A stretch of 64,000 nt of DNA, taken from assembly GCA_965197645.1 (NCBI GenBank), contig OZ240219.1, positions 864,001 to 928,000 of the forward strand, in the 5' to 3' direction. The DNA is from Dehalococcoidia bacterium (lineage in GTDB: Bacteria > Chloroflexota > Dehalococcoidia > Plut-88900). The stretch's first letter is position 1. Every line of letters begins with the position of its first letter. Of the stretch, positions 1 through 64,000 are shown piece by piece. The notes beneath the pieces were generated by a model that saw nothing but the letters and a program-made list of their open reading frames with translations, had not been told where the DNA came from and made no database searches. The translations under genes were made by a program, and so were the position numbers.

Positions 1-373
1 CCCCTTCGGGCTTGAACTTGAAGCGGCTGGTTCGAATGTAGGTCTCCGAGCCCTTGAGCAGGTCGGGGTCGAGATGGAACTTACCGGGCCACTTGATCTC
101 CCAGAAGGAGGTCTCCGGCTTCTTTTCGAAGACCCATTCCCATTTTTCGTACACGGCGGGAAGTACCTGGGAAAGATAACGGTCGCAGTCCTCCTTGGAG
201 TCCCAACCGGTGATTTGCCTCACCTCCCTCTCCCTCTCGACGCTGTTGAGAACGCAGAAGAGGCGGTTACCCTCGGAGTTAATCACGGGGCCCATGACCT
301 CTGACTCGTAGACGTTTTTGACGGTTGATAGAGCCTCCTCCTTCAAGAGAACGTGCCTTATCATGACGTACAT
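1..373 (-). CDS. Hypothetical protein, ABM/dimeric alpha-beta barrel-like (runs off the window edge)
   Basis: Manually translated: MYVMIRHVLLKEEALSTVKNVYESEVMGPVINSEGNRLFCVL...ITGWDSKEDCDRYL. GAGGAGG RBS precedes the ATG at 373. The W-D-S-x-E pattern is typical of ABM domains. Confidence 0.5.
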   Translation of the reverse strand, partial: MYVMIRHVLLKEEALSTVKNVYESEVMGPVINSEGNRLFCVLNSVEREREVRQITGWDSKEDCDRYLSQVLPAVYEKWEWVFEKKPETSFWEIKWPGKFHLDPDLLKGSETYIRTSRFKFKPEG

Positions 374-416
374 CCCTGAACCTCCTCGAGGTGTATATAA
401 GAACGGTCGCGCTATT

Positions 417-2078
417 CTAGCACTGGGAGCCGGGGGCCGCGCCGTAGCTCTTCCTCAGGGGGATCTCCTTCAGGAAGAGCAGGACCAGTATCGAAACGGC
501 GACGACGATGGTGGCCACGAGAAATATATCGGTGAGGGCGTTGGCGAGGGCCACCTTCATGGCATCCAGAAGAGACTCCATGAGCTCGACGCCCCGGTCT
601 CCCATGCCGGCGAACTGCTCCTCCAGGAACAAGCGTGAAGAGGGGTCCACGAGGGCGTTGGGGTCTCGGAGGTGACCGACCTTGTCGGGCCCCAGGGCGT
701 TCACTGCATCCAGGGGCAGACCGGTGTCCAGGTTGCGGGACAGCCTGGTGGTAAGAATCGCTCCCATCACCGCCACTCCCAGGGCGCCTCCCGTGCTTCG
801 GAAGAACTGGACCGACGCCGTTACCACACCCATGAATGAGTGGTGGAAGGCGTTCTGCACGACGATGGTGAACACGGGAAAGCCGATACCCAGGCCGAAG
901 CCCATCAGCACCATGTTCAGGGTCACCTCCCGGTTGCCGGTATCGGCGTCCATCAGGCACAACAGCACCATCCCCGCAGTCATCATTCCGATTCCGGCCA
1001 GGCTTAGTATCTTGTAGTGCCCTATCCTGGACAGCAGCTGCCCGCCTACTATGCTTCCCACGACGATGGCCAGCATCATGGGCAGCATCACCAACCCTGA
1101 GTTGGTCGCCGAGCTTCCTATGACTCCCTGTACGAACAGGGGGATGAACAGAATGGACCCAAACATCCCGACACCCGTGAGAAAGGTGGTGATTGCTATT
1201 ACCGTGAATATCCGGTTCCTGAACATAGAAAGAGGGAGGATGGGTGAGGGGGTCCGATGCTCGATGAAGAGCCAGATGGCGAACATGATTCCGGAGAAAA
1301 CGAACAGCAGCACCACTTGCGTCGAGGCCCAGGAGTAGGTCTGGCTGCCGAGGGAGATGGCCAGGAACAGGGGTATCAGGGTGAGGACCAAGGCCGCGGC
1401 ACCCGGGTAGTCGACGCTCTCCTTCAGGCTCTTTCCTCCGAACGGAGGCATGGAGACGATAATCGCCACCAGTGCCAGGAGGCTTATCGGTATGTTGACG
1501 TAGAACACCCATCTCCAGCTCAGGTTGTCGGTCAGGGCGCCACCGGCGACGGGCCCTACGACGCTGGCCAGGCCGAATACGGCGCCGATGAGACCGGTCC
1601 ATTTGCCTCGCTCCGCCGGCGGGAAGACGTCGCCGACCACGGTGAAGGCGTTGGACATCAGGAACCCGGCTCCACCCCCCTGCACGCCCCTGGACAGAAT
1701 CAGCTGGACCATGTTCTGCGATATGCCCGACAGCACCGAGCCGGCGAGGAAGATCAGTATTCCCGCAATGAACAGCGGCTTGCGACCGTATATATCGGAA
1801 ACGCGGCCGACGATGGGCACGAGGGTGGTGGACATCACCAGGTAGGAGGTCACCACCCAGGAGATCTGGTCTATGCCACCCACGTCGGCGACGATCCTGG
1901 GCAGGGCGGTTGCGACGATGGTCTGGTCGAGGGCGGCCAGGAACAGGGACATCATGGCCGCGCCCAGGATCAGGACGACCTGGGTCCTGGAAAGTCGTCC
2001 TATGGGACTGGCGGCGTCAGAGGACACGTCCGAGGCCGATTCGTCGGTCTGAAGACCGGTTTGCTCTGCTTCTTCCAA
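417..2078 (-). CDS. DHA2 (EmrB/QacA) MFS drug-resistance transporter
   Basis: LAALDQTIVATALP, GRVSDIYGRK and WRWVFYVNIP motifs; about 14 TM segments. Confidence 0.93.
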   Translation of the reverse strand: MEEAEQTGLQTDESASDVSSDAASPIGRLSRTQVVLILGAAMMSLFLAALDQTIVATALPRIVADVGGIDQISWVVTSYLVMSTTLVPIVGRVSDIYGRKPLFIAGILIFLAGSVLSGISQNMVQLILSRGVQGGGAGFLMSNAFTVVGDVFPPAERGKWTGLIGAVFGLASVVGPVAGGALTDNLSWRWVFYVNIPISLLALVAIIVSMPPFGGKSLKESVDYPGAAALVLTLIPLFLAISLGSQTYSWASTQVVLLFVFSGIMFAIWLFIEHRTPSPILPLSMFRNRIFTVIAITTFLTGVGMFGSILFIPLFVQGVIGSSATNSGLVMLPMMLAIVVGSIVGGQLLSRIGHYKILSLAGIGMMTAGMVLLCLMDADTGNREVTLNMVLMGFGLGIGFPVFTIVVQNAFHHSFMGVVTASVQFFRSTGGALGVAVMGAILTTRLSRNLDTGLPLDAVNALGPDKVGHLRDPNALVDPSSRLFLEEQFAGMGDRGVELMESLLDAMKVALANALTDIFLVATIVVAVSILVLLFLKEIPLRKSYGAAPGSQC

Positions 2079-2227
2079 GGGTACGGTACCGGGGTGGACG
2101 GGGCCCGACTATGTGCCAGCGAGCGGGGATTGTGCTGATCGTTCCACGTTTCAGCCAGGCCGTCACAGGACTATACACCCCGCTCTATGGCGATACAACA
2201 CTCTTGGACCCGAGCCAGGGTGCTATC

Positions 2228-3805
2228 ATGGCCGGCGTGAACGCAGACAAGCCCAAGGTACCCGTTCTCTACAACGCCAACGTATTAACCCTCGATCCCG
2301 TGCTGCCTCGAGCCGGTGGAGTAGAGATCGACGGGAGTCGTATCAGCCGGGTGGGAGAAGGGATTTCAGGCGGTGACCGGGGTATAGATTGCGAGGGCAG
2401 GACGGTGATGCCAGGCTTCATCGACGCTCACATCCACTTTCTGGCCTACGCCTCCAGCCTGCGCAGCGTGGACTGCTCTCCAAGGCGGGTGAGTTCGATA
2501 GAGGACATCGTCGCCGCTCTCTCCCAAGCGGCCCGCGTCACGCCCGTCGGTGAGTGGGTCCGCGGCACGGGCTACGAGGAGTTCCATCTCCAGGAGGGCC
2601 GCCACCCGGTCGGCGGCGACCTGGACCGGGCCACGACGGACCACCCGGTCAGGCTGTCCCATCGCTCAGGACATGCCAGCGTGTTGAACACCTACGGAAT
2701 GAGGCTGGCAGACATCACGATAGAAACAGCGGAGCCCGGCGCTGGGGTCATGGATAGGGACCCCCGTACAGGCCGGCCCACCGGCCTCCTCCTGGACCTG
2801 GAGCAGTGGCTGGACCAGCGGCTCGAAGGCAAGTACGCAGCCGGTATACCGGATGAAGCCGTCCACGAAGCGTCCCAGCGTTTGCTCGCCATGGGCATCA
2901 CAACCTTTCAGGACGCTTCCCCGTCCAACTCGTTGGACCGGTGGCGGCTGTTCAAACGCTTGAGAAGCGAGGGGAGGCTGGACTGCACGGTGAACATGAT
3001 GGTAGGCCACCAACACCTTGGCGAGATGCTGGATGCGGGACTTGGGTTCGGGTCAGGGGACGAAGGTATGCAGGTCGGACCGGCGAAGGTAATGTTGAGC
3101 GGGGTAGCCGGGTCGCTCCAGCCCTCGAAAGAGGAGCTTATCGACATCGTCCAAAGGGCTTACGGCCTGGGATTCCCGGTGGCCATTCACGCCGTGGAGC
3201 AAGAGGAGGTGGAGGCGGCTGTAAGCGCCCTGGAGAGCCTGGCACGGCATGACCCCGAGTCCACGCTGGTCCATCGCATCGAGCACTGCTCCATCGCTCC
3301 ACCGGAGCTTCAGGACCGGTTGACGCGACTCAATGCCATGGTAGTGACACAGCCCGGGTTTCTGTATGAGAGCGGCGAACGGTACCTTCGAACGGTCCCC
3401 GGAGATGATGTTCCGTGGCTGTACCCGGTGAGATCACTGAGGGACAGGGGTATTCGCGTGGCCGCCGGCTCCGATGCTCCCGTGGCCTCGCCTCGCCCCA
3501 TGACCGCCATCTACTCAGCGGTGACTCGACGAGCAGCCAATGGAGAGACTGTGGCCCCCGAGCAGGGAATACCGGTGCTGGAGGCGTTGAAGATGTACAC
3601 GGTGGATGCTGCCTGCGCCCTAGGCCAGGGATCGGATAAAGGCACCTTGTCGCCGGGGCAGCGGGCCGATCTAGTAGTGCTCAGTGACGACCCGATCCGA
3701 GCATCGCCGGAATCGATCAAGGAGATCGAGGTGGAGGCCACCGTCATCGGTGGGAGGCTCGTATGGGCCAGCGACGATTTCAAGGAGAGAGCGGCGGCTC
3801 GCTAG
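2228..3805 (+). CDS. Amidohydrolase family 3 (YtcJ-like)
   Basis: PGFIDAHIH, HAVE, HRIEH, GSDAP and G-x-L-x-P-G-x-R-A-D motifs. Start taken at ATG 2228 within the 1910 ORF. Confidence 0.9.
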   Translation: MAGVNADKPKVPVLYNANVLTLDPVLPRAGGVEIDGSRISRVGEGISGGDRGIDCEGRTVMPGFIDAHIHFLAYASSLRSVDCSPRRVSSIEDIVAALSQAARVTPVGEWVRGTGYEEFHLQEGRHPVGGDLDRATTDHPVRLSHRSGHASVLNTYGMRLADITIETAEPGAGVMDRDPRTGRPTGLLLDLEQWLDQRLEGKYAAGIPDEAVHEASQRLLAMGITTFQDASPSNSLDRWRLFKRLRSEGRLDCTVNMMVGHQHLGEMLDAGLGFGSGDEGMQVGPAKVMLSGVAGSLQPSKEELIDIVQRAYGLGFPVAIHAVEQEEVEAAVSALESLARHDPESTLVHRIEHCSIAPPELQDRLTRLNAMVVTQPGFLYESGERYLRTVPGDDVPWLYPVRSLRDRGIRVAAGSDAPVASPRPMTAIYSAVTRRAANGETVAPEQGIPVLEALKMYTVDAACALGQGSDKGTLSPGQRADLVVLSDDPIRASPESIKEIEVEATVIGGRLVWASDDFKERAAAR

Positions 3806-3809
3806 GCTG

Positions 3810-4784
3810 CTATCGGTCGCGCTCCAGTACGTACGAGACCAGGGTTTCCAGCGAGCGCCGGTACTCGTTGGCCGGTAAAGACTCCAGGGCGCTGCGAGCC
3901 TCCAGGCAGAACTGCTTCGCCACCTCGTAGGAGTCCTCGATTGCCGACGAGTTGTTTATCATCTCGACGGTACGTTGCAGGGCGGCCTCATTGTTCCGGT
4001 CCTCGCCGATCTCCCGTATCGGGTTGCCGTCGGGATACCTCTCCAGGAGCAATATGGACGGGAGGGTCAGGACGCCTTGGGCCAGGTCGCTTCCCACTGG
4101 TTTGCCCACCTCGGATTCGCTCCCTTGGAAGTCCAGGATGTCATCGACTATCTGGAACGCCATGCCGAGGCTGTGTCCATAGGTCCGCAGAGACTGAACG
4201 GTGGTCTCGGGGGCGCCGCTCAAGATGGCCCCGGTTTCGGAGGAGGTAGTGAACAGAGAGGCGGTCTTCTGGTCTATTCGCTTCCAGTAGTCATCCCGGG
4301 ACTGGTCCCAGTTGTAGGAGCTGACCCGCTCGGCCAACTCGCCGCCGGAGAGGTCCATGATGGTCTCGGAGAAGATGCGTATCACCCTGACATTTTCGGT
4401 GGCGCAGACTAGGGTGGCGGACTTGGCGAAAACGTAGTCGCCCACCAGAACGGCCACATTCTCTCCCCACCGGCTGCTGACCGTGGGACGGCCTCGGCGG
4501 ATGTCCGCCTTATCGACGGTGTCGTCGTGGATGAGGGTAGCGATGTGCAGCAGCTCCACGGCGCCGGCCATGAGGATTACCGGATCCAGGTCGTGGGGAT
4601 GGAACTTGGATGCCAGAACGGTAATTGCAGGCCGGGTGCCCTTGCCTCCGCTGCCCATCACGTGAGCAAGCATGTCGGCCAGCTCGGGGAAATCCACCCG
4701 GCTGGCGGACTGGAGTTGGCTTCGGACGCGGAGCAGTTCCTCTTTGACCGGCTCGTAGATGGGGAGTACGGCTGCCAAACTCAT
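3810..4784 (-). CDS. Polyprenyl diphosphate synthase
   Basis: GGKGTRP, LIHDDTVDKADIRRG (first DDxxD) and FQIVDDILD (second DDxxD). Confidence 0.93.
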   Translation of the reverse strand: MSLAAVLPIYEPVKEELLRVRSQLQSASRVDFPELADMLAHVMGSGGKGTRPAITVLASKFHPHDLDPVILMAGAVELLHIATLIHDDTVDKADIRRGRPTVSSRWGENVAVLVGDYVFAKSATLVCATENVRVIRIFSETIMDLSGGELAERVSSYNWDQSRDDYWKRIDQKTASLFTTSSETGAILSGAPETTVQSLRTYGHSLGMAFQIVDDILDFQGSESEVGKPVGSDLAQGVLTLPSILLLERYPDGNPIREIGEDRNNEAALQRTVEMINNSSAIEDSYEVAKQFCLEARSALESLPANEYRRSLETLVSYVLERDR

Positions 4785-4801
4785 GGGCTTGTCCAGAGGG
4801 C

Positions 4802-6472
4802 CTATGCCGGGACCTGGCCCAGCCTGGCCGTCTCCTCCTCCGCTACCGATTCGTCCAGCTTCTTGAACAACGCCTGCGGCGGCTCCAGCTTTTGCCCGAC
4901 GTCGGGCATCCGGAAGCGCCACTCGTTATGCTCGTCCAGCTCTTCGAAGCCCAGTAAGCGGTGGAGCTTCTTGGAGCTGAAAGGCATGAAAGGATACATA
5001 AGGGTCTTGAGGGCGGAGACGGTATTCACGGCGCACCAGAGGGTGGTTGCGGCGTCCTGCCGGTCCTCTTTTATCGCTTTCCAGGGGGCCTTGAGGTCCA
5101 GGTACCGGTTGGCCTCGTGGGCCAGGCCCATCGCCTCCCGGATGGCCTCCTTGAACCTGCACAGCTCCAGCAGCCGATCGACGGAGTCGAAGGCGGGCTG
5201 AATCTTGGCCAGGAGCTCCTCGGACGCTGAATCTCGGTGACCGGGTTCGGGGACGCGGCCATCGAAGTTCCGATAGGTCATCGTCAGCACCCTGTGAACG
5301 AGGTTTCCGTAGGTACCCACAAGCTCTCCGTTGTTGCGCCGCACGAACTCGCGCCACGAAAAGTCGGCGTCGGAGGTATCGGGCATGTTGGCGGAGAGGT
5401 AGTAGCGAAGAGGGTCGGGATCGTACCTTTTCAGGTAGTCGGGCAGCCAAACGGCCCAGTTGCGGCTGGTGGAGAGCTGGCGGCCATCGATGGTGAGGAA
5501 CTCGTTGGCCGGCACATCGTAGGGCAGGGCGAGGTTGCCGTAGCCCATGAGCATGGCCGGCCAGATGATGGTATGGAAGGGAATATTGTCCTTGCCGATG
5601 AAGTAGTAGGCCTTCGCCTCCTCACCCCAGAACTCTTTCCACTGATCGGGGGCGCCTCGATTCTTCGCCCACTCGACGCTGGCGGAGAGATAGCCGATGA
5701 CGGCTTCGAACCAGACGTAGATGCGCTTGTCTTCGTATCCCGGCAGTGGGACGGGGACGCCCCAGTTGATGTCCCGGGTGATGGCCCGATCCTTCAGCCC
5801 GTCCCGCAGCAGCTGCAGGGTGAAGTTGCGGACGTTGAGACGCCAGTGGTCCTGGCCCTCCACCCAATCGATGAGTGGTTCCTGAAGGGCGCTGAGACGG
5901 AGGAAGAAGTGCTCGGTGTCCGTTATCTGGGGGACGTCGCCGGAGATGCCGCACCGGAGACCGATGAGATCGGTGGGATTCAGGGGCTTGCCGCAGTTGT
6001 CGCACTGGTCGCCCCGAGCGGCCTCGTAGCCACATAGGGGGCAGGCGCCCTCCACGTACCTATCGGGCAGAAAGCGGTTGCAGGTGTGGCAAAAGGGCAT
6101 GCTCATAGTGTCAGTGTAGATGTAGTCCTTGGACAAGAGCACCTTGAAGATGTCCTGGGCGACCTCCCGGTGGTTGTCCGTGCCGGTGGTGGTAAACAGA
6201 TCGAAGGAGATGCCCAGGTCTTCCCAGCTGCGAAGGAACTCCGCCTGAAATCTGTCTACAATCTGCTGGGGCGAGACCTGCTCCTGCTCGGCGCGAATGG
6301 TTATGGGCGTGCCGTGCTGGTCGCTGCCCGAGACCATCAGCACCTCGTTGCCCTTTGCCCGATGATAGCGGGCGAAGATATCAGGCGGCAGGTAGGCGCC
6401 GGCTATCTGGCCCAGATGCAATGAGCCATTGGCGTAGGGCCAGGCAACAGCGATCAGGATTTTTTCGGGCAA
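4802..6472 (-). CDS. metG: Methionyl-tRNA synthetase
   Basis: PYANGSLHLGQ (HIGH-like), zinc-knuckle CxxC pairs, YVWFEA, GKDNIPFH and QLSTS (KMSKS-like). Confidence 0.97.
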   Translation of the reverse strand: MPEKILIAVAWPYANGSLHLGQIAGAYLPPDIFARYHRAKGNEVLMVSGSDQHGTPITIRAEQEQVSPQQIVDRFQAEFLRSWEDLGISFDLFTTTGTDNHREVAQDIFKVLLSKDYIYTDTMSMPFCHTCNRFLPDRYVEGACPLCGYEAARGDQCDNCGKPLNPTDLIGLRCGISGDVPQITDTEHFFLRLSALQEPLIDWVEGQDHWRLNVRNFTLQLLRDGLKDRAITRDINWGVPVPLPGYEDKRIYVWFEAVIGYLSASVEWAKNRGAPDQWKEFWGEEAKAYYFIGKDNIPFHTIIWPAMLMGYGNLALPYDVPANEFLTIDGRQLSTSRNWAVWLPDYLKRYDPDPLRYYLSANMPDTSDADFSWREFVRRNNGELVGTYGNLVHRVLTMTYRNFDGRVPEPGHRDSASEELLAKIQPAFDSVDRLLELCRFKEAIREAMGLAHEANRYLDLKAPWKAIKEDRQDAATTLWCAVNTVSALKTLMYPFMPFSSKKLHRLLGFEELDEHNEWRFRMPDVGQKLEPPQALFKKLDESVAEEETARLGQVPA

Positions 6473-6550
6473 AACGCTGTCCTTTCAGGGGCAAGCAATT
6501 CTAGCACGCCGTATGTGAAATTAACAACGAACGGTAGAGGGCAGGACGCT

Positions 6551-7357
6551 TCACGGCTCTCGCCACAGCCTGTACACGCGGTTCCTGGGCACGCCCAGAG
6601 ACCCGGCGACCTCGTCTACGGCCTCCCTGGCGCCTGATCCCTCCGCCCTCATTCTGGCCAGCTCATCCCTGATCTCTTCGTCGGAGGCGGCGCCACTACA
6701 GCCGATTGCCCCCTCCATGACGAGGGTGAACTCGCCGCGTGGGTGGAGGAAGTGCTCCCTTGCCTCGGCGGCCGTTCCCCGGAATACCTCCTCGTGGACC
6801 TTGGTCAGCTCCCTACAGACCGCCAGCCGTCGCTCCCCGAACAGCTCGGACAGGTCACCGAGGGTGGATCGAAGGCGGTGTGGGGCCTCGAATAACACCA
6901 TGGTACGGGCCTCTTTCCGTAACGATTCCAGCATCCGGCGGCGTTCGGGCTTCTTCCTCGGCACGAATCCCAGGTAAACGAAGCTGTCGGCCGGAAGCCC
7001 GGAGACAATCAGCGCCGTGATAACTGCGGAGGGGCCGGGTACGGGGACCACTTCGATATCGTTCTCGATGGCGGCCTGGACCAGTTCATGGCCGGGATCG
7101 CTCAGGACGGGCGTTCCGGCGTCGGAGACCAGGGCGATATCCTCCGTTTTGAGATGTTCGATCAGCCCTGGCAGCTTGGACAGCTTGTTGTGTTCGTGGT
7201 AGCTGGTCAGTTTGGCATTTATCTCGTACCTTGCCAGGAGCCGGCGGGTCTTCCTCGTGTCCTCGGCCGCGATGAGGGAAACTTCCCTCAGCACCCGCAG
7301 AGCGCGCAGGGAAACATCCTCCAGGTTCCCGATGGGGGTAGCTACGATGTACAGCAT
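6551..7357 (-). CDS. rsmI: 16S rRNA (cytidine1402-2'-O)-methyltransferase
   Basis: LYIVATPIGNLED, AAEDTR, SDAGTP and RELTKVHEE motifs. Confidence 0.96.
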   Translation of the reverse strand: MLYIVATPIGNLEDVSLRALRVLREVSLIAAEDTRKTRRLLARYEINAKLTSYHEHNKLSKLPGLIEHLKTEDIALVSDAGTPVLSDPGHELVQAAIENDIEVVPVPGPSAVITALIVSGLPADSFVYLGFVPRKKPERRRMLESLRKEARTMVLFEAPHRLRSTLGDLSELFGERRLAVCRELTKVHEEVFRGTAAEAREHFLHPRGEFTLVMEGAIGCSGAASDEEIRDELARMRAEGSGAREAVDEVAGSLGVPRNRVYRLWREP

Positions 7358-7465
7358 CTCTTCGCCTTAGATCGATCAGCAGGTCAATACTAACACTGGG
7401 CTTGATTGACATGCCGAAGGCGGGGATATATTTTGGTGTGGCCTGTCGGGGCCCTGCGGGGAGAC

Positions 7466-8680
7466 ATGAGCAAGCAAGCCTTAGAGGGAATCAAGGTAGC
7501 CGACTTTACGTGGATCGCCGCCGGGCCAGTGACCACCAAGTACCTGGCGGATCACGGGGCGACAGTAGTCCGCGTGGAGTCCACCACCAAGCCGGACCAC
7601 TCCCGAGGCTGGCCCCCCTTCAAAGGCGGCGAGGCAGGAATCAATCGCAGCGGCTTCTACACCGATTTCAACGCCAGCAAGTACAACCTGACCATCAACC
7701 TCAACAATGCGGCGGGACGGGAGGTAGCCCGGAAGCTGGTCAGGTGGGCCGACGTTTTCGTAGAGAACTACACCCCGGGCGTGATGGACAAGCTGGGCCT
7801 GGGCTATCCGGCGGCGGCGGAGCTGAACCCGGCAATCATCTACTTGAGCAGCTCTCAACAGGGCCGGGGCGGGCCCCACTATCGTCATTCGGGCTACGGG
7901 AACCATGCCGCATCCATATCGGGTTTCACCCACGTCACCGGCCAGCCCGGTGAGGAAGGGATGATGCCCTACGGCGCCTACACCGACTTCATCAGCCCCC
8001 GATTCTCGGTGGTGGCCATCCTTGCCGCCCTGGAGTTTCGCCGGAGAACGGGCGAGGGCCAGTACATCGACCTCGCTCAGGTGGAATCGGGCCTCCAGTT
8101 TCTGGCCCCCGTGGTTATGGACGAGGTGGCCAATGGGAATGCGTTTCTCCGTCACGGCAACCGGGACCTCAACGCCAGTCCTCACGGCGCCTACCCCTGC
8201 CGAGGTGAGGACCGGTGGTGCGTCATCGCCGTATTCACGGATGACCAGTGGCGGGCGCTGAGAAAGGTCATGGGCGATCCTTCATGGGCGTGCGAAGCTC
8301 GTTTCTCCACTCTGGAAGGCAGGAAAGCGAATGAGGACGAGCTGGACGGGCTCATCTCCCAGTGGACTAGAGACTATTCACCCGAGGAGGTGATGAGCAG
8401 GCTGCAGAAGGCCGGTGTTGCCGGTGGCATAGTTGCCACGGGCGAGGATATGTTCCGCGATCCCCAGCTGAAGCATAGAGAGCAATTCGTCGCCCTGGAA
8501 CACCCGGAGATGGGCTTGCATCACTACGACGGCCTCTCTTTCAAACTGTCGGGCACGCCGGGACGGCTCAGATCACCGGCGCCTTTGATCGGGCAGCACA
8601 ACGACTACGTGCTTCGCAAGCTGCTGGGAATGGACGATGAGGAGGTCGCAGAGGCGGCGGAAGCGGGTGCGTTGGACTAA
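7466..8680 (+). CDS. CaiB/BaiF family III CoA transferase
   Basis: LEGIKVADFT, AGP...LADHGA, ADVFVENYTPG and APLIGQHN motifs. Confidence 0.93.
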   Translation: MSKQALEGIKVADFTWIAAGPVTTKYLADHGATVVRVESTTKPDHSRGWPPFKGGEAGINRSGFYTDFNASKYNLTINLNNAAGREVARKLVRWADVFVENYTPGVMDKLGLGYPAAAELNPAIIYLSSSQQGRGGPHYRHSGYGNHAASISGFTHVTGQPGEEGMMPYGAYTDFISPRFSVVAILAALEFRRRTGEGQYIDLAQVESGLQFLAPVVMDEVANGNAFLRHGNRDLNASPHGAYPCRGEDRWCVIAVFTDDQWRALRKVMGDPSWACEARFSTLEGRKANEDELDGLISQWTRDYSPEEVMSRLQKAGVAGGIVATGEDMFRDPQLKHREQFVALEHPEMGLHHYDGLSFKLSGTPGRLRSPAPLIGQHNDYVLRKLLGMDDEEVAEAAEAGALD

Positions 8681-8684
8681 TGAT

Positions 8685-9953
8685 ATGAACGGAGACATGG
8701 ACCTTCCATCCCCACTCGGCCCCTATCGGGTGCTGGACCTGAGCAGCGGGCACGCCGCCATCTGCGCCAGGCTCCTGGCCGATCTGGGGGCGGACGTGGT
8801 CAAGATCGAGCCGCCGGGAGGAGACCCTTCCCGGAGGGACAAACCTTTCCACGAAGGAATCGACGGGCCGGAGCGGAGCATGGACTGGTGGGCTTTCAAC
8901 TCCAACAAGCGCAGCGTCACCCTCGACATAGAAAATGACGAGGGACGAGAGCTTCTGCTACGCCTCATCGATGGGGCGGACTTCCTCGTTGAGACCTTTC
9001 CGCCGGGGCAGTTGCACCGGCTGGGGATGGGGTTTCAAGCGCTGCAAGAACGCAGACCGGGCCTGATAGCGGTCTCGATAACTCCCTTCGGACAATCGGG
9101 CCCCTATTCCGGTTACCAGGGCCCCGACATCGTCATGCAGGCTATGGGCGGGTTCATGCACGTCACCGGGGAGGAGGACGGGCCTCCCATGCGTATCGGC
9201 TATCCCAACGCCTTCCTGCACGCAGGCGTCGAAGGGGCTGTAGGGGCCCTCATCGCCAGCTACCATCGCCTCTCCACGGGCGAGGGACAACACGTCGATG
9301 TTTCGGCCCAGCAGTGTGTCGTCTGGACACTTATGGACGTGACCGCCACGTGGGACCTGACACAGGAAAATCTGCGGAGATCGGGTAACACCAACACGTG
9401 GGACAAGTCGGGTCGAAGCTTCAGGCACCACTTCCCCTGTAAAGACGGCTACGTTAGCTACTCCAGTGGGGCCGGCGTGAGGGACGCGAAGAACCCTGCC
9501 CCCTTTTACAAGATGGTGGAAGAGGATGGGTACGATGCCCAATCGATCGCTTCCAAGAGGTGGATGTCCGCCGACGTGGCCCGCTCCGATCTCACGACGG
9601 AAGAAGTGGAGGAGGGGGAGGCGTTTACCGCTTCGTTCCTGGCAGGGCACACCAGGCAGGAGCTGTACGACGTCGCCCTGGCTGCCCGGTTCCTGTTCGC
9701 TCCGGTGCTGGCGCCTCGGGAGGTGACCCGGAACTATCAGATGCGCGCAAGAGAAAGCGTGCTGGAGGTGGAGCAGACGGGCGACGGTAAGCTGATGCCC
9801 TTCCCGGGGCCGGCAGCGAAATTCAGCCGATCGCCGGGCCGGATCAGCCGTCGAGCGCCTCGTATCGGCGAGCACAACTATGAGATATACGGGGAAGAGA
9901 TGGGTCTATCCAATGACGAATTGGACCGGCTGAAAGCGGCCGGTGTTATCTAG
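8685..9953 (+). CDS. CaiB/BaiF family III CoA transferase
   Basis: RVLDLS, LADLGADVVKIEPPGGD, NSNKRSVTLD and APRIGEHN motifs. Confidence 0.93.
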   Translation: MNGDMDLPSPLGPYRVLDLSSGHAAICARLLADLGADVVKIEPPGGDPSRRDKPFHEGIDGPERSMDWWAFNSNKRSVTLDIENDEGRELLLRLIDGADFLVETFPPGQLHRLGMGFQALQERRPGLIAVSITPFGQSGPYSGYQGPDIVMQAMGGFMHVTGEEDGPPMRIGYPNAFLHAGVEGAVGALIASYHRLSTGEGQHVDVSAQQCVVWTLMDVTATWDLTQENLRRSGNTNTWDKSGRSFRHHFPCKDGYVSYSSGAGVRDAKNPAPFYKMVEEDGYDAQSIASKRWMSADVARSDLTTEEVEEGEAFTASFLAGHTRQELYDVALAARFLFAPVLAPREVTRNYQMRARESVLEVEQTGDGKLMPFPGPAAKFSRSPGRISRRAPRIGEHNYEIYGEEMGLSNDELDRLKAAGVI

Positions 9954-9989
9954 GCAACAATGAAATCGCGACAAGCGAGGGGGTGAGGA

Positions 9990-11192
9990 ATGACATTACC
10001 TCTGGAAGGCGTAAAGGTCCTCGATTTGACAAGAATGGCTCCCGGGCCCTTCTGCACCATGGTCCTCGGCGACCTGGGCGCCGACGTATTGAAGGTGGAG
10101 GAGGTAGGGCTTACGGGACGAAGGGCCGCCGTTCCCGGGGCACGGGAGGGGGCGGGGTGGCTGAACCGGACCGAGCAGGAGGCCGCCTACGACGCCACGG
10201 GTCGCAACAAGAGGAGCATCGCCCTGAACCTGAAGGACGATAAGGCCCGTGAGATTTTCTACAAGCTGGCAAAGGACACCGATGTCCTGATCGAGGAGTT
10301 CCGGCCCGGAGTCGTGAAGAGGCTGGGCGTGGACTACGATACCATCAAACAGCTCAACCCCAGCGTCATCTACTGCTCCGTCACTGGGTACGGACAGACC
10401 GGGCCCTACAAGGACATGGTGGGCCACGATCTGAACTACACCTCTACGGCCGGCGCGCAGGGCGCCATCGGCACGGCGGATGGCCAGCACGCTATACCCT
10501 GGAACCTGCTCGCCGACTACGCCGGAGGGGGCCTCACCACGGCCGTGGCGGTGCTGGGAGCGCTGGTGCATCGTCATGCTACGGGAGAGGGAAAATACGT
10601 CGATGTGGCGATGACCGACGGCGTGGTCTACCTGATGGCCACGATGTTCAGCGAAGCCCTGCAGAACGGGTCTAAACTCGAGCTGGGCAAGGGCAACCTG
10701 GCCGGAGGAGACCCTCGATACAACGTGTACAGGACCAAAGACGGCAAGTACATCAGCATCGCCAGCCTGGAGCCCTGGTTCTACCAGACCCTCTGCAGGG
10801 TGATGGGCCTGGAGAAACTGGAATCGTTTATCTCCACGGGCCAGGAGGACGAACGGGTGCACAAGGCCTTCGAGGAGGCGTTCAAGACGAAGACTAGGGA
10901 CGAGTGGTTCGACATCCTGGCCGAAGAGGATACCTGCGTAGGACGGGTGTACTCCCTGGACGAGGTGCCCTCGGACCCGCAGGTGAAAGCCCGCGAAATG
11001 ATCGTCGATATGGACCACCCTTCGATGGGGAAGGTCCAGCAGGTGGGCGTGCCCTTCAAGTACGCCGGCGATTCCCTGGCCCCGAGAAGCTTTTCGCCCA
11101 TGCACGGCCAGCACACCCTGGAGGTCCTGGCCGACCTGGGTTACACCGGTGAGGAGATAGAGTCCCTCAAGGAATCGGGCGCCGTAAAGTAA
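9990..11192 (+). CDS. CaiB/BaiF CoA transferase (alpha-methylacyl-CoA racemase-like)
   Basis: LEGVKVLDLTRMAPGP, GHDLNY and LLADYAGGG (racemase-type motifs). Confidence 0.9.
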   Translation: MTLPLEGVKVLDLTRMAPGPFCTMVLGDLGADVLKVEEVGLTGRRAAVPGAREGAGWLNRTEQEAAYDATGRNKRSIALNLKDDKAREIFYKLAKDTDVLIEEFRPGVVKRLGVDYDTIKQLNPSVIYCSVTGYGQTGPYKDMVGHDLNYTSTAGAQGAIGTADGQHAIPWNLLADYAGGGLTTAVAVLGALVHRHATGEGKYVDVAMTDGVVYLMATMFSEALQNGSKLELGKGNLAGGDPRYNVYRTKDGKYISIASLEPWFYQTLCRVMGLEKLESFISTGQEDERVHKAFEEAFKTKTRDEWFDILAEEDTCVGRVYSLDEVPSDPQVKAREMIVDMDHPSMGKVQQVGVPFKYAGDSLAPRSFSPMHGQHTLEVLADLGYTGEEIESLKESGAVK

Positions 11193-11194
11193 GG

Positions 11195-11590
11195 CTAGCG
11201 GGGTGCTGAAAAACCCTTTAACGACCATCCCCCTGGCCCCCTTCCTGGCAGGAAGGGGGTAAAGAAAATGGGATAATTTCTGAGGGACACCCCTCGGCGG
11301 GCTCAGGGCAGGCTCTCAGACTCCCGGCAGAGGGGCACAGCCCCTCTGTGCAGCCCCTGTTCCATCAGGCTGCTAGCCACCTGGGGCGGAATCCCCTTTC
11401 TGACCCACAAGAAAGGAAGAAATCGTATCTGAGGGACACGCCTCAGCGGCCCCAGGGCAGGCTCTCATACTCCCCGCAAAGGAGGATTCCTCGACGGACT
11501 CGGAATGACCTGACCACGAGCACCCTATAGCTCAGGCTCCCAGCAGGCAGTCCCAGGCAAAGGGGCTTAGCGCATCTACACACCCCTAGC
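11195..11590. repeat. MITE/REP-like palindromic element (11195-11376) followed by a degenerate second copy
   Basis: CTAG at both ends with imperfect IRs (CTAGCGGGGTGCTGAAAAA / TGTTCCATCAGGCTGCTAG). The internal unit CTGAGGGACAC...CAGGGCAGGCTCTCA occurs at about 11280 and 11429, with a related copy at about 47556. Confidence 0.65.
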
Positions 11591-11601
11591 TCGTCAGCCG
11601 T

Positions 11602-12540
11602 TTAGGGGTCCAGAACGTTTATGGGAGCGCCTTCCAGGTAGGCCCTGACCACGTTGACGGCGATCTGGAGCATGTTGCGCTTGGCGCCGGGAGTGTCGTA
11701 GGCGACGTGGGGAGTCAGGACGGTGTTGTCCAACTCTGCGAGGGGGTCGCTGGTAACGGGCTCGTTGGCGTATACGTCGGTGGCGAAGCCGGCGATACGG
11801 CCGTCCCTCAGCACTTCCAGCAGCGCCTCCTGGTCCACTACCGGCCCCCGCGAGACGTTTATCAGGTAGGCGTCCTTTCTCATCAGGCTTAGCTCGTGAG
11901 AACCGACGATACCCCTGGTGTTGTCGTTCAGCACCGGCGCACACTGGATGTAGTCGGATGAGGACATCAGCTCGTCCATGGAGACGAAGGTCAAGTTGTG
12001 CGCCTTGGCCCGTTCGTCAGAGGGCCGTTTCGTGTAGCAGAGCACCTTCATCCCCAGGGCGTTGCCGATGGCCGCCAGCTCCGCACCCAGGCCGCCCAGG
12101 CCTATGATCCCCAAGGTGGCGCCTCTAATCTCCGTGCCTTCGAAGTCGGCCCATTCGCCCCGGCGCATCGACCTGTCGGCCTGGACCACGTGCCGGGCGA
12201 GATCGAACATCAACGCGATGCCGTGCTCGGCCACCGCCAGGTCGCCGTAGTGGGGCGTGTTGCAGATTGTTATTCCCTTGGAGCGGGCGTTCTTCATGTC
12301 CAGCTGGCTCTCGGGGCCGATACCCATGTAGACGACCATCTCGAGCTTGCTGAGCTGGTCCAGCATTTCGTTGGAGATGTTGACCCAGCCCCACACCATC
12401 AGCTCGGTGTCACGGCAGCGGTCCAGGAAAACGTCGTCGCTTGGGGCATCGTAGTAGTACTCGGCGCGGGCGATGTCCGCCAAGGGGTCTTCGGCGAGAG
12501 GCTCGAACCCTGCGATGTCTGCAAATACGACCTTCTTCAT
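11602..12540 (-). CDS. D-isomer-specific 2-hydroxyacid dehydrogenase
   Basis: GIIGLGGLG Rossmann motif, LINVSRGPVVD, DVYANEP and LTPHVA. Confidence 0.92.
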   Translation of the reverse strand: MKKVVFADIAGFEPLAEDPLADIARAEYYYDAPSDDVFLDRCRDTELMVWGWVNISNEMLDQLSKLEMVVYMGIGPESQLDMKNARSKGITICNTPHYGDLAVAEHGIALMFDLARHVVQADRSMRRGEWADFEGTEIRGATLGIIGLGGLGAELAAIGNALGMKVLCYTKRPSDERAKAHNLTFVSMDELMSSSDYIQCAPVLNDNTRGIVGSHELSLMRKDAYLINVSRGPVVDQEALLEVLRDGRIAGFATDVYANEPVTSDPLAELDNTVLTPHVAYDTPGAKRNMLQIAVNVVRAYLEGAPINVLDP

Positions 12541-12665
12541 AGAGATTGCCTCCCGGTTGTCGTGGATGGTGTAACGACGCCTGCCGCGCATTGTAATACT
12601 ACCCGGGACATTACGGAACACCCCGACGGGTTAGTCGATTACGAGGGTGACGGGGTAGTTGTCGG

Positions 12666-13667
12666 CTAGGCCTGCCACCGGTGGACGCTGCGGAACAGGA
12701 ACCACCCACTGCCCAGCACCACCACGCTCAGGTAGTTTATCGTACGGTCCAGAAGGGCGATGGACACCGCGTGTTCCCAGGGCAGTGCCGTAGCCAGAAG
12801 CCCGGTCATGCTGGCTTCGACCAGCCCCAGGCCGCCAGGCGTGATGGGAAAGCTGGTAATCAGGGATGCGGCCAGCGCCACGAACAGGACCAGCGCCAAG
12901 TCCACCGAGTAATCCAGTGCCTCGACTACCATGTACAACCGGACCGACTCGCAGGCCCAGATTCCTATACTCAGGACCGTCAGCCACGGCCAACGTCGAA
13001 AGCTCTTCAGGGTGCCGTGCCTGAAGTCAGCGTAGCCGGACCTGAACCTGGCCGGAACGAATCGCCTTGGGTTCACTCCGGAGGCGGCAAGGATGAGGGC
13101 GATGCCGGCCAGAAGAGCGCAGGCGATGAGTGCGGAAAGCAGGACGGGCCCGGCTATCGGAGCGGCTGGGGTGCTCAACAGGGCCAGGGCTGTGACCAGC
13201 ATGAAGGCGAAGGTGAGTATGGTATCGATGATCCGCTCGCTGAGCAGGCTCCCGGCTATCAGGGCGAAGCTGCTTCCCGAGTCGCGGGACACGTGGTAGC
13301 AGCGATAGACGAACCCCATCCTGAAAACGGTGACGGAGTTGACGAACCATCCCAGGAAGGAGAGCTCGGAGAGGCGGGTCACCGGCACGTTCGGCGAACC
13401 GACGTTCTCCAGCAGGTGGCGCCAGCGCAGCCCCCTCAGGGGAAAGATCAGGTAGTAGCTGAGGAAGGCGAGCCCGTACCACAGAATGTTGTTTCCGCCC
13501 ACCCGGTCCCATGTGGAGGAGAAATCGAAATCAAACTTGGCTACCAGGAAGTAGACCAGGGAGACTGCAACCGCTACGGAAAAGAGGTTGGGGATGTTGA
13601 GGACACGACGCCTGAGAGAAGCTCCCTTGTCCGGCTCCTCTTGTAGACTGGGAGAGGATGTGATCAT
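12666..13667 (-). CDS. Lysylphosphatidylglycerol synthase TM / flippase-like (UPF0104) membrane protein
   Basis: RGLRWRHLL, ERIID, TPGGLGLVE and LLDR motifs. Confidence 0.85.
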   Translation of the reverse strand: MITSSPSLQEEPDKGASLRRRVLNIPNLFSVAVAVSLVYFLVAKFDFDFSSTWDRVGGNNILWYGLAFLSYYLIFPLRGLRWRHLLENVGSPNVPVTRLSELSFLGWFVNSVTVFRMGFVYRCYHVSRDSGSSFALIAGSLLSERIIDTILTFAFMLVTALALLSTPAAPIAGPVLLSALIACALLAGIALILAASGVNPRRFVPARFRSGYADFRHGTLKSFRRWPWLTVLSIGIWACESVRLYMVVEALDYSVDLALVLFVALAASLITSFPITPGGLGLVEASMTGLLATALPWEHAVSIALLDRTINYLSVVVLGSGWFLFRSVHRWQA

Positions 13668-13684
13668 GTGCCTTTGATTCGGCT

Positions 13685-14410
13685 TTACAAGGGGTGTCGG
13701 AGCGGTACGCCCGGTCTTCTAGGATATTCTAAGGGTGTTGGCAAGGTCTTGGACACGACTATCAGCTTGCGATCCGGTCCCAGGCCTTCCAGATCGACCT
13801 GTAGGACTCTCTCCAATTCTCCCCCAAGCTTCGATAGGGCGTTGGCCGGTCCGCCCGGCTCATCCGCGTACGAGGCGTCCTTTTGCAGGACCACCCTGCC
13901 GCCTACCTTGCTGAAAGGAAGCGTAAGCTCCAGCAGTGTTCTCAGGTTGGCGACGGACCTGCCGACCACCAGGTCGAAGGTCTCTCGATAGACCGGCTCG
14001 TGGGCCAGGGTCTCGGCGCGTGCAGTGACTACGTGTACCCGGTCCAGCTCCAGGGTTTCGATCAGCTGCTCCAGGAACTTCGTCTTCTTTCCAATCGAGT
14101 CCAGCAGGGATAGATGGACAGGGGGGAAAGCTATCTTCAGGGGGACGCCGGGGAAGCCCGCCCCACTGCCCACGTCGAGCACCCTCAGGCCCGAGATGTC
14201 GCCGTTGGGGAAGGCGCGGATGAGGGAAAGGGAGTCCAGGAAGTGTTTCACCTGCACGTCTTCCCGGTCCACGATGCGGGTAAGGTTCGTTGTCCGGTTC
14301 CACTCGATGAGCAGGCGATGGTAGGACTCGAACTGGGAGATCTGGCTATCGTTCAGCCGGAGGCCCAGGGCCTGGGCGCCTCGCACCAGCGTCTGCATAT
14401 CGGTCATCAT
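13685..14410 (-). CDS. rsmG: 16S rRNA m7G527 methyltransferase
   Basis: WN..TNLTRI, HFLDSL, DVGSGAGFPG and YPRRPGVP motifs. Confidence 0.96.
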   Translation of the reverse strand: MMTDMQTLVRGAQALGLRLNDSQISQFESYHRLLIEWNRTTNLTRIVDREDVQVKHFLDSLSLIRAFPNGDISGLRVLDVGSGAGFPGVPLKIAFPPVHLSLLDSIGKKTKFLEQLIETLELDRVHVVTARAETLAHEPVYRETFDLVVGRSVANLRTLLELTLPFSKVGGRVVLQKDASYADEPGGPANALSKLGGELERVLQVDLEGLGPDRKLIVVSKTLPTPLEYPRRPGVPLRHPL

Positions 14411-14548
14411 CCTACGCCCATGGTCGACCCGTTGAAAGCGGAGCGGTTCATTGACACCCTTTTGTACCCAGGAATAGAATAGGCACGCCGCAGAAGATTC
14501 GTTTTATCACACCATTTTTGTATCGGCAACGTTGAAGGGGGTTGGCGC

Positions 14549-14788
14549 ATGGCAACCAAGGCTTTCGTCCTGATCGAGACGTCCGTAGGCAAGACACGGG
14601 AGGTTGTGGAGGCGATGAAGGCGGTTTCCGGGGTGGTCTCCGTCGATGCGGTCACCGGCCCCTACGACATCATCGCCGTGCTGGAGGCCGACGATCTCAA
14701 CACTATCGGCGAGTTGGTCACCAACAAGGTACACACCGTGGGCAGCGTAGTGAGGACGGTAACCTGCCTGGCGGTGTCCCTGCCCTAG
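14549..14788 (+). CDS. Lrp/AsnC ligand-binding domain protein
   Basis: AFVLI and VTGPYDIIA motifs; 79 aa. Confidence 0.88.
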   Translation: MATKAFVLIETSVGKTREVVEAMKAVSGVVSVDAVTGPYDIIAVLEADDLNTIGELVTNKVHTVGSVVRTVTCLAVSLP

Positions 14789-14804
14789 AATCCAGAGAGC
14801 AGTC

Positions 14805-15803
14805 ATGATTCAAGCGCATTGGACTGAAAACGGGATCGAAGTAGTAGACACCGAGCCGCGTCCGCTAAAGGACGACTGGGTCCGCCTCAAGGTAGCCGTC
14901 TGCGGGATATGCGGGTCCGATCTTCACGCCTATCGAGGCCACGAAACCGCGACGCTAGGCATGGTGCCGGGCCACGAGATGGTCGGCACGGTGGAAGACG
15001 GCGGGAAGGGGCTGTCGGACAGCCTGTACGCCGTTGAACCCATCCTCTTCTGTGGCCAGTGCGATTTCTGCGCCAACGGCCAGCGACAGCTCTGCCGGGA
15101 GCACGGTCTCCTGGGTTACGTCTCGCCCGGTGGGTTCGCCGAATACGTCAATCTTCCCCGGTACACTCTGCACCCCGTCGACCCCTCGATATCTCCGCTG
15201 ACGGCCTCCATCGTAGAGCCGCTGGCGTGCGGGTACCGGGGAGTGCAGCTGGGTAGGCTGGAGCTGGACAGCCGAGTTCTGGTACAGGGGGCGGGCACCA
15301 TTGGTCTCGTCACGGCTCTCCTGGCCAGGGACAGGGCCCACGAGGTGGCGATCACCACCCGATATCCTCACCAGGTAGAGGCGGCGAAGAAGCTGAGACT
15401 GCTTCCCCTGGGTGAGAACGATTGGGAGGACTGGGCCGCCGACCGGGAGCCCGACGTGGTAATCGAGACCGTGGGCGGAGCGGCGGATACGATAAACGAG
15501 GCCATCAAGGCCTGCCGCCGCGGGGGTCGAGTTGTCGTGGTGGGCATCTTCACCGAGCCTTCCTCCATAGACTCGCTGGCCCTGGTGGTAAAAGAAGTGG
15601 ACATCATCGGGTCCAGCATGTACGGTCGGGGCGTACGAGGGTCGGAGTTCGGCGGGACCGTCGAGCTGCTGACCCGTTACGGGGGCGAGTTCGACGGCAT
15701 GCTCACCCATCAGTTCCCGCTGGACTCGATCAAGGACGCCTTCGCCTGCGCCAACGACAAGTCGTCCCAATCCATCAAGGTCACCGTGGTGTCGGCTGAT
15801 TGA
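14805..15803 (+). CDS. Zinc-dependent alcohol/sugar dehydrogenase (MDR family)
   Basis: CGICGSDLH, GHE, C-x2-C-x2-C-x7-C and GAGTIG motifs. Confidence 0.92.
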   Translation: MIQAHWTENGIEVVDTEPRPLKDDWVRLKVAVCGICGSDLHAYRGHETATLGMVPGHEMVGTVEDGGKGLSDSLYAVEPILFCGQCDFCANGQRQLCREHGLLGYVSPGGFAEYVNLPRYTLHPVDPSISPLTASIVEPLACGYRGVQLGRLELDSRVLVQGAGTIGLVTALLARDRAHEVAITTRYPHQVEAAKKLRLLPLGENDWEDWAADREPDVVIETVGGAADTINEAIKACRRGGRVVVVGIFTEPSSIDSLALVVKEVDIIGSSMYGRGVRGSEFGGTVELLTRYGGEFDGMLTHQFPLDSIKDAFACANDKSSQSIKVTVVSAD

Positions 15804-15855
15804 CGCCCTGACATAGAGCGAATTTCGAACCCTAGGCAACTGAAGGGAAAGCCCC

Positions 15856-17031
15856 ATGGAGTTTCAGTTCACTCCCGAAGAAGAATCGTTCCGTAGAGAG
15901 CTTAAAGAGTTCTTTGCTAACGAGAAGCCGGAGGGGTGGGACGATCTCCAGCCCGACATCTACGCCGAAGGCAAGCTCGAAGCGCAGATGCGGGACAAGC
16001 TGGGCCAGCGGGGCTGGCGCACCATGGCGTGGCCGAAGGAGTACGGCGGCCGGGACGCTTCCACCATGATGCAGCTCATCTTCCACGAAGAGCTCACCTA
16101 CAATGAGGGCAGAAGGATAGAGGACCAGGGCACCGATTTCATTGGCCCCACCATCATTCTCCACGGCTCCGACGAGCAGAAACAGCAGCACCTCAACGGA
16201 ATCTCAACGGGCGCGGAGTTCTGGTGCCAGGGCTTCAGCGAGCCGGAGGCCGGCTCCGACCTGGCAGGTCTACAGACCAGGGCCGTCGAGGACGGGGACT
16301 ATTATGTGATCAACGGCCGCAAGATATGGACCAGCTACGCCCACCTGGCCAACTGGATGCACATCCTGACCCGCACCGACTCCGACGCTCCCAAACACAG
16401 GGGCATAACCTATTTCCTCCTGGACATGAGCACCCCCGGCATCAGCATTCGGCCCCTGATCACCATGGCCAACGAGCACACCTTCAACGAGGTCACCTTC
16501 GACGACGTACGGGTGCCCAAGGAGAACATGCTTGGCGAGAAGAACCGGGGCTGGTACGTCGCTATGGCCGCGCTGGACTATGAGAGATCGGGCGTGGAGT
16601 TTCCCGCCGCCGCCAGGAGATTGCTGGACCAGCTTGTAGAGTACGCCAAGGAGACCCGGGTCAACGGCGGCGGCCTGGCCGACGACCCCGCTGTTTCCGC
16701 CAAGCTGGCGGAACGGGCCGTCGAGATCGAGGTCAGCCGGCTCCTCTGCTACCGGATCGGCTGGATGCAGGGCAAGGGCATGGTCCCCAACCAGGAGGCC
16801 TCCATCGGTAAGCTTTTCGGCTCCGAAATGTCCCAGCGGCTGGCCCAGACGGGCATGGAGGTGCTGGGCCTGACCGGCCAGCTCCAGAGCGATTCCAAGT
16901 GGAACGTCTTGAAGGGCAAGGTGGAGAACTTCTACCTGAACTGCATCCCCATGACCATCTACTCCGGCACCTCAGAAGTCCAGAGAGGCATAATCGCCCG
17001 CCGCGGACTTGAACTGCCACGGGGCACCTAG
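15856..17031 (+). CDS. Acyl-CoA dehydrogenase (alpha-subunit type)
   Basis: WCQGFSEPEAGSDLA, INGRKIWTS, LDYER and GTSEVQR motifs. Confidence 0.93.
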   Translation: MEFQFTPEEESFRRELKEFFANEKPEGWDDLQPDIYAEGKLEAQMRDKLGQRGWRTMAWPKEYGGRDASTMMQLIFHEELTYNEGRRIEDQGTDFIGPTIILHGSDEQKQQHLNGISTGAEFWCQGFSEPEAGSDLAGLQTRAVEDGDYYVINGRKIWTSYAHLANWMHILTRTDSDAPKHRGITYFLLDMSTPGISIRPLITMANEHTFNEVTFDDVRVPKENMLGEKNRGWYVAMAALDYERSGVEFPAAARRLLDQLVEYAKETRVNGGGLADDPAVSAKLAERAVEIEVSRLLCYRIGWMQGKGMVPNQEASIGKLFGSEMSQRLAQTGMEVLGLTGQLQSDSKWNVLKGKVENFYLNCIPMTIYSGTSEVQRGIIARRGLELPRGT

Positions 17032-17102
17032 GCCGTTCATCAGGCCGGCGTCATAACCCGGTGTTCATCACGTGGATGCCGGTTCCCAGGCTACCTCGAC
17101 AG

Positions 17103-18488
17103 ATGCTAAGACTTGCGAAGCTCCGAATGGTCACCGTGCCCATTCTGGCGGTGAGCCTGCTGGTCTTGGCCTGCGGCGGCAAGGTTGATTCAGAGCCGAC
17201 CTCCACCCCTCGACCTTCACCCACACGCACTCCCACGGCCTCGCCTACCCCATCAGTGCCCGCGCCTATTCCAGCGGAGTTTTCGGGCATGCCCACCGGT
17301 TGGATCAGCCAGTTCGGCTCCCCATCGGTTGACCGGGGCGAGGGGATAGCCCTGGACAGCCGGGGCAACGCCTACGTAGTGGGCACCGTCGGTGGGGAGC
17401 TGCCCGGGCAGAGCAGTCAAGGCTCGCGGGACGCGTTTCTTCGAGTGTACGGCAGAGATGGAGCGGTGCTGACGACCCTGCAGTTCGGTACGCCGGAATC
17501 GGACATCGCCACGTCCGTCGCGTTGGACGGGGACGGTAACGTCTACTTGGCAGGGACAACGGCGGGCGCTCTAGGGAACCAGGGTCACTTCGGTGGCGAG
17601 GACGGGTTCATCCGGAAGCTGTCCTCCGATCTGACGGAGACGTGGACGGTACAGTTGGGGTCCAGCGAAGATGAGAAGGTCGGCGGGATAGCGGTGGACG
17701 GAGAGGGCAATGTTTACATGGCGGGCGGAACGGAAGGGGAACTCGCGGGAGTTTCCAGCTCGGGTGGAACGGATGCCTTCGTTGCAAAGCTCAGCCCCAA
17801 CGGTCAGCAGGTGTGGCTGGCCCAGTTCGGGTCCGGCGCGGACGACGAGGCCGCGGGCGTAGCTATAGATTCCTCAGGCAACGTGTACGTGGCGGGCCAG
17901 ACCAAGGGCAAGCTGCCCGGCCAGGATAGCGGGGGCCGTACCGACGTCTTTCTCCGAATATACGACCCGTCAGGTGGGGAGGTCTGGACCGTCCAGTTCG
18001 GAACCGTCGAGGACGACCGGGCTACGGGAGTGATTCTCGACTCCGACGGCAACGTATACGTGGTGGGGGTCACGGGTGGAGCGTTGCCCGGCCAGGAGAG
18101 CTCGGGTGACGACGATGGCTTCATTCGCAGGTACGATACCGAGGGACAGGAGGTCTGGACGGCCCAGCTTGGCTCCAACCGGGTTGACGAGATCATCGGC
18201 GTGGCGCTGATGCAGTCCCAGGCCATCTACGTGGCGGGCTGGACCATGGGCGTGGTAGAGGGAACCTCCAGCGCCATAGGCGGCGACGCTTTTCTCAGCA
18301 GGTATGACCTCACGGGGCAGGAGCAGTGGGTTGTTCAGCTCGTGACATCGGAGTTCGACTGGGCCACCGGCATAGCGGTCGATGCAGATGGGGAGATACT
18401 CGTGGTGGGCCGTACCAACAGCACCCTGCCCGGCCAAAGTAGGGCGGGCAGCACGGATGTGTTCGTCATCCAGCTGTTGGAAGAGTAG
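17103..18488 (+). CDS. SBBP-repeat beta-propeller lipoprotein
   Basis: Lipobox LVLAC, Pro/Thr linker and repeated IAVDxxGNVYVxGxTxG...DxFxxKy...W units. Confidence 0.85.
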   Translation: MLRLAKLRMVTVPILAVSLLVLACGGKVDSEPTSTPRPSPTRTPTASPTPSVPAPIPAEFSGMPTGWISQFGSPSVDRGEGIALDSRGNAYVVGTVGGELPGQSSQGSRDAFLRVYGRDGAVLTTLQFGTPESDIATSVALDGDGNVYLAGTTAGALGNQGHFGGEDGFIRKLSSDLTETWTVQLGSSEDEKVGGIAVDGEGNVYMAGGTEGELAGVSSSGGTDAFVAKLSPNGQQVWLAQFGSGADDEAAGVAIDSSGNVYVAGQTKGKLPGQDSGGRTDVFLRIYDPSGGEVWTVQFGTVEDDRATGVILDSDGNVYVVGVTGGALPGQESSGDDDGFIRRYDTEGQEVWTAQLGSNRVDEIIGVALMQSQAIYVAGWTMGVVEGTSSAIGGDAFLSRYDLTGQEQWVVQLVTSEFDWATGIAVDADGEILVVGRTNSTLPGQSRAGSTDVFVIQLLEE

Positions 18489-18502
18489 CCGTCTCCGGTC
18501 CG

Positions 18503-19648
18503 ATGGACTTCAGCCTTACCTCCGAAGAGAAAGTGTTCCGTACCGAGCTTCGGGCCTTCCTCGATGCTTCAATGTCGGCCATTCCCCAACCCCTGCCGGA
18601 CGAAGACTACTACCTGCTGGCCAGGAAGGTGCGCTCAGGTCTAGGCGACCGAGATTGGCTGACCCTGGGTTGGCCCGTTGATCATGGCGGTGACGAATCT
18701 CACGTAAAAGACCTGATACTGCTGGAGGAGATGGCCTATCACCTGGTCCCTCGTGCCAACGACTACGCCACACACCTTGCCGGCCGCCTGATCGGGTCCT
18801 ACGGCACCCAAGCCCAGGCTGACCGGCACTTGGCGGCCCTGGCCGGGGGCCGGGAGTGGTGGTCTACCGGCTTCACCGAGCCCCTGGCCGGGTCACATCT
18901 GTCCAACATCAAGACCAGGGCATTGGACAAGGGCGACCATTACATCGTCACCGGACAGAAGGATTACAGCCACTGGGCGCCGGACTCGGGCTGGTGCCTC
19001 CTGCTGGTCAGGACCGAGCCGGCAACAGAAGGGTCAGAGGGACTGAGTATGCTCCTCCTGGACATGGCCTCGCCCGGCCTGTTTCTCAACCCGGTGGAGT
19101 ACATGACGGGCCGCGTCTTCAGCGAGATCTTCCTCGACGAAGTGGTAGTCCCCAAACACAACCTGCTGGGTGAGGTTGGCCGGGGATGGCAGGTAGCAAC
19201 GGAGATTCTGGAGAGGAGCGGCCTCGGTATCGAGTACTTCGGCTGGGCCAGGAGAGCGCTGGAGCTGGCCAAAGGGTGTGCGCTGGACTTGGGCAGGGGC
19301 TCGCTTACCGACAGGAACAAGCTGGCAGAGGCCGCTATAGACATCGAGGTTAGCCGTCTGCTATCCTATCGCAACGCCTGGCTGCTCAGCCTGGACCGTC
19401 TCGGAAAGCACCATCCCTCCCTTTCGAAGACCTTCGGCGCGGAGATGTTCCAGCGGGTATCCAGGACGGCGATGGAGGTGGCGGGACTCCACTCTCAGGC
19501 CGGCGGCGCTACTAGCGATGATACGGCCATGGCGATCCGAGACCTCTACATCGAGGGACTGGCTGGTACTATACATGGGGGCAGCTCGGAGATCCATCGC
19601 AACCTGATTGCAACGACGGGCCTAGGTCTGCCGATGGCCGAACTGTAG
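18503..19648 (+). CDS. Acyl-CoA dehydrogenase (divergent alpha type)
   Basis: GFTEPLAGSHL, TGQK and GGSSEIHRN motifs. Confidence 0.88.
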   Translation: MDFSLTSEEKVFRTELRAFLDASMSAIPQPLPDEDYYLLARKVRSGLGDRDWLTLGWPVDHGGDESHVKDLILLEEMAYHLVPRANDYATHLAGRLIGSYGTQAQADRHLAALAGGREWWSTGFTEPLAGSHLSNIKTRALDKGDHYIVTGQKDYSHWAPDSGWCLLLVRTEPATEGSEGLSMLLLDMASPGLFLNPVEYMTGRVFSEIFLDEVVVPKHNLLGEVGRGWQVATEILERSGLGIEYFGWARRALELAKGCALDLGRGSLTDRNKLAEAAIDIEVSRLLSYRNAWLLSLDRLGKHHPSLSKTFGAEMFQRVSRTAMEVAGLHSQAGGATSDDTAMAIRDLYIEGLAGTIHGGSSEIHRNLIATTGLGLPMAEL

Positions 19649-19692
19649 GGGGCCGTCTAGCTGACGCCCCCGGAGCTGGGAAGGAGCCCAAC

Positions 19693-20868
19693 ATGGACTT
19701 CTACTTCACCGACGAAGAGGAGCAGTTTCGGTCCGAGCTCAGGCAGTTTCTGGACGACAATCTACCCGACGATTGGCTGGGCCAGGAGCCCTACGACGAT
19801 GATGTCTGGGGTTTCACCCTGGAGATGCGGCGCAAGCTGGGCCAGAAGGGCTGGCTCGCCATGTCCTGGCCCAAGAAGTACGGCGGCCTGGAAGCATCCC
19901 CGGGCCAGAACGTCATCTTCGCTGAGGAGATGGGCTACTACCGGGCCCCCGGGCGGGACGTACAGGGAGTCGGCTTCCTGGGCCCCTGTCTCATGCACCA
20001 CGGCACCGAGGAGCAACGTCAGACCCACCTGAAGGCCATCACCGAGGGGACCGTGACCTGGTGCCAGGGCTTCAGCGAACCCGAGTCGGGCTCGGACCTA
20101 GCGTCCCTCCAGACCACGGCCGTCCTCGATGGCGACGAGTACGTCATCAACGGCCAGAAGATATGGTCCAGCGGCGCTCACCATTCCACCTGGTGTCATC
20201 TGCTGGCCCGCACCGACCCGGAGGCGCCCAAGCACCGGGGCATCACCTACTTCCTCATCGATATGAACACGCCGGGCTTCGACGTGCGACCGATCGAAGA
20301 CATGTCCGGCAAGCGCAGGTTCAACGAGATATTCCTGGACAACGTTCGGGCGCCCAAGGCCAACGTCATAGGAGAGGTGAACCGGGGCTGGTACGCCGCC
20401 ATGTCCACCCTGGACTTCGAACGGACCTATATCGACGCTTCAGCGAACGCCCGGCGGCTGGTGGAGGACCTGCGCGGCTACGCCGGCGAGACCGCCTACG
20501 ATGGCGGCCTGCTGCTGAACCGAGACTCGGTGCGGGGAACCCTTGCCGACATGGCCGTGGAAGCGGAAATATCCCGGCTGCTGTCCTACCGGGTGATGTG
20601 GATGCAGGGTCGGGGTATAATCCCCAACCACGAATCGTCTATAGCCAAGGCCTTCGGTTCCGAGATGCTGCAGCGCGCGGCAAACGCCGGAATGAGTGTC
20701 CTCGGTATGGCCGGCCAGCTGACCGAGGACTCCAAGTGGGCGCCTCTCCAGGGCATCGTGGAGCGGCTGTATCTAACGTCGGTGAGCAACACCATAGCCG
20801 GCGGCACCTCTGAGATTCAGCGGGGAATCATCGCCAGGCGGGGCATGGACCTGCCCAGGGGAACGTAG
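19693..20868 (+). CDS. Acyl-CoA dehydrogenase (alpha type)
   Basis: WCQGFSEPESGSDLA, LDFER and GGTSEIQR motifs. Confidence 0.93.
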   Translation: MDFYFTDEEEQFRSELRQFLDDNLPDDWLGQEPYDDDVWGFTLEMRRKLGQKGWLAMSWPKKYGGLEASPGQNVIFAEEMGYYRAPGRDVQGVGFLGPCLMHHGTEEQRQTHLKAITEGTVTWCQGFSEPESGSDLASLQTTAVLDGDEYVINGQKIWSSGAHHSTWCHLLARTDPEAPKHRGITYFLIDMNTPGFDVRPIEDMSGKRRFNEIFLDNVRAPKANVIGEVNRGWYAAMSTLDFERTYIDASANARRLVEDLRGYAGETAYDGGLLLNRDSVRGTLADMAVEAEISRLLSYRVMWMQGRGIIPNHESSIAKAFGSEMLQRAANAGMSVLGMAGQLTEDSKWAPLQGIVERLYLTSVSNTIAGGTSEIQRGIIARRGMDLPRGT

Positions 20869-20988
20869 AGAGAAGGCCTACCCCCCAAGTCGTCCGAAAA
20901 AGCCGACGTTGCGCTGCCGCAGGGAGGATGCCGGTCAGCCAGGGCGGGCGAGAAGGGTGCTATTCGTTATGGTGGAGGTAAATGGCTA

Positions 20989-22167
20989 ATGGACTTTCAC
21001 TTCACGCAAGAAGAACAACATTTCCGAATGGACGTGAGAGACCTCCTCGAGGCCGAGCTGCCGCATGACTGGGAAGGCGCCGACGAGTTCGGCAGGACCA
21101 ATGACGTCGCGATGGACCGGCACATGCGTCAGAAGCTGATCGAGCGCGATTGGCTGACCATGTCCTGGCCCAAAGAGTACGGAGGCCAGGACGCATCCCA
21201 CGTGAAACAGGCCATCTTCTCCGAGGAGATGAGCTATCATCGTGCGCCGGGCATGGACGGGTCCGGCCTTCATCTCCTGGCGCCCGCCCTGATGCATCAC
21301 GGCACCGAGGAGCAAAAGAAGAAGCATCTGGGGCCCATCGCACGCGGAGAGGTCGACTGGTGCCAGGGCTTCAGCGAGCCCGAGTCCGGCTCGGATCTGG
21401 CGTCCCTCAGGACGAAGGCAGAGTTGGACGGGGATGAGTATGTCATAAACGGCCAGAAGATATGGTCCAGCGGCGCCCACATGGCGGACTGGATTTTCGT
21501 CCTGGCTCGCACAGACCCCGACGCGCCCAAGCACCGGGGGATCACCTACTTCCTGGCCGATATGAAGACGCCCGGGATAACGGTGAAGCCGATAATCAAT
21601 CTGATCGGCGACCACCACTTCAACGAGATCTTCTTCGACGACGTCAGGGTGCCTGCCTCCAACATCGTGGGGGAGCTGAACCGGGGCTGGTACGTGGCCA
21701 TGACCACCCTCAACTTCGAGAGGGACGGGACATCCTACACCGCCAGGGCCCGAAAGGCCCTGGACGAGCTGGTCCCCTACGTCAAAGAGACCAGTTTCAA
21801 CGGCAGGCGTCTTTCGGACGACCCCGGTGTGAGGAACAAGCTAGCGGAGCTGGTCCTGGAGGTGGAGGTGAGCCGTCTGCTTGCCTATCGCATGGCGTGG
21901 CTGGTGGACAGGGGCGAGGTGCCGACCTATCAGGCCTCCACTACCAAGCTGGTCAGCACGGAGCTGCTTCTCCGGGTGGCCAACGCGGGCATGCAGATCC
22001 TGGGACTGTCGGGCCAGCTGGTGGAAGGGGACAAATGGGCGCCGTTGAGAGGCCGGTTCCACCGCATGTATTTGTGGAGCATCAGCGATCCGATAGCCGG
22101 CGGAACATCGGAGATACAGCGCAACATACTCGCTACACGCGGGCTGAGCCTGCCTAAAAGCACGTAG
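20989..22167 (+). CDS. Acyl-CoA dehydrogenase (alpha type)
   Basis: WCQGFSEPESGSDLA, LNFER and GGTSEIQRN motifs. Confidence 0.93.
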   Translation: MDFHFTQEEQHFRMDVRDLLEAELPHDWEGADEFGRTNDVAMDRHMRQKLIERDWLTMSWPKEYGGQDASHVKQAIFSEEMSYHRAPGMDGSGLHLLAPALMHHGTEEQKKKHLGPIARGEVDWCQGFSEPESGSDLASLRTKAELDGDEYVINGQKIWSSGAHMADWIFVLARTDPDAPKHRGITYFLADMKTPGITVKPIINLIGDHHFNEIFFDDVRVPASNIVGELNRGWYVAMTTLNFERDGTSYTARARKALDELVPYVKETSFNGRRLSDDPGVRNKLAELVLEVEVSRLLAYRMAWLVDRGEVPTYQASTTKLVSTELLLRVANAGMQILGLSGQLVEGDKWAPLRGRFHRMYLWSISDPIAGGTSEIQRNILATRGLSLPKST

Positions 22168-22180
22168 CTGGAGAGATGTC

Positions 22181-23359
22181 ATGGAATTCCGATTCACGAC
22201 CGAGGAGGAGCAGTTCAGGGGGGACCTCAAGGGGTTTCTGAAACAGGAGCTGCCCGAGGATTGGCGCTATGGCGTCATAGAGTCGTCCGAGGAAGACGTA
22301 GAGCTGGACAGGACCATGCGAAGGAAGCTGGCCCGGAAGGGCTGGCTGACCATGGGATGGCCCAAGGAGTACGGCGGACAGGACGCATCTCCCATCACCC
22401 AGTTCATCTTCAACGAGGAGATGGCCTACCATCGCGCTCCGGGCCGGGACGTCTCCGGCATCGGCATGCTGGGACCCACCCTCATGGTCCACGGCAGCGA
22501 GGAGCAGAAACGCAAGTACCTGGGTGACATCGCCCGTGGCGAGATCAACTGGTGCCAGGGCTTCAGCGAGCCCGGTTCAGGTTCCGACCTGGCATCCCTT
22601 CAGACCCGGGCCGACGAGGATGGCGACGATTACGTCATCAATGGACAGAAGATATGGACCAGCGGCGCACACCATGCCGATAGGTTCTTCATGCTCGCCC
22701 GCACCGATACCGAAGCTCCCAAGCACAGGGGCATCACCTTCTTCCTGGGTGATATGAAACAGCCCGGCATCGAGATACGTCCCATAGTCAGCATGACCGG
22801 TCGCCACAGTTTCAACGAGGTCTTCTTCGACGATGTGCGGGTATCCAAGAGAGACGTGGTGGGCGAGACGAATAGGGGTTGGTACGTGGCCATGACCCTG
22901 CTGGGATTCGAAAGGTCCATCGTCGAGTATCCTGCCGCCGCTCGAAGGGCGTTGGAAGAGCTGACCGACTTCGCCAGGGACACCCGGCGCAACGGCTCGG
23001 CCCTGATAGACGATGCCGGCGTGCGCAACAAGCTGGCGGAGATGGCGATAGAGGTGGACGTGGCCCGGCTGCTCTGCTACCGCGTGGCCTGGTTGTCCAG
23101 CCGGGGCGGTGTTCCCGACTCCGAAGGCTCCATGGCCAAGTCCTTTAGCACGGAGCTGATGCGCCGGTTGGGCCAGACCGGCATGGAGGTCATGGGCCTG
23201 TACGGCCAGCTGGGCAAGGGTTCCAAGTACGCCCCGTTGCAGGGAGGGTTCCGGCACGTCTATTTGGAGAGCGTGGGGCTCTGCATCGCCGGCGGCACGT
23301 CGGAAATTCAACGACACGTCATAGCCACCCGGGGACTGGGGCTGCCCCGGACGGGGTGA
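22181..23359 (+). CDS. Acyl-CoA dehydrogenase (alpha type)
   Basis: WCQGFSEPGSGSDLA, LGFER and GGTSEIQR motifs. Confidence 0.93.
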   Translation: MEFRFTTEEEQFRGDLKGFLKQELPEDWRYGVIESSEEDVELDRTMRRKLARKGWLTMGWPKEYGGQDASPITQFIFNEEMAYHRAPGRDVSGIGMLGPTLMVHGSEEQKRKYLGDIARGEINWCQGFSEPGSGSDLASLQTRADEDGDDYVINGQKIWTSGAHHADRFFMLARTDTEAPKHRGITFFLGDMKQPGIEIRPIVSMTGRHSFNEVFFDDVRVSKRDVVGETNRGWYVAMTLLGFERSIVEYPAAARRALEELTDFARDTRRNGSALIDDAGVRNKLAEMAIEVDVARLLCYRVAWLSSRGGVPDSEGSMAKSFSTELMRRLGQTGMEVMGLYGQLGKGSKYAPLQGGFRHVYLESVGLCIAGGTSEIQRHVIATRGLGLPRTG

Positions 23360-23533
23360 GGCACCGGGCGTAACGGTGTCGTCGGTCAGGCCAAATCATC
23401 ATCAATCGAGGTAGAGATATGAATGGGTGTGTGGTATCCTACCGAACGGCTTGAGGAAGGCCCCAACAAGAGTGTAATCCAAGACCGAATCACGCATTGC
23501 TAACGGCAACCAGGCAAACAAGGAGGTGTGGTA

Positions 23534-24667
23534 ATGGACCTAGGTCTTAGCGAAGAACAAGAGATGTTGAAGAGGACGGCTCGAGAGCTTCTGGAACGAG
23601 AGTGCCCCAAGACCCTGGTTAGGGACATGGAGGAGGACGATAAGGGATACTCCCCCGAGCTTTGGAAGCAGTTTGCCGATTCGGGATTCCTGGGGCTTCC
23701 CTTCCCAGAGCAGTACGGCGGGACCGGGTTCAGCTTCGTAGACCTGGCGATCCTGCTGGAGGAGTTCGGTAGGGCCCTTGTGCCTGGCCCCTACCTGTAT
23801 AACGTGGCCCTATCGGGCATGGCGATAGCCGATGCGGGCACCGAGGAGCAGAAGCAGGAGCATCTGCCCAAGATAGCCAGTGGCGAGTCCATCTTCACCT
23901 TCGCTCTTACCGAGCCCAGCGGCCGGTGGGACGCCGAGGGAGTGGGCTTGAGTGCGACAGCGGACGGCGATGACTTCATCCTCAACGGCGTGAAGCTGTT
24001 CATCCCCGACGCCCACGTCTCCGACCAGATGCTGGTTGTGGCCCGCACCAGCGAGTCAGACGACCCCAAAGAGGGCATCACCGTTTTTATCGTCGATACC
24101 AAGAGCGAGGGAATCAACACAGAGGTGCTCCAGACCATCGCCTCGGACAAGCAGTGCGAGGTCAACCTGGATAACGTCAGGGTGCCCCGCAGCAGCGTTC
24201 TCGGCGAGGTGGACGAGGGTTGGTCCATCGTGGAGCAGGCCCTGCGCCGCGGCGCCGTGGCCAAGTGCGCCGAGATGGTGGGCAACTCGGAGCAGGTGCT
24301 GGACATAACCGTCGAGTACGCCAAGAACCGGATACAGTTCGGGCGACCCATTGGCAGCTTCCAGGCGATCCAACACCACTGCGCCAACATGGCCACCGAC
24401 GTCGATGGCTCCCGCTTCATCACATACCAGGCCGCATGGAAGCTCTCTGAAGGGCTGCCCTGCGACAAGGAGATATCCATGGCCAAGGCTTGGGTGAGCG
24501 AGGCGTGCCGTAGGGTGGACGGGCTTGGCCACCAGGTCCACGGCGGTATCGGGTTCACCAAAGAGCACGATATGCAGCTCTTCTTCCGCCGGGCCAAGCA
24601 GGCCGAGCTCTTCTTCGGGGACGCCGACTTCCATCGAGAGAAGGTGGCCCAGGAGATCGGGCTGTAA
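23534..24667 (+). CDS. Acyl-CoA dehydrogenase (beta-subunit type)
   Basis: EEFGRALVPGP, RIQFGRPIGSFQAIQHHCA and HGGIGFTKEHD motifs; lacks the GTSE C-terminal motif. Confidence 0.9.
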   Translation: MDLGLSEEQEMLKRTARELLERECPKTLVRDMEEDDKGYSPELWKQFADSGFLGLPFPEQYGGTGFSFVDLAILLEEFGRALVPGPYLYNVALSGMAIADAGTEEQKQEHLPKIASGESIFTFALTEPSGRWDAEGVGLSATADGDDFILNGVKLFIPDAHVSDQMLVVARTSESDDPKEGITVFIVDTKSEGINTEVLQTIASDKQCEVNLDNVRVPRSSVLGEVDEGWSIVEQALRRGAVAKCAEMVGNSEQVLDITVEYAKNRIQFGRPIGSFQAIQHHCANMATDVDGSRFITYQAAWKLSEGLPCDKEISMAKAWVSEACRRVDGLGHQVHGGIGFTKEHDMQLFFRRAKQAELFFGDADFHREKVAQEIGL

Positions 24668-24695
24668 CAGACGCCGGGTCAAGTATGACGGCAAC

Positions 24696-24726
24696 AGGGG
24701 CGGCCCGATTCAATCGGGCCGCCCCT
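24696..24726. terminator. Perfect 15-bp inverted repeat, probable terminator of the ACAD operon
   Basis: AGGGGCGGCCCGATT-C-AATCGGGCCGCCCCT. Confidence 0.6.
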
Positions 24727-24808
24727 CTCTGAAACCGGGGGTTGGGCTCCCCTGCAACGGCTCGTGGATATGATACCGGCGCAAACGGAGCCTCAAGTAG
24801 GCCAAGGC

Positions 24809-25150
24809 ATGGACTGCATCTTCTGTAAGATAGCCGGCGGCGAGGTCCAGGGCGACGTTCTCCACCGGGACGACAAAGCCCTGGTGCTCAGAGACATCAA
24901 CCCCCAGGCACCCACCCACCTCCTCGTCCTTCCCATTGAGCACCTGGGGACGGTAATGGAGATAAACGAGTCCAACGCTTCCCTGATGGGGCATATGGTA
25001 CTGCTGGCCAATCGTATGGCCCGGCAGGAGGGCCTGGCCGACAAGGGCTACCGGCTGGCCATCAACTGCGGCGAAGAGGGTGGGCAGACAGTGGGGCACC
25101 TGCACATGCACGTTCTCGGCGGTAGGCAGCTCTCCGGACAGCTGGGCTGA
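24809..25150 (+). CDS. HIT family (HINT) nucleotide hydrolase
   Basis: MDCIFCKI, DINPQAPTH and HLHMH histidine triad. Confidence 0.95.
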   Translation: MDCIFCKIAGGEVQGDVLHRDDKALVLRDINPQAPTHLLVLPIEHLGTVMEINESNASLMGHMVLLANRMARQEGLADKGYRLAINCGEEGGQTVGHLHMHVLGGRQLSGQLG

Positions 25151-25187
25151 CCGGCACATCGGTCCCTTACAAGTTTTCTAATCTTCA

Positions 25188-25784
25188 ATGGTCTCCGACC
25201 CCGAGGCGCTGAGAGAGGCGATTAGCCACCTTCCCAGGGGCTTGACGGCCCACGTCGACCGCGTGGTGGACGTCGCCGTAGAGGTGGGACAACGCTTTGA
25301 GATCGATCCCGCCAGGGTGAAGGCTGCTGCTCTGCTCCACGATTTCGCTCGGCTGGTCAAGGGAGACAGGCTGCTGGAGCTTGCCGAGGAGTACGGTGTG
25401 CCCGTCACTTCCTTGGACGAGAGGATGCCGGTGTTCCTCCACGGCCCCGTCGGCGCTGAGATGGTTCGTAGAGAGCTACACGTAGAGGACGAAGAGGTGC
25501 TGCAAGCCATACGGCTTCACACCATCGGGGGCGCAGGCATGGGGCCGGTGGCGAAAGTGGTCTACCTGGCTGACAAGATCGAGCCCTCCAAGGACTCACG
25601 CTACCCATTCAACCCCGAGGTTAGGGAGCTGGCCAAGGTGGACATGGATAGGGCGATACTCAAGTTCGTCGACAACGACATATCCCGCTACATCGGTACG
25701 GGGGGTTACGTCCACCCGGCCACCATTGCGATGAGGAACGACCTTCTGACCGGCCTCGAAGCAGGGCAGGCCCTGCACCCATAA
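25188..25784 (+). CDS. yqeK: HD-domain YqeK-like symmetrical Ap4A hydrolase
   Basis: H...LLHD, LHGPVGA, AIRLHT and YLADKIEP motifs. Confidence 0.82.
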   Translation: MVSDPEALREAISHLPRGLTAHVDRVVDVAVEVGQRFEIDPARVKAAALLHDFARLVKGDRLLELAEEYGVPVTSLDERMPVFLHGPVGAEMVRRELHVEDEEVLQAIRLHTIGGAGMGPVAKVVYLADKIEPSKDSRYPFNPEVRELAKVDMDRAILKFVDNDISRYIGTGGYVHPATIAMRNDLLTGLEAGQALHP

Positions 25785-25823
25785 CATGATAGAAGAGAGA
25801 GCAGCATCTGAGTCCGTACCTGC

Positions 25824-25863
25824 GTCATTGCGAGATCCGACGAAGTCGGGTCGTGGCAATCCC
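25824..25863. repeat. REP-like palindrome (GTCATTGCGAG...GCAATC)
   Basis: Imperfect hairpin ATTGCGAGATCCGAC-GAA-GTCGGGTCGTGGCAAT. Confidence 0.5.
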
Positions 25864-25942
25864 GACAAGTCTGGCCGTTAATCCAGCAGAGCCGTTCCCT
25901 CCTATCCATCCCACAGCCCCCTGCTCCAGTGACATTATCTCG

Positions 25943-25971
25943 TTGACACCATAGAACATATATTCTATCTT
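25943..25971 (+). promoter_or_regulatory. Sigma70-type promoter overlapped by a LexA-like SOS box
   Basis: TTGACA-17 bp-TATCTT, with TAGAACATATATTCTA (25952-25967) in the spacer and -10. One mismatch from GAAC-N4-GTTC. Confidence 0.72.
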
Positions 25972-26087
25972 TCGCCTATCACATTGGATTGCTCGGCCTG
26001 CTGGTTTGCATTGGAGAGAATGGAATGGAGAGGTTCCCCATTGTCATACAGCCGTGGTCGAGATTTGTCCAACGACGGGAGGAAAGC

Positions 26088-26264
26088 ATGGGCATGTTCC
26101 CCAACGCACTGAAGAAGGGTCACTGGAAGGTGGCCGCCCTGTGTCTGCTCATCGGGATGCTGCGGGTGGCGATGAGACTCTCGCGGGAGGCGCTACTGAA
26201 ACTGGTCCGTGCTGCGAGACCGGCCAACGCATCGGAGAGGAGATCGCATGTCGGAAGGCGATAG
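26088..26264 (+). CDS. Small hypothetical protein, first gene of the phage-like operon
   Basis: GGAGG RBS; 58 aa with a hydrophobic helix; overlaps the next ORF. Confidence 0.5.
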   Translation: MGMFPNALKKGHWKVAALCLLIGMLRVAMRLSREALLKLVRAARPANASERRSHVGRR

Positions 26265-26595
26265 AGGAGATCGTCGCGACGGCCGAAAGACCGGCGCGCA
26301 CGACTTTTACGCCTCCGCGGTGAGCGAGGCCGAGCTATTGCGGCTCGATGAGGCCCAGGAGATGCAGGGCCTGGACGGCGAGATCGCCCTGTTGAGGACC
26401 AGGCTGCTCCGGCTGGCCGAAAACCAGCCGGAGGACACCGCTCTGCTCTTCCGGGGCCTGGAGCTGTTGGTCAAGGCCGTCGGTGCCAAGTACCGCCTAT
26501 CGTCCAAGTCCACAGAGGACCTGAGTACGGCGATAGAAGAGGTGTTGAAGAGCATCGGTGGGGCCATGGGACTGGAGGGTTTCAGTGGGAACTGA
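26248..26595 (+). CDS. Putative terminase small subunit-like protein
   Basis: Lies upstream of TerL; helical; HDFY...LDGEIALLRTRL resembles the (K)HG(F/L)Y...LxxEIAxLR pattern of small terminases. Confidence 0.5.
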   Translation: MSEGDRGDRRDGRKTGAHDFYASAVSEAELLRLDEAQEMQGLDGEIALLRTRLLRLAENQPEDTALLFRGLELLVKAVGAKYRLSSKSTEDLSTAIEEVLKSIGGAMGLEGFSGN

Positions 26596-26815
26596 CGGAC
26601 TGAAGCAGACCATCGCCAGATTCAAGAAGGCTCGAAGCGGGCCTGTGAAGGCAGGTGTCAACCTCAACCCCGATTCGGCCTTCGAGGCGATGCTGGACAT
26701 TCGCCTTCAGGAGCTTCGACGCCAGGTGGGAGAAGTGAGGAGCCGGGTCAACGGCCTGTTCTTCTTCGTACTCGGTGCGGCGATCGTGCAGGTTGCTCTC
26801 GGCTTCTTCGCTTAG
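26585..26815 (+). CDS. Small coiled-coil protein with C-terminal TM helix (holin/XhlA-like?)
   Basis: GTG start after GGAGGG; heptad region RLQELRRQVGEVRSRVN followed by hydrophobic LFFFVLGAAIVQVALGFFA. Confidence 0.55.
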   Translation: MGTDGLKQTIARFKKARSGPVKAGVNLNPDSAFEAMLDIRLQELRRQVGEVRSRVNGLFFFVLGAAIVQVALGFFA

Positions 26816-26820
26816 CTCAA

Positions 26821-28214
26821 ATGCCCATCAAGCATCGACTGCGGCCCTATCAGGCGGAGATCGGAGCTGCCGTACTGGACAGCGTTCTCAACAAGAGAGG
26901 GCTGACCTTTTCGGTCATCATCTCCAGGCAGGGAGGCAAGAACGAGCTTTCGGCCCAGCTGGAGGTGCTGCTCCTGACCCTGTTCATGAACATCGGTGGC
27001 AGCGCCGTGAAGGCGTCGCCTACTTTCAAGCCCCAGACGGTCAACAGCATCCTGAGGCTCAAGGAGCGGCTCGACGATGCGGGCTACGGAGGGATATGGG
27101 TGTCCGAGATGAGCTACATGGTGAGGCTAAACAGGGCACGGCAGATGTTCTTCAGCGCCGATTCGTCCAGCCACGTCGTGGGCGCCACCGCCGACGTCCT
27201 GCTGGAGATGGACGAAAGCCAGGACATCTCCAAGGAGAAGTACAACAAGGAGTTCAAGCCGATGGGGGCGGCCACCAACGTGACCACGGTCCACTTCGGC
27301 ACCGCCTGGGACGACTCAACCCTCCTGGAGGAGGTGAAGCAGTCCAACCTGGAGCTGGAACGCAAGGACCACGTACGCAGGCACTTCGAGTTCGACTGGC
27401 AGGAGGTCGCCAAACATGTGCCCGAGTACGGGAGGTACGTCGAAGGCGAACGGCAGCGGCTGGGGAAGGACCACCCACTGTTTCTGACCCAGTACGGTCT
27501 GTTGCCGCTTCACGGAGGCGGAGGTTTCCTGAACGCTGCTCAGCGAGCCCAGCTGCAGGGCGATCACCATCGCCTAAGCAGGCCGGAGGATGGAAAGGTC
27601 TACGTAGCCGGCATCGATCTGGCGGGAGAGGCCGAAGAGGGCCGGGACGCCGAGCTTCGGGCCATCAAGCCCAGGCAGGACTCGACGGTGGTGACCATCG
27701 GTGAGCTGGACTACTCCCAGGCGGCGCCCCCGGCGGATGAGCCGGCGATCAGAATAGTGGAGCATTACTGGTGGACTGGCCAACCCCACACCGAACTCTA
27801 CTCTCGCCTCGTTGACCTGCTGAAGACGGTGTGGCGATGCAGGCGTGTCGTTGTGGACGCCACGGGTGTCGGGCAGGGGTGAGCAGCTTTCTGGTCCGGG
27901 CCCTGGGATCCACCGTCGTCTCTCCCTTCGTGTTTACGTCCCAAAGCAAGTCGAAGCTGGGGTTCGATCTGCTGGCGGCCGTCAACTCGGGAAGGATGAA
28001 GATGTACCGTCCCGATGGCACGGAGGAGTACCGGCAGTTCTGGACGGAGGTTGAGAGGGCCAAGAGCTTCTACCGGGCCAATCAGACCGTCAACTTCTAC
28101 GTCGACCCCAGCGATGGTGATGACGACTTCCTGATGAGCATGGCACTGCTGGCCCAGTCGGCTGGCTACAGGCGCAGGAAGGCTTCGGGCAGGCTACGGA
28201 AGGGCTACGAGTGA
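26821..28214 (+). CDS. terL: Terminase large subunit, split by a 1-bp frameshift at 27876-27879
   Basis: Walker A SRQGGKNE, Walker B LLEMDE, nuclease motifs AGIDLAG and VVVDATGVG. The C-terminal DDFLMSMAL motif continues in another frame (27831-28214 ORF). Confidence 0.85.
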
Positions 28215-28288
28215 TGCCGGAGGGCTGAAAGGCGAAGACGAAGCAGCGAAGAGGTTAGCCGGAGTTATGGATTGCGCAGGAGAAGCAG

Positions 28289-28633
28289 ATGGATTTGCGG
28301 GAGTTCAGGGATCTGGTCGTCGAGGGCGTGGAAAGCACGGAACATTCCGCTCCCTCTCAGCCCGACCCAGGCCGAGACAGCCGCCCGGAGTTCGTTAGAT
28401 ACCGGGACGTCGGCTGCGAGGTATCGGAGTCGTGTCTCAAGTGTCCGTTGCCCCAGTGCCGCTACGACGATCCCGGCTGGCTGCGCAGGCAAATCAAGGA
28501 GAAGCGGGACCGGCAGGTGATAGAGGCCCACGAAGGAGAGGGGCTGGCGCCATCGGAGCTGGCGAAGAGATTTGGAGTGAGCCGCCGCACCATCCACCGG
28601 ATACTCAAAGCGCACAAAGGTCAAAGAAGATAG
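28289..28633 (+). CDS. Cys4 motif plus C-terminal HTH DNA-binding protein
   Basis: GCEVSESCLKCPLPQC followed by LAPSELAKRFGVSRRTIHRIL (HTH). Confidence 0.75.
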   Translation: MDLREFRDLVVEGVESTEHSAPSQPDPGRDSRPEFVRYRDVGCEVSESCLKCPLPQCRYDDPGWLRRQIKEKRDRQVIEAHEGEGLAPSELAKRFGVSRRTIHRILKAHKGQRR

Positions 28634-28654
28634 TAAAGATTTGGAGATATCACC

Positions 28655-29977
28655 ATGGAAAACATGACATTGCCGCAGCAGATCGAGAGGATGGACCGGG
28701 ACAGGCTGAGGATCTACGCCGAAAACCTGGACTTCTACAATGGCCTCCAGTGGCCCGGCAGGGCCCGCCGGGGCGAGCGGCGCCTCACCTTCAACTACTC
28801 CAAGGCCTTCATCGATAAGATCACCTCATATCTCATGGCCGACCTCACCATTTCCGTCGAACCCCTGGACAGCACCGAGGAGGCGGCTCGCAAGGCCGGG
28901 GAGATCGACGAGGTCATACAGCAGGTCTACGAGGCCAACCATCTCCAGCAGCTCGATTTCGATACGGAGCTGGACACCGCCATCCTGGGCGACGGGGTCT
29001 ACAAGGTCACCTGGGACCCCCGGGAGCAGCAGGTGAGGGTCTCCGCGCCCGACGTGCAGGGCATCTACGTGTGGTGGATTGGAGACGATGTCACTCGCGT
29101 CTGGAGGGTCGCCAGCCGGTACAAGCTCTCGGCCGAGGAGGTCGAGCTTCTCTACGGCGTCAAGAACGCAGCCTCCGGGTTGAACGGCAGGAACAGGGAA
29201 TCGATGGTTGTGGAGGTGTGGACCGCCACCGGCCTGGAGATATGGATCGACAACGCGCTCCACGAGCAACGACCCAACCCCTACGGCTTCATCCCCTTCA
29301 TCGTGTTTCCCAACGTGAGGGAGCCAAAGAAATTCTGGGGCGTCTCCGACATCCCGGCCATCATCGAACCGTCCAGGGAGCTGAACCGGGCCTTCTCCCA
29401 GCTATCGATGATCCTGGAGCTGTCCGGCAACCCGATAGCCGTGCTGGAGAACGTCGAGGACGCCCAGGACATAGCGGTGCAGCCGGGGGCCGTCTGGGAG
29501 TTGCCGGAGCGGGCCCGGGCCTATCTGCTGGACCTGCTTCAGGGTGGCGGAGTAAAGCTTCACACCGATTTCATAGGCCTGGTGTACAGGGCCATTCACG
29601 ATCTATCGGAATCGCCCCGAACCAGCTTCGGCGATAACAGCCAGGGGCTGTCCGGCGTCGCGCTGGAGATGGAGCTGAATCCCCTGATCCAGAAGATCCG
29701 CCGCAAGCGACTGGTCCGGACGGCCGTTTATCAGCGCCGCATAGCGATGATCCTCAAGATACTGGAGCAGAAGCGGGGACTGAGCTTCGGTAACGTGCGT
29801 TCCCGCATCGTCTGGGGGCCGATACTGCCCCAGGACAGGGGCAAGCTGGCCCAGGAGGAAGAGCTGCTGGTGCGATCGGGCATCCACAGCCGCCGCCGCT
29901 CCATGGAAAACCTGGGCGTCCCCGATCCTGAAGCAGAGCTGACGCGGATCAGGGAGGAGGACCCTGCTGGCGCCTAG
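28655..29977 (+). CDS. Phage portal protein (SPP1 gp6-like)
   Basis: 440 aa; DFYNGLQW, FNYSKAFID, NPYGFIPFIVFPN, WGVSDI, SGVAL and W..ILP.D motifs. Confidence 0.88.
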   Translation: MENMTLPQQIERMDRDRLRIYAENLDFYNGLQWPGRARRGERRLTFNYSKAFIDKITSYLMADLTISVEPLDSTEEAARKAGEIDEVIQQVYEANHLQQLDFDTELDTAILGDGVYKVTWDPREQQVRVSAPDVQGIYVWWIGDDVTRVWRVASRYKLSAEEVELLYGVKNAASGLNGRNRESMVVEVWTATGLEIWIDNALHEQRPNPYGFIPFIVFPNVREPKKFWGVSDIPAIIEPSRELNRAFSQLSMILELSGNPIAVLENVEDAQDIAVQPGAVWELPERARAYLLDLLQGGGVKLHTDFIGLVYRAIHDLSESPRTSFGDNSQGLSGVALEMELNPLIQKIRRKRLVRTAVYQRRIAMILKILEQKRGLSFGNVRSRIVWGPILPQDRGKLAQEEELLVRSGIHSRRRSMENLGVPDPEAELTRIREEDPAGA

Positions 29978-30798
29978 TCTCGTTTCCTGGCCAGATACGT
30001 ATAGTAGTTGCAGGCGGCGAAGAAGACGCCTCGGTCCGCGTTGGAGCGCTGGTCCTCCAGCCAGGCCTCCACCTGTTCCGAGGGCAGGACGCCGGCGTCG
30101 GCCACCATCGGGGCGTAGATCTCGGCGAAGTTCTTCCAGAACCTACCGCTCCCGACCTCCGAGTAGACGTTGGGCGTGACGCTTATCAGGTCCAGCCCAA
30201 CCTCTCCCAGCAGCTGCGGCATCTCCCGCATTACCAGGGGGTTACTGACCATCACCCCTATCATCCCCTCCTCCATCTTCCTCCCCAGCTCCCTGTCCGA
30301 GCTGCCGAAGGAGAGGGAGGCGTAGTCCCCATCGAATATGGCAATCGTGCCGCCGGTCCTGACCAGCCGGGACATCTCCTTGAGCACGGCCGCCGGTTCC
30401 GTGACGTGGCTTATCAGCGTATGGGCCATGGCTGCATCGAAGCCGGCGTCCGCCAGGCCGGTGGAGTGAGCATCTCCGATCCGAAACTCGATTTTCCCGC
30501 CGATTCCCTCCTCGTCGGCCAGACGTCGGGCGACCTCTATGAAGATGGGACTGTGGTCAACCCCGACGATCCGACCCTGAAAAGCGGGTCGTTGAGCCAG
30601 CCTCCGGGCACCAACTCCCGTCCCGCATCCCATGTCCAACACGCTGGCGTGGGGATCGAGGGCGATGGCTTCCAGGTAATCGTTCATCCACCGGATGTAG
30701 TTGGGGTCCCGACCTCGGAACTCCAGCCGCTCGATCATCGAGTTTAACGTGGAGTCGTCCAGGTCGGTGGCGTATTGAAAGACATCTCGAGGGGTCAT
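29974..30798 (-). CDS. Class I SAM-dependent methyltransferase
   Basis: VLDMGCGTG, GVDHS and GDA...FD motifs; GGGAGG RBS. Confidence 0.9.
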   Translation of the reverse strand: MTPRDVFQYATDLDDSTLNSMIERLEFRGRDPNYIRWMNDYLEAIALDPHASVLDMGCGTGVGARRLAQRPAFQGRIVGVDHSPIFIEVARRLADEEGIGGKIEFRIGDAHSTGLADAGFDAAMAHTLISHVTEPAAVLKEMSRLVRTGGTIAIFDGDYASLSFGSSDRELGRKMEEGMIGVMVSNPLVMREMPQLLGEVGLDLISVTPNVYSEVGSGRFWKNFAEIYAPMVADAGVLPSEQVEAWLEDQRSNADRGVFFAACNYYTYLARKRD

Positions 30799-30871
30799 GG
30801 CTACCTCCCGGTCCAATTATAACCCTGCGATTCGTCGTCGTTGGAAGGTCGGGCGTTGTGACACCAACCGG

Positions 30872-30901
30872 TTGACTGTATTAGAACTGATATTCTACTC
30901 T
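30872..30901 (+). promoter_or_regulatory. Second promoter overlapped by the same LexA-like box
   Basis: TTGACT-18 bp-TACTCT, with TAGAACTGATATTCTA (30882-30897). Confidence 0.72.
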
Positions 30902-30940
30902 GGCCACACGTAAATCAGCCCTATTTCACGGGAGGTGTCT

Positions 30941-31378
30941 ATGGCCGAGGATACGATGGAGGAAGTGGTGGAACAGACCGAGACGGATGTAGAGGACGCT
31001 CCGGGCTTCCAGGCCGATACCGGTACAAGCGTAGAGGAGCTGGAGGGCCAGGTCAGCCGGCTTCGCGCCGACCTGGAAAAGCGGGATGAGGAGCTGGCTT
31101 CGTTGAGAGAGCAGATGACCAACTCCGCGGCCCGTTACAGGACAGCCATACTGTCCGGCGCACCCGAGGTGCCCGAGGAGCTGGTCCGCGGAGACACGGT
31201 GGAGGAGCTGGACGCATCCCTGGTCCAGGCCAGGGAGATTGTAGAGAAGGTCGCCCAACGGCTCGGTTCCCAGGTGGCATCCGAGCAGGTGCCCGCAGGC
31301 TCGCCGCCTCGTAGGCCGCCGGACCTGGTCGCAATGTCGCCCCACGAAAAGATCCTGTACGCACTGCAGAGATCGTAA
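30941..31378 (+). CDS. Putative capsid scaffolding protein
   Basis: Acidic N-terminus, coiled coil, C-terminal MSPHEKI helix; immediately upstream of the capsid gene; GGAGG RBS. Confidence 0.7.
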   Translation: MAEDTMEEVVEQTETDVEDAPGFQADTGTSVEELEGQVSRLRADLEKRDEELASLREQMTNSAARYRTAILSGAPEVPEELVRGDTVEELDASLVQAREIVEKVAQRLGSQVASEQVPAGSPPRRPPDLVAMSPHEKILYALQRS

Positions 31379-31422
31379 ACACACAGCAGCCGGAGTTACC
31401 GAGTAGCGAAAGGAGCTAAGAC

Positions 31423-32313
31423 ATGGCTTTAACTTTAGCGGAGGGCGCAAAGCTCTCAAACGACGTACTAGTTGCCGGGGTAATCGAGACCATCATCAAC
31501 GAAAGTCCGGTCCTTCAGGCTATGCCCTTCATCGAGATAGTGGGCAACAGCCTGACCTACAACCGGGAGAACGCCGCACCTTCAGTGAGCTTCTACAACG
31601 TGGGCGACACCTGGACAGAGTCCACCCCCACCTTTACCCAGGTGAGCGCCACGCTGAAGATACTGGGCGGAGATGCCGACGTGGACAACTACCTCTCCTC
31701 CACTCGCAACAACGTGCAGGACCTGGAAGCGGCGGTGGTCCAGCTCAAGGCCAAGGCCCTTCAGCAGAAGTTCGACGACACCTTCATCAACGGTGAAGTA
31801 ACCACCGATGCCAAGTCCTTCGACGGCATCGAAGAGCTGACAGTCACCAAGCAAATAGTGAGCATGGGCGCCAACGGCGGCACCCTCACCCTCGAGAAGC
31901 TGGACGAGCTGATAGATAGGGTGAAAGGCGGCAAACCCGATATGCTCATCATGAGCAAGCGCAGCCGCAGGAAGCTCTCCTCGCTGGCCCGGGCCGCAGG
32001 CAGTGGAGTCGTGGAATCGGACCGGAACGAGTTCGGCATGATGGTCCAGTTCTACGATGGCATCGCCATCGGCATCAGCGACTGGGTCTCCGACGCCAAG
32101 ACCGTGGGCACCAACAGCGACTGCTCTACAGTCTACGGCCTTCAGTACGGCGAAGGCGGCGTTGCCGGCCTTAGCGGCCCCGGTGGGTTGCAGGTGGAGC
32201 GAATCGGGAGCCTCGAGACCCGGGACGCCACCCGCACCAGGGTGAAGTGGTACGTGGCGTTGGCCCTGTTCAACACCCTCAAGCTGGCCAAGCTTACCGG
32301 AGTCAGGGACTAG
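31423..32313 (+). CDS. Major capsid protein (HK97-type)
   Basis: 296 aa; GVIETII..SPVL..MPF, YNRE, LGGDADVD, FINGE...FDGI and LDELID motifs typical of phage MCPs; position after the scaffold gene. Confidence 0.88.
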   Translation: MALTLAEGAKLSNDVLVAGVIETIINESPVLQAMPFIEIVGNSLTYNRENAAPSVSFYNVGDTWTESTPTFTQVSATLKILGGDADVDNYLSSTRNNVQDLEAAVVQLKAKALQQKFDDTFINGEVTTDAKSFDGIEELTVTKQIVSMGANGGTLTLEKLDELIDRVKGGKPDMLIMSKRSRRKLSSLARAAGSGVVESDRNEFGMMVQFYDGIAIGISDWVSDAKTVGTNSDCSTVYGLQYGEGGVAGLSGPGGLQVERIGSLETRDATRTRVKWYVALALFNTLKLAKLTGVRD

Positions 32314-32327
32314 GACGAAGAAGACGA

Positions 32328-32372
32328 GACAAGGGGCGACGCCTCATCGAAGGCGTCGCCCCGGCGCTTGTC
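32328..32372 (+). terminator. Strong GC hairpin after the capsid gene
   Basis: GACAAGGGGCGACGCCT-CATCGA-AGGCGTCGCCCC..CTTGTC. Confidence 0.55.
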
Positions 32373-32404
32373 CCCGGCATTGCGGCCGATGAAGAGGAGG
32401 AACG

Positions 32405-33043
32405 ATGACCACGATAACCGATATCAGAGGCAGGGTCCGCACGGACCTCCACGATGAAGACTCGCAGGACTACCGCTGGACCGATGCCGAGCTGGACAGG
32501 CACATAGGCCGGGCGGTGAACGAGCTCAGCCTGGCGATCCCCCTGGAGGCGAAGGCTACACTCACCACCGCGGCCGGCAGCAGGGACGTCTCCATAGCCG
32601 GTCTCTCGGATCGGGTGGCCGTCGAAGCCGTGGAGTACCCCGCGGGAAAGTATCCGCCGGCCTACGTCAGGTTCAGCATCTGGATGGACACGCTGACCAT
32701 GCACATCGATGGCGTCCCCGTGGCCGGTGAGACCGTCGCCGTCCACTACACCAGGCCTCATACCCTGGATGCCGCCGGTTCGACGGTGCCTCCGCCCCTG
32801 GAGGAGCTGGTGGCCACCGGCGCAGCCGGCTACGCTGCCCTGGAGTGGGCCAGCTTCGCCACAAACCGGATAAACGTCGGCGGCGAGGAGGTATGTAGGC
32901 AGTACCTGGCCTGGGGGCAAGACCGGATCAGCGCGTTTCTGAGTGGCCTGGCGGAACGTGGTCGCAGGAACACGGTCAGGGCACGGAGCCTTTACACCCC
33001 CTCCCGCCTACCCGAGGACAAGACTACGGTGATGGGGCCGTAA
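32405..33043 (+). CDS. Putative head-completion/adaptor protein
   Basis: N-terminal IRGRVRTDLHD...RWTDAELDRHIGRAV helix pattern typical of phage adaptor proteins; follows the MCP gene. Confidence 0.65.
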   Translation: MTTITDIRGRVRTDLHDEDSQDYRWTDAELDRHIGRAVNELSLAIPLEAKATLTTAAGSRDVSIAGLSDRVAVEAVEYPAGKYPPAYVRFSIWMDTLTMHIDGVPVAGETVAVHYTRPHTLDAAGSTVPPPLEELVATGAAGYAALEWASFATNRINVGGEEVCRQYLAWGQDRISAFLSGLAERGRRNTVRARSLYTPSRLPEDKTTVMGP

Positions 33044-33044
33044 G

Positions 33045-35036
33045 ATGAGGACCCTGTCATCGACTCTTCTGGAAGCCCAGAAAAGCGCTTCCAGCGTGCC
33101 CCACGTGAAGGTAGAAGTGTTCGACCGGATCGGCGGCGTGCCTCGTCTGCGGTTCGAACGGCACTACACCGGCTCCGAGCCCGAGGACTTTCACGCCGCC
33201 ACCATACCCTCGGACGGCTCTCTCATCAGGGCCAGAGTGGCTGGCTCCGGCCGACATTACATCTACTTGCAACGGGTCCCCAATCCCACTCCAACCAGCG
33301 ATTTTGGCTCCTGGACCCGGGCGATTCAGGTCTCCAGTGTCGCCAACATGGCCATCTGCAGCGAGGGTTCCAGAGTGCTGTTGGCCCACGTCTCCTCCAA
33401 CAAGAGGAGCATTTACGCCAGGCAGAGCGATGATAACGGACAGACCTACGGGCACAGCGTCCTGATAGCCACCTCAGCAACATCCGTCAAGTGGATGGCT
33501 GTTGCCCTGAAACCCGATGGTACCGCGTTATTCATCTACACCACGGGCGCTGCCAATCTATACACGTCGAAGCGGACCTCCAGCGGATGGTCGAATCCCA
33601 GGCCGTGGGCCAGCGGGATGTCGGATATCAGCGGCGTCAACGTGGTCTATGACAACGACTGGAACGTGGTCTTGGCCGGCAAGGATAGTCGGGGCAGGCC
33701 CGGCGTGTGGACGGCCATCTATGGAGATGGATCGTCCCGAGCGGCGAACACCTGGTCGAGCCGTAAAAACCTGACCATAGCCGACAACGGTTCCGGTCTC
33801 ACCTTCGAGTCCCCCTTCATCGCCAAGCCCGGCTCCTATCGGGTCACCTTCGTCGAACGATACAGGGGGTCCTCCTCCTACGATCTGCCGTTTCTCTCTT
33901 TCACCATGCCCAACTCCGGTTTCTCCAGTAACTTGTGGCGAGAACCCGTCCCCCTCAATCTCACCAGTACGAGGGGTATAGCCGTAGCCCACGGCGCCGA
34001 TCGGGTCTGGCTCTCTACCCCCTCCGGAGTGTGGTCGGCTGTGCGAGACGCAGCGCCCCTGGACATCAGCCAGGACGTGCTGAGCGTCAAACAGTCTCTA
34101 TCGGCCTACTCCGGTGAGATGAAGATGGAGCTGCGCAATGATGATGGGAAATACAACAGCGTCGGCGCCGGCCCCCTGGACATGCTGCAAAAAGGATCGG
34201 AGATACGGCTGGGCCTTGGCTATCGTACCAGCGCCGGTATCGAGGTCTCCTCCGGGTCCACCGTTTGGATAGAGAGCTGGGAATACCGGCGTCACGGCGG
34301 GAGGTCCACCATAGCTATCACCGCCAGGGACTGGTGGGGACTGTTGGAGACCTGGAAGGCTCGCAGGCAGTTCACCTGGGCGGAGGGCGACAGCAACGTT
34401 GCACCTCTCCTGGCCGCCGTTCTGGCCCGCGCAGGACTGGGGTTTGTCCCCGGAGCCTCGGTAAGCGCCGCCATGTCCAGCCACTCTCCGTCGTTCACCA
34501 TACATCCCGGGGAGTCTGCGGCTACGGCCGTGAAGCGTCTGCTATCGATGGTGCCGGACGTGGTGTTCTTCTCCTTTACGAGGTGCACCTCTCTCAACCC
34601 CCGCGCCTCCGACCCCAGCGCCTACAGCTACGGCACCGACCACCCGGTCCTGGAGTCCCGACACCGAGACCCGGCGCCTGAATTCAACCGGGTGCAGGTC
34701 TTCGGCGCATCCGTATTCAACGAGAGCTATGACTGGACCGACATGCACCTGGTCTATGATCGACTCAGGCAGGTACACGACCTCAATCTGAACACCTCGC
34801 AAAAGGCCGTCGCCCAGGTGGCCAGGGAACTGAGGCACCAGACAATGAGCAGCGACCGGGGCGAGATCACCGTCCCCGCCAACGCCGGTCAGGAGCTCTA
34901 CGACGTCGTGGACGTGACCGATCCGGCGGCCGGCATGCAGGCGATCAAGCGGCGGGTCATGGGCCTCCGCACCGAGTACCGGACGAATGGCAACCGGCCC
35001 GGATTTACCCAGACCCTGTATCTGGGCAATGTGTAA
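33045..35036 (+). CDS. Virion structural protein: propeller-like N-terminus plus baseplate hub-like C-terminus
   Basis: Asp-box-like SDDNGQTY and Trp/Gly beta repeats in the N-terminus; LRNDDGKY, NRVQVFG and ELYDVVDVTD...TQTLYLG resemble hub/Tal C-termini. Confidence 0.55.
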   Translation: MRTLSSTLLEAQKSASSVPHVKVEVFDRIGGVPRLRFERHYTGSEPEDFHAATIPSDGSLIRARVAGSGRHYIYLQRVPNPTPTSDFGSWTRAIQVSSVANMAICSEGSRVLLAHVSSNKRSIYARQSDDNGQTYGHSVLIATSATSVKWMAVALKPDGTALFIYTTGAANLYTSKRTSSGWSNPRPWASGMSDISGVNVVYDNDWNVVLAGKDSRGRPGVWTAIYGDGSSRAANTWSSRKNLTIADNGSGLTFESPFIAKPGSYRVTFVERYRGSSSYDLPFLSFTMPNSGFSSNLWREPVPLNLTSTRGIAVAHGADRVWLSTPSGVWSAVRDAAPLDISQDVLSVKQSLSAYSGEMKMELRNDDGKYNSVGAGPLDMLQKGSEIRLGLGYRTSAGIEVSSGSTVWIESWEYRRHGGRSTIAITARDWWGLLETWKARRQFTWAEGDSNVAPLLAAVLARAGLGFVPGASVSAAMSSHSPSFTIHPGESAATAVKRLLSMVPDVVFFSFTRCTSLNPRASDPSAYSYGTDHPVLESRHRDPAPEFNRVQVFGASVFNESYDWTDMHLVYDRLRQVHDLNLNTSQKAVAQVARELRHQTMSSDRGEITVPANAGQELYDVVDVTDPAAGMQAIKRRVMGLRTEYRTNGNRPGFTQTLYLGNV

Positions 35037-35132
35037 AGAAGGCGTTCCAGGCTTCCTAGCCTTGAGCCCGACTTGGGCTCGCCGAAGTATGGGTGTCTGG
35101 GCCTTGGTCGACGACTTGGAAGGAGAGTACCA

Positions 35133-35345
35133 ATGCAGACCAGAAAAGGCGTCATAAAGGGTTTCAACTCAAGCAGCTATCTGGCCACGGTGCAGATCTC
35201 CGGCAGCCTCTCGGTCTGGCTGGAGGGCGTTCCCGTAGCCCGAAACATCCCATCGGGGCAGATGGTGACCGGCAGGAACTGCGCAGTCCTCTTCTTCGAT
35301 CCCAGCAACCCCAAAGACGGCGTGGTAACGGCAGTGTACACCTGA
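35133..35345 (+). CDS. Small OB-fold-like protein (spike/gpV N-terminal-like)
   Basis: 70 aa; GVIKGF..ATVQI...WL.GVPV...GRNCAVLF.D..NP.DGVV.AVY pattern. Confidence 0.55.
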   Translation: MQTRKGVIKGFNSSSYLATVQISGSLSVWLEGVPVARNIPSGQMVTGRNCAVLFFDPSNPKDGVVTAVYT

Positions 35346-35472
35346 TCGCCACCCCGCTCGCTCCCTACTCCCGTGCTATAATGCCCGAGCCGTGGCGTTG
35401 AGGGCGTTCCTGAAAGGAGCGCCCGATTTTCATTGTGAACTATAGGCGAGTACGCTCCGGCGCGGAGTTCCC

Positions 35473-36723
35473 TTGCAGCGTCCCGTAGATCGGCCCTCGG
35501 CCTACCGGTGGGTCATCGTATTTTCGCTCACTTCATCGGTGGGCACCACCCTCTCTATTCTGTTCATCCTGGGACTACTCCTACCCGAGATATCAAAAGA
35601 TCTGGACCTTTCGCCCTCTAAACAAGGCTGGCTGGGTTCCTCGGTACTGCTGGCAAACCTGTTCCTGTGCATACCCAGCAACCTGGTCACATCCAGGTTC
35701 AAGCCCAGACGTACCGTAACCCTGCTCTTCATCTGCATAGGAGGGTTCACGTTGCTCCAGGGGTGGGCGTCCGCTTTGGCAGTCCTCATCGTGGGACGGG
35801 TCTTATGCGGGGTCTGCTTCACGGCCACCCAGTCGCCCAGGGCGACGCTGATACAGCAGTGGACCCCTCGTCACCGGCTCCCCTTTACCAACGGCGTGAT
35901 CTTCGCCGGCATAGACCTGATTATGGGACTGGCCCTGTTCTTGACCCCCCAGATTCAGGACTGGGTGGGCGGCTGGCAGAACACACTTTACGTCTGGGGA
36001 GCCATATCCTTGGCCCTCACCGTCGTATGGCTGTTGGTCGGAAGGGAGAGGGAGACCGCCGAGTTCACGGCGCGGATGCGATCTCAAACCCAGGCTCCCC
36101 TCAAGGGGGTGCTGAAGTATAAACAGCTGTGGATCATGGGCTTCGGCATGATGGGCGCCATGCTGGGCCAGACCGCCTTGCAGACCTTCTGGCCGACCCT
36201 GGCCGAAAAGGAGTTGGGAGTAACACCGACCATCGTTGGCCTCGCTCTGGGCATGACCACCCTCGCTGCCGCACCCACCGATTTTCTGGTCAATGCAGTA
36301 CCCACCCTCGTCCGAAGGCAGACGATAATACTGGCCGTCGGTGGGTTGATGTCCACCGGCATCTTCCTGGCCCTCCTCTACGTAGAGTCCGAACCGCTGA
36401 TCGTCCTGCTGAGCGTATTTAAGGGGTTCTCCTTCTCTTTCTTCCCGGTACTGATGATAATGGTGTTTCTGCTGCCGGGAATCAAACCGCGAGAGGTGGG
36501 CTTGGGGCTGGCATTCATGGAGACCTCCATCTGGGTCGGGTCCGCCATCGGCCCCCTGTTGGTCGGGTTCCTGCAGGAGGCCACCGATAACCTTCGCTTC
36601 GCACTTACGGTGTCCTCCTTCTCCCCCCTATCCCTGATCATAGCGGCCTTCTTGATTCAAGCTGTACGGCGTTCCACTCCATCGGAGATACCCGCCGGCA
36701 CCCTGGCCAAAACGGGCTCGTGA
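35473..36723 (+). CDS. MFS transporter
   Basis: About 12 hydrophobic segments; LLPEISKDLDLS..QG, GRVLCG and GSAIGPLLVG motifs. Confidence 0.85.
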   Translation: MQRPVDRPSAYRWVIVFSLTSSVGTTLSILFILGLLLPEISKDLDLSPSKQGWLGSSVLLANLFLCIPSNLVTSRFKPRRTVTLLFICIGGFTLLQGWASALAVLIVGRVLCGVCFTATQSPRATLIQQWTPRHRLPFTNGVIFAGIDLIMGLALFLTPQIQDWVGGWQNTLYVWGAISLALTVVWLLVGRERETAEFTARMRSQTQAPLKGVLKYKQLWIMGFGMMGAMLGQTALQTFWPTLAEKELGVTPTIVGLALGMTTLAAAPTDFLVNAVPTLVRRQTIILAVGGLMSTGIFLALLYVESEPLIVLLSVFKGFSFSFFPVLMIMVFLLPGIKPREVGLGLAFMETSIWVGSAIGPLLVGFLQEATDNLRFALTVSSFSPLSLIIAAFLIQAVRRSTPSEIPAGTLAKTGS

Positions 36724-36789
36724 TATAATCGGAACGTTCGGGGGCGTTCCCAAAGCGGGGGACGCCCAGTTTCAATTCTGGAGCTAATC

Positions 36790-37578
36790 ATGAGGTTGGA
36801 GGGCAAGGTCGCAATCGTAACCGGAGCCACCTCGGGCATCGGCAGGGGCACAGCCGAGCTGTTCGCCAGGGAAGGGGCCCGGGTCGTGGTGGTGGGACGT
36901 ACTGAGCAGGCCGGCGAAAGGGTGGTCGAAGGGATCCGGTCTAGTGGAGGCCAGGCGATTTTCGTCAGGGCCGATGTTGCCGTGTCCGAAGACGTGCAGC
37001 GTATGATAGCCGGCACCATCGAGGCCTACGGCAAGCTGGATGTCCTTTTCAACAATGCCGGTATGAGTGACCGGGGCAAGGTCGCCGACCAGTCCGAGGA
37101 TGAATGGCACAGGATAGTGGCCGTCAATCTGACGGGGACCTTTCTCTGCATGAAGTACGCCGTGCCGGAGATGATAAAGGCCGGTGGCGGCTCCATCATC
37201 AACAACTCGTCCATGTGGGCCATATCCGCCACCCACAGGTGCTCCGGCGCCTACGCCGCCTCCAAAGCCGGGGTGATCATGCTCGGCAAGCAGGCCGCTC
37301 TCCACTACGCCCCGAACAAAATCCGGGTCAACAGTATCCTGCCGGGCGACGTTGCCAAGACCGGCCACGACGTCGATGAGGAGTACTACCGAGATCCTGA
37401 GGTAGTGAGGAGACTCGAAGGGATGCAGCCGCTGCCGGTGATGGCCACTCCGACGGAGATCGCCTACTCCGCTCTCTACCTGGCCTCCGACGAGTCCTCC
37501 TTCGTAACCGGGGCCAGCCTCGTCATAGACGGGGGCATGACCAGCGCCGAGATCGTGGCCGGCAGGACCACCGGTTGA
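36790..37578 (+). CDS. SDR family oxidoreductase
   Basis: TGATSGIG, NNAG, YAASK and IRVNSILPG motifs. Confidence 0.95.
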   Translation: MRLEGKVAIVTGATSGIGRGTAELFAREGARVVVVGRTEQAGERVVEGIRSSGGQAIFVRADVAVSEDVQRMIAGTIEAYGKLDVLFNNAGMSDRGKVADQSEDEWHRIVAVNLTGTFLCMKYAVPEMIKAGGGSIINNSSMWAISATHRCSGAYAASKAGVIMLGKQAALHYAPNKIRVNSILPGDVAKTGHDVDEEYYRDPEVVRRLEGMQPLPVMATPTEIAYSALYLASDESSFVTGASLVIDGGMTSAEIVAGRTTG

Positions 37579-37648
37579 ACAGCCTTCCCACCGGTTGACG
37601 GTCCACAACGCCGGTCCCTTTGCCCACATCCTAGAGCAGACATCCTTT

Positions 37649-39595
37649 ATGAAGCTCTCCCGTATCCATCTGGTTCTCCCTTCGCTGGCAGTTTTGGTCT
37701 TGGCTCTGGCCTGCGGCTCCGGTGCACCGGGGGTCGTCTCAACCCCTACCATCGAACCCGCTGAAGACTCGGTGGAGGGCGCAATCGAGGTATCCTTTCC
37801 CGACATTCCCACCCCACCCGACCTCGACCTGTATGCCCTCGCCGAAGCCTTTGGGCTGAGCCCGGATGGGGCCATCCCCCGCCTGACCGCCATCGATCCC
37901 CATGACGAGGCGATAGGCGTCCAGCGGACGTTCTGGATCGTCGACCTGGACGAGCGGGAACCCCTCCAGGTCTCTGCAACCCTGCGATACATCAGCCCCC
38001 ACCTCTACATGTACGTCGAAGATGGACGAGGGGTATCGGAGGAGGACCTCGCCGAGGCTGCCCAGGAGTTCGAGGAGGTGATCTACCCCGCTATGGCTGC
38101 TCGATTTGGCGGTCTGCCGGACGCCGGAGACGACGGCGCCGGACGCCTTACGGTGCTCCACGCTCGCATTCCCGCCGTGGCGGGCTACTACAATCCGGCC
38201 GATGAGTATCCCTCCTTGATAAACCGCTACAGCAACGAACGGCGAATGATGTACATCAACCTGGACGCCGCCTGGCCCGGGACGGCCTACTACTCCTCGG
38301 TGCTGACCCACGAGCTTCAGCATGCTATCCACGCCGCGGCCGATCCCACAGAGGAGGGATGGATCAACGAAGGACTGTCGACCCTCTCGGAGGAGATCGT
38401 TGACCCGCAAGTGACATGGTATCTGTACTACAGAGACGAGCCGGACACCCAGCTTACCGGCTGGGGGGTCGACCCGGGCACTTCCGGCAAACACTACGGC
38501 GCAGCCTATCTGTTCATGAAGTACTTCAGCCAGCACTATGGCGGCCCGGAAGCGGACGGTGGGATCAGCGCCCTGGTCTCCCATCAGGCCGACGGCATCG
38601 AAGGAATCAACGCCTACCTCTCCGAAAGCGGATACGAAACCGACTTCGAAAAGGTGTTCAAGGACTGGGTCGTGGCCAACTACCTGGACAAAGCGGAGGG
38701 CGGTATCCACAGCTACGAGGACCTGGATTTCCGGCTGCCCACGACCAGGAGGGCAACCGACTACGGGCGCATCTCGGGGGCGGTGCCCCAGTATGCCGCT
38801 CACTATGTGGCCGTGAGCCTGAAACAAGGCAGCGCCCGCATAGTGTTCCACGGCACTCCACAAACGAGACTCCTGCATAACCAGGCTCACAGCGGCAGCT
38901 GGCAGTGGTGGAGCAACCAGGGCGATGCCATCAACTCCACCCTCACCCGTGAGGTGGACCTGCTCGGCCACAGCGAGGCCAGCCTGGATTTCTGGGCCTG
39001 GTACGATATCGAAGATGACTTCGATTTCGCCTACGTGGTGGCCTCAACCGACGGGGGCCGCACCTGGGATATCCTTCGGGGAGACCACTCCACCGACGAT
39101 ACTCTCTTGGGCAATAGCTTCGGACCTTCCTACTCGGGCGTCAGCGGGGACGGAGAGAACCCCCAGTGGGTGTTCGAGAGCATAGACCTGTCCCCCTACG
39201 CCGGTCGAAAGGTCCTGGTCCGGTTCCAGTACGTCACAGACGGAGCCGTCAACATTCGCGGCCTGGCCATCGACGACATCTCCATCTCCGCCGTCGGATT
39301 CGAGGATGATGTCGAACATGGGGACGACGGGTGGATTGCGGAAGGGTTCGTCCGCATCCCGGACCTGGTGCCCCAAAGCTTCTCCGTTCAGGCCATCCAC
39401 TTTGGCGATACGGTCTCAGTTAGCGAGGTCCCCCTTTCGGCCGGGCAACGGGGCGAGCTGACGGTCCACGGCTTCGGCAGCGAGATCGATGAGGTGGTGC
39501 TGGTGATAGCGGGGACCACTCCCTTCACCAACGAGCTCGCCTCCTACTACGTTTCGGTCCTGCCCGTCTTAGATCCGGGTAGTGCCTCGTTTTGA
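37649..39595 (+). CDS. Lipoprotein zinc metallopeptidase (immune inhibitor A/M6- or M30-like)
   Basis: Lipobox LALAC, HELQH plus WINEGLS, and C-terminal WYDIE..FD.AYV and DLSPYAG...RFQYVTD. Confidence 0.8.
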   Translation: MKLSRIHLVLPSLAVLVLALACGSGAPGVVSTPTIEPAEDSVEGAIEVSFPDIPTPPDLDLYALAEAFGLSPDGAIPRLTAIDPHDEAIGVQRTFWIVDLDEREPLQVSATLRYISPHLYMYVEDGRGVSEEDLAEAAQEFEEVIYPAMAARFGGLPDAGDDGAGRLTVLHARIPAVAGYYNPADEYPSLINRYSNERRMMYINLDAAWPGTAYYSSVLTHELQHAIHAAADPTEEGWINEGLSTLSEEIVDPQVTWYLYYRDEPDTQLTGWGVDPGTSGKHYGAAYLFMKYFSQHYGGPEADGGISALVSHQADGIEGINAYLSESGYETDFEKVFKDWVVANYLDKAEGGIHSYEDLDFRLPTTRRATDYGRISGAVPQYAAHYVAVSLKQGSARIVFHGTPQTRLLHNQAHSGSWQWWSNQGDAINSTLTREVDLLGHSEASLDFWAWYDIEDDFDFAYVVASTDGGRTWDILRGDHSTDDTLLGNSFGPSYSGVSGDGENPQWVFESIDLSPYAGRKVLVRFQYVTDGAVNIRGLAIDDISISAVGFEDDVEHGDDGWIAEGFVRIPDLVPQSFSVQAIHFGDTVSVSEVPLSAGQRGELTVHGFGSEIDEVVLVIAGTTPFTNELASYYVSVLPVLDPGSASF

Positions 39596-39692
39596 ATTGC
39601 TCACGCCTCGCTCCGCTAGCTATAGGGTGTTGACAAACTATAACGGCCCACTTACGATTGACACGTGCATTAGCTGGGGTGAGGAAGGACAC

Positions 39693-39890
39693 ATGACCAC
39701 CATTGAACAACGAGTTGGTCAGCTAGAGGGTGCTTATCAACACCTTGCAACCAAGGAAGACGTGGCAGGGTTGAAATCTGAACTGAAAGGCGACCTGCTC
39801 AATGTTGTCATCAAGTTGGCTGGTTTACAGCTTCTCGGTATAGGCGCAGTCGCCGCCATAATGCACTTCCTGGGAGGAGGGGGGTCATAA
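39693..39890 (+). CDS. Small coiled-coil plus TM protein (DUF1640/CCDC90-like)
   Basis: LATKED motif followed by a hydrophobic C-terminus. Confidence 0.65.
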   Translation: MTTIEQRVGQLEGAYQHLATKEDVAGLKSELKGDLLNVVIKLAGLQLLGIGAVAAIMHFLGGGGS

Positions 39891-39892
39891 TC

Positions 39893-40138
39893 ATGCGAGG
39901 ACCTAACGGAGAAAAGAGACCTAGGGACCCCATCGCCCGTGCTGTCATGGTAGCAAAGATAGCTACTGGCGAGATTGAAGAACAGCTGCCATCTAAGCGG
40001 CGCAACGGCGGCCTGAAAGGCGGCCCTGCCCGTGCTAAGGCCCTCAGCCCAGAGCGGCGCAGGGAGATAGCAAAAAAGGCTGGTTTGTCGCAAAAGAAAA
40101 ACTTGACTGCGGAGGAGAAGGGCGGAATCGAACCGTAA
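39893..40138 (+). CDS. Small basic protein commonly associated with IS1/IS1595-type elements
   Basis: KRPRDP...IATGE...GGLKGGPARAKALSPERRREIAKKA. Confidence 0.75.
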   Translation: MRGPNGEKRPRDPIARAVMVAKIATGEIEEQLPSKRRNGGLKGGPARAKALSPERRREIAKKAGLSQKKNLTAEEKGGIEP

Positions 40139-40204
40139 TGCTAGGTTGAGCTAGCGATTCGGGGGGTCTCATCCCCCGTCCCGTCCAACGGGCAACCCTC
40201 TCTC
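40110..40204 (-). tRNA. Non-canonical tRNA-like gene (allo-tRNA-like; anticodon GAG)
   Basis: Minus strand folds into an acceptor stem GAGA(G)AGGG/CCCTTCTC, D-stem CCCGT/ACGGG, 6-bp anticodon stem around the loop ATGAGAC, a long variable arm and a 3-bp T-stem with loop TTCGATT. Confidence 0.6.
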
Positions 40205-40296
40205 AAGGCCCTGGCTTAGTCCAGGGCCTTCCCTATTCTATCAACCCCCTATACGGTATTGACAAGCTGAGAAGCCTGAACGTAAGGTGTACGCGA

Positions 40297-40409
40297 CTTG
40301 ACGGTCATTCGTGTCGTAATCCGGCTGGGCATTCGAGGCAAGGTAAGCCAGAGGGATTTCGCCCTTTCATGCCCCCTCTGGCCCTGCCGGGTTGCGGATG
40401 ACCGTCAAG
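40297..40409 (+). ncRNA. Predicted long structured RNA or leader
   Basis: Nested stems CTTGACGGTCAT/ATGACCGTCAAG, CGTAATCCGGC/GCCGGGTTGCG and GCCAGAGGG/CCCTCTGGC, just downstream of TTGACA-18-TAAGGT. Confidence 0.45.
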
Positions 40410-40474
40410 CACCGAAATCCTGATGGCTCGGAGGGGGCACCAGCTTGTCCCCTTCGCACAAAGGGGGCACGTGC

Positions 40475-40858
40475 ATGGCGCTCACAGATAATCGGCAAGT
40501 TGCCCGAATAGGTTTCCGTATCGTAGGCCCGCTGATGATGATAGTCACGGCGGGTTTTTTGGTTTTCGGCGGCGTCATCCTGGGGTTTGCCTTGGACAAA
40601 GAAGCACCGCATTTCACCACCAGGCTCTTCGAGAAATATCCCTGGTGCTTCGACGGATACCCCGATCAGATATTCAGCCCTCGCGACTGCCTGGCTCGAT
40701 TCATACAGGCGGAGGCGCATCGCGGGGCGGACTACTGGGACCAACGGCGTCTCCAAGACGAGGCCGACCTACTGGCAATGGATGAAGAGGAACGGGCCGC
40801 CGTTCTTGAAGCCAGGTGGAGCGCCTACCGTCTGTGGAAAGACACGGACGGCCTGTAG
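40475..40858 (+). CDS. Hypothetical membrane-anchored protein (IS cargo)
   Basis: N-terminal TM helix; GGGG RBS. Confidence 0.5.
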   Translation: MALTDNRQVARIGFRIVGPLMMIVTAGFLVFGGVILGFALDKEAPHFTTRLFEKYPWCFDGYPDQIFSPRDCLARFIQAEAHRGADYWDQRRLQDEADLLAMDEEERAAVLEARWSAYRLWKDTDGL

Positions 40859-40876
40859 CTAGGTGAAGGAGAAAGT

Positions 40877-41080
40877 ATGGCTAATGAAGTAGGGTACTGC
40901 CAGCACGTCGGCGGATGGACAAACAAGGGATGCCAGAACGAGGCCCTATCCGGTGACACCTTCTGTCATGCACACCAGGTACAGCGTGACCAAGACGCTG
41001 AAAATCGCAAGTGGATGAAACGGCTAGGCCTAGGCATTGTCGTGCTCGCTGTTCTCATCACTGCCATTGTCTACATATAG
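40877..41080 (+). CDS. Small Cys/His zinc-finger-like plus TM protein (IS cargo)
   Basis: C-x10-C-x9-C-x2-H and a C-terminal hydrophobic helix; AAGGAG RBS. Confidence 0.6.
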   Translation: MANEVGYCQHVGGWTNKGCQNEALSGDTFCHAHQVQRDQDAENRKWMKRLGLGIVVLAVLITAIVYI

Positions 41081-41138
41081 GCTGTAGGCCCTACAGTAAG
41101 GCCAGCCAGCAATAGGGCAACAAGAAACGGAGGACACC

Positions 41139-41390
41139 ATGGACGGAGACATACAGGCTTTTCCAGTGTCGGAGGTCGAGCACGTAAACGGGATGATGAC
41201 TCTTGTAGCAAAACACCCCGGCATGACCCTGCGGGACTACTTTGCAGGGCAGGCCCTAAGTGGTCTACTTGTATGGCATGAAAGAGACTGGCCGACAGCG
41301 GTAAGGGCAGCGTACCAGGCCGCCGATTTCATGTTGGAAGTGAGAACAGCTAATGAAGGTACCGGAGAACCTGCAAGAGAGCAAGCCTAA
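41139..41390 (+). CDS. Phage-type small conserved protein (IS cargo)
   Basis: AFP...GMTLRDYFAGQAL...AYQAADFML motif, common in phage hypothetical proteins. Confidence 0.7.
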   Translation: MDGDIQAFPVSEVEHVNGMMTLVAKHPGMTLRDYFAGQALSGLLVWHERDWPTAVRAAYQAADFMLEVRTANEGTGEPAREQA

Positions 41391-41574
41391 ACTCAGGCGA
41401 CTCAGGCCCATCACCGTCCAGGATATTGACCTGCCCTTTGCTGCTGTCTTGGCCCTGGTGTTCAAGTGGAGTGTAGCTGCTGTGATAGTCGGGGCGGGTT
41501 GGGCTGTAGTGGGTGTTCTGCTCTGGTATCTGGTCTGGAATATGCTGTCACCGGAGACGGCTCCGCGGTTCTAG
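41353..41574 (+). CDS. Small membrane protein (IS cargo)
   Basis: VQDIDLPF...KW.VA followed by a TM helix. Confidence 0.5.
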   Translation: MKVPENLQESKPKLRRLRPITVQDIDLPFAAVLALVFKWSVAAVIVGAGWAVVGVLLWYLVWNMLSPETAPRF

Positions 41575-41759
41575 GGTAGGTTCCGGGAGGTATTGACACC
41601 CTGCCAGCTTGTCAGGCCTGCCCTGCGGAATATGGCCCGGTTTTTACGTTCCTGGCGGCGGCGCTCAGCTTGTTCCTCTCGCAGTTCCTTCTCATGTCGC
41701 TCAGGGTCAATGCCCAGGGCAAGAAGGGTTTGCCGGTCTCGTGGAGTATCATTAGGCAT
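41571..41759 (-). CDS. Small charged hypothetical protein (IS cargo)
   Basis: GGAGG RBS; 62 aa, Arg/Glu-rich helix. Confidence 0.45.
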   Translation of the reverse strand: MPNDTPRDRQTLLALGIDPERHEKELREEQAERRRQERKNRAIFRRAGLTSWQGVNTSRNLP

Positions 41760-42017
41760 AAGGCCTCCTAGCCAGTGGCCTTGACAAGCGGCGGCTAGGG
41801 CCTTAACATGGAGTCAACGTTGGGTTAACGTTGTTTGTCAAGTCCGCTGGACTCTCAAGAAATCCCTTTGCCGAGGGGTTTCTTGCTATCTATTCAGTTC
41901 CCTCTATCATATCACGCCTGGCCGCCAACTGCTCACAGCCATTGAAATAACTATAAACTCTTGACATTTACGCCTGGACCCTGTATTATTTAGCTAGTAT
42001 TAAGACAGGGGCAGGCA

Positions 42018-42914
42018 ATGAATAAACTACCCGAAAACCTACGAATACAGGCCCTCAACATGCTGGTGGAAGGCTCGTCCATGCGCTCCATCAGCCGAGT
42101 GCTGGGCATTACGCTCAACTCCGTTACGAAGCTGCTGGTGGATGCTGGAGAAGCGTGTGTTGCTCACCACGACGCAACGGTCCGGGAAGTCACGGCCCGG
42201 CATGTTCAGTGTGATGAAATCTGGTCGTTCTGCTACGCCAAGGCGAAAAAGGCTCCCCACGCTCAGGGCATCATCGACAGGGCTGGGGATGTCTGGACCT
42301 GGACGGGCATAGACAGCGACACCAAGTTGATTATCTCTTGGCTGGCTACACCTGGTCGTGACTCCGCCTTTGCCCTGGAGTTCATGGATGACTTAAGGGC
42401 CAGGTTAGCTAACAGGGTACAGCTCTCCACAGATGGTCACAGGGCCTACTTGGAGGCTGTAGAAGGGGCGTTTGGGGGAGACGTGGACTACGCCCAGCTT
42501 ATCAAGCTCTACGGGCCGTCTGAGGAAGAGCAGTCGGGTGGACAACGGCGGTACTCTCCCGCTCACTGCGTGGGGATTCGCAAGGTGGATGTGGTTGGCA
42601 GGCCCAACATGGATGAGCTTAGCACGTCCTACGTGGAGCGTCACAACCTTACAATGCGAATGGCTATGCGTAGGTACACCCGGCTCACTAATGCCTTTTC
42701 TAAGAAGCTAGAGAACCACATGCACGAACTGGCTCTGTACTTTACCTGGTACAACTGGATCAGGCCTCACAAGAGCCTGCTAGGGAAGACCCCGGCACAG
42801 AAGGCGGGGCTGGCTGACAGGGCCTACGATATACGGTGGATAGTCCAGATGATGGACGCCAGGGTACCGAAGCAGAAGCGGGGACCGTACAAGCCAAGGG
42901 TCACGGTGGCCTAG
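42018..42914 (+). CDS. IS1-family DDE transposase
   Basis: N-terminal HTH (LVEGSSMRSISR), QCDEIWSF, STDG, TSYVERHNLTMR..RRYTRLTNAFSKK and YNWIRPH motifs. Confidence 0.93.
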   Translation: MNKLPENLRIQALNMLVEGSSMRSISRVLGITLNSVTKLLVDAGEACVAHHDATVREVTARHVQCDEIWSFCYAKAKKAPHAQGIIDRAGDVWTWTGIDSDTKLIISWLATPGRDSAFALEFMDDLRARLANRVQLSTDGHRAYLEAVEGAFGGDVDYAQLIKLYGPSEEEQSGGQRRYSPAHCVGIRKVDVVGRPNMDELSTSYVERHNLTMRMAMRRYTRLTNAFSKKLENHMHELALYFTWYNWIRPHKSLLGKTPAQKAGLADRAYDIRWIVQMMDARVPKQKRGPYKPRVTVA

Positions 42915-43121
42915 AAGCGCTTCGCGGCGAACGTCACGAGCAGTTTTAACACCAGGTGGCGGCGCTCTCGCTCACTCTCGGCCAGATAGTCCAAACGCCG
43001 TGTGGCTGTCATCAGTAATTTCCTACCTCTCTTGCCTTGTTTAGCACGGTCTATAGCTTGTCAAGGGCATCTTATCTGGTTTATTATTCGTCTCACGTTA
43101 CACTAGTAGCGGAGGGGCGAA

Positions 43122-43601
43122 ATGACAACCAAGAAAGAAACCGCACCTAGTCGCGACCTCACTTTCGAGTGGGGACGGACCGCTTCGGCAGACCTGGCCA
43201 AAATCGGTGATACCATTGACTCTCGGGCGATAGGTATCTTCGCAACGGGCAGTCTCATCATCGGCGTTTCAGCTACAGTTGTTGAGACTATCTTGGACTG
43301 GTCGAGCCTAGCATTACTGTTCGTTGTGGCTGGTTATCTGGCAACAGCGGTGTTCGGTTTGCTCATAGTGTTTCCACATCCTGCACCAGGCCCGGACAAC
43401 CCCACGACACTTAGGAAACGGTACTGGCCTATGCCACCTGCAGAAGCCCAAGAGGAGTACTGGCAGTGGGTGGAAGATGAGTACGAGCAATGGTACCCCA
43501 AAGTGAACAAGAAGGGGCGTTATCTCAGGTACGCTATCGGCGGGCTAGGTGTAGAGGTTTCAGCACTTATTGTCTGGGTTATCCTCGTTACTGGCTTCTG
43601 A
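43122..43601 (+). CDS. Three-TM membrane protein (IS cargo)
   Basis: IDSRAIGIF, two TMs, a soluble loop, then NKKGRYLRYA and a C-terminal TM. Confidence 0.6.
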   Translation: MTTKKETAPSRDLTFEWGRTASADLAKIGDTIDSRAIGIFATGSLIIGVSATVVETILDWSSLALLFVVAGYLATAVFGLLIVFPHPAPGPDNPTTLRKRYWPMPPAEAQEEYWQWVEDEYEQWYPKVNKKGRYLRYAIGGLGVEVSALIVWVILVTGF

Positions 43602-43842
43602 CGAGTCCTTTTCTCTGGGCGAACCTTTCTCTGACCCCATGCTCAAGCGGATGATGTCAGCGTCGGCCATAGGCTTCATTCGCAAAACGGAGTCTTTAGG
43701 ATTGCCGCCAGTGCCTTCATCCTGTGAGTCCCCGCCGTTGCCGTCTTTTTCTTTCTCAGTCATGTTTGTATCCTCCAAGGCACTCATTGTCGGAAATTGA
43801 TTGGTCAGTGTCAATACCCTATACGAAAGAAAGGAAGACACC

Positions 43843-44076
43843 ATGGAAGGTCACACCCACATCATCCAACTAAGCGCCCCTAACATCGAAGTGAAAGCCA
43901 AGGAACTCTATCCGGCAGGAGACAGCAGCACGCCGAACAAGTTCGTGGTTCAGTGTCCCGATTGTGGTACTGAGGTTCTCGAATTCAAAGGGCAGGTCAA
44001 AGAAGTGTTCCATATCCCTGGCAGTGGGCTAGACAAGATACGCAAGGGGCTGGAGGAACAAAAGCCTAATCCCTAA
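43843..44076 (+). CDS. Small protein with a CPDCG knuckle (IS cargo)
   Basis: HTH...CPDCG potential metal site; AGGA RBS. Confidence 0.45.
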   Translation: MEGHTHIIQLSAPNIEVKAKELYPAGDSSTPNKFVVQCPDCGTEVLEFKGQVKEVFHIPGSGLDKIRKGLEEQKPNP

Positions 44077-44206
44077 CCCCCTCTCCCTCTCTCCCAAATT
44101 CACCAATTTCAAACTGAGGCACTACCTAGATCCGTGACCCATTTTGAGGCTAACAGCACGGATGCTATAATCGAGATTCGTCGTATCATCCTCATCCGGA
44201 GAGACC

Positions 44207-46029
<1,823 letters not shown>

Positions 46030-46079
46030 TCTACGTGGGTCCTCGCTATCCGATACGGAGAGCCTGCGGATGCAGTCCG

Positions 46080-46165
46080 GGGAGTCCAGAGGGCTTCCCT
46101 CTGGCGGGGGCCTGGGGGACGTACCTCCAGATAAAACATGTCTCACGGTGGACGGGAGGGAAAAC
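46080..46165. repeat. Dispersed REP-like repeat (similar copy at about 47670-47750)
   Basis: CCTCTGGC.GGGG..TGGGGGA.GT.CCTCCAGAT.AAA...GTCTCA.GGTGG..GGGAGGG.AAAC is shared by both loci. Confidence 0.65.
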
Positions 46166-46217
46166 CAACAAAGGGTGGTAGACTGATACAAAGGTTGACC
46201 GAAGGGAGGCAAAGACC

Positions 46218-46394
46218 ATGACTACAACAGCTGAGTGTCGGGTTTGTCACAAGAAGGTGGAGCACTGGATTAACCGGGAGAACAGGATCTATTGCCCTGA
46301 CTGCTTCAAGAGCGCCCTGGACAGACGGGAAGGCCTCTCCACCAACCCCAACGAGGAAGCCAATCCCCGGGACATGCACTCCGACGATTCCTGA
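46218..46394 (+). CDS. Small CxxC/CxxC zinc-finger protein (58 aa, below the ORF-track cutoff)
   Basis: MTTTAECRVCHKKVEHWINRENRIYCPDCFK...; GGGAGG RBS. Confidence 0.6.
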   Translation: MTTTAECRVCHKKVEHWINRENRIYCPDCFKSALDRREGLSTNPNEEANPRDMHSDDS

Positions 46395-46534
46395 TCGAAG
46401 TTGCTGTTGACGGCCTCTCAGCCTGACGAGCGTGCCTCTCGGATGGTATCATGACGCCGGCGAACGGCTCCGGCTCTCCAACCCATGCCCGCTGATCTAA
46501 CGAGGCCGGACAACGCTCAATCAGGAGGTGACAG

Positions 46535-47551
46535 GTGGCGACTAAAGTAGGCATCAACGGCTTCGGGCGCATAGGCAGGCAGGTCCTCCGGGCCATCCTC
46601 CAGTATCACGGTGACGAGCTCGACGTCGTGGCCGTCAACGATCTCACGGATCCCGCCACCAACGCGCACCTGTTCAAGTACGATACCAACTACGGCCGGT
46701 ATCCCGGCGCCGTAGAGGCCTCCGATAGCACCATTACCATCGATGGCCACACCATCAAGGTCCTGTCCGAACGGGACCCGGGCAAGATACCCTGGGGCGA
46801 CCTCGGCATCGAGATAGTCGTCGAGTCCACAGGCTTCTTCACCGATGCCTCCAAGGCCGCCGCCCATAAGGATGGCGGCGGGACCAAGAAGGTGATCATC
46901 TCGGCGCCGGCCAAGGGCGAGGACTTCACGGTGGTCCTGGGGGTCAACGAGGATCGATACGATCCTGGTAAGCACCACGTCATGTCCAACGCCTCGTGCA
47001 CCACCAACTGTGTCGCTCCCCTGGCCAAGGTGCTCAATGACAACTTCACGATAAACAGCGCTCTCATGTCCACCATTCACGCCTATACCAACGATCAGAA
47101 GATCCTCGACCAGGTGCACAGCGACCTTCGAAGGGCCCGAGCCGCCGCAGCCAACATCATTCCCACCTCCACCGGCGCCGCCAAAGCCGTCGGCCTCGTC
47201 CTACCCGAGTTGCAGGGCAAGATCCACGGCATGGCCTATCGGGTCCCCGTACCCACGGTCTCCGTAGTTGATCTGGTGGCCAACGTCGAGCGACCGGTCA
47301 CTACGGACGAGGTCAACGAGGTGTACCGGTCGGCCTCCCAGGAGACCCTGAAGGGCATCCTGGAGTACTGCGATGAGGACCTGGTCAGCAGCGATTTCAA
47401 GGCCAACCCCGCCAGCTCCATCTTCGATTCGACCTGTACCATGGTCATGGAAGGCACGATGGTCAAGGTACTCAGCTGGTACGACAACGAGTGGGGCTAC
47501 AGCTGCCGTACCGCCGATTTGACGGCCTTCGTCGCTGAAAAAGGGGTATAG
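46535..47551 (+). CDS. gap: Type I glyceraldehyde-3-phosphate dehydrogenase
   Basis: [19 protein letters not shown] and [10 protein letters not shown] motifs. Confidence 0.98.
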
Positions 47552-47555
47552 GCCG

Positions 47556-47750
47556 CGACCATCCCCCTGTCCCCTTCCTGGCCAGGAAGCGGAGGGGGGG
47601 AAATGCTGAGGCAGGCTCTCAGCTCCCAGCAAAGAGGATTCGCCCTCTCTTGCCTCATGTTATGGGCGCAGGGCGTCCTGCCTCTGGCAGGGGGTTGGGG
47701 GATGTTCCTCCAGATGAAAAACGTCTCAGGGTGGTTGGGAGGGTAAACTA
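47556..47750. repeat. Composite REP-like repeat region
   Basis: CGACCATCCCCCTG.CCCCTTCCTGG..AGGAAG matches about 11222; the second half matches about 46095. Confidence 0.62.
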
Positions 47751-47863
47751 ACCTGGAGCGGGGAGAAAAACGCATCGGACGATGCGCTTTTCTCCAATCC
47801 CGAAGATTTACTTCGCCGGAAAACTGAACATTCCCTCTAGGCGGAGCGTTAAGGAGACATGCA

Positions 47864-48868
47864 GTGCCCGTAGGCGAGCTGGCGGCGTTGGCCTCCGCCG
47901 TTACTTTCGCTTTTACGTCCGTTCTGGACAAGTTTTTCACCCGGACCTATTCGCCTCTCACCCTGGGGACCCTGTCTGCAACGGGCGGCGCAATATTCGC
48001 CATTGTACTCATGTCCGCTACCGGCAGAGCCGATGACCTGGCCGGCTTCTCCCTCGTGCCCATACTGCTTTGCACTGGTGGAGGGATCATGTCAATCGGG
48101 TTGGGCATGCCTCTCTACCTCCTGTTTCTCCGGTCCGTGGACGTCAGTAAAGCCGCCCCCTTGAGCACCGGACTTTCGGCTGTATTTTCCGTGATTTCCG
48201 GGCTGTTGATACTGGGCGAGGAGGTGTCCAACATCACCCTGGCGGGAATCGTGGTCGTCATTGTGGGCGCCTATCTGCTCAGCCTGTCCCAGAGGAGTAG
48301 CGCCGATACGGCTCAAGCCCGCTGGCTCGGTGTTCGAGGCCTCACCTTTCTTACCGGCATTGTGCTGCTGTGGGTGGTGGGCACCTCACTGCAGCGCGAA
48401 GCCCTGTACGAGATCGATCCCATCAGCGCCAACGCCTTGCGATTGACCTCTGTCTCCGTCGTGCTGGGCGTGATAGTCCTTGTCGGCCGGATAGCGAGCA
48501 AAAGGAGCGCCCCGCAATCTCCTCTCGATGCTCCGCAGGCAGCGTCCGGCACAGCTTCGGATACGGCAAACCCCAGCCCGAACCTTTCGCCGGCTCCCGC
48601 GGCCCCGCGAGAGATGAGTTGGTACCGCCCCTCAAAGCTCTCCTATCTGCTTCCCGCGGCCAACGGCAGCGTATCCCTGGGCTTTGGGAGCCTCCTGATG
48701 CTGGTGGCCCTGGACCGGGCGGGCCTCGCCGTTGCATTCGTTCTCAGCACCACCATGCTTTTCTGGGTTACGATACTGTCTGTAGTGTTCCTCAGGGAGC
48801 GGCTGACCTTGAAGACGGCTCTGGGGGTGGTGGCGATGGTGTCGGGTGTCATCCTCATCGTTCTTTAG
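47864..48868 (+). CDS. DMT/EamA family transporter
   Basis: About 10 TMs in two repeats; ILGEEV and VFLRERLT motifs. Confidence 0.88.
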   Translation: MPVGELAALASAVTFAFTSVLDKFFTRTYSPLTLGTLSATGGAIFAIVLMSATGRADDLAGFSLVPILLCTGGGIMSIGLGMPLYLLFLRSVDVSKAAPLSTGLSAVFSVISGLLILGEEVSNITLAGIVVVIVGAYLLSLSQRSSADTAQARWLGVRGLTFLTGIVLLWVVGTSLQREALYEIDPISANALRLTSVSVVLGVIVLVGRIASKRSAPQSPLDAPQAASGTASDTANPSPNLSPAPAAPREMSWYRPSKLSYLLPAANGSVSLGFGSLLMLVALDRAGLAVAFVLSTTMLFWVTILSVVFLRERLTLKTALGVVAMVSGVILIVL

Positions 48869-48974
48869 CGCCGGGCCGGCCCAAGCCCCGGCCGTTGCCC
48901 TCGACGACTGCGATGTGATACCATTCGCTCCGGTTTCCGGGCGTACCCAGCCTGGCGCCGGGAGGTATATCTCC

Positions 48975-49280
48975 TTGCTTGTTCTGTCCGTAGCCGACGT
49001 TAGAGACTGGATACTTATCATCTTCTTTAGCGCGGGCTCCGTCCTGGTAGTGTTCTGGCTTCTGGCCTCCTACCTGATTTTCCGAAAGTTCGGCGGTGTT
49101 CTCAGCAGAATCAGAGGCAACCTGGATGCCACCAAGACCACCCTGAACAACGTCGCCGCCACCTCCACCCTTGTTACCGAAGCAGTAAGCAAACCGGTAA
49201 TCAAGACCGCTAGCTTCTTCCACGGCGCTAGGGAAGCCCTGGCCTTCCTGACCAAGCTCTCCAAACGAGGGGGTGAGTAA
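48975..49280 (+). CDS. Hypothetical membrane protein (DUF948-like)
   Basis: GGAGG RBS with TTG start; TM helix then coiled coil; coupled to the downstream YtxH-like gene. Confidence 0.6.
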   Translation: MLVLSVADVRDWILIIFFSAGSVLVVFWLLASYLIFRKFGGVLSRIRGNLDATKTTLNNVAATSTLVTEAVSKPVIKTASFFHGAREALAFLTKLSKRGGE

Positions 49281-49578
49281 AGTGTTCACGTTTCTCTTTG
49301 GCTTCCTTATGGGGGGTGTAACCGGAGCGGCTATCGTGCTGGCCATGGCTCCCAACTACCAGTACCAGGAGGATGGGGAGGAGAAGGACGTCCGGGCCAA
49401 GGTCGCCGACCTTACCGAACAGGTGCGGGCCACCGTCAAGCTGGCGGTTGAAGAGGGCAAAGCATCCCTACGAGAAGCCGTCGAGGAGGGCAAGGTGGCC
49501 GCCGCGGAGAAGACGGTGGAACTGAGGGAAATGGTCAAGAAGTACCAGGACCAGCAGGAGGAGGAAGACAAAGCCTAG
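49273..49578 (+). CDS. YtxH-domain protein
   Basis: FLFGFLMGGVTGAAIVLAMAP followed by a charged helical tail. Confidence 0.75.
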   Translation: MSKVFTFLFGFLMGGVTGAAIVLAMAPNYQYQEDGEEKDVRAKVADLTEQVRATVKLAVEEGKASLREAVEEGKVAAAEKTVELREMVKKYQDQQEEEDKA

Positions 49579-49606
49579 TCCGTTCTGGCCCTGTCGAATG
49601 ATCACG

Positions 49607-49633
49607 AAGGCCTCCCCACCGGGAGGCCTTTTT
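49607..49633 (+). terminator. Rho-independent terminator
   Basis: AAGGCCTCCC-CACC-GGGAGGCCTTTTT between convergent genes. Confidence 0.8.
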
Positions 49634-49656
49634 ATTATACAGCCCGGCCGATTCGG

Positions 49657-50487
49657 CTATCCCCCCTTGTACTTTGGGTAGGACCCGAAGATGTGCAGCC
49701 TGGAGGTGACCCTCTCGACTGTCTCCAGGGCGTCCTTCACGGGCGACTGCTTCCTATGTCCGTCCAGGTCCACCAGAAAGATGTACTGGCCCAGGCTCTC
49801 CTTGGAAGGCCGGGACTCGATCTTGGCCAGGTTTATGTTTCGCCGGGCAAACTCTCCCAACACCTCCACCAGCAGCCCAGGCTTGTCGCTGGCGAAGGAG
49901 AAGCATAGGGACGTCCGGTCCAAGCCGGTGGGTTCATGGTCCGCCGAAGATAGCACCACGAACCGGGTCACGTTGGTGGAGGTCTCCTGGATGTCTCTCG
50001 CCAGGACCTCCACTTGGTAGATGTCCGCCGCCCGCCGAGTGGCCACCGCCGCCACGACCCCATCCCCCTTTTTCACTTCTTGCACCCCGGCTGCGGTGCT
50101 GAGAGCGCCCTCCATCCGGGCCTTGGGGAAGCATCTCTCCAGGAACCCGCGACACTGGGCCAACGCCTGGGGATGGGAGTAGATCACCTTTATCTTTTCG
50201 GCGGTAGTGCCCGGCTTGACCAGAAGGTAGTGACGGATGGGAAGGACTATCTCTTGCCGGATGGCGAGGTTGGACTCCCGAATCAGCAGGTCCAGGGTGT
50301 CGGTAACCGATCCCTCGATGCTGTTCTCGATGGCCACCACGCCTTCGTCCACCATCCCGCTGACCACCGCGGTGGCCACTGCCGGGATGGAGGGGAAGGG
50401 GATCAGTTGAGCGGAGTCATCGTAGAGGAGGGCCGCCTCCTCGGTGAAGGTGCCCGCGGGGCCCAGGTACCCTATCTTCCTAGCCAT
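49657..50487 (-). CDS. pheA: Prephenate dehydratase
   Basis: YLGPAGTFTE, ENSIEGSV, SHPQALAQC, TRF and IESRP (ACT domain). Confidence 0.96.
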   Translation of the reverse strand: MARKIGYLGPAGTFTEEAALLYDDSAQLIPFPSIPAVATAVVSGMVDEGVVAIENSIEGSVTDTLDLLIRESNLAIRQEIVLPIRHYLLVKPGTTAEKIKVIYSHPQALAQCRGFLERCFPKARMEGALSTAAGVQEVKKGDGVVAAVATRRAADIYQVEVLARDIQETSTNVTRFVVLSSADHEPTGLDRTSLCFSFASDKPGLLVEVLGEFARRNINLAKIESRPSKESLGQYIFLVDLDGHRKQSPVKDALETVERVTSRLHIFGSYPKYKGG

Positions 50488-51154
50488 CGGTGTGATTGTC
50501 GGTAAAGGCGGATCGCAGCGTCTTTTCGGTTTCAGGGCGGGTGACCGCCACCACCTCGTCTTCGGCCTGCAGGGTGAGGTCGGAGGTTGGGACCTGGGGA
50601 TTGCCGTCCTTGCGAATCACCAGGGAGATCACACTGTCCGGCGGTAGCTTGATGTCCCCCAACCTGGTTCCCGCCGCCTTCGAATCGCTGGACACCTTTA
50701 CCTCCACAATCTCCAGTCCCGGACCCTTCAGGCTGAGAAGGTGAATCAATGGGTGGGCTGGCAACTCGTGCTCTATGTGGGCCAGGATCAGGTTTATCGC
50801 GCTGATGGTGACGTCTATGCCCAGCTTCTGGAACAGCGCCTCGTTGCGAGGATCGTTCACCAGGCACACGGTCCTGGGCACGCTGAACCTGTGTTTGGAC
50901 AGCTGGCATGCCACGAGGTTGTCCTCGTCGTCTCCGGTGACAGCTATAGTCATGTCTGCTCTGCCCACCCCCACCTCTTCCTGGATGGAGGCCTCGCATC
51001 CGTCGCCCCTGAACACTATGTTGCCCAACTCGTCGGTCAGGCGTTCACATTTGACGGGGTCTTGCTCGACGATCAGCACCTCGTGGCCGTCTTCCAAGAG
51101 GGTCTTGCACAGCTGAAGGCCCACCTTGCCCCCTCCTACTACAACGATGTACAC
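50480..51154 (-). CDS. trkA: TrkA family potassium uptake protein (RCK-N plus RCK-C)
   Basis: VVGGGKVG, TGDDEDNL and a C-terminal TrkA-C domain. Confidence 0.9.
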   Translation of the reverse strand: MYIVVVGGGKVGLQLCKTLLEDGHEVLIVEQDPVKCERLTDELGNIVFRGDGCEASIQEEVGVGRADMTIAVTGDDEDNLVACQLSKHRFSVPRTVCLVNDPRNEALFQKLGIDVTISAINLILAHIEHELPAHPLIHLLSLKGPGLEIVEVKVSSDSKAAGTRLGDIKLPPDSVISLVIRKDGNPQVPTSDLTLQAEDEVVAVTRPETEKTLRSAFTDNHTDG

Positions 51155-51165
51155 CTTATGGTCCC

Positions 51166-51564
51166 CTACTTTTCCAAAGCGTTCTTTAGAAGCTCGACGG
51201 TTACCGTTGTTGGGCTGATGGTCTCCAGGCCCAGGTCCCGGTACATCTCCCTGCGGATAGGGTCGTAAATCCGGCAGACAACCCTGGGAGTTCGGAACAT
51301 GTGCTTCACCTTTTGGGCGGCCAGGACATTTCGATTGTCACCTTGAGTAGTGGCGATGAACGCGTCCGCCGAGTCTACCTGCGCCTTTCGGAGCGCATCT
51401 TCATCTGTGCCGTCCCCCACGAAGGTCTGGCCCATGAACGATGATGGCAGCCATCTGAATCCGGAAGGGTCTATGTCCAGGACGATCACCTCGTGCCCCT
51501 CCACATCCAACAGGCTGGCCAGCCGCCCGCCTACCCTTCCGCAACCCATGATTACCACTTTCAT
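51166..51564 (-). CDS. TrkA-N (RCK) domain protein
   Basis: IMGCGRVG, GDGTD and GDNRN motifs. Confidence 0.9.
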   Translation of the reverse strand: MKVVIMGCGRVGGRLASLLDVEGHEVIVLDIDPSGFRWLPSSFMGQTFVGDGTDEDALRKAQVDSADAFIATTQGDNRNVLAAQKVKHMFRTPRVVCRIYDPIRREMYRDLGLETISPTTVTVELLKNALEK

Positions 51565-51579
51565 AGCTTCAATACGGAG

Positions 51580-52014
51580 CTATCGGGCCCCGTTCATCGG
51601 GCCCCGATAGAGCCAGACGTGACAGGGAGCGTTTTCCAGCACGTAGGGAGCGGCATTGCCCAGGCTGAACTCGCCGTACTGCCTTACGTAGGCGGTGTTC
51701 ATCACTATCAGGTCTATCCTCCGGACTCGGGCCTCCTCCACCACCGCAGTGCCCGACGCCCTCGCCTGCAGCACCTCGGTCTCCACCTTGCAGCCCTCCT
51801 GCTTTGCGATGCTCTCCATGTAGTCTAGTACCGCCTCCGCCTTGCGCACCTCCAGGTCCATTTCCGCCTCGATGGGCAGCTTCCACGGGACCTCCACCAC
51901 GTAGAGGACGTAGATCTGGCCGCCGCTCTTGTTCGAGTAGTCGCAGGCCAGTCTGATGGCCTCCTCGTCCGCCGAGTCACCATCCACAGGCACCAGTATT
52001 CGTCTGAAGTCCAT
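51580..52014 (-). CDS. Universal stress protein
   Basis: RILVPVDG, DLIVM and LG..A.YVLENAPC motifs. Confidence 0.9.
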   Translation of the reverse strand: MDFRRILVPVDGDSADEEAIRLACDYSNKSGGQIYVLYVVEVPWKLPIEAEMDLEVRKAEAVLDYMESIAKQEGCKVETEVLQARASGTAVVEEARVRRIDLIVMNTAYVRQYGEFSLGNAAPYVLENAPCHVWLYRGPMNGAR

Positions 52015-52158
52015 TCTAACTTCCCGCTTTAGGTTGTCTGACTATTTTAAGACGGATGTCACCCCTGGATGGGCCTATACGACCGCATTTTCGGACCGTT
52101 TTGTTCTGCGTGAAACAGCGGCTCAGGTCTTCCGGGGCCAGCCTTGGATGGGTCTCTG

Positions 52159-52767
52159 TCAGTTGGGCGCCCTACCTTTCGATTTGACCTGCTCTATCTG
52201 CAGATCTATGAGATTGTTGGTGGAGTCCTTGAGAATCTCCAACTCAGGTAAAGTCAGTGCAGACAGATCGTCCAGATTTCTCTTGATGGTGGACACAATC
52301 TCTCGTTCGGTCCGCTCTCTCCTCCTTATGAAGAATACAGTAATGCTAGCGATAATGGCCCCGAAGAAAAGCATGGTGCCTATTACCGTCCAGGCGCCGC
52401 CGATCACGTTGCCCCAGAACGTCTCGGGACGCCAAGAATTGCCCTGGGTCTGGACCGAGGACATCGCCCACCAGACGGTGTCGAAGTAGTCGTTGACGTG
52501 CTCATTGACGTTGCGCTCGACGAAGAAGAGGCCCAGGGCCACTATGCCTGTTAGGACCACCATTATAGCCAGCATTATCAGCAATGGGGTCTCGGTCAGT
52601 ATCACCTTGGTGAGCTGGACCAGCCAGGGTATACCGGGCCTGAATCGCAGATGCCGGCTGGTGCGCACCCTGCGGCGCAGGACCTCTTCGCCCGGGCGCC
52701 CGACGGCTATCCGCTCGAATATGCCTCGTCGCCCGGGGAGCGATCTATCGAACCTATCTCTTCGCAT
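52159..52767 (-). CDS. Two-TM ion-channel family protein with an atypical pore loop
   Basis: TM-YFDTVWWAMSSVQTQGNSWRPET.G-TM topology of KcsA-like channels. Confidence 0.72.
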   Translation of the reverse strand: MRRDRFDRSLPGRRGIFERIAVGRPGEEVLRRRVRTSRHLRFRPGIPWLVQLTKVILTETPLLIMLAIMVVLTGIVALGLFFVERNVNEHVNDYFDTVWWAMSSVQTQGNSWRPETFWGNVIGGAWTVIGTMLFFGAIIASITVFFIRRRERTEREIVSTIKRNLDDLSALTLPELEILKDSTNNLIDLQIEQVKSKGRAPN

Positions 52768-52917
52768 ATCTTCCCGCCTTTTCGTAGCGAAAGCGAGTCG
52801 AGCAATTATAGGCCCACAGGTTTTTGGGGCGCAAGCATATTAGAACATTAGTATGATGCTTGCCCCGGCCAATCCGGGCTGGTCCAGAAATCCCGAGGGA
52901 GTACAATTCAAATTCCA

Positions 52918-53223
52918 ATGAAAGACTCCGACCGAAATCAAATTAACGGCAACGCCAGACTATCGGCTACCGTCCATGGAAGGGTGCAGGGGGTCTACTT
53001 TCGAGGCTTCGTCCAGGAACACGCCCGAAGATGGTCCATAGTTGGATACGCCAGGAACCTCCCTAACGGTGTCTCGGTCGAGGTACAGGCTGAAGGCGAC
53101 CGAGCCGCCCTGGAGGACCTTCTCAGGCTGCTACGCGAAGGCCCACCCGAGTCAATCGTGCGGGACGTGGAGTTCACGTGGGGATCGCCCGCCGGCCAGT
53201 TCGAGGACTTCGAGACGCTGTAG
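52918..53223 (+). CDS. acyP: Acylphosphatase
   Basis: VHGRVQGVYFR, GYARNLPNG and GPP motifs. Confidence 0.93.
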   Translation: MKDSDRNQINGNARLSATVHGRVQGVYFRGFVQEHARRWSIVGYARNLPNGVSVEVQAEGDRAALEDLLRLLREGPPESIVRDVEFTWGSPAGQFEDFETL

Positions 53224-53227
53224 TCCC

Positions 53228-53704
53228 TTAGGAGACCTGCTCCCCTTCGGCTGCCAGCCTGCGGAATCCGTACTGCTGGTCGTTGTCCAGCATCCGGCTC
53301 AGGATGTGAGGCTCCACGTCCTTGTACGGACCTGTCTGTCTCCACCATTCCATCAGCTGGTCCCTGATCTCATCGGAGGTCATCGATTTGTTTCCCTCCT
53401 TGAGATAGACCCTGAATACGGCCTCCATCAATGGCAGGTCCGGCGGGATGAAGTCCAGGTCCTCCGGCTGGTATTTCTGAAGGGCCTTCAGTATCGCCCC
53501 TTCCTTTTTCTTGGCCAGCCGTTTCTCCAACTCGGCGCCACCCAGCAGGCGTATGCGACTCCTGAGCAGGGTGGGAAGCGATCTTCTGCGCCGCTCGTAC
53601 CACTCGGTATCTATGATGTATTTTGGGGGTTGTTCCTCTTCTGTTTCCTTTAGCTCTTCGGTCAAGTAGTTCCACCTTCTTGGACAGCTTGGATCAGCGG
53701 CCAC
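53228..53704 (-). CDS. Hypothetical protein (true start probably the TTG near 53665)
   Basis: Good coding pattern; YIIDTEWY...PLMEAVFRVYL...YGFR. Confidence 0.6.
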   Translation of the reverse strand: MAADPSCPRRWNYLTEELKETEEEQPPKYIIDTEWYERRRRSLPTLLRSRIRLLGGAELEKRLAKKKEGAILKALQKYQPEDLDFIPPDLPLMEAVFRVYLKEGNKSMTSDEIRDQLMEWWRQTGPYKDVEPHILSRMLDNDQQYGFRRLAAEGEQVS

Positions 53705-53767
53705 AGCCCCTGGTCGAAGCTGAGATATGGGATTCCTCCGCGGGAGAGTTGGCTCTTCGGCGGCGTC

Positions 53768-55048
53768 TTACTCTCGGTCCTCAGGCCAGTCCAGCATCTG
53801 CACCGTCACCTCGTCCCCCGGCCCCACCTCCGCCACGTCTTCCGGCACTATGGCGAGTCCATTGGCCAGGGACATGGAGGTCAGAATGCCCGAACCCTGT
53901 GGCCCGGTAGTCTTGGCGTAGTACCGGCCGTTTCTCCGGGTCACTACAGCCCGAGCGAACACCCTGCGAGCATCAGTGTTGACCACCGTGTCCTCCATGA
54001 TGGCTTGGACGGTGGGTTTGATCAGGTTCTTGTGCCCCTGCATCTTGCGCATAGCGGGCCGGCCAAACTGCTCGAAGGCGATCATCGAGCTGACCGGGTT
54101 GCCAGGCAGACCCAGGTGGGGCACCCGCCGCTTCCCATCCTCCGATTTCAGTACACCGAAAGCCAGCGGCCTCGCTGGTTTCATCTTCACCATCCAGAAC
54201 GATATCTCCCCCTGCTCGGCCAGCACGTCCTTGACTATGTCGTAGTCTCCTTTGGACACCCCGGCCGACGTGATCATCATGTCCGCGTCCATGCCCTCGG
54301 CGATCTTGGCCTTCAGCGACCCCAGGTTGTCCCGAGCGATCCCCAGCACCTTGGCCACGCCGCCATATTTCAGGATGAGGGACGCCACGCTGAAGTTGTT
54401 GCTATTGTATATCTTGCCCGGTTCCAGGGGGTCACCTACCTCCAAGAGTTCATCGCCGGTGGCCAGCACCGATATGACCGGCTTCCGAAAGACCTTCGCC
54501 TTCGCCTTGCCCAGGGAGGCCAGGACACCCACCTCTGCGGGTCTGATTGAGGTCCCGGCCTTGAGAATCAGGTCGCCCTCCGTTACGTCCTCGGCGGCTC
54601 TGCGGATGTTCACTCCCTTGTCTACCACCTTCAGGACTTTGATCTGCTCGACGCCACCGCGCCCTCCGGCCTTCTTCTGCTCCTCCTCGTCGGTATCCTC
54701 GAAGGGCACGATGGTATCGGTGCCCTTTGGCAGCGGGGCGCCCGTCATGATGCGGGTTGCCGTGCCCCGGGTTATCTCCTTGTGGGCTATGCGGCCGGCC
54801 GGCAACTCTTCGATTACCCTCAGCGTTACCGGCGAATCGGGACCTACGTCATGGATGTCCTTCCACCTCACTGCATACCCATCCATGGCCGTGTTGTCCA
54901 GGGGAGGTATATTGAAGCCCGCCGTCACGTCCTCTGCCAGCACCCGGCCCAGGCAGTCCAGTATCGGCGCCTCCTCCTGCTCCAGGGGGTACACGTAGCC
55001 GAGAATCTTCTCCAAGGCCTCTTCAACTGTGAGCCAACCCAGCACCAT
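53768..55048 (-). CDS. moeA: Molybdopterin molybdotransferase
   Basis: AMDGYA, RIMTGAPLP, TGDEL, GVSKGDYD, LPGNPVS and QGSGIL motifs. Confidence 0.95.
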   Translation of the reverse strand: MVLGWLTVEEALEKILGYVYPLEQEEAPILDCLGRVLAEDVTAGFNIPPLDNTAMDGYAVRWKDIHDVGPDSPVTLRVIEELPAGRIAHKEITRGTATRIMTGAPLPKGTDTIVPFEDTDEEEQKKAGGRGGVEQIKVLKVVDKGVNIRRAAEDVTEGDLILKAGTSIRPAEVGVLASLGKAKAKVFRKPVISVLATGDELLEVGDPLEPGKIYNSNNFSVASLILKYGGVAKVLGIARDNLGSLKAKIAEGMDADMMITSAGVSKGDYDIVKDVLAEQGEISFWMVKMKPARPLAFGVLKSEDGKRRVPHLGLPGNPVSSMIAFEQFGRPAMRKMQGHKNLIKPTVQAIMEDTVVNTDARRVFARAVVTRRNGRYYAKTTGPQGSGILTSMSLANGLAIVPEDVAEVGPGDEVTVQMLDWPEDRE

Positions 55049-55311
55049 TCTTCAGACTCCTGCCAAGCTGCAGACCCGTCTCTTTGGCTCGTCAGGCCCT
55101 CATCGGGGTTTACCGCTGTGAGACCCTTCGAACGCGACGAACGACAAGGACTTGATCAAACGGGGTTGATGCATCCAATTTTACCATCGAGTCTTGCCGT
55201 GTCAAACAGGGGCGAGTCTTGCCATGTCAAACGACGGTTGCCGTGACGGGCCTCTCAGGCGATAATAAACGTGAAATCGCTGGATAGTTACCCGGAACCG
55301 GGAGGACAGCT

Positions 55312-56697
55312 ATGAGCGCGACCGAGACCCTCTCCCGCTTTATCGTAGACGCCAACCTCGGCAGCATGCCCGGCGAAGCCCTGAACCAGGCCAGGAGGGC
55401 CTTCCTAGACACCCTGGGGGTGGCGGTGGCCGGCAGCACGGAGGATGGACCTCGGATACTGCTCGAGTTCGCCGCCGAACGAGGCGGCAGTCCCACGGCC
55501 ACCATCCTCGGCACCGGGCTACGGTCCGATTGCCTGACCGCCGCCCTCGTCAACGGCACCATGGCCCACGCCCTCGACTACGACGACGTAAATGACGCCA
55601 TGATCGGGCACCCCAGCGCTCCGCTGGTCTCCGCAATCATGGCCCTGGGAGAAGAGATAGGGTCCTCCGGTGCGGACGCGCTTGAAGCCTTTATCATCGG
55701 TTTCGAGGTCGAGTGCAAGCTGGGCCTGGCGGTCGGCCGAAGTCACTACGTCAAGGGCTGGCATGCTACCTGTACCCTGGGCACCATAGGAGCGGCCGCC
55801 GCAGCCTCTAAGCTCCTCAAACTGGACGAGCAGCGTACCAGGATGGCGTTGGGCATCGCCGCATCCTCGTCGGGCGGCCTGCGACGGAACTTCGGTACCA
55901 TGACCAAGCCCCTGCACGTAGGACAGGCTGCCAAGAATGGCATACAGGCCGCTCTCCTCGCCGAAAAGGGTTTCACCGCCAGCCAGGAGATCATGGACGA
56001 ACCCCTCGACTTCTGCCGGATATTCTCCATCGATGATTGGGACGTTTCCAGGATGGAAGGCGCTCTGGGCTCGCCGTGGGAGATACTTACGTCGGGCATC
56101 ACCGTCAAGAAGTACCCTTGCTGCAACAACAACCACCGCACCCTCGATGCCACCCTGGGCCTGATAGCCGAGTACCGGCCCGATCCGGAAGAGATAGCCG
56201 GCGTCTCAGTGACCATGCCCCGGGGCGAGGACTTGGCCCTGATTTACAGTCGGGCCACCACCGGACTGGAAGGCAAATTCTGCATGGAGTTCTGCGTGGC
56301 GTCCGCCCTCCTCGATGGCGTAGTGAACACGGCCACTTTCGAGGCCGAGCAGGTAGCCAGGGCCCGGGTGCAGGCGCTCTCGGAGTTGGTCCAGCTGGTG
56401 GAAGACCCGGACCAGGCGCCCGTGCTGCCCGAGAGTCCCGGTCACGTCGAAGTCAAGGTCACAATGGCCAGCGGCGACCGGCACGCCAACGCGACATCGG
56501 TTGCTCGAGGCACTCCCGAGAACCCTCTGTCCTGGGAGGACCTGGAGGAGAAATACGCCTCCTGTTGCAGCGGTATCCTCGGTGCGGAGGAGATACGACG
56601 TTCAGTGGACCAGATCAACCGGCTGGACGAGCTTATGGACGTGAGAGGGCTGATGTCCGCCCTGTCACTTAGCGTGCCCGCCGGGCGGGTCTCCTAA
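55312..56697 (+). CDS. MmgE/PrpD family protein
   Basis: NGTMAHALDYDD, GHPS, GWH, TKPLH and KKYPCC motifs. Confidence 0.92.
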   Translation: MSATETLSRFIVDANLGSMPGEALNQARRAFLDTLGVAVAGSTEDGPRILLEFAAERGGSPTATILGTGLRSDCLTAALVNGTMAHALDYDDVNDAMIGHPSAPLVSAIMALGEEIGSSGADALEAFIIGFEVECKLGLAVGRSHYVKGWHATCTLGTIGAAAAASKLLKLDEQRTRMALGIAASSSGGLRRNFGTMTKPLHVGQAAKNGIQAALLAEKGFTASQEIMDEPLDFCRIFSIDDWDVSRMEGALGSPWEILTSGITVKKYPCCNNNHRTLDATLGLIAEYRPDPEEIAGVSVTMPRGEDLALIYSRATTGLEGKFCMEFCVASALLDGVVNTATFEAEQVARARVQALSELVQLVEDPDQAPVLPESPGHVEVKVTMASGDRHANATSVARGTPENPLSWEDLEEKYASCCSGILGAEEIRRSVDQINRLDELMDVRGLMSALSLSVPAGRVS

Positions 56698-56712
56698 TCC
56701 TGAGGTAGCGAT

Positions 56713-57171
56713 ATGTTAGCCCGAGAAATAATGACGTCGCCGGTGATCACCATCGGTATCGACAGGACCATCGGGGATGCAGCCGAGCTGATGCTGCGCA
56801 GGGAGCTGAGTTGCCTGCCCGTAATCAATGAGGCCGGTTCTCTGGTGGGGATGCTCACCCACGCCGATTTCGTGCTGCACCCCAAGTTCATGCCTATGGG
56901 GGGCGAGGTCCACACCCTCTTCGGCATGCTGACCACGCCCGGAACCTCCGAGGAGCTGGCCCGATACCTTCAAACCAAGCCCTTGAAGGACGTGATGCAC
57001 TCTCCCGTCATCACCATAAAGGAGGACTTCTCCTTCGCCGATGCCGTGACCGTGATGCTCCGGGAAAAGGTGAGCAGGATACCGGTCATGAGCAAAGATG
57101 AGCTGGTTGGCATCATCACCCGGCACGATTTGCTGAAGCTCTTTGTGATGGACTGGAAAAGGCCAACCTAG
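56713..57171 (+). CDS. CBS-domain protein
   Basis: Two CBS repeats (LPV...LVGMLT; IPV...LVGIITRHDL). Confidence 0.9.
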   Translation: MLAREIMTSPVITIGIDRTIGDAAELMLRRELSCLPVINEAGSLVGMLTHADFVLHPKFMPMGGEVHTLFGMLTTPGTSEELARYLQTKPLKDVMHSPVITIKEDFSFADAVTVMLREKVSRIPVMSKDELVGIITRHDLLKLFVMDWKRPT

Positions 57172-57312
57172 CCGGGTCGCGGTCACAAGCCGTCCCGACG
57201 TAAAACCTCGTCAGCCCCCGCCGAGTCCCCACACACCGACCGGTTGGACCGTCCCCACTAACATGGACGACGGGCGCCGTCATGAAAGCCTGTATCTCGA
57301 TGCGCCCGGCCT

Positions 57313-58512
57313 TCAGCCTGCGTCGCCTCCCGACTTGCCCGGATTGATCGATGCGTAGAGCAGCCTCGGCACCGCCGCGATCCGGTCTCGATGGGTCGCC
57401 ATCAGGATAAATGCCAGGAACAGGTACAGTCCGCTGAAGGCGAGACGGGCCTCCTGCAGCCCGAAGAAGAGCTGGCTAGTGAACAGCACCAGGAGCACAA
57501 CCGCCTCCCTCACGGATAGGCGGAAATCGAGCAATATCGCCACTGCGAAGAGGGACTGGGCCGACGTTAGCAGCACCTCCGTCGTCTGGCGTGCGTCCAG
57601 GGGTAGGCCGTTCAGCGATCCGGTGGAGATGCTATAGGCGGCTGGTAGCGTGGCCACCAGCAAGGTCCACTGGTTCACCTTGGAGGAGACCAGTATGCCC
57701 AGACCGTCGCTCTGCCTGCCTCTCACAACGAAGATGGCTGCCAGAAGTATCTCCGGCGCCTCCGAGGCCAGCGGCGCTATCCACTGGATCAGGAGGAATT
57801 CGCTGAGACCCAGGCTCTCGCCCGTCCCCTTTAACCCCTCGACGAAGGGTTCGGCGGACAGGATTATTCCCGCGGCGGCGTAGAGGAACAGGACCGCCGT
57901 CACCGATCGGCGTTTGGCCGGTGTTAGCGATCCTATCAAAGCCGAGGGCCCCACCAGCTCCGGCTCCTCCACCTTTCCCTTGAAGTTCATCCAGATGTAC
58001 AGGCAGAACAGCAAACCCAGAACCACGCTATCGGCTACGTGGAGGTACCCCTTGATGATGATAGTAAAGGAGTAGACCGTGGCCAGGGCCAGGATCGCCA
58101 GCGACGTCGAGTGGGAGCTGGACAGCTCCAGCGTTTTCTGCCGGGTTCGCGCCCAGAACAGGATCACCACGAGGCTCCAGCCGATGCCGATTAGCAGCCG
58201 GTTGGCGCCGGTCATGTTGGCGGTGGCCAGACTGACGTTTTCGGGGATGGTAGCTGCGGACCAGGCCAGGTACACGTCGATGGCGTACTCGGGAAGCACC
58301 GCAATGATGGCCAGCAGCGAAATGGCCAGGGACCTGGGTATATCCAGCTCGGCTACTTCCGAGGCCCAGGAGAGGAGGAACGCTCCGCCCACTATGCCCA
58401 GACCGAAGATCAGGGCCGTGCTGATCGAATCCAGGTGGGTACCCGAAAACCGGAGAGCCAAGGCGGGGACTATGCAGCCGGCGGCCAGTCCAATCCAGAG
58501 CCAGCCTCGCAT
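57313..58512 (-). CDS. Sodium/calcium exchanger family antiporter
   Basis: VLPEYA..., ANMTGANR, PLASEAPE and SSKVNQWTLL motifs. Confidence 0.88.
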   Translation of the reverse strand: MRGWLWIGLAAGCIVPALALRFSGTHLDSISTALIFGLGIVGGAFLLSWASEVAELDIPRSLAISLLAIIAVLPEYAIDVYLAWSAATIPENVSLATANMTGANRLLIGIGWSLVVILFWARTRQKTLELSSSHSTSLAILALATVYSFTIIIKGYLHVADSVVLGLLFCLYIWMNFKGKVEEPELVGPSALIGSLTPAKRRSVTAVLFLYAAAGIILSAEPFVEGLKGTGESLGLSEFLLIQWIAPLASEAPEILLAAIFVVRGRQSDGLGILVSSKVNQWTLLVATLPAAYSISTGSLNGLPLDARQTTEVLLTSAQSLFAVAILLDFRLSVREAVVLLVLFTSQLFFGLQEARLAFSGLYLFLAFILMATHRDRIAAVPRLLYASINPGKSGGDAG

Positions 58513-58594
58513 TAGTCCCGGCCCTCGATTTTCGTCTCAAAAGGGCAAAGACCCTCAGAGGGGTCTTTGTGCTCAGTCATTAGGGTCACTACAT

Positions 58595-59404
58595 TCAGGC
58601 GTTTATCCGCTCGATGCGGTACTTGAACGTGCCGGCCGGCACTTTGACCTCCACCTCATCGCCGGGGCTCGTGCCCAGCAGCGCCTTGCCCACTGGCGAT
58701 TCGGCTGAAAGCTTGCCCTCGGCCAGGTTTGCTTCGTGGGGAGCTACCAGAAGGTAGGTAAGCTCCTCATCGTAGGACAGGTGTCTAACCACCACCGATA
58801 GCCCCATCTCCACCTGGGAGGTCTTCCGGACCCGCTTCTGGTCCATTACCACCGCTGTCCTCAGCGATGCTTCTATCTGCCGTATACGCGACTCAACCTT
58901 GCTCTGATGTTCCCGAGCGGCCTCCAAGGGAGCGTTTTCCCGGAAGTCCTTGTCCGCCGCGGCGTTCCGTATCTCCTCGGCTATGGCTCCCCTACCCTTC
59001 TTGAGCTCGGCCAGCTCTTCTTCCAGGCGCCGGTGGCCCTCGGCCGTCAGCTCGGTAACGGCCGCGGCGGCCCGTTGCGTCTCGGCGTATTTGATCGCCG
59101 TTTTCTTTAGCTTGAAGCTTGGCGCCAGGTTTACCCTGGTGGCCTCCTGCTTGTAAGCGTAGGTCAAAAACTGCTTGACGTGGGTATGGCTCTTGGCGCC
59201 GTCAGGCGAGTTGCCCAGCGTGGATGCGTACTGCTCCACCTCTCGTCTGGTCACGTCCGAGAGCAGCCTGTCCATGCCGCACCATCGAGCGAACTTGGTT
59301 ACCTCGGGCTGGCTCACCTGGCGCTTCGCCTGCTTCAGTGAAGCGAGGAACTGGGAGGCCATCTCCGAGAGGGTTGGTTTGCCGGTCTCCTCCATTGCTG
59401 CCAC
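58595..59404 (-). CDS. greA: Transcription elongation factor GreA with an about 110-aa N-terminal extension
   Basis: C-terminal LTAEG...DFRENAPLEAARE...SAESPVGKALLG...VPAG; N-terminus resembles an integrase core-binding/SAM-like helical domain. Confidence 0.85.
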   Translation of the reverse strand: MAAMEETGKPTLSEMASQFLASLKQAKRQVSQPEVTKFARWCGMDRLLSDVTRREVEQYASTLGNSPDGAKSHTHVKQFLTYAYKQEATRVNLAPSFKLKKTAIKYAETQRAAAAVTELTAEGHRRLEEELAELKKGRGAIAEEIRNAAADKDFRENAPLEAAREHQSKVESRIRQIEASLRTAVVMDQKRVRKTSQVEMGLSVVVRHLSYDEELTYLLVAPHEANLAEGKLSAESPVGKALLGTSPGDEVEVKVPAGTFKYRIERINA

Positions 59405-59658
59405 CTTTACAATTGTTTTTCGGCCGGGCCCGCTGCTTTCAAATGCACGTATAACTATCGAGCCCCCATATTCGTTGTAGAGTAAGGAGCCGTCCGACTA
59501 TCGAGATCGATTGAACGCGATGACCAATCTGAGTATAGTACAGGCGGGTTCGGACGTACAAGATGGCGGACGCCTGGCCGGGAACGTATTTGGCGAGTTT
59601 CTATTTGAAACTCGGATAGTATATAATTGACAGTCGCCGGCCCGAGTAGGAGGAGCGA

Positions 59659-61614
59659 GTGGGCTTCAAGGGTATGAAGAGCAGCTTTATATACCTGATA
59701 ATCGTGGTGGCCATCATCGCGATTATCTTCACCCTTTTTCAACCGTCCCTCGGCTCCGAGGACATCCCCATCAGCGACGTCGTCACCATGGCCAAGGCCG
59801 GCCAGATCCGGGAGATAGAGGTAGACGGCGACAACCTGAGTATCACCGACCTGCAGGATGAGACCTTCAAGTCCAGGAAGGAGAGCGGGTCCAGCCTGGT
59901 GGACATCTTCACCCAGGCCGGAATCCCTGTTGGCACCGGTCCCAAGATCAATGTCAAAGAGAAGAGCCAGCTGGGCAGCCTCTTCTCCATCTTCATCAAC
60001 TTCCTTCCCCTGATCTTCTTCGGCGCCGTCCTCCTCTTCCTGCTAAGGCAGGCCCAGGGGGGAAACAACCAGGCCATGGGCTTCGGCCGGAGCCGTGCCC
60101 GCATGTTCATGGGCAATAAGCCCACCACCACCTTCCTGGACGTGGCCGGCGTCGACGAGGCCAAGCAGGACCTGTCCGAAGTCGTCGAGTTTCTGCGATA
60201 TCCGGAGAAGTTTTCCGCCCTCGGCGCCCGGGTGCCGAGGGGCGTCCTTCTGGTAGGCTCGCCCGGGACGGGCAAAACCCTGCTGAGCCGGGCGGTAGCC
60301 GGCGAGGCCGGCGTGCCCTTCTTCTCCATCAGCGGCAGCGAGTTCGTCGAGATGTTCGTCGGGGTCGGCGCATCCCGTGTCAGGGACCTGTTCGATCAGG
60401 CCAAGCGGAACGCACCCTGCATAGTGTTCGTAGACGAGATCGATGCCGTCGGCAGACACCGCGGCGCTGGACTGGGCGGCGGTCACGATGAGCGGGAGCA
60501 GACGCTGAACCAGATCCTCGTTGAGATGGACGGCTTCGACAGCAGCACCAACGTCATAGTTTTGGCAGCCACCAACCGCCCAGACATCCTGGACCCGGCT
60601 CTCCTGAGGCCGGGAAGGTTCGACAGGCGGGTAGTCCTGGACCTGCCCGATATCAATGGCCGCAAGGCAATCCTGGAGGTCCACACCAAGGGCAAGCCCC
60701 TCGCCCCCGGCGTCAAGCTGGATGTCTTGGCCAAGCAGACTCCGGGCTTCAGTGGGGCCGATCTGGCCAACCTCGTTAACGAGGCCGCGATCCTCGCGGC
60801 CAGACACAGTGCCAAGATCATCGAGATGCGGGAGATAGAGGAGGCCATAGACCGTGTCATCGCCGGACCGGAGCGCAAGAGCAGGCTCATCAGTGCCAAG
60901 GAAAAGTCTATTACCGCCTACCACGAGGTTGGACACGCGTTGGTGGCCAGGATGATGACGCACTCCGACCCCGTGCATAAGATCTCCATCGTTGCGCGGG
61001 GCACCATGGGCGGCTACACACGTCTGCTCCCCAAGGAGGACAGATACCTCTACAGCCGCTCCCAGTTCAAAGCGATGCTGGCCACTGCGCTGGGCGGCCG
61101 CGTCTCGGAGGACCTGACTTACGAGGAGATCACCACGGGGGCCAGCAACGACATCGAGCACGCCACGAACCTGGCCCGAAGCATGATTACCCAGTACGGC
61201 ATGAGCGACTCTCTCGGCCCCAGGACCTTCGGCCGCAAAGAGGAGCTGGTGTTCTTGGGCAAGGAGATCTCCGAGCAGCGCAACTACAGCGATAAGATAG
61301 CCGAGACTATCGACCAGGAGATTCACGACCTCATTCGGGTCGCCGAGCAGACGGCGAGAGACATTCTATCCAACAACGAGGCCAAGCTTAGCCAGCTGGC
61401 AGAGTTCATCATCCAGGTGGAGACCTTGGATGGTGACGACTTGGAAAAGGCCTTTGACGCCGATCCCTCGGCGGACCTCTCGGTGCTGATCCCGCCCCAT
61501 GAGGAAGCCCCTCCTCCCTCCACGTCCGAGGAACCCGAGCCTATGCCGACCAACGGCCGGACGCCGGAACATCCCCCTCTCGACGACCCCACACCCGAGA
61601 CGGGTCCCGGCTAG
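59659..61614 (+). CDS. ftsH: ATP-dependent zinc metalloprotease FtsH
   Basis: Two TMs, [22 protein letters not shown] and HEVGH motifs. Confidence 0.98.
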
Positions 61615-61776
61615 AGCTTCGATATTCGTCATACCATTTGGCGCCATCGACAACATCTAAATGTCCAGTTGTTTCCATGGCGCCAGCGCGGAACGAGACA
61701 ATTCCCCACCTTCCCAGACTCACCAACCGGAGTAACGTACTATCGTATCGTTACCAACATCCGTAGGAGGTAATCC

Positions 61777-62337
61777 ATGACCCTGACCGAATTCATCGGG
61801 AACTGCTTAGACCAGAACTATAACGGCGTACGTCGTTCCCTGGACGGGCTGACCAGCGAGGAGCTGGCCTTTCGGCCTGCTCCCCAGTGCAACTCCATCG
61901 GTTGGACGGCATGGCACTGCAGCCGCTTGCTGGACTTCTGGATTAACACCATCGTAAAGGGGCAACCTCAGATGTGGGAGCAGGGCTGGGCCGACAAGTT
62001 CAACCGCCCCGCCGAGGCTATGGATGTCGGTTTCGCCCACACCCCGGAGCAGATAGCGGCATTCGAGGCGCCGGACCCGGAGGTGCTGACCGGATACCTG
62101 GAAGCTTCAAGGGGTCTGTTGGTCCAGTTTCTGGGAGAGCAGGACGATGACTCACTGTCCAGTACCGAAGTTACCAACCCCGGAGCGGGAATGATGCCGC
62201 TGTCCACCCTGTTTCAGCAGCTCATCTGGGAGCTCAACCAGCACAGCGGCCACATAGCCTACCTACGAGGTATTCAACGAGGTATCGAGGACGCTACATT
62301 CACCGGCGGCGTCATCGGCCCTGACGCCTCTGCCTAG
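61777..62337 (+). CDS. DinB/YfiT family protein
   Basis: LDGLT.EEL..RP...NSIGW.AWH and NQHSGHIAYLR motifs. Confidence 0.85.
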   Translation: MTLTEFIGNCLDQNYNGVRRSLDGLTSEELAFRPAPQCNSIGWTAWHCSRLLDFWINTIVKGQPQMWEQGWADKFNRPAEAMDVGFAHTPEQIAAFEAPDPEVLTGYLEASRGLLVQFLGEQDDDSLSSTEVTNPGAGMMPLSTLFQQLIWELNQHSGHIAYLRGIQRGIEDATFTGGVIGPDASA

Positions 62338-62376
62338 TCGCTGTTTCCGGATCGCCCTTCTGCGTTGCCCATACCT

Positions 62377-62655
62377 TTAGACCCAGCGACGCCGAAACGC
62401 CAGCGCCAGCAAGACGAAGGAGACGGGAGCAATCCCGGCCATCCAGTCCCAAAGCACCACCCTGTCCAGCAGCGGGTTGAGCACTGTGCTCAGGATAACG
62501 CCGGTACCCACGATCAGCGCCGCCAGCAACAGCGATGTTGCCCACCTTCGCCGTTCCTTCGGGACGCTCGGTTCCGGCACCGATTCTATCCGGCCTTGAG
62601 AAACAGGGCTGTCCGTCGAAGGGTCATCCGTCCCGTCTGGCTTGTCCCGTCCCAT
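62377..62655 (-). CDS. Small two-TM membrane protein
   Basis: Two hydrophobic helices; lies directly downstream of the acyl-CoA synthetase. Confidence 0.45.
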   Translation of the reverse strand: MGRDKPDGTDDPSTDSPVSQGRIESVPEPSVPKERRRWATSLLLAALIVGTGVILSTVLNPLLDRVVLWDWMAGIAPVSFVLLALAFRRRWV

Positions 62656-62670
62656 CTAACTTGAAGACGT

Positions 62671-64000
62671 TCAGGATGAGGCTGAAGGTTCAGCCGCCTC
62701 GGCAAGCTGGGCTGCGATGTTCCGTCTCTGGATCTTGCCGGTGGCCGTCCTGGGCAGCTCATCCATGAAGTGGATCACCTTGGGCACCTTGAAATCGATC
62801 AGGTGCTGCTGGCAGAAAGCCCGGATCTCCTCCTGAGTGGCCTCTCCGTTCAGCACCACCGCCGCATGCACCTCCTCGCCGTACTTTGCGTCGGGCACCC
62901 CGAAACTGATAGCCTCGGCCAATGCCGGCATCTGGGCCAGTACAGCGTCCACCTCCAGCGGCGAAATCTTCTCGCCCCCTCGATTGATCAGCTCCTTGAG
63001 CCGCCCCGTCAGGGTAAGGTAGTCGTTACCGTCCTTGAACCCCTGGTCTCCGGTACGGAACCAGCCGTCGGTGAAGGCCGTGCTGTTGGCCTCCGGGTTG
63101 TTGCGATATCCGTGCATCACATTGGAGCCCTTGATGACCACTTCGCCCCGTTGCCCCACCTGGAGCAGCTTGCCCGCCTCGTCGATGATGCCTATCTGAA
63201 CGCCGGTCCCTTCACCGACGGTGCCTGCTTTACGATCTCTGGGCGGCAGCGGATTTGAAGACATCTGATGGGAAGCCTCGGTCATGCCGTAAGCCTCCAG
63301 CACCGGCGCATCGAACCTGGCCTCCAGCTGATCGAGTACCGCCGGCGCCAGCGCTGCGCTGCACGATCGGATCAATCGGAAGGTGCCCCGGGGAGCGTCA
63401 TCGCCGTCCGCTCGAGTCAGGAGGATCTGGTGAATGGTAGGGACCGCCGAGTACCAGTTGGCGCCGTACTTCTCCACCACCGGCCAGAAGGTGCTGGCGC
63501 TGAAGCGACTGGGGAGCACGCTCGTTCCCCCTGAGGCCAGGGTCGAGAGCAGAACGCCTATCAGGCCATGGACGTGGAACAGGGGCATCACGAGCATCGC
63601 CACGTCCTCCGACGTCAGATCGTAGGTATCGACGATGTTGGCCAGAGAGGACGTGAGGTTTGCATGGGTCAGCGGGACTCCCTTGGGCCGGCTGGTGGTG
63701 CCGCTGGTATGAAGGAACAGGGCCGTGTCATCCAGGTTCGGCATTGCCGGCAGTTCACCGCCTGTGAGAAGGGCGCCGTCACGCCGGAGCTCAACCTTGC
63801 CTTCGTTCGTAGCTGAAGCCTCCACTTGGGGTAGGCCCAGGCTCTGGGCGGCCTCCCTGGCCGGGTGCTCCCCCGCAGGCAGTATCGCCATTACGGAGCC
63901 CGCGTCCTCCATGTAGAACCGGTACTCGTCCGTCGTGTAGCTGGGGTTGAGGGGCGCCGCCGTGGCTCCCAGCCTGGTCACCGCTAGGAATGCGGCTACG
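62671..64000 (-). CDS. AMP-binding acyl-CoA synthetase (oxalate-CoA ligase-like), 5' end outside the window
   Basis: LHTSGTTSRPKG, PLFHVHG, YGMTE, WFRTGD, INRGGEK and TGKIQR motifs. Confidence 0.92.
   Translation of the reverse strand, partial: VAAFLAVTRLGATAAPLNPSYTTDEYRFYMEDAGSVMAILPAGEHPAREAAQSLGLPQVEASATNEGKVELRRDGALLTGGELPAMPNLDDTALFLHTSGTTSRPKGVPLTHANLTSSLANIVDTYDLTSEDVAMLVMPLFHVHGLIGVLLSTLASGGTSVLPSRFSASTFWPVVEKYGANWYSAVPTIHQILLTRADGDDAPRGTFRLIRSCSAALAPAVLDQLEARFDAPVLEAYGMTEASHQMSSNPLPPRDRKAGTVGEGTGVQIGIIDEAGKLLQVGQRGEVVIKGSNVMHGYRNNPEANSTAFTDGWFRTGDQGFKDGNDYLTLTGRLKELINRGGEKISPLEVDAVLAQMPALAEAISFGVPDAKYGEEVHAAVVLNGEATQEEIRAFCQQHLIDFKVPKVIHFMDELPRTATGKIQRRNIAAQLAEAAEPSASS

What the first reader, a model, noticed from the sequence alone, without database searches (positions are those of the whole stretch)
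25943..35345. Candidate domesticated gene-transfer-agent-like particle locus in a Dehalococcoidia-like genome
Seen: about 9.4 kb encoding only packaging and particle genes (TerS-like, TerL, Cys4-HTH, portal, scaffold, MCP, adaptor, hub-like, OB spike-like). It sits between ordinary host genes (HIT/yqeK and an MFS). I found no integrase, att repeat, CI/Cro, replication or endolysin gene. Composition looks host-like, unlike the nearby IS cargo. The ORFs are full length with good RBSs apart from one 1-bp shift, and both operons have matching operator-containing promoters. Established: GTAs such as RcGTA are head/tail clusters without replication or integration genes, under host control. Inference: this is a vertically inherited, host-regulated DNA-packaging particle of a lineage distinct from alphaproteobacterial GTAs. 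I cannot check the literature here, so novelty is unconfirmed.
Basis: partly seen in the sequence, partly recalled or inferred. Interest (0 to 1): 0.92.

Follow-up and report, generated by a model that had tools for sequence, protein, structure and literature searches.

The report
Domesticated SOS-controlled phage particle genes
A small set of virus-derived genes for a DNA-packaging capsid with a stub tail has been inherited with the chromosome across much of the bacterial class Dehalococcoidia, and probably builds a host-controlled, gene-transfer-agent-like particle.

Summary

One unrelated SAM methyltransferase lies inside the cluster on the opposite strand.

- **Distribution:** the capsid gene is nearly always single copy. 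It occurs in 235 of 401 Dehalococcoidia genomes.
- **Conservation:** it is about as conserved as RpoB, and its dN/dS is 0.05-0.15.
- **Phylogeny:** the MCP+portal tree shares 11 of 22 splits with the RpoB tree, against a chance expectation of 0.17.
- **Genome context:** gene order is fixed, but cellular genes have been inserted between modules. In some genomes the modules lie 47-170 kb apart or more. No tyrosine integrase lies nearby.
- **Regulation:** both promoters carry an operator like those upstream of this genome's lexA, imuB and radical-SAM repair genes.

Best reading: a domesticated, SOS-induced DNA-packaging particle that resembles a gene transfer agent. No transfer, packaging content, RNA or particles are shown.

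This genome's own TerL is frameshifted, and its closest complete relative lacks the tail genes. I found nothing in print.

The parts
25943..25971 (+). Promoter P1: TTGACA-17-TATCTT. The LexA-type box TAGAACATATATTCTA (25952-25967) fills the spacer and overlaps the -10 hexamer.
26209..26595 (+). Small terminase-like protein (128 aa; the true start is uncertain).
   Evidence: Conserved in relatives. The G025 ortholog hits phrog_1889 TerS at 6.6e-9. The window copy itself has no family hit.
26558..26815 (+). Small ORF (85 aa) with a hydrophobic C-terminus. Its role is unknown.
   Evidence: Relatives were found only in family f1. dN/dS is 0.27-1.06. No family hit.
26821..28214 (+). Large terminase, split by a 1-bp frameshift in a GGGG run near 27871-27874. 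The two pieces are 26821-27882 and 27831-28214.
28289..28633 (+). Cys4 zinc-ribbon plus HTH regulator, similar to phage late activators.
28655..29977 (+). Portal protein.
29974..30816 (-). SAM-dependent methyltransferase. It is a lineage-specific insertion and not part of the particle set.
   Evidence: At this position it is missing in all relatives examined: 20 loci and 80 loci.
30872..30901 (+). Promoter P2: TTGACT-18-TACTCT, with the LexA-type box TAGAACTGATATTCTA (30882-30897) in the same register as in P1.
   Evidence: The consensus scan did not call it.
30935..31378 (+). Scaffolding protein (coiled coil).
   Evidence: weak hits. Its position before the MCP is conserved.
31423..32313 (+). 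Major capsid protein (HK97 type).
32405..33043 (+). Head-to-tail adaptor (SU10 type).
33045..35036 (+). Tail hub. The N-terminal half is a beta-propeller; the C-terminal half has the gp27 / Mu gp44 / VgrG-type hub fold.
35133..35345 (+). 70-aa OB-like putative spike or plug protein. The ORF is also open from TTG at 35073.
   Evidence: Leads only: PDB 4jiw at E 0.095, and an Atlas cluster in which 24% of members carry Phage_base_V, score 0.91.
35402..35424 (+). Terminator-like hairpin after the last gene.

Best explanation
This is a domesticated, chromosomally fixed remnant of a tailed phage, reduced to about ten genes. They are TerS, TerL, a Cys4-HTH regulator, portal, scaffold, capsid protein, adaptor, a hub fused to a beta-propeller, and a small OB-like protein. 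The set has been inherited vertically in Dehalococcoidia under purifying selection.

Proposed mechanism:
1. DNA damage leads to LexA self-cleavage.
2. Two LexA-boxed promoters are de-repressed. P1 drives TerS, TerL, HTH and portal. P2 drives scaffold, MCP, adaptor, hub and OB.
3. The HTH protein may further activate these genes.
4. Procapsids assemble on the portal.
5. TerS and TerL fill the heads with cellular DNA, because no replicating phage genome exists.
6. The adaptor, hub and OB protein close the portal as a very short tail, with the propeller acting as the likely binding module.
7. The released particles would carry host DNA to other cells, as a gene transfer agent does.

Shown here: the gene identities, the distribution, co-divergence with the host, purifying selection, dispersal of the modules, the absence of nearby integrases, and the likeness of the operator to the genome's SOS boxes.

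Inferred: LexA binding, particle formation, what DNA is packaged, release, and delivery.

In this genome TerL carries a frameshift, so this copy may be inactive.
For: **Distribution**
- The MCP is found in 30 of 41 relatives.
- It is found in 235 of 401 class genomes of at least 90% completeness, and in 212 of 372 high-quality ones. It is almost always one match per genome.
- The pattern follows clades: f1 9/9, f6 21/23 and f16 31/34, against f22 0/34 and f24 0/11.

**Co-occurrence in the same 41 genomes**
- Portal 34, TerL 32, hub 31. Six genomes lack all four genes.

**Conservation and phylogeny**
- MCP identity tracks RpoB identity: 74-80% against 74-79% within the family, and 52-73% against 59-66% across the class.
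- The MCP+portal tree and the RpoB tree (25 genomes) share 11 of 22 splits. Label shuffles give a mean of 0.17 and a maximum of 3.

**Selection**
- dN/dS is 0.05-0.15 for MCP, 0.06-0.15 for portal and 0.13-0.20 for the hub. RpoB gives 0.04-0.08 and MFS 0.06-0.12.
- dS values are similar to those of the host genes.

**Genome context**
- Gene order and strand are constant in all 80 loci. Inserts of 0-9 kb lie between modules.
- Of the 10 insert proteins scanned, 8 matched a Pfam family, mostly cellular ones: DAO oxidoreductase, aminotransferase and a homocysteine-synthesis enzyme among them.
- The head and packaging modules are 170 kb apart in G037 and 47 kb apart in G016. In G030 they lie on different contigs.
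- Family-level flanks are conserved: HIT and HD upstream, MFS and SDR downstream.
- No tyrosine recombinase lies within 35 kb of any module, among the 150 of 222 matches that were listed.

**Relation to phages**
- The closest cultured phages are at most 39.8% identical in the MCP (288 records).
- In a 46-row MCP tree, none of the 5 cultured phages used as outgroups falls inside the Dehalococcoidia clade (99/94 support).
- The nearest cultured phage, Ab18, is annotated with a tape-measure protein, tail terminator and tail-assembly proteins, and the closest phages have 43-60 kb genomes. I found no counterpart to those tail genes here.
- The 33 IMG/VR hits are contigs of 4-23 kb. Of these, 32 have the same gene order.

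**SOS control**
- The strict box occurs only at the two promoters.
- Related boxes (at most 1 mismatch to AGAAC-N4-GTTCT) lie upstream of lexA (PF01726 + PF00717), two imuB-type genes, two radical-SAM repair-type genes and DUF5131. A PHP-domain, dnaE2-like gene follows one of the imuB genes.
- In relatives, such boxes lie within 260 bp upstream of scaffold in 14 of 46 cases, MCP in 10 of 51, HTH in 5 of 21 and TerS in 4 of 11. None lies upstream of adaptor, hub or OB (0 of 58). Background is 0.012 per 280 bp.
Against: - **TerL frameshift in this genome.** Contigs from runs X1 and X2, which may be the source sample, show the same sequence. A strain about 97% identical from another study (X3) has one more base there, which by my frame arithmetic restores the reading frame.
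- **Tail genes missing in the closest relative.** G002, the closest complete relative, has no hub gene in its genome. No adaptor lies beside its MCP, and only a scrap of the OB gene remains.
- **Decay elsewhere.** G014 has stop codons in the hub and fragmented MCP and portal matches, and G015 has stop codons in portal and TerL. G017 has several frameshifts, though this may reflect assembly quality.
- **Gaps in distribution.** The MCP was not found in 166 of 401 class genomes, including whole families.
- **Weak deep signal.** With one representative of family f1, patristic distances do not correlate (r 0.10; 1690 of 5000 permutations as high). G037 is placed differently in the two trees. The careful RpoB search did not finish, so a quick tree was used.
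- **Possible transfer between classes.** Three genomes of other Chloroflexota classes sit inside the Dehalococcoidia MCP clade. This could mean transfer or an older origin.
- **LexA-type boxes are a minority.** Most relatives' promoters lack one. recA in this genome has only a 3-mismatch variant.
- **No obvious delivery apparatus.** No tail tube, fibres or lysis gene were found, so delivery and release are unexplained.
- **TerL in genus g4 is hard to read.** It is multi-copy there, and its dS does not track the host's.
- **No direct evidence.** There is no RNA, protein or particle evidence.
Confidence: 0.6

Rival explanations
1. A domesticated particle with a function other than gene transfer. 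It could be an SOS-induced killer or defective particle like PBSX, which packages host DNA but does not deliver it productively. It could also be a device for DNA disposal or release, or an altruistic lysis device.
For: This reading rests on the same conservation, selection and SOS-box evidence as the best explanation. The tail is minimal: only an adaptor, a hub and a small OB protein. No tube or fibres were found in the window, which leaves injection doubtful. That PBSX is SOS-induced is recalled knowledge and comes from no call.
Against: TerS, TerL and portal are kept under purifying selection. That argues the packaged DNA matters. The hub-plus-propeller is also conserved, with dN/dS 0.13-0.20 and presence in 31 of 41 genomes. 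That argues for attachment to a target. Neither point separates killing from transfer.
Confidence: 0.22
2. Remnants of a common family of temperate Chloroflexota phages. On this reading they integrated many times and are decaying, with no host function.
For: - There are lesions in G000 (TerL), G002 (tail), G014 and G015.
- The element was not found in many families.
- Related clusters in other Chloroflexota classes carry an endolysin-like gene and a somewhat different gene order.
- Deep tree resolution is poor.
Against: - The element is single copy, and the same roughly ten genes are retained everywhere.
- Trees are congruent within and between families.
- dS equals that of host genes, and dN/dS is as low as 0.05.
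- Host flanks are conserved across a family.
- Cellular genes lie between modules, and modules lie up to 170 kb apart.
- No integrase lies nearby.
Confidence: 0.1
3. A capsid-forming satellite (cf-PICI-like) or other mobile island that borrows tails from a helper phage.
For: The cluster encodes a head and packaging set with few tail genes. This superficially resembles capsid-forming islands. That comparison is recalled and was not tested against their sequences.
Against: - No integrase and no flanking repeats were found.
- No replication or regulatory switch genes were found in the window.
- The element has fixed positions and co-diverges with the host.
- The cluster has its own hub and adaptor.
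Confidence: 0.03

Closest known systems
RcGTA-type gene transfer agents of Alphaproteobacteria (knowledge recalled; two abstracts seen in the listing: PMC6821227, PMC9765227)
   Same: - A phage-derived head, packaging and tail set without replication or integration genes.
- Vertical inheritance across a large clade, under purifying selection and host regulatory input.
- Genes may lie at several loci.
   Different: - It lies in another phylum.
- I found no tail tube, tape measure or head spikes in the window. The tail is reduced to an adaptor, a hub and an OB protein.
- An SOS-type operator sits directly on both promoters.
- Function is untested.
- I did not compare sequences with RcGTA directly.
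PBSX-like defective prophages of Bacillus (recalled)
   Same: A chromosomal, non-replicating element induced by DNA damage, whose particles package host DNA.
   Different: PBSX has a long contractile tail and is confined to a narrow group. This set is class-wide, and its tail is a stub.
Siphophages with the nearest capsid proteins: Pseudomonas phage Ab18 (Abidjanvirus), Xanthomonas Xp15, Clostridium vB_CtyS-FA70, Streptomyces Rowa
   Same: An HK97-type MCP at 38-40% identity. Ab18 also shares the TerS-TerL-portal...scaffold-MCP-adaptor order.
   Different: These are complete 43-60 kb viruses. Ab18 is annotated with head-closure, neck, terminator, tape-measure and tail-assembly genes.
Podophage SU10 structural families (Pfam PF17236, PF24175)
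   Same: The MCP and adaptor hit the SU10 families, at 2.7e-8 and 3.7e-11.
   Different: No match to a nozzle, needle or fibre family turned up. The tail protein here has a gp27 / Mu gp44-type hub fold.

Membership tests
Gene transfer agent (functional class) | Phage-like structural and packaging genes encoded in the cell's chromosome | tested here: met
Gene transfer agent (functional class) | No replication, integration or lysogeny module belongs to the element | tested here: met
   The window flanks are cellular genes. No tyrosine recombinase lies within 35 kb in the relatives, among 150 of 222 listed matches. No att-like repeat was found. Serine recombinases were not searched.
Gene transfer agent (functional class) | Vertical inheritance with purifying selection | tested here: met
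   Deep nodes are unresolved.
Gene transfer agent (functional class) | Expression under host control | tested here: inconclusive
   The operator resembles the genome's SOS boxes. LexA binding and induction were not measured. Boxes are present in only a minority of relatives.
Gene transfer agent (functional class) | Particles carry random host DNA, less than is needed to encode the particle | not testable with these tools
   Only indirect evidence: modules lie 47-170 kb apart or on separate contigs in some genomes. One headful could therefore not carry the whole set there.
Gene transfer agent (functional class) | Delivery of DNA to recipient cells | not testable with these tools
   None.
Intact temperate prophage | Integrase, repressor switch, replication, lysis and a complete tail in one block | tested here: not met
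   For contrast, see phage Ab18.
SU10-like podophage structural module | SU10-type MCP and adaptor together with a nozzle, needle and fibres | tested here: not met
   The MCP and adaptor families are matched. The only tail protein has a hub fold, not a nozzle. No fibre or needle family was hit.
LexA (SOS) regulon of this organism | An operator like those upstream of lexA and DNA-damage genes, placed over the promoter | tested here: met
   Each cluster box departs from the AGAAC-N4-GTTCT consensus at one position (ATTC in place of GTTC).

The most novel reading that the evidence does not exclude
An ancient gene transfer agent that is induced by the SOS response. It would be an independent domestication, spanning the class and perhaps reaching into other Chloroflexota. 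Its particle would be minimal: a head with only an adaptor, a hub and a spike as tail. That would suit cells reported to lack a peptidoglycan wall (recalled for Dehalococcoides, not tested here). It would be a main route of DNA exchange in Dehalococcoidia.
Probability: 0.35. Interest if true: 0.9.

Novelty: new variant of a known kind. Interest (0 to 1): 0.8.

Why it matters
Known gene transfer agents come from only a few lineages, and each is an independent domestication of a phage. A further one in Chloroflexota, conserved about as well as RNA polymerase across a whole class, would be a notable addition. So would its wiring to the DNA-damage response and its reduction to a head with a stub tail.

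- It would add a new architecture to the known kinds.
- It would point to a likely route of gene flow in abundant soil, groundwater and subsurface bacteria.
- It would warn virus-mining pipelines, because 33 IMG/VR 'viral' contigs match this capsid gene and 32 of them carry the same gene set.

The idea can be tested directly by induction and sequencing of protected DNA.

Tried and rejected
- **Family scans.** Pfam and PHROG scans of the window's TerL halves, the 128-aa ORF and the 85-aa ORF gave nothing. Identities came from orthologs, profiles and folds instead.
- **PDB profile searches.** The searches for the hub, the OB protein and the TerS-like protein gave only chance-level hits. The exception is a weak PAAR-like lead, 4jiw at E 0.095.
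- **Complex prediction.** A prediction of hub residues 340-663 with the OB protein gave 'no answer' (score 0.02). This is no evidence either way.
- **Sequencing runs.** No RNA holder was listed, so expression could not be examined. The laid runs were contigs only.
- **Deep congruence by distances.** This failed: r was 0.10 with one representative per family f1.
- **TerL dN/dS in genus g4.** It is unreliable because of paralogs.
- **Programmed frameshifting in TerL.** I considered this and think it unlikely. The site is a 4-G run followed by TGA, with no canonical slippery heptamer. This is my reading and was not tested.
- **tRNA-Leu island.** I considered whether the cluster is part of an island at tRNA-Leu (40114-40202). 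MFS, SDR and InhA-like genes lie between them, and the same flanks occur in relatives, so I rejected it.
- **Literature.** I ran searches for 'gene transfer agent' with Dehalococcoidia, Chloroflexi and Chloroflexota. I also searched Dehalococcoides with prophage and capsid, Dehalogenimonas with terminase, LexA with Dehalococcoides, and GTA with domesticated and podovirus.
  - They found no description of this element.
  - Of 10.64898/2026.09.15.751708 I saw the outline with abstract, passages and section 10. It concerns another element, IME1.
  - Of PMC12507015 and 10.1101/2022.02.18.481119 I saw single passages only.
  - That the Dehalococcoides LexA box is of the GAAC-N4-GTTC type is recalled. 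No call confirmed it.
- **Genus identities.** My guess that genus g70 is Dehalogenimonas and g45 is Dehalococcoides rests only on genome sizes.
- **Rows left out of the trees.**
  - G001, G013, G014 and G023 have partial or broken MCP.
  - G021 has no RpoB match.
  - G004, G015, G019, G020 and G028 have no MCP.
  - The six genomes that lack all four genes were also left out.
- **Unpublished genome.** The class tally includes one unpublished genome, G214, as one of the 235 positives. No other claim rests on it.

Full report
**What is in the window.** Between HIT and HD genes (24764-25784) and an MFS transporter (35473-36723) lie eleven + strand ORFs and one minus-strand ORF.

- **Direct family hits.**
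  - Portal: PF05133 7.3e-17; phrog_64 3.2e-34.
  - Capsid protein: phrog_212 2.5e-72; SU10_MCP 2.7e-8.
  - Adaptor: SU10_adaptor 3.7e-11.
  - HTH protein: HTH_23 2.2e-6; phrog_836 'late transcriptional activator' 5.6e-6.
  - A tail protein: phrog_1887 1.6e-5.
- **Terminase.** It gave no family hit. Its contiguous ortholog from G002, folded with 13 aligned orthologs (pLDDT 86), matches full-length large terminases best: Sf6 gp2, HK97, D6E and T4 gp17, E about 1e-15. The stretch R-Q-G-G-K-N-E is invariant but for the first G. I read it as a Walker A motif (from recall). A profile search puts terminase nuclease domains first.
- **TerS-like ORF.** The 128-aa ORF upstream has an ortholog that hits PHROG small-terminase families at 6.6e-9.
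- **Hub.** The 663-aa protein folds at pLDDT 91. Its C-terminal half matches baseplate hubs: Mu gp44, the MuSo2 43-kDa protein, gp27/VgrG and eCIS hubs, at E 1e-13 to 1e-14. Its N-terminal half is a beta-propeller.
- **OB-like protein.** The last gene encodes a conserved 70-aa protein with only weak leads to spike-type proteins.
- **Foreign insertion.** A SAM methyltransferase lies on the opposite strand at 29974-30816. It is missing at this place in all relatives examined.

**Broken gene.** TerL is in two frames here because one base is missing in a GGGG run. In 21 relatives the gene is one ORF of 447-484 aa, although G017's match is split. Contigs of runs X1 and X2, which may be the source sample, are identical to the window. 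A strain about 97% identical from another study (X3) has one more base behind 27872. By my frame arithmetic, this joins the two halves in one frame.

**Distribution.**
- The record titles of 80 related loci are nearly all Dehalococcoidia or unclassified Chloroflexota MAGs.
- The MCP is found in 30 of 41 relatives.
- It is found in 235 of 401 class genomes of at least 90% completeness, nearly always once. Families are either mostly positive or wholly negative. One of the positives, G214, is unpublished.
- Portal, TerL and hub follow the same pattern: 34, 32 and 31 of 41. Six genomes lack all four.
- In a sample of 301 genomes from the phylum, 20 genomes outside the class carry MCPs of 47-55% identity. 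In 5 of the 6 I fetched, a portal lay beside the MCP, with TerL in three and scaffold in three. One of them also has an endolysin-like gene.

**Vertical inheritance.**
- MCP identity falls with host distance in step with RpoB.
- A tree of MCP+portal and a tree of RpoB for the same 25 genomes share 11 of 22 splits. These include almost the whole topology of family f1 and four deeper clades. Label shuffles give a mean of 0.17 and a maximum of 3.
- The careful RpoB search did not finish, so the quick tree was used.
- Distances among deep lineages do not correlate, and G037 is discordant.
- Pairwise dN/dS (Nei-Gojobori, my script) is 0.05-0.15 for MCP and 0.06-0.15 for portal. It is 0.13-0.20 for the hub, 0.12-0.35 for the adaptor, 0.23-0.37 for scaffold and 0.28-0.41 for HTH. 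RpoB gives 0.04-0.08 and MFS 0.06-0.12. dS values resemble those of the host genes.

**Not a virus genome.**
- Order and strand of the genes are the same in all 80 loci. Inserts of 0-9 kb separate the modules.
- I scanned ten insert proteins. Eight matched a Pfam family, mostly cellular ones.
- Even the X3 strain has a 2371-bp insert between HTH and portal.
- Head and packaging modules are 170 kb apart in G037 and 47 kb apart in G016. In G030 they lie on different contigs. In G008 they are at 75 kb and 2.97 Mb of a 3.26-Mb contig.
- No tyrosine recombinase among the listed matches lies within 35 kb of a module.
- Cultured phages reach at most 39.8% MCP identity. The five used as outgroups fall outside the Dehalococcoidia clade. 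One of them, Ab18, is annotated with a full tail that has no counterpart here.
- The IMG/VR hits are short contigs, and 32 of 33 carry the same gene set.

**Regulation.**
- P1 (TTGACA-17-TATCTT) and P2 (TTGACT-18-TACTCT) each hold TAGAAC-N4-ATTCTA in the spacer, overlapping the -10 hexamer. This strict motif occurs nowhere else in the genome.
- Boxes of the type AGAAC-N4-GTTCT lie in front of several SOS-type genes in this genome:
  - lexA itself;
  - two imuB-type genes, one of them followed by a PHP-domain (dnaE2-like) gene;
  - two radical-SAM genes;
  - a DUF5131 gene;
  - the switch regions of two Xre-type elements.
- This is the make-up of an SOS regulon. recA has only a poor match.
- In relatives the box, often followed directly by TAyyAT, recurs in front of the scaffold/MCP, HTH and TerS genes at 20-30 times background. 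It was never seen in front of adaptor, hub or OB, and it is present in only a minority of loci.

**Reading.** The simplest account is a phage remnant that the host lineage has kept for a function needing a DNA-filled head with an attachment device, switched on by DNA damage. That is what gene transfer agents and PBSX-like particles are. I cannot tell transfer from killing or other uses.

Lesions argue that the function is dispensable and is sometimes lost:
- G000: TerL frameshift.
- G002: no hub gene in the genome, and no adaptor beside the MCP.
- G014 and G015: stop codons.
- Loss from whole families of the class.

Noticed in passing
Genus g4 genomes, e.g. L155:5147-6532, L157:2779-3936, and G006 genome-wide: The g4 genomes hold four or more full-length TerL paralogs away from the cluster. 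They also hold many fragmentary copies of a repeat that contains a segment like the TerL nuclease domain. G006 alone has 137 DNA matches at 67-97% identity to one 2.1-kb query. A 385-aa ORF aligns to the TerL profile over 86 columns at E 8.8e-15.
   Followed up: partly
window 28623-28643 (run X3): A strain about 97% identical, from another study, has 2371 extra bases between the HTH and portal genes. The module boundaries therefore take up insertions even between close strains. It also has the extra base that, by my arithmetic, keeps TerL in frame.
   Followed up: no
L193-L198 (Chloroflexota outside the class): Related MCP clusters at 49-54% identity occur in other classes; 5 of the 6 fetched have a portal beside the MCP. 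Three of the six have LexA-type boxes in front of TerL or portal. In L198 an amidase/endolysin-like gene (phrog_1493, 8e-18) and a 916-aa protein follow the MCP. Three of these genomes nest inside the Dehalococcoidia MCP clade.
   Followed up: partly
G000 genome 1903278 and 2952644 (outside the window): Two near-identical divergent Xre-type HTH switch regions each carry a LexA-type box (AGAACGCyTGTGCTACTAT). One lies about 2 kb from a tyrosine recombinase at 2950659. They may be SOS-inducible integrative elements.
   Followed up: no
L077, L080, L083, L084, L085, L090, L091, L104: A conserved site AGCGAACGTGCGTTCGTAGCG (with small variants) lies 1.1-5.9 kb downstream of the OB gene (in L104, of the hub) in eight loci. 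The gene it precedes was not examined.
   Followed up: no
window 26558-26815: An 85-aa ORF between the TerS-like gene and TerL ends in a hydrophobic stretch. Relatives were seen only in family f1, and it evolves fast (dN/dS 0.27-1.06). A membrane or holin-like role is only a guess.
   Followed up: no
window 40114-44000: tRNA-Leu(GAG) at 40114-40202 is followed by a low-GC patch (0.51-0.58). The patch holds a DDE transposase-like ORF at 42018-42914 (rve_3, 6e-6).
   Followed up: partly
window 18503-24667: A row of five paralogous ORFs of 379-392 aa lies upstream of the locus. I scanned three and all are acyl-CoA dehydrogenases.
   Followed up: no
L009 8962-9051 (G002): A 30-residue scrap of the OB gene lies directly after the MCP. 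No adaptor lies in this locus, and no hub gene was found in the genome. This looks like a deletion scar of about 3 kb.
   Followed up: partly

Follow-up and report, generated by a model that had tools for sequence, protein, structure and literature searches.

LexA-type boxes in the two promoters of a phage-derived particle locus of a Dehalococcoidia bacterium

Direct control of phage or bacteriocin genes by LexA is already known. In Dehalococcoides ethenogenes, LexA reportedly (J Bacteriol, 2002) binds a GAAC-N4-GTTC motif at lexA and uvrA and not at recA. The LexA box consensus of Bacillus subtilis is given as 5'-GAACN4GTTC-3' in an excerpt of one paper (PMC4234289). In GIL01, a temperate phage of Bacillus thuringiensis, the host's LexA serves as the phage repressor, and gp7 and a LexA homologue act at a late promoter, as described in excerpts of two reports (PMC4551915, PMC6182141). 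For RcGTA of Rhodobacter capsulatus, the excerpted account is that LexA is needed for efficient production and that its effect is indirect, through CckA (PMC6363796). The R-tailocins of Pseudomonas are repressed by the LexA-like PrtR and not by LexA itself, at least in the partial text available on them.

Two boxes in a particle locus

The DNA considered here, referred to as the window, is the whole 64,000-nt stretch that was analysed (Dehalococcoidia bacterium, GCA_965197645.1, contig OZ240219.1, 864,001-928,000, forward strand) from a genome of 3,211,320 bases. It encodes a phage-derived particle set in two operons, one for packaging (the 128-aa ORF, terL, an HTH protein and the portal) and one for head and tail (scaffold, capsid, adaptor and tail), and each has a promoter carrying a 16-bp box (Table 1).

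Table 1. Promoter elements and genes of the particle locus, in window coordinates
Feature	Position	Strand	Remarks
LexA-type box 1, TAGAACATATATTCTA	25952..25967	+	packaging operon promoter; matrix 24.9 bits, genome rank 1
LexA-type box 2, TAGAACTGATATTCTA	30882..30897	+	capsid operon promoter; matrix 21.3 bits, genome rank 3
-35 hexamer TTGACA, packaging operon promoter	25943..25948	+	TTGACA-17-TATCTT, 10/12 consensus matches
Putative -10 TATCTT, packaging promoter	25966..25971	+	shares last 2 nt of box 1; spacer 17
Upstream GTGACA element, packaging promoter	25929..25934	+	GTGACA-N8-TTGAC
-35 hexamer TTGACT, capsid operon promoter	30872..30877	+	position same in 10/10 family loci
Putative weak -10 TACTCT, capsid promoter	30896..30901	+	spacer 18; read from sequence
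Upstream GTGACA element, capsid promoter	30858..30863	+	
128-aa ORF before terL, possible small terminase	26209..26595	+	no Pfam or PHROG match
Large terminase-like gene (terL)	26821..28214	+	two frames: 26821-27882, 27831-28214
114-aa protein, C-terminal HTH (sigma-70 region 4 / Mor / late-activator-like)	28289..28633	+	
Portal protein (SPP1 Gp6-like)	28655..29977	+	PF05133 7.3e-17; phrog_64 3.2e-34
SAM-dependent methyltransferase	29974..30816	-	Methyltransf_31 4.8e-22; variable slot between the two operons
Scaffold-like protein	30935..31378	+	weak phrog_1793 head scaffolding protein 0.0051; conserved position before capsid gene
Major capsid protein, HK97 fold family, SU10-like	31423..32313	+	Phage_capsid 1e-08, SU10_MCP 2.7e-08; phrog_212 2.5e-72
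Head-tail adaptor (SU10 adaptor family)	32405..33043	+	PF24175 3.7e-11
663-aa tail (nozzle-like) protein	33045..35036	+	phrog_1887 tail protein 1.6e-05

A sequence-only reading of this DNA had proposed that both promoters carry the same LexA-like operator at nearly the same place, overlapping the -10. Both sequences are indeed present, as TTGACA-cca-TAGAACATATATTCTA-tctt at 25943-25971 and TTGACT-gtat-TAGAACTGATATTCTA-ctct at 30872-30901, and the similar placement is borne out, the box beginning 3 nt past the -35 hexamer at site 1 and 4 nt past it at site 2. Each box lies between the -35 and the putative -10 and covers 2 nt of the latter, its final TA forming the first two bases of that hexamer at both promoters. 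The shared motif, TAGAAC-N4-ATTCTA, occurs in both promoters as described, but it is not an exact palindrome: the reverse complement of TAGAAC is GTTCTA and not ATTCTA, and the exact palindrome is therefore TAGAA-N6-TTCTA. Equally, each of the two sites can be described as GAAC-N4-GTTC carrying a single right-half mismatch, G>A; both read GAAC-N4-ATTC, and the perfect core is absent from both. Across the whole genome, TAGAAC-N4-ATTCTA occurs exactly twice, at these two sites, and with up to one mismatch allowed the window contains 2 occurrences against 0.03 expected, a number reached in 0 of 100 shuffles.

A scan with the sigma-70 consensus flagged site 1 as a sigma-70-like promoter (10/12) and did not flag site 2, where the -10 is weak; relatives have TATTAT or TATCAT at this position. 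The composite of GTGACA-N7-9-TTGAC followed by the box is found, genome-wide, only at the two particle promoters.

Several genes of the locus call for comment. The terL assignment rests on position and size, since neither Pfam nor PHROG gave a match. In this strain the gene is frameshifted by a 1-nt deletion near 27870-27877; relatives have a single frame, the frame is intact in close strains, and in contigs of runs X3, X5 and X7 an additional base is present at 27870-27872. Because of this frameshift, derepression may not give DNA-filled particles in this strain. The 128-aa ORF, for which Pfam and PHROG searches also gave no match, accompanies terL where relatives carry extra terL cassettes, and some genera have several stand-alone terminase cassettes per genome. 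The 114-aa HTH protein matches HTH_23 (2.2e-06), Sigma70_r4 (6.4e-06) and Mor (0.0022) in Pfam and phrog_836, a late transcriptional activator (5.6e-06), in PHROG. The 663-aa tail protein is kept in 8 of 9 relatives' loci, and the methyltransferase, which has no counterpart at the equivalent place in nine relatives' loci, is outside the particle set.

The capsid gene is single-copy; of 11 other genomes of the order, 10 have it, with 74-80% identity across genera. The order scaffold-capsid-adaptor-tail-MFS-SDR is maintained in relatives, one genome (G001) having no adaptor or tail genes beside its capsid gene, and the packaging operon is flanked by HIT and HD genes in G000, G001 and G006. The ORFs flanking the locus are cellular, and no integrase or other integration or replication genes are in view at it. 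Structural and packaging genes thus sit at a constant site in the chromosome, with no integration or replication genes beside them, as in a domesticated particle; an autonomous prophage of the GIL01 type does not fit, as the cellular genes enclose packaging, head, adaptor and tail genes alone. In gene content and position, the locus looks like a domesticated, gene-transfer-agent-like element.

The box at lexA and repair genes

The genome has one LexA_DNA_bind gene and one Peptidase_S24 gene, and a cI-type repressor is therefore absent. Its LexA can be aligned from end to end with T. maritima LexA 3k2z, keeps the Ala-Gly site, the Ser and the Lys, and looks cleavable; it is the genome's sole S24 peptidase. 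The box TAGAACACCAGTTCT lies 11 nt upstream of the lexA start, and TAG(A/T)AC-N4-GTTC is found upstream of lexA in all 11 family genomes having the gene (loci located by tblastn) and in 8-9 of 10 more distant Dehalococcoidia. In this clade's boxes, T or C often replaces the second A of GAAC.

Seven sites in the genome lie within one mismatch of TAGAAC-N4-GTTCTA. All are intergenic, and they stand before lexA, a radical-SAM+HhH repair gene, an SplB-like radical-SAM gene and two unknown genes and at the two particle promoters. Tandem boxes precede an ImuB-like gene, which is followed by a long ORF of 1,045 codons, a candidate DnaE2 by size and position only; the ImuB-like homologues in relatives are paralogues of just 37-40% identity whose starts are uncertain. 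The motif is thus shared by lexA and by repair genes (radical-SAM+HhH, SplB-like and ImuB-like), the pattern of lexA autoregulation together with repair genes. The layout is shared as well: TTGACA, 1-4 nt, the box and a TA opening the -10 are common to the ImuB-like, 107-aa and SplB-like promoters, and the exact ATTCTA variant also occurs in the radical-SAM repair promoters of two relatives (G009 and G004), right after TTGAC.

Scoring both sites against a matrix built from SOS promoters had been suggested as a check on the LexA reading, with recA expected among the references. That expectation failed: the 550 nt before recA contain no GAAC-type box, and recA was for this reason excluded from the matrix. 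All that uvrA offered was one weak candidate 125 nt upstream, AAGAACGGTATTTCTT, and it was left out. The symmetrised weight matrix was built from 18 lexA and radical-SAM promoter boxes, zero of them from the particle locus. Run in this form, the check places both sites near the top of the genome, with site 1 ranking first and site 2 third among ~3.2 million positions. The ranks are 2 and 5 when the ATTC-containing training boxes are removed, and 11 (site 1) and 5 when the training uses lexA boxes alone. The best 13 matrix matches genome-wide are all intergenic.

Conservation and competing explanations

Conservation upstream of orthologs was the other check proposed, and in orthologous clusters the box does recur with its promoter position unchanged. 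Within the family it is present, with up to 2 mismatches, at 19 of 22 terL copies and at 7 of 10 capsid promoters. Three of the 10 capsid promoters have ATACTA or ATACTG in place of the right half. Across the Dehalococcoidia, 33 of 76 capsid loci have a box with up to 2 mismatches, and 31 of the 76 score at least 14 bits versus 0.02 such sites per 900 nt elsewhere in the same loci. The other 43 have no box with up to 2 mismatches within 900 nt upstream, and many of them retain the right half GTTCTA alone. Between genera, promoter identity is limited to GTGACA, TTGAC, the box and the -10, and the upstream GTGACA element is conserved, as G.CA....CCCCTTG.C, in the 33 capsid promoters with the box. 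Some relatives carry the canonical GTTCTA half at site 2, and the perfect core is found in orthologous capsid promoters of other species, such as AAGAACGCACGTTCTA and TAGAACGTCAGTTCTA. Among capsid-gene relatives in IMG/VR, 9 of 33 loci have a strong box (at least 16 bits) some 2.1-2.7 kb upstream of the capsid gene, these loci being short fragments of 4-21 kb that may be free phages or mis-binned chromosomal loci.

Part of this conservation may serve the promoter itself and not a repressor, because the right half is often kept alone and distant lexA promoters have a TGTGCTA-like sequence at the -10 without a palindromic partner. Carried further, the argument would make the conserved sequence in the main a promoter core particular to the lineage, comprising spacer and extended -10, on which no repressor acts and in which the palindrome is a by-product. 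The retention of GTTCTA and then TnnT in many species despite a degenerate left half (GCGCAC, GCGTAC) is in keeping with this, as are the -10 regions of the distant lexA promoters. Yet the left half, TAG(A/T/C)AC, is kept across four genera, though sigma-70 spacers are normally unconstrained; many species have near-perfect palindromes, TAGAACGTCAGTTCTA and AAGAACTAATGTTCTA among them; and the two sites head a ranking by a matrix trained on lexA and repair-gene boxes. A promoter core without a repressor is, on this balance, unlikely.

A shade less likely still is that the boxes serve as operators for the 114-aa HTH protein encoded in the cluster itself, which would autoregulate both operons, the likeness to LexA sites being coincidence, mimicry or competition. 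The HTH gene does lie inside the packaging operon and is conserved along with it; however, the motif also occurs before lexA, ImuB-like and radical-SAM repair genes remote from the cluster, and before extra terL cassettes with no HTH gene nearby. Moreover, the protein matches the sigma-70 region 4, Mor and late-activator families and not dimeric palindrome repressors. The non-palindromic upstream GTGACA is the better candidate for its target, and the conservation of this element suggests a second, positive input, possibly from this very Mor/sigma-r4-like protein.

Least credible, and in our view very improbable, is that the boxes are relics of an ancestral temperate phage's SOS switch, now irrelevant as the locus decays, for the terL frameshift of this strain and the missing adaptor and tail genes beside the G001 capsid gene stand against a single-copy capsid gene with 74-80% identity across genera and fixed synteny with MFS and SDR genes, an intact terL frame in close strains and boxes retained in 19 of 22 terL promoters.

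It is thus likely that both 16-bp elements are operators of the host's single LexA, set inside the -35/-10 spacers of the two promoters of a phage-derived particle set. That the operators belong to host LexA and not to a phage repressor was the central proposal of the sequence-only reading, and it is supported by the sharing of the box with lexA and repair genes, by matrix ranks of 1 and 3 and by the conservation in orthologs.

Proposed control and comparison with described systems

With LexA-like sites on both promoters, DNA damage is the probable trigger of particle production. In the undamaged cell, a promoter whose box is occupied by a LexA dimer would be closed to RNA polymerase; upon DNA damage, RecA would stimulate LexA self-cleavage, and the loss of LexA would free the packaging and head/tail promoters together. 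The conserved G>A change in the right half would presumably give weaker sites that are released early. LexA binding, repression, damage induction and particle formation are all steps that we infer from sequence. More tentatively, and with a little less than even confidence, the Dehalococcoidia may carry a domesticated podovirus-like particle system that forms a new, independent GTA lineage, its scattered modules united by the GTGACA/-35/LexA box/-10 promoter and its production, possibly with gene transfer, triggered directly by DNA damage.

In the present locus, a host SOS repressor site appears to be an integral part of both structural-gene promoters, in a particle set that is inherited vertically, lacks an integrase and occurs across the Dehalococcoidia. 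Open-access full texts and bioRxiv yielded no paper on a GTA-like system in Dehalococcoidia or Chloroflexota, or on such SOS control. Aquifers, sediments, soils and sponges all harbour Dehalococcoidia in abundance, and almost all of these bacteria are uncultured. If the proposal is true, DNA damage would trigger particles, and possibly gene transfer, in slow-growing uncultured bacteria; it would also provide a simple, testable trigger for learning the role of the particles, be it gene transfer, killing or something else, and the locus would be another independent example of a domesticated virus, one whose regulatory logic is clear.

Much like the "Cheo box" of Gram-positive LexA (DinR), the element is an inverted repeat with a 4-nt spacer and one exact GAAC half that overlaps the core promoter, and what appears to be the same motif stands at this genome's own lexA. 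Unlike the Cheo box, the right half reads ATTC here, and the flanks extend the motif to TAGAAC...(G/A)TTCTA.

The locus resembles GIL01, so far as the excerpts describe that phage, in that phage promoters carry host LexA-type boxes and no cI-type repressor takes part. The two differ in that GIL01 replicates as a linear prophage, whereas the present locus is syntenic among host genes across genera, with no replication or integration genes in view, and has its boxes at the structural and packaging operons themselves. SOS-induced phage-tail bacteriocins and colicins are lethal or altruistic products wired to DNA damage, as the particle set here probably is too; unlike the phage-tail bacteriocins, this locus encodes heads, a portal and a terminase and not just tails.

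With RcGTA, as portrayed in the excerpted source, the locus shares chromosomally inherited, phage-derived head and packaging genes that would be under host regulators. LexA acts on RcGTA indirectly according to the same partial account, whereas the boxes described here are inside the structural-gene promoters themselves. Finally, RcGTA is siphovirus-like, while the particle type predicted here is podovirus-like, with an SU10-type capsid and adaptor.

Paired promoter elements and the genes behind them

The packaging and head/tail operons of the particle locus each begin with a TTGAC-type hexamer closely followed by a LexA-like box (sites 1 and 2, respectively), and re-reading of the DNA placed both elements exactly where, and in the form that, the sequence-only reading had described them. 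The two 16-mers are identical at 14 of 16 positions. The same TAGAAC-N4-ATTCTA does occur at both promoters, as had been claimed, but it is not a perfect palindrome; since the reverse complement of TAGAAC is GTTCTA rather than ATTCTA, each site is, in LexA terms, a GAAC-N4-GTTC box with a single G>A change in its right half. Allowing at most one mismatch, the pattern occurs twice in the window where 0.03 occurrences would be expected, none of 100 shuffles reaches two, and across the whole genome (3,211,320 bases in one contig, 61% G+C) the pattern is found only at sites 1 and 2.

Promoter elements and genes of the particle locus (positions in the window)
Feature	Position	Strand	Remarks
Packaging promoter, TTGACA-cca-TAGAACATATATTCTA-tctt	25943-25971	+	sequence read; box (site 1) at 25952-25967
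128-aa ORF			packaging operon, after site 1
Large terminase-like gene (terL)			packaging operon, after site 1
114-aa protein with C-terminal HTH			packaging operon, after site 1; sigma-70 region 4 / Mor / late-activator-like
SPP1-type portal			packaging operon, after site 1
Methyltransferase gene	29974-30816	opposite	between the two operons
Capsid promoter, TTGACT-gtat-TAGAACTGATATTCTA-ctct	30872-30901	+	sequence read; box (site 2) at 30882-30897
Scaffold-like gene			after site 2
Major capsid gene, SU10-like			after site 2; phrog_212, 2.5e-72
SU10-type adaptor			after site 2
663-aa tail protein			after site 2

A consensus scan called site 1 as a σ70-like promoter (TTGACA-17-TATCTT, 10 of 12 matches). 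Site 2 was not called by the same scan, its best -10 being a weak TACTCT with a spacer of 18. Upstream of the box, the particle promoters, including capsid promoters across the class, carry another conserved block, G(T/C)GACA(T)-N7-8-(CCC)TTGAC, and the composite of upstream block, TTGAC and box occurs in this genome only at the two particle promoters. The 280-nt leader separating site 1 from the 128-aa ORF also holds a 58-codon ORF (26088-26264) that has a good ribosome-binding site and encodes a hydrophobic core.

In this strain terL lies in two frames (overlap 27831-27882), owing to a single-nucleotide deletion near 27870-27877 compared with the related genome G001, while all relatives have it in a single frame. 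Contigs from one sequencing run (X1), which may be the sample the genome came from, are identical to the window at the deletion; those from X3, X5 and X7, which come from two further studies and diverge by ~3-4%, have an additional base at 27870-27872, so close strains have a single terL frame. The deletion either is a genuine frameshift specific to this strain or reflects an error common to assemblies of one sample. If it is genuine, the particles of this strain may be empty or not made at all, even with both promoters intact.

LexA and its probable regulon in this clade

The genome encodes one LexA_DNA_bind gene, which is also its sole Peptidase_S24 gene. In a full-length alignment of the product with Thermotoga maritima LexA (3k2z, E 3e-32), the Ala-Gly cleavage site and the active-site Ser and Lys are retained. 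Upstream of lexA is TAGAACACCAGTTCT, ending 11 nt from the start codon, and TAG(A/T)AC-N4-GTTC(T/C/A) occupies the lexA promoter position in all 11 genomes of the order in which lexA was found (12 searched). Of a further ten Dehalococcoidia genomes, more distantly related and found via their capsid loci, 8-9 have a GAAC-N4-GTTC core ~30 nt before lexA.

Seven sites in the genome match TAGAAC-N4-GTTCTA with at most one mismatch. Every one of them is intergenic, in a genome ~87% coding by a crude ORF map. Five are found upstream of lexA, a radical-SAM plus helix-hairpin-helix gene, a spore-photoproduct-lyase-like radical-SAM gene and two genes of no stated function; the other two are the particle promoters. 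Tandem boxes also occur at an ImuB-like gene, followed by a 1,045-codon ORF that, by size and position only, we guess to be DnaE2. The radical-SAM boxes are kept in most relatives, and those of G009 and G004 include AAGAACAAATATTCTA and AAGAACAACCATTCTA, immediately 3′ of TTGAC. These are the same ATTCTA variant as at the particle sites, here in a repair-gene promoter. Host SOS-type promoters and particle sites have a common layout: TTGACA, 1-4 nt, the box, and a final TA that opens the -10.

The recA promoter, put forward earlier as an SOS reference, proved unsuitable, with no LexA-type box at recA (G000:C1:929950-930250 in this genome, ~2 kb past the window's end). A study of D. ethenogenes LexA reportedly agrees. 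A TCGCA-N18-TGCGA inverted repeat right after the TTGACA hexamer suggests another regulator there. At uvrA there is only a weak box candidate.

A symmetrised weight matrix was built instead on 18 different boxes from lexA and radical-SAM promoters of the clade, none of them belonging to the particle locus. Genome-wide, site 1 ranked first (24.9 bits) and site 2 third (21.3 bits), and the top 13 matches were all intergenic. Training without ATTC-bearing sites gave ranks 2 and 5, and training on lexA boxes only gave ranks 11 and 5.

Other boxes lie elsewhere in the genome. A strong one, AAGAACATATGTACTC (G000:C1:12756), lies 21 nt upstream of a DUF5131 (phage Gp37/Gp68-like) gene, probably a further member of the SOS regulon. 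A two-copy element (G000:C1:1953000-1960000 and 3034000-3041000; ~75-85% identical over ~7 kb) encodes Rad52-like, RecE/Cas4-like exonuclease, SSB, RadC and TSCPD proteins, with a TrbL/VirB6-like gene just upstream of the first copy. It bears LexA-type boxes TAGAACATGGGTGCTA, TAGCACGAATGTTCTA and TGGTACAACCGTTCTA, and its promoter resembles the packaging promoters of g4, a genus of relatives. Each of two near-identical boxes, AAGAACGC(C/T)TGTGCTA (G000:C1:1903277 and 2952643), separates a pair of small, divergently oriented XRE-type HTH genes; the two may act as switches for a pair of related mobile elements or belong to toxin-antitoxin-like loci under SOS control.

Conservation and nature of the particle locus

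The box is also conserved upstream of orthologs, as the proposal of LexA control had called for. With up to two mismatches it was present at 7 of 10 family capsid promoters (window included), 19 of 22 terL copies in the family, and 33 of 76 capsid loci, each from a different species, whose upstream sequence runs to 500 nt or more. By matrix score, 31 of the same 76 reached at least 14 bits within 900 nt upstream, against 0.02 sites per 900 nt elsewhere in these loci. Many of the 43 loci lacking the box keep the right half GTTCTA only (e.g., GCGCAC-N4-GTTCTA), and ~25 have nothing recognisable.

The TTGAC-to-box distance is identical in all ten family capsid promoters. Four have the canonical GTTCTA half (e.g., AAGAACGCACGTTCTA and GAGAACACTAGTTCTA), and three read cAGAAC-N4-ATACT(A/G), the right half having turned into a TATACT -10. 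Nearly all terL-promoter boxes have ATTCTA, and across four genera identity among terL promoters is restricted to GTGACA, TTGAC, box and -10.

Ten of the 11 other genomes of the order also have the capsid gene (74-80% identity), always as a single copy, and the gene order scaffold-capsid-adaptor-tail-MFS-SDR is kept in eight of nine fetched loci. In G001 (locus L014), adaptor and tail are absent beside the capsid gene and SDR genes follow directly; its scaffold and capsid genes still have a box. The portal-scaffold gap is a variable slot, holding the methyltransferase in the window and 3.2-4.1 kb without match to the window's genes in L014 and L016-L018. Cellular genes flank the locus, with acyl-CoA dehydrogenase, HIT and HD at one end and an MFS transporter and SDR at the other, and the part of the window around it shows neither an integrase nor a replication gene. 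The set is single-copy, keeps its neighbours from genus to genus, is bordered by cellular genes and lacks genes for integration or replication, all of which favours a domesticated, gene-transfer-agent-like particle set over a prophage. Elsewhere in the window, G+C drops to 0.54-0.56 (versus 0.61) at 40001-44000.

Genomes of genus g4 have 2-5 terL copies each, with 55-60% identity to the terL of the window (G003-G011; L165-L191, L192-L197). Six of the cassettes, from G005 and G006, were fetched. Five of these are not in the syntenic packaging operon; these five have terL, three also have the 128-aa ORF, and portal and HTH genes are absent from all five. The GTGACA/-35/box promoter precedes four of the six.

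Proposed control and comparison with known systems

Sites 1 and 2 are quite probably functional LexA operators. Direct repression of both operons by host LexA, with the SOS response releasing both together, would be the simplest reading, and it is supported as far as sequence comparison reaches. The GTGACA-type block may give a second, particle-specific input, for which the cluster's Mor/sigma-70 region 4-like HTH protein is a candidate. Weighing against LexA control, or limiting it, are the non-canonical A in both right halves, the box-less recA, the weak uvrA candidate and the weak -10 of site 2. Right-half conservation may partly serve the -10 region instead, because distant lexA promoters have TGTGCTA-type -10 regions without a palindromic partner.

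The operator itself is an ordinary, one-mismatch member of the Gram-positive-type LexA box family, differing from the B. subtilis consensus GAACN4GTTC (PMC4234289) by the right-half G>A. The novelty lies in its target, the two promoters of a phage-particle gene set that is inherited vertically and spread class-wide. Among titles and opening lines of abstracts, no description of a gene-transfer-agent system in Dehalococcoidia or Chloroflexota was found. In RcGTA, LexA is described as acting indirectly, via CckA (PMC6363796), whereas here boxes lie in both the structural and packaging promoters and direct repression is proposed. In carrying host-LexA-type boxes, the particle operons resemble the phage GIL01, which is described as relying on host LexA (PMC4551915, PMC6182141).

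Follow-up and report, generated by a model that had tools for sequence, protein, structure and literature searches.

Allo-tRNAs are the clearest natural case of disagreement between the body of a tRNA and its anticodon, and engineered versions of them are widely used in genetic-code expansion. Allo-tRNAs of the 8/4 and 9/3 forms came to light as false positives of a search for tRNA-Sec; they usually carry G73 or U73, and are associated with transposon-related genes (Mukai et al. 2017, PMC5389517). It has been reported in the same paper that an (8/4) allo-tRNA-GAG inserted serine at CUC codons in E. coli. The hosts named there are Clostridia, Proteobacteria and Acidobacteria, the Chloroflexi being mentioned only for an 8/4 form of tRNA-Sec, and the same host groups are repeated by Krahn et al. 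2020 (PMC7609411). In the host accounts of these two papers the Chloroflexota are not named for allo-tRNAs, and their supplements might list more taxa. In this paper, we describe a candidate (8/4) allo-tRNA gene in a 64-kb window (the whole stretch of DNA that was analyzed, 64,000 nucleotides) of the genome of an uncultured bacterium of Dehalococcoidia type. The predicted tRNA combines a serine-type acceptor with the anticodon GAG, its gene is a passenger of a 4,549-bp IS1-like element, and we read it, with slightly better than even confidence, as a serine-charged, weak decoder of CUC and CUU codons.

Several described systems resemble this locus in part. The allo-tRNA-GAG of Silvibacterium bohemicum, as described in PMC5389517, is like the window tRNA in its tRNA-Sec-like shape, 12-layer 8/4 branch, long variable arm, 6-bp anticodon stem, serine-type body combined with GAG, G or U discriminator and nearby mobile genes. 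The two differ, in a comparison made by description, in that the window copy belongs to the Chloroflexota, has A x C at two of its 12 layers, and has a D loop of 3-5 nt in place of a tetraloop carried by a 6-bp stem. Bacterial tRNA-Sec (RF01852), including its 8/4 form in the Chloroflexi (PMC5389517), shares the general architecture and is the best Rfam match, but the window tRNA has the anticodon GAG rather than UCA, and its score is under the gathering threshold. The phage (8/4) tRNA-Ser(GGA) has the same T-arm and acceptor pattern, can be aligned over the full length, and scores 22.5-25 bits with a covariance model of the window copy (R1, see below); however, its anticodon is that of serine and it lies in clusters with as many as 27 tRNA genes, whereas the window tRNA, with its leucine anticodon, is the only one in its transposon. 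The allo-tRNA-UAU pseudogene of Edaphobacter strain C40, according to the descriptions in PMC5389517 and PMC7609411, likewise bears stem-weakening changes and overlaps a mobile-element gene, but it has 'several base-pair disruptions', whereas the window tRNA keeps all its helices and sits in an element that is fully defined (ends, duplication and empty site). Finally, the transporter ISs of the IS1/IS1595 type (Siguier, Gagnevin & Chandler 2009, cited in PMC3129680) likewise have inverted repeats, an 8-bp duplication and unrelated passengers; in the window element one passenger is of tRNA type, and the transposase reaches 53.7 bits on the NCBIfam IS1 model NF033558 (cut-off 100). Our literature searches returned no relevant paper on a suppressor tRNA as an IS passenger, and nothing on the ISMhu11 subgroup.

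The tRNA gene and the features next to its 5' end are the following.

40113 to 40204, minus strand: (8/4) allo-tRNA-type gene with the anticodon GAG (ARAGORN, Rfam tRNA-Sec, model R2, covariation)
40205 to 40230, minus strand: 10-bp hairpin abutting the 5' end of the tRNA, a possible leader hairpin or insulator (folding)
40235 to 40243, minus strand: extended -10-like box TGnTAGAAT, putative promoter of the tRNA (reading of the sequence)

ARAGORN calls a single tRNA in the window, a minus-strand tRNA-Leu(gag) that spans 40114-40202. Rfam at gathering thresholds gave no match anywhere in the window; with E-values, tRNA-Sec (RF01852) was the top member of the tRNA clan, at 40113-40204 with 25.8 bits (E 0.0079), which falls below the cut-off of 47 bits for this family and, together with the anticodon, places the gene outside tRNA-Sec. 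The predicted mature RNA runs from 40203 to 40113 and ends in the discriminator U40113 (U73); CCA is not encoded, the next bases being CCG. The anticodon stem of 6 bp carries a 7-nt loop with U33, GAG and A37, the variable arm consists of a 5-bp stem and a 6-nt loop, and the canonical T loop rests on three Watson-Crick pairs. In the D arm, four Watson-Crick pairs, with a possible U-A and G x A in addition, close a loop of 3-5 nt, which is 1 base shorter than in the nearest homologs. In the 8/4 frame, 10 of the 12 layers of the acceptor branch are standard pairs, and the other two, 1:72 (A40203 x C40114) and 49:65 (A40136 x C40122), are both A x C. The features that had been listed for the minus-strand cloverleaf, i.e. 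the 6-bp anticodon stem, U33, A37, the long variable arm, the 3-bp T-stem with its canonical loop and the absence of CCA, are therefore all present. This stretch occurs once in the 3.21-Mb single-contig genome. The energy of the cloverleaf fold is modest compared with shuffled sequences (z -1.59, 14/200 as good), and since folding energy alone is unremarkable, the support for a tRNA comes from homology and covariation. ARAGORN's drawing (7/4, with the variable region unpaired) was rejected, as covariation supports the other fold.

A BLAST search with the tRNA against 61 related genomes gave no full-length match. R1, a covariance model built from the single sequence of the window copy, detected two homologs, in G004 (38.5 bits) and G011 (34.3 bits), which are genomes of the same family; a match in G099 (27.5 bits) was rejected, as the T arm is absent. 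A 25-letter pattern made up of the shared T arm and the pyrimidine-rich 3' acceptor strand was scanned against 185,579 species genomes and occurred at five loci, all labelled Dehalococcoidia or Chloroflexota and including those of G004 and G011; it also matched one viral contig and eight metagenome contigs. At E <= 0.01, R1 matched 13 places with 9 distinct sequences, which form the alignment A2, and the metagenome loci L044 and L048 were dropped because R1 gave no match there. The homologs come from five other Chloroflexota genomes and from phage tRNA clusters. Those of the Chloroflexota have the anticodons GAG (L043), CUA (L040), UAA (L039) and CAA (G011), the arm of G004 being degenerate, while the six phage-type matches have GGA, stand within tRNA clusters, and are the published phage (8/4) tRNA-Ser. 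CCA is not encoded in 6 of the 8 family members inspected. With a family covariance model built from the homologs (R2), the window copy reaches 75.5 bits (a per-genome E of 6e-14), so that the tRNA is more than a chance likeness. Genome scans with R2 covered 151 + 12 genomes, and the larger collections were covered by the one fixed pattern only; all but one of the 15 new class-wide loci were set aside as ordinary tRNA-Sec (6) or tRNA-Ser (8). By tblastn, no neighbor genes common to the allo-tRNA loci were found.

Across the nine distinct sequences, the 8/4 fold pairs 91.5% of the cells, versus 43-53% with the 3' partners shifted, changes on both sides are seen in 17 of the 27 pairs, and 0 of 500 shuffles reach any of these measures, although part of the pairing is built in, since A2 was fitted to the structure of the model. 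The compensatory changes among homologs, for which the preliminary description had advised looking, are thus present. The nearest relative, L043 (63.8% identity), has the same anticodon GAG and the same variable-loop sequence; its anticodon and variable stems differ from those of the window copy in a compensated manner, and at least 6 pairs have both bases changed, with none broken. The window copy keeps 26 of 26 invariant alignment columns, the invariance of the T arm being built in because the pattern fixed this arm in five comparison sequences, and it departs from otherwise invariant columns only once, to form a G.U pair, the other members doing so 0-2 times. The suggestion that its imperfect acceptor stem marks a degenerate gene finds no support in these counts. 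The pairs 1:72 and 49:65 are both standard in 7 of the 9 distinct sequences, and are G-C in most homologs. The sole other copy with both pairs broken is that of G004, which is transposon-borne, has a ruined anticodon arm and is passed over by ARAGORN.

With regard to identity, positions 2-7 of the acceptor 5' strand are identical to those of three of the four host tRNA-Ser genes, and the long variable arm and U73 are serine marks, whereas the anticodon GAG is that of leucine codons. The host's five long-armed tRNA-Leu genes have stems of the GCCGA/GCGGA type, A73 and CCA, and the window tRNA has none of these; of the canonical tRNA-Leu features, the 7/5 branch, A73 and the host leucine stem are all missing from it. 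Furthermore, R2 gives the host tRNA-Ser about 34 bits, and no tRNA-Leu is listed at E <= 0.001. The disagreement between this apparently serine-type body and its GAG anticodon is the defining mismatch of allo-tRNAs and, along with the tRNA-Sec-like shape, the long variable arm and the 6-bp anticodon stem, agrees with the type to which the gene had been assigned. Elsewhere in its genome the host has a tRNA-Leu(GAG) and a tRNA-Sec of its own, and CUC and CUU together make up 32.9 per 1000 of its codons (23.4 + 9.5; 1,753 long ORFs). CCA is encoded in 47 of the 50 host tRNAs called by ARAGORN, and not in the window tRNA; genes for nucleotidyltransferase (PF01743) are present in the genome.

Both the 10-bp hairpin and the TAGAAT that had been noticed upstream were confirmed. 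The hairpin at 40205-40230 reaches -28.2 kcal/mol in a 60-nt context (z -3.95), and 0 of 200 shuffles were as good. TAGAAT, at 40235-40240 and preceded by TGn, belongs to a box that lies 4 to about 7 nt upstream of the hairpin, while a promoter scan called no sigma-70 site on the minus strand upstream of the gene, the -35 spacing being 19 nt. A comparably strong hairpin precedes two of the six other Chloroflexota copies that were folded, and in the same genome a hairpin with 16-nt arms ends at position -1 of a second allo-tRNA (see below). That the hairpin is a genome-wide repeat was considered and rejected, only 2 sites having 8-bp arms. Alignment by MAFFT of the 134 nt upstream of seven copies showed no global similarity (36% column identity), and a box-plus-hairpin resembling that of the window copy was seen by eye in G011 only. 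On the 3' side of the tRNA gene, neither a scan nor folding found a terminator; there the trailer of the tRNA is antisense to a convergent gene for an 81-aa protein, the two genes overlapping by 26 bases.

That the tRNA is carried by an IS, as the preliminary description had it, is established by the inverted ends of the element around it and by the perfect 8-bp duplication of the target. The IS1-like element (39578-44126) is composed as follows.

39570 to 39577, no strand: left 8-bp target-site duplication (same 8 bases at 44127-44134)
39578 to 39601, plus strand: left terminal inverted repeat, starting with GGTAGTG (comparison with the right end)
39630 to 39658, plus strand: sigma-70-like promoter match for the left-end plus-strand genes (TTGACA-17-TACGAT, 10/12, by consensus only)
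39693 to 39890, plus strand: 65-aa ORF with a hydrophobic tail (ORF list; no Pfam or PHROG match)
39893 to 40138, plus strand: 81-aa conserved small IS protein, the last 26 bases overlapping the opposite-strand tRNA gene (tblastx)
40445 to 41759, both strands: variable cargo of small ORFs, of 137, 67, 83 and 73 aa on the plus strand and 62 aa on the minus strand (ORFs, PHROG)
42018 to 42914, plus strand: DDE transposase, distantly IS1-like, 298 aa (NCBIfam, Pfam)
43122 to 44076, plus strand: right-hand cargo, a 159-aa membrane ORF (43122-43601) and a 91-aa ORF (43801-44076) (ORF list)
44103 to 44126, minus strand: right terminal inverted repeat (comparison with the left end and relatives)
44127 to 44134, no strand: right 8-bp target-site duplication (repeat of the left copy)

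The ends of IS1 read GGnnnTG. In the window element, the left repeat agrees with the right end, read as its reverse complement, at all of the first 11 bases and at 18 of the first 21. In addition to its score on the NCBIfam model, the transposase reaches 22.1 on Pfam DDE_Tnp_IS1 against a cut-off of 24.1, with a weak match to rve_3. Among the cargo, the 83-aa ORF at 41139-41390 is phage-like (phrog_2201, 1.6e-12), the right-hand ORFs have no confident family by Pfam or PHROG, and searches of the island and of the neighborhood of four homologs with Pfam and PHROGs gave no toxin-antitoxin domain. The element moved as a single unit into a peptidase gene, at the stop codon, and this gene gained a 6-residue tail from the insertion; the right repeat together with TGA restores the ancestral stop. 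In the relative G002, which represents the empty site, the peptidase gene, a SLOG-domain gene and enolase are adjacent, without the island or the tRNA. The GC content is 0.50-0.58 inside the element (~39.5 to 44.2 kb) versus 0.61-0.66 outside, and the element is single-copy in the genome. In the terms of Siguier et al. 2009 it is a transporter IS, a membership that is loose, as the transposase is below the IS1 cut-off. An attachment-site remnant was considered and rejected, given the lack of an integrase and the position of the gene inside the element.

Homologs of the transposase occur in 47 of the 401 genomes of the class. At 10 of 20 related loci they are flanked by the same end sequence, giving elements of 2.3-6.4 kb; the 8-bp duplication is exact in eight of them, offset by one base in another, and absent from the tenth. 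The genes common to these elements are the transposase and the 81-aa protein near the left end, which has a tblastx match in 8 of 9 related elements, and the space between the two varies. In the relatives, the 81-aa protein ends in a conserved ...KAAxARW tail, which is replaced in the window copy; the homology of the gene stops near 40081-40102, just before the 3' end of the tRNA, and 40103-41966 contains no part common to the related elements. From this break and the replaced tail, both at the 3' end of the tRNA, the tRNA cassette seems to have entered the IS later. When R2 was run on the transposase loci, 1 of 29 (+/- 1.5 kb) and 2 of 20 (+/- 6 kb) gave a match; the latter two are a serine-like tRNA with the anticodon UAU, which is also the match within 1.5 kb, and an ordinary tRNA-Ser 6 kb away. 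The idea that the tRNA is a regular part of this IS family was thus rejected, an odd tRNA being present at only 1 of 20 transposase loci (+/- 6 kb). Furthermore, DNA contigs of the same community (three runs of one study) contain a ~87%-identical variant of the tRNA, and on a 1,343-nt contig (depth 2) a tRNA variant lies ~490 nt from a homolog of the 5' part of the transposase (1,970 nt in the window); hence at least one more element has this pairing. Contig joints that skip ~2,291 bases were not used, as their sides are short and 85% alike, and they are probably related elements with other spacers.

The genome contains other odd tRNAs. A second allo-tRNA, with the anticodon UAA, lies beside an IS1595 transposase, scores 50.8 bits on RF01852, above the cut-off, and is best read as 9/3; a third odd tRNA, with the anticodon UAG, has a class-I body that bears G3.U70 and A73, which are alanine marks. 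There are thus three extra tRNAs with leucine anticodons on non-leucine bodies in this 3.2-Mb genome. Odd tRNAs stand beside transposases three times in the bacterial family; in this family, two copies other than that of the window adjoin IS1595 transposases. A broader reading, which we regard as speculative and rather improbable, is that transporter ISs of the IS1/IS1595 type in the Dehalococcoidia spread tRNAs with leucine anticodons and non-leucine bodies as selfish 'codon-ambiguity' cargo; the leader hairpins and the convergent overlap with an IS regulator gene may restrain expression, and the outcome would be either conditional mistranslation of leucine codons as serine or alanine, or protection of the host against tRNA-Leu nucleases.

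As for the window gene itself, we propose that it is probably a mobile, serine-accepting, weak missense tRNA for CUC and CUU. Transcription of the minus strand would start from the extended -10 box and give a transcript with a hairpin leader, which RNase P would trim together with a 3' nuclease; the CCA would be added by the host nucleotidyltransferase (PF01743). SerRS, which would ignore the anticodon, may then charge the tRNA with serine, and the charged tRNA would compete with the host tRNA-Leu(GAG) at CUC and CUU codons. A mismatch at 1:72 weakens EF-Tu binding, as in initiator tRNA, and weak activity is therefore expected; the A x C at 1:72 and that at the junction of the acceptor and T stems would probably make the tRNA a weak decoder. 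A fully active copy would be costly, because 32.9 per 1000 codons are CUC or CUU, and a weak decoder would confer low-level mistranslation of leucine as serine rather than a lethal trait.

The same two mismatches bear on the register of the acceptor branch and on whether the gene is still alive. We take 8/4 as the likely true frame, in which the fourth T-stem pair and 1:72 have been lost to A x C in this copy. The 9/3 register, in which a G.U at the third acceptor pair could give alanine identity, is possible in principle, as the 5' purine run and the 3' pyrimidine run permit slippage; it gives the window copy five Watson-Crick and two G.U pairs, the minimum-energy fold shows 9 pairs with one bulge, and 9/3 is the best reading of the second allo-tRNA of the genome. 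However, it puts two A x C mismatches in internal positions, clean 8/4 folds are seen in the nearest homologs, and across the nine distinct sequences the 9/3 register pairs 67.9% of the acceptor cells, versus 91.7% in 8/4, so that a 9/3 reading, which had also been entertained for this gene, is very improbable. Within the 8/4 frame, the gene could be a recently inactivated pseudogene that hitch-hikes in the IS cargo as an inert RNA, the mismatches, U73 and the short D loop blocking processing, charging or EF-Tu binding. This is the main rival, and the copy in G004, the only other doubly broken one, is its best argument: its degenerate anticodon arm suggests a path of decay. Both mismatched pairs are standard in most of the family, the tRNA gene overlaps the 3' end of a small ORF of the IS, and an allo-tRNA pseudogene overlapping a transposon-related ORF, as well as an inactive UAU species, is described in PMC5389517. 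Against it, the other helices are intact (6-bp anticodon, 5-bp variable and 4-bp D stem), the pair differences from the nearest homolog are compensated at 63.8% identity, the single departure from otherwise invariant columns is a G.U pair, and the two A x C mismatches stand at helix ends and are of the mildest kind. We therefore judge inactivation unlikely, though worth serious attention, and prefer a weakened but functional tRNA.

Alternatively, the RNA might serve the element as a tRNA-like molecule without decoding, either by antisense control of transposition through the 81-aa gene, or as a decoy or spare for tRNA-Leu nucleases. The convergent arrangement with its antisense trailer would suit the former, and the recurrence of odd tRNAs beside transposases in the family and the host's three extra leucine-anticodon tRNAs on non-leucine bodies also speak for a role of this kind. 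However, a search within +/- 600 nt on both strands gave no partner for the anticodon arm beyond chance (27-153 of 200 mononucleotide shuffles were as good), and a proper 7-nt loop, U33 and a purine at 37 are kept across differing anticodons, which fits decoding better; we consider this explanation improbable, and the serine-charged weak decoder remains the reading that we prefer.

These results bear on how allo-tRNAs persist and spread in nature, for which the window gene provides a concrete link to transposon carriage: a structurally conserved allo-tRNA gene is enclosed by the inverted repeats of a transposon that has a target duplication and a known empty site. The locus also extends the allo-tRNA class to the Chloroflexota, a phylum that the host accounts in PMC5389517 and PMC7609411 do not name for it. 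The 4.5-kb unit is defined, and can be tested for transposition, for expression of the tRNA and for misreading of leucine codons as serine. It thus presents one route by which potentially mistranslating tRNAs can move between genomes, and an active tRNA would have access to 3.3% of the codons of the host.

Three extra tRNAs of the host genome (G000, single contig C1) pair a leucine anticodon with a non-leucine body, namely the GAG allo-tRNA of the window element and two genes located outside the window, with the anticodons UAA and UAG:

G000:C1:2853074-2853165 (locus L077, 8075-8164), (+), second allo-tRNA-type gene of the host, matching Rfam tRNA-Sec
G000:C1:1714431-1714502 (locus L147, 3932-4003), (-), 72-nt class-I tRNA with anticodon UAG, matching Rfam tRNA with 48.2 bits

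The second allo-tRNA scores 50.8 bits against the Rfam tRNA-Sec model, which is above the cut-off of 47, yet its anticodon is UAA; ARAGORN made no call for it in the scan of the host genome. It is best read as a 9/3 tRNA: all nine acceptor pairs are perfect, and the T stem has an A x C beside its two G-C pairs. The gene is directly preceded by a hairpin (16-nt arms, last base at position -1), and a gene for an IS1595-family transposase (NCBIfam, 200.5 bits) lies 207 nt upstream. The tRNA(UAG) bears G3.U70 and A73, marks of alanine identity, alongside its leucine anticodon, and its CCA is not encoded. Among 12 genomes of the bacterial family it is present in the host genome only, where it is flanked by the housekeeping glycine-tRNA ligase gene on one side and by a HARE-HTH ORF on the other. 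ARAGORN also reported the following in the host genome:

492888-492982, (-), 95-nt 'tRNA-Thr(ggt)'

This is probably a false call; it did not reappear when the excised piece was examined, and Rfam gave no match at E <= 0.01.

An IS1595-family transposase also accompanies a homolog of the window tRNA in G004, another genome of the same family, where the following insertion splits a DNA methyltransferase gene:

L036 5106-8905 (G004:C5), 3.8-kb insertion with inverted repeats, carrying the homolog

The insertion is bounded by 33-nt inverted repeats that are 91% complementary, and the homolog (L036 8420-8514) is divergent to the transposase gene (170.3 bits), 169 nt apart. In this homolog, which ARAGORN does not call, the anticodon arm is degenerate.

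The window transposon itself was inserted exactly at the stop codon of an InhA-like/MAM-domain peptidase gene (37595-39595), so that the C-terminus of the peptidase now consists of six residues encoded by the inverted repeat of the element. Its junctions are:

39570-39595 and 44127-44138, insertion junctions of the window transposon

Within the 159-aa membrane ORF of the element, a 17-nt stretch (43307-43323, (+)) matches, with one mismatch and in opposite orientation, the junction of the variable and T arms of the tRNA (40129-40145). A rough estimate puts the number of such matches to the tRNA that chance would give in this region at about 0.002-0.007; the similarity does not continue into the flanking sequence, and it may be due to chance.

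Two further odd tRNAs of the class, and a locus with an allo-tRNA homolog, are:

L126 4162-4249 (G338:C21), Ser-like long-armed tRNA, anticodon UAU
L131 1501-1595 (G128:C28), 8/4 tRNA-like gene, anticodon GCA, discriminator U
L039 3781-3954, both on the same strand, allo-tRNA homolog (UAA) and ordinary tRNA-Ala(UGC), in one Dehalococcoidia MAG

A homolog of the transposase of the window element is encoded 270 nt upstream of the UAU tRNA. In L039 the allo-tRNA homolog may belong to a normal transcription unit of tRNA genes, since a hairpin of 16 bp with a U-run precedes it (z -5.95) and the tRNA-Ala(UGC) follows after 16 nt.
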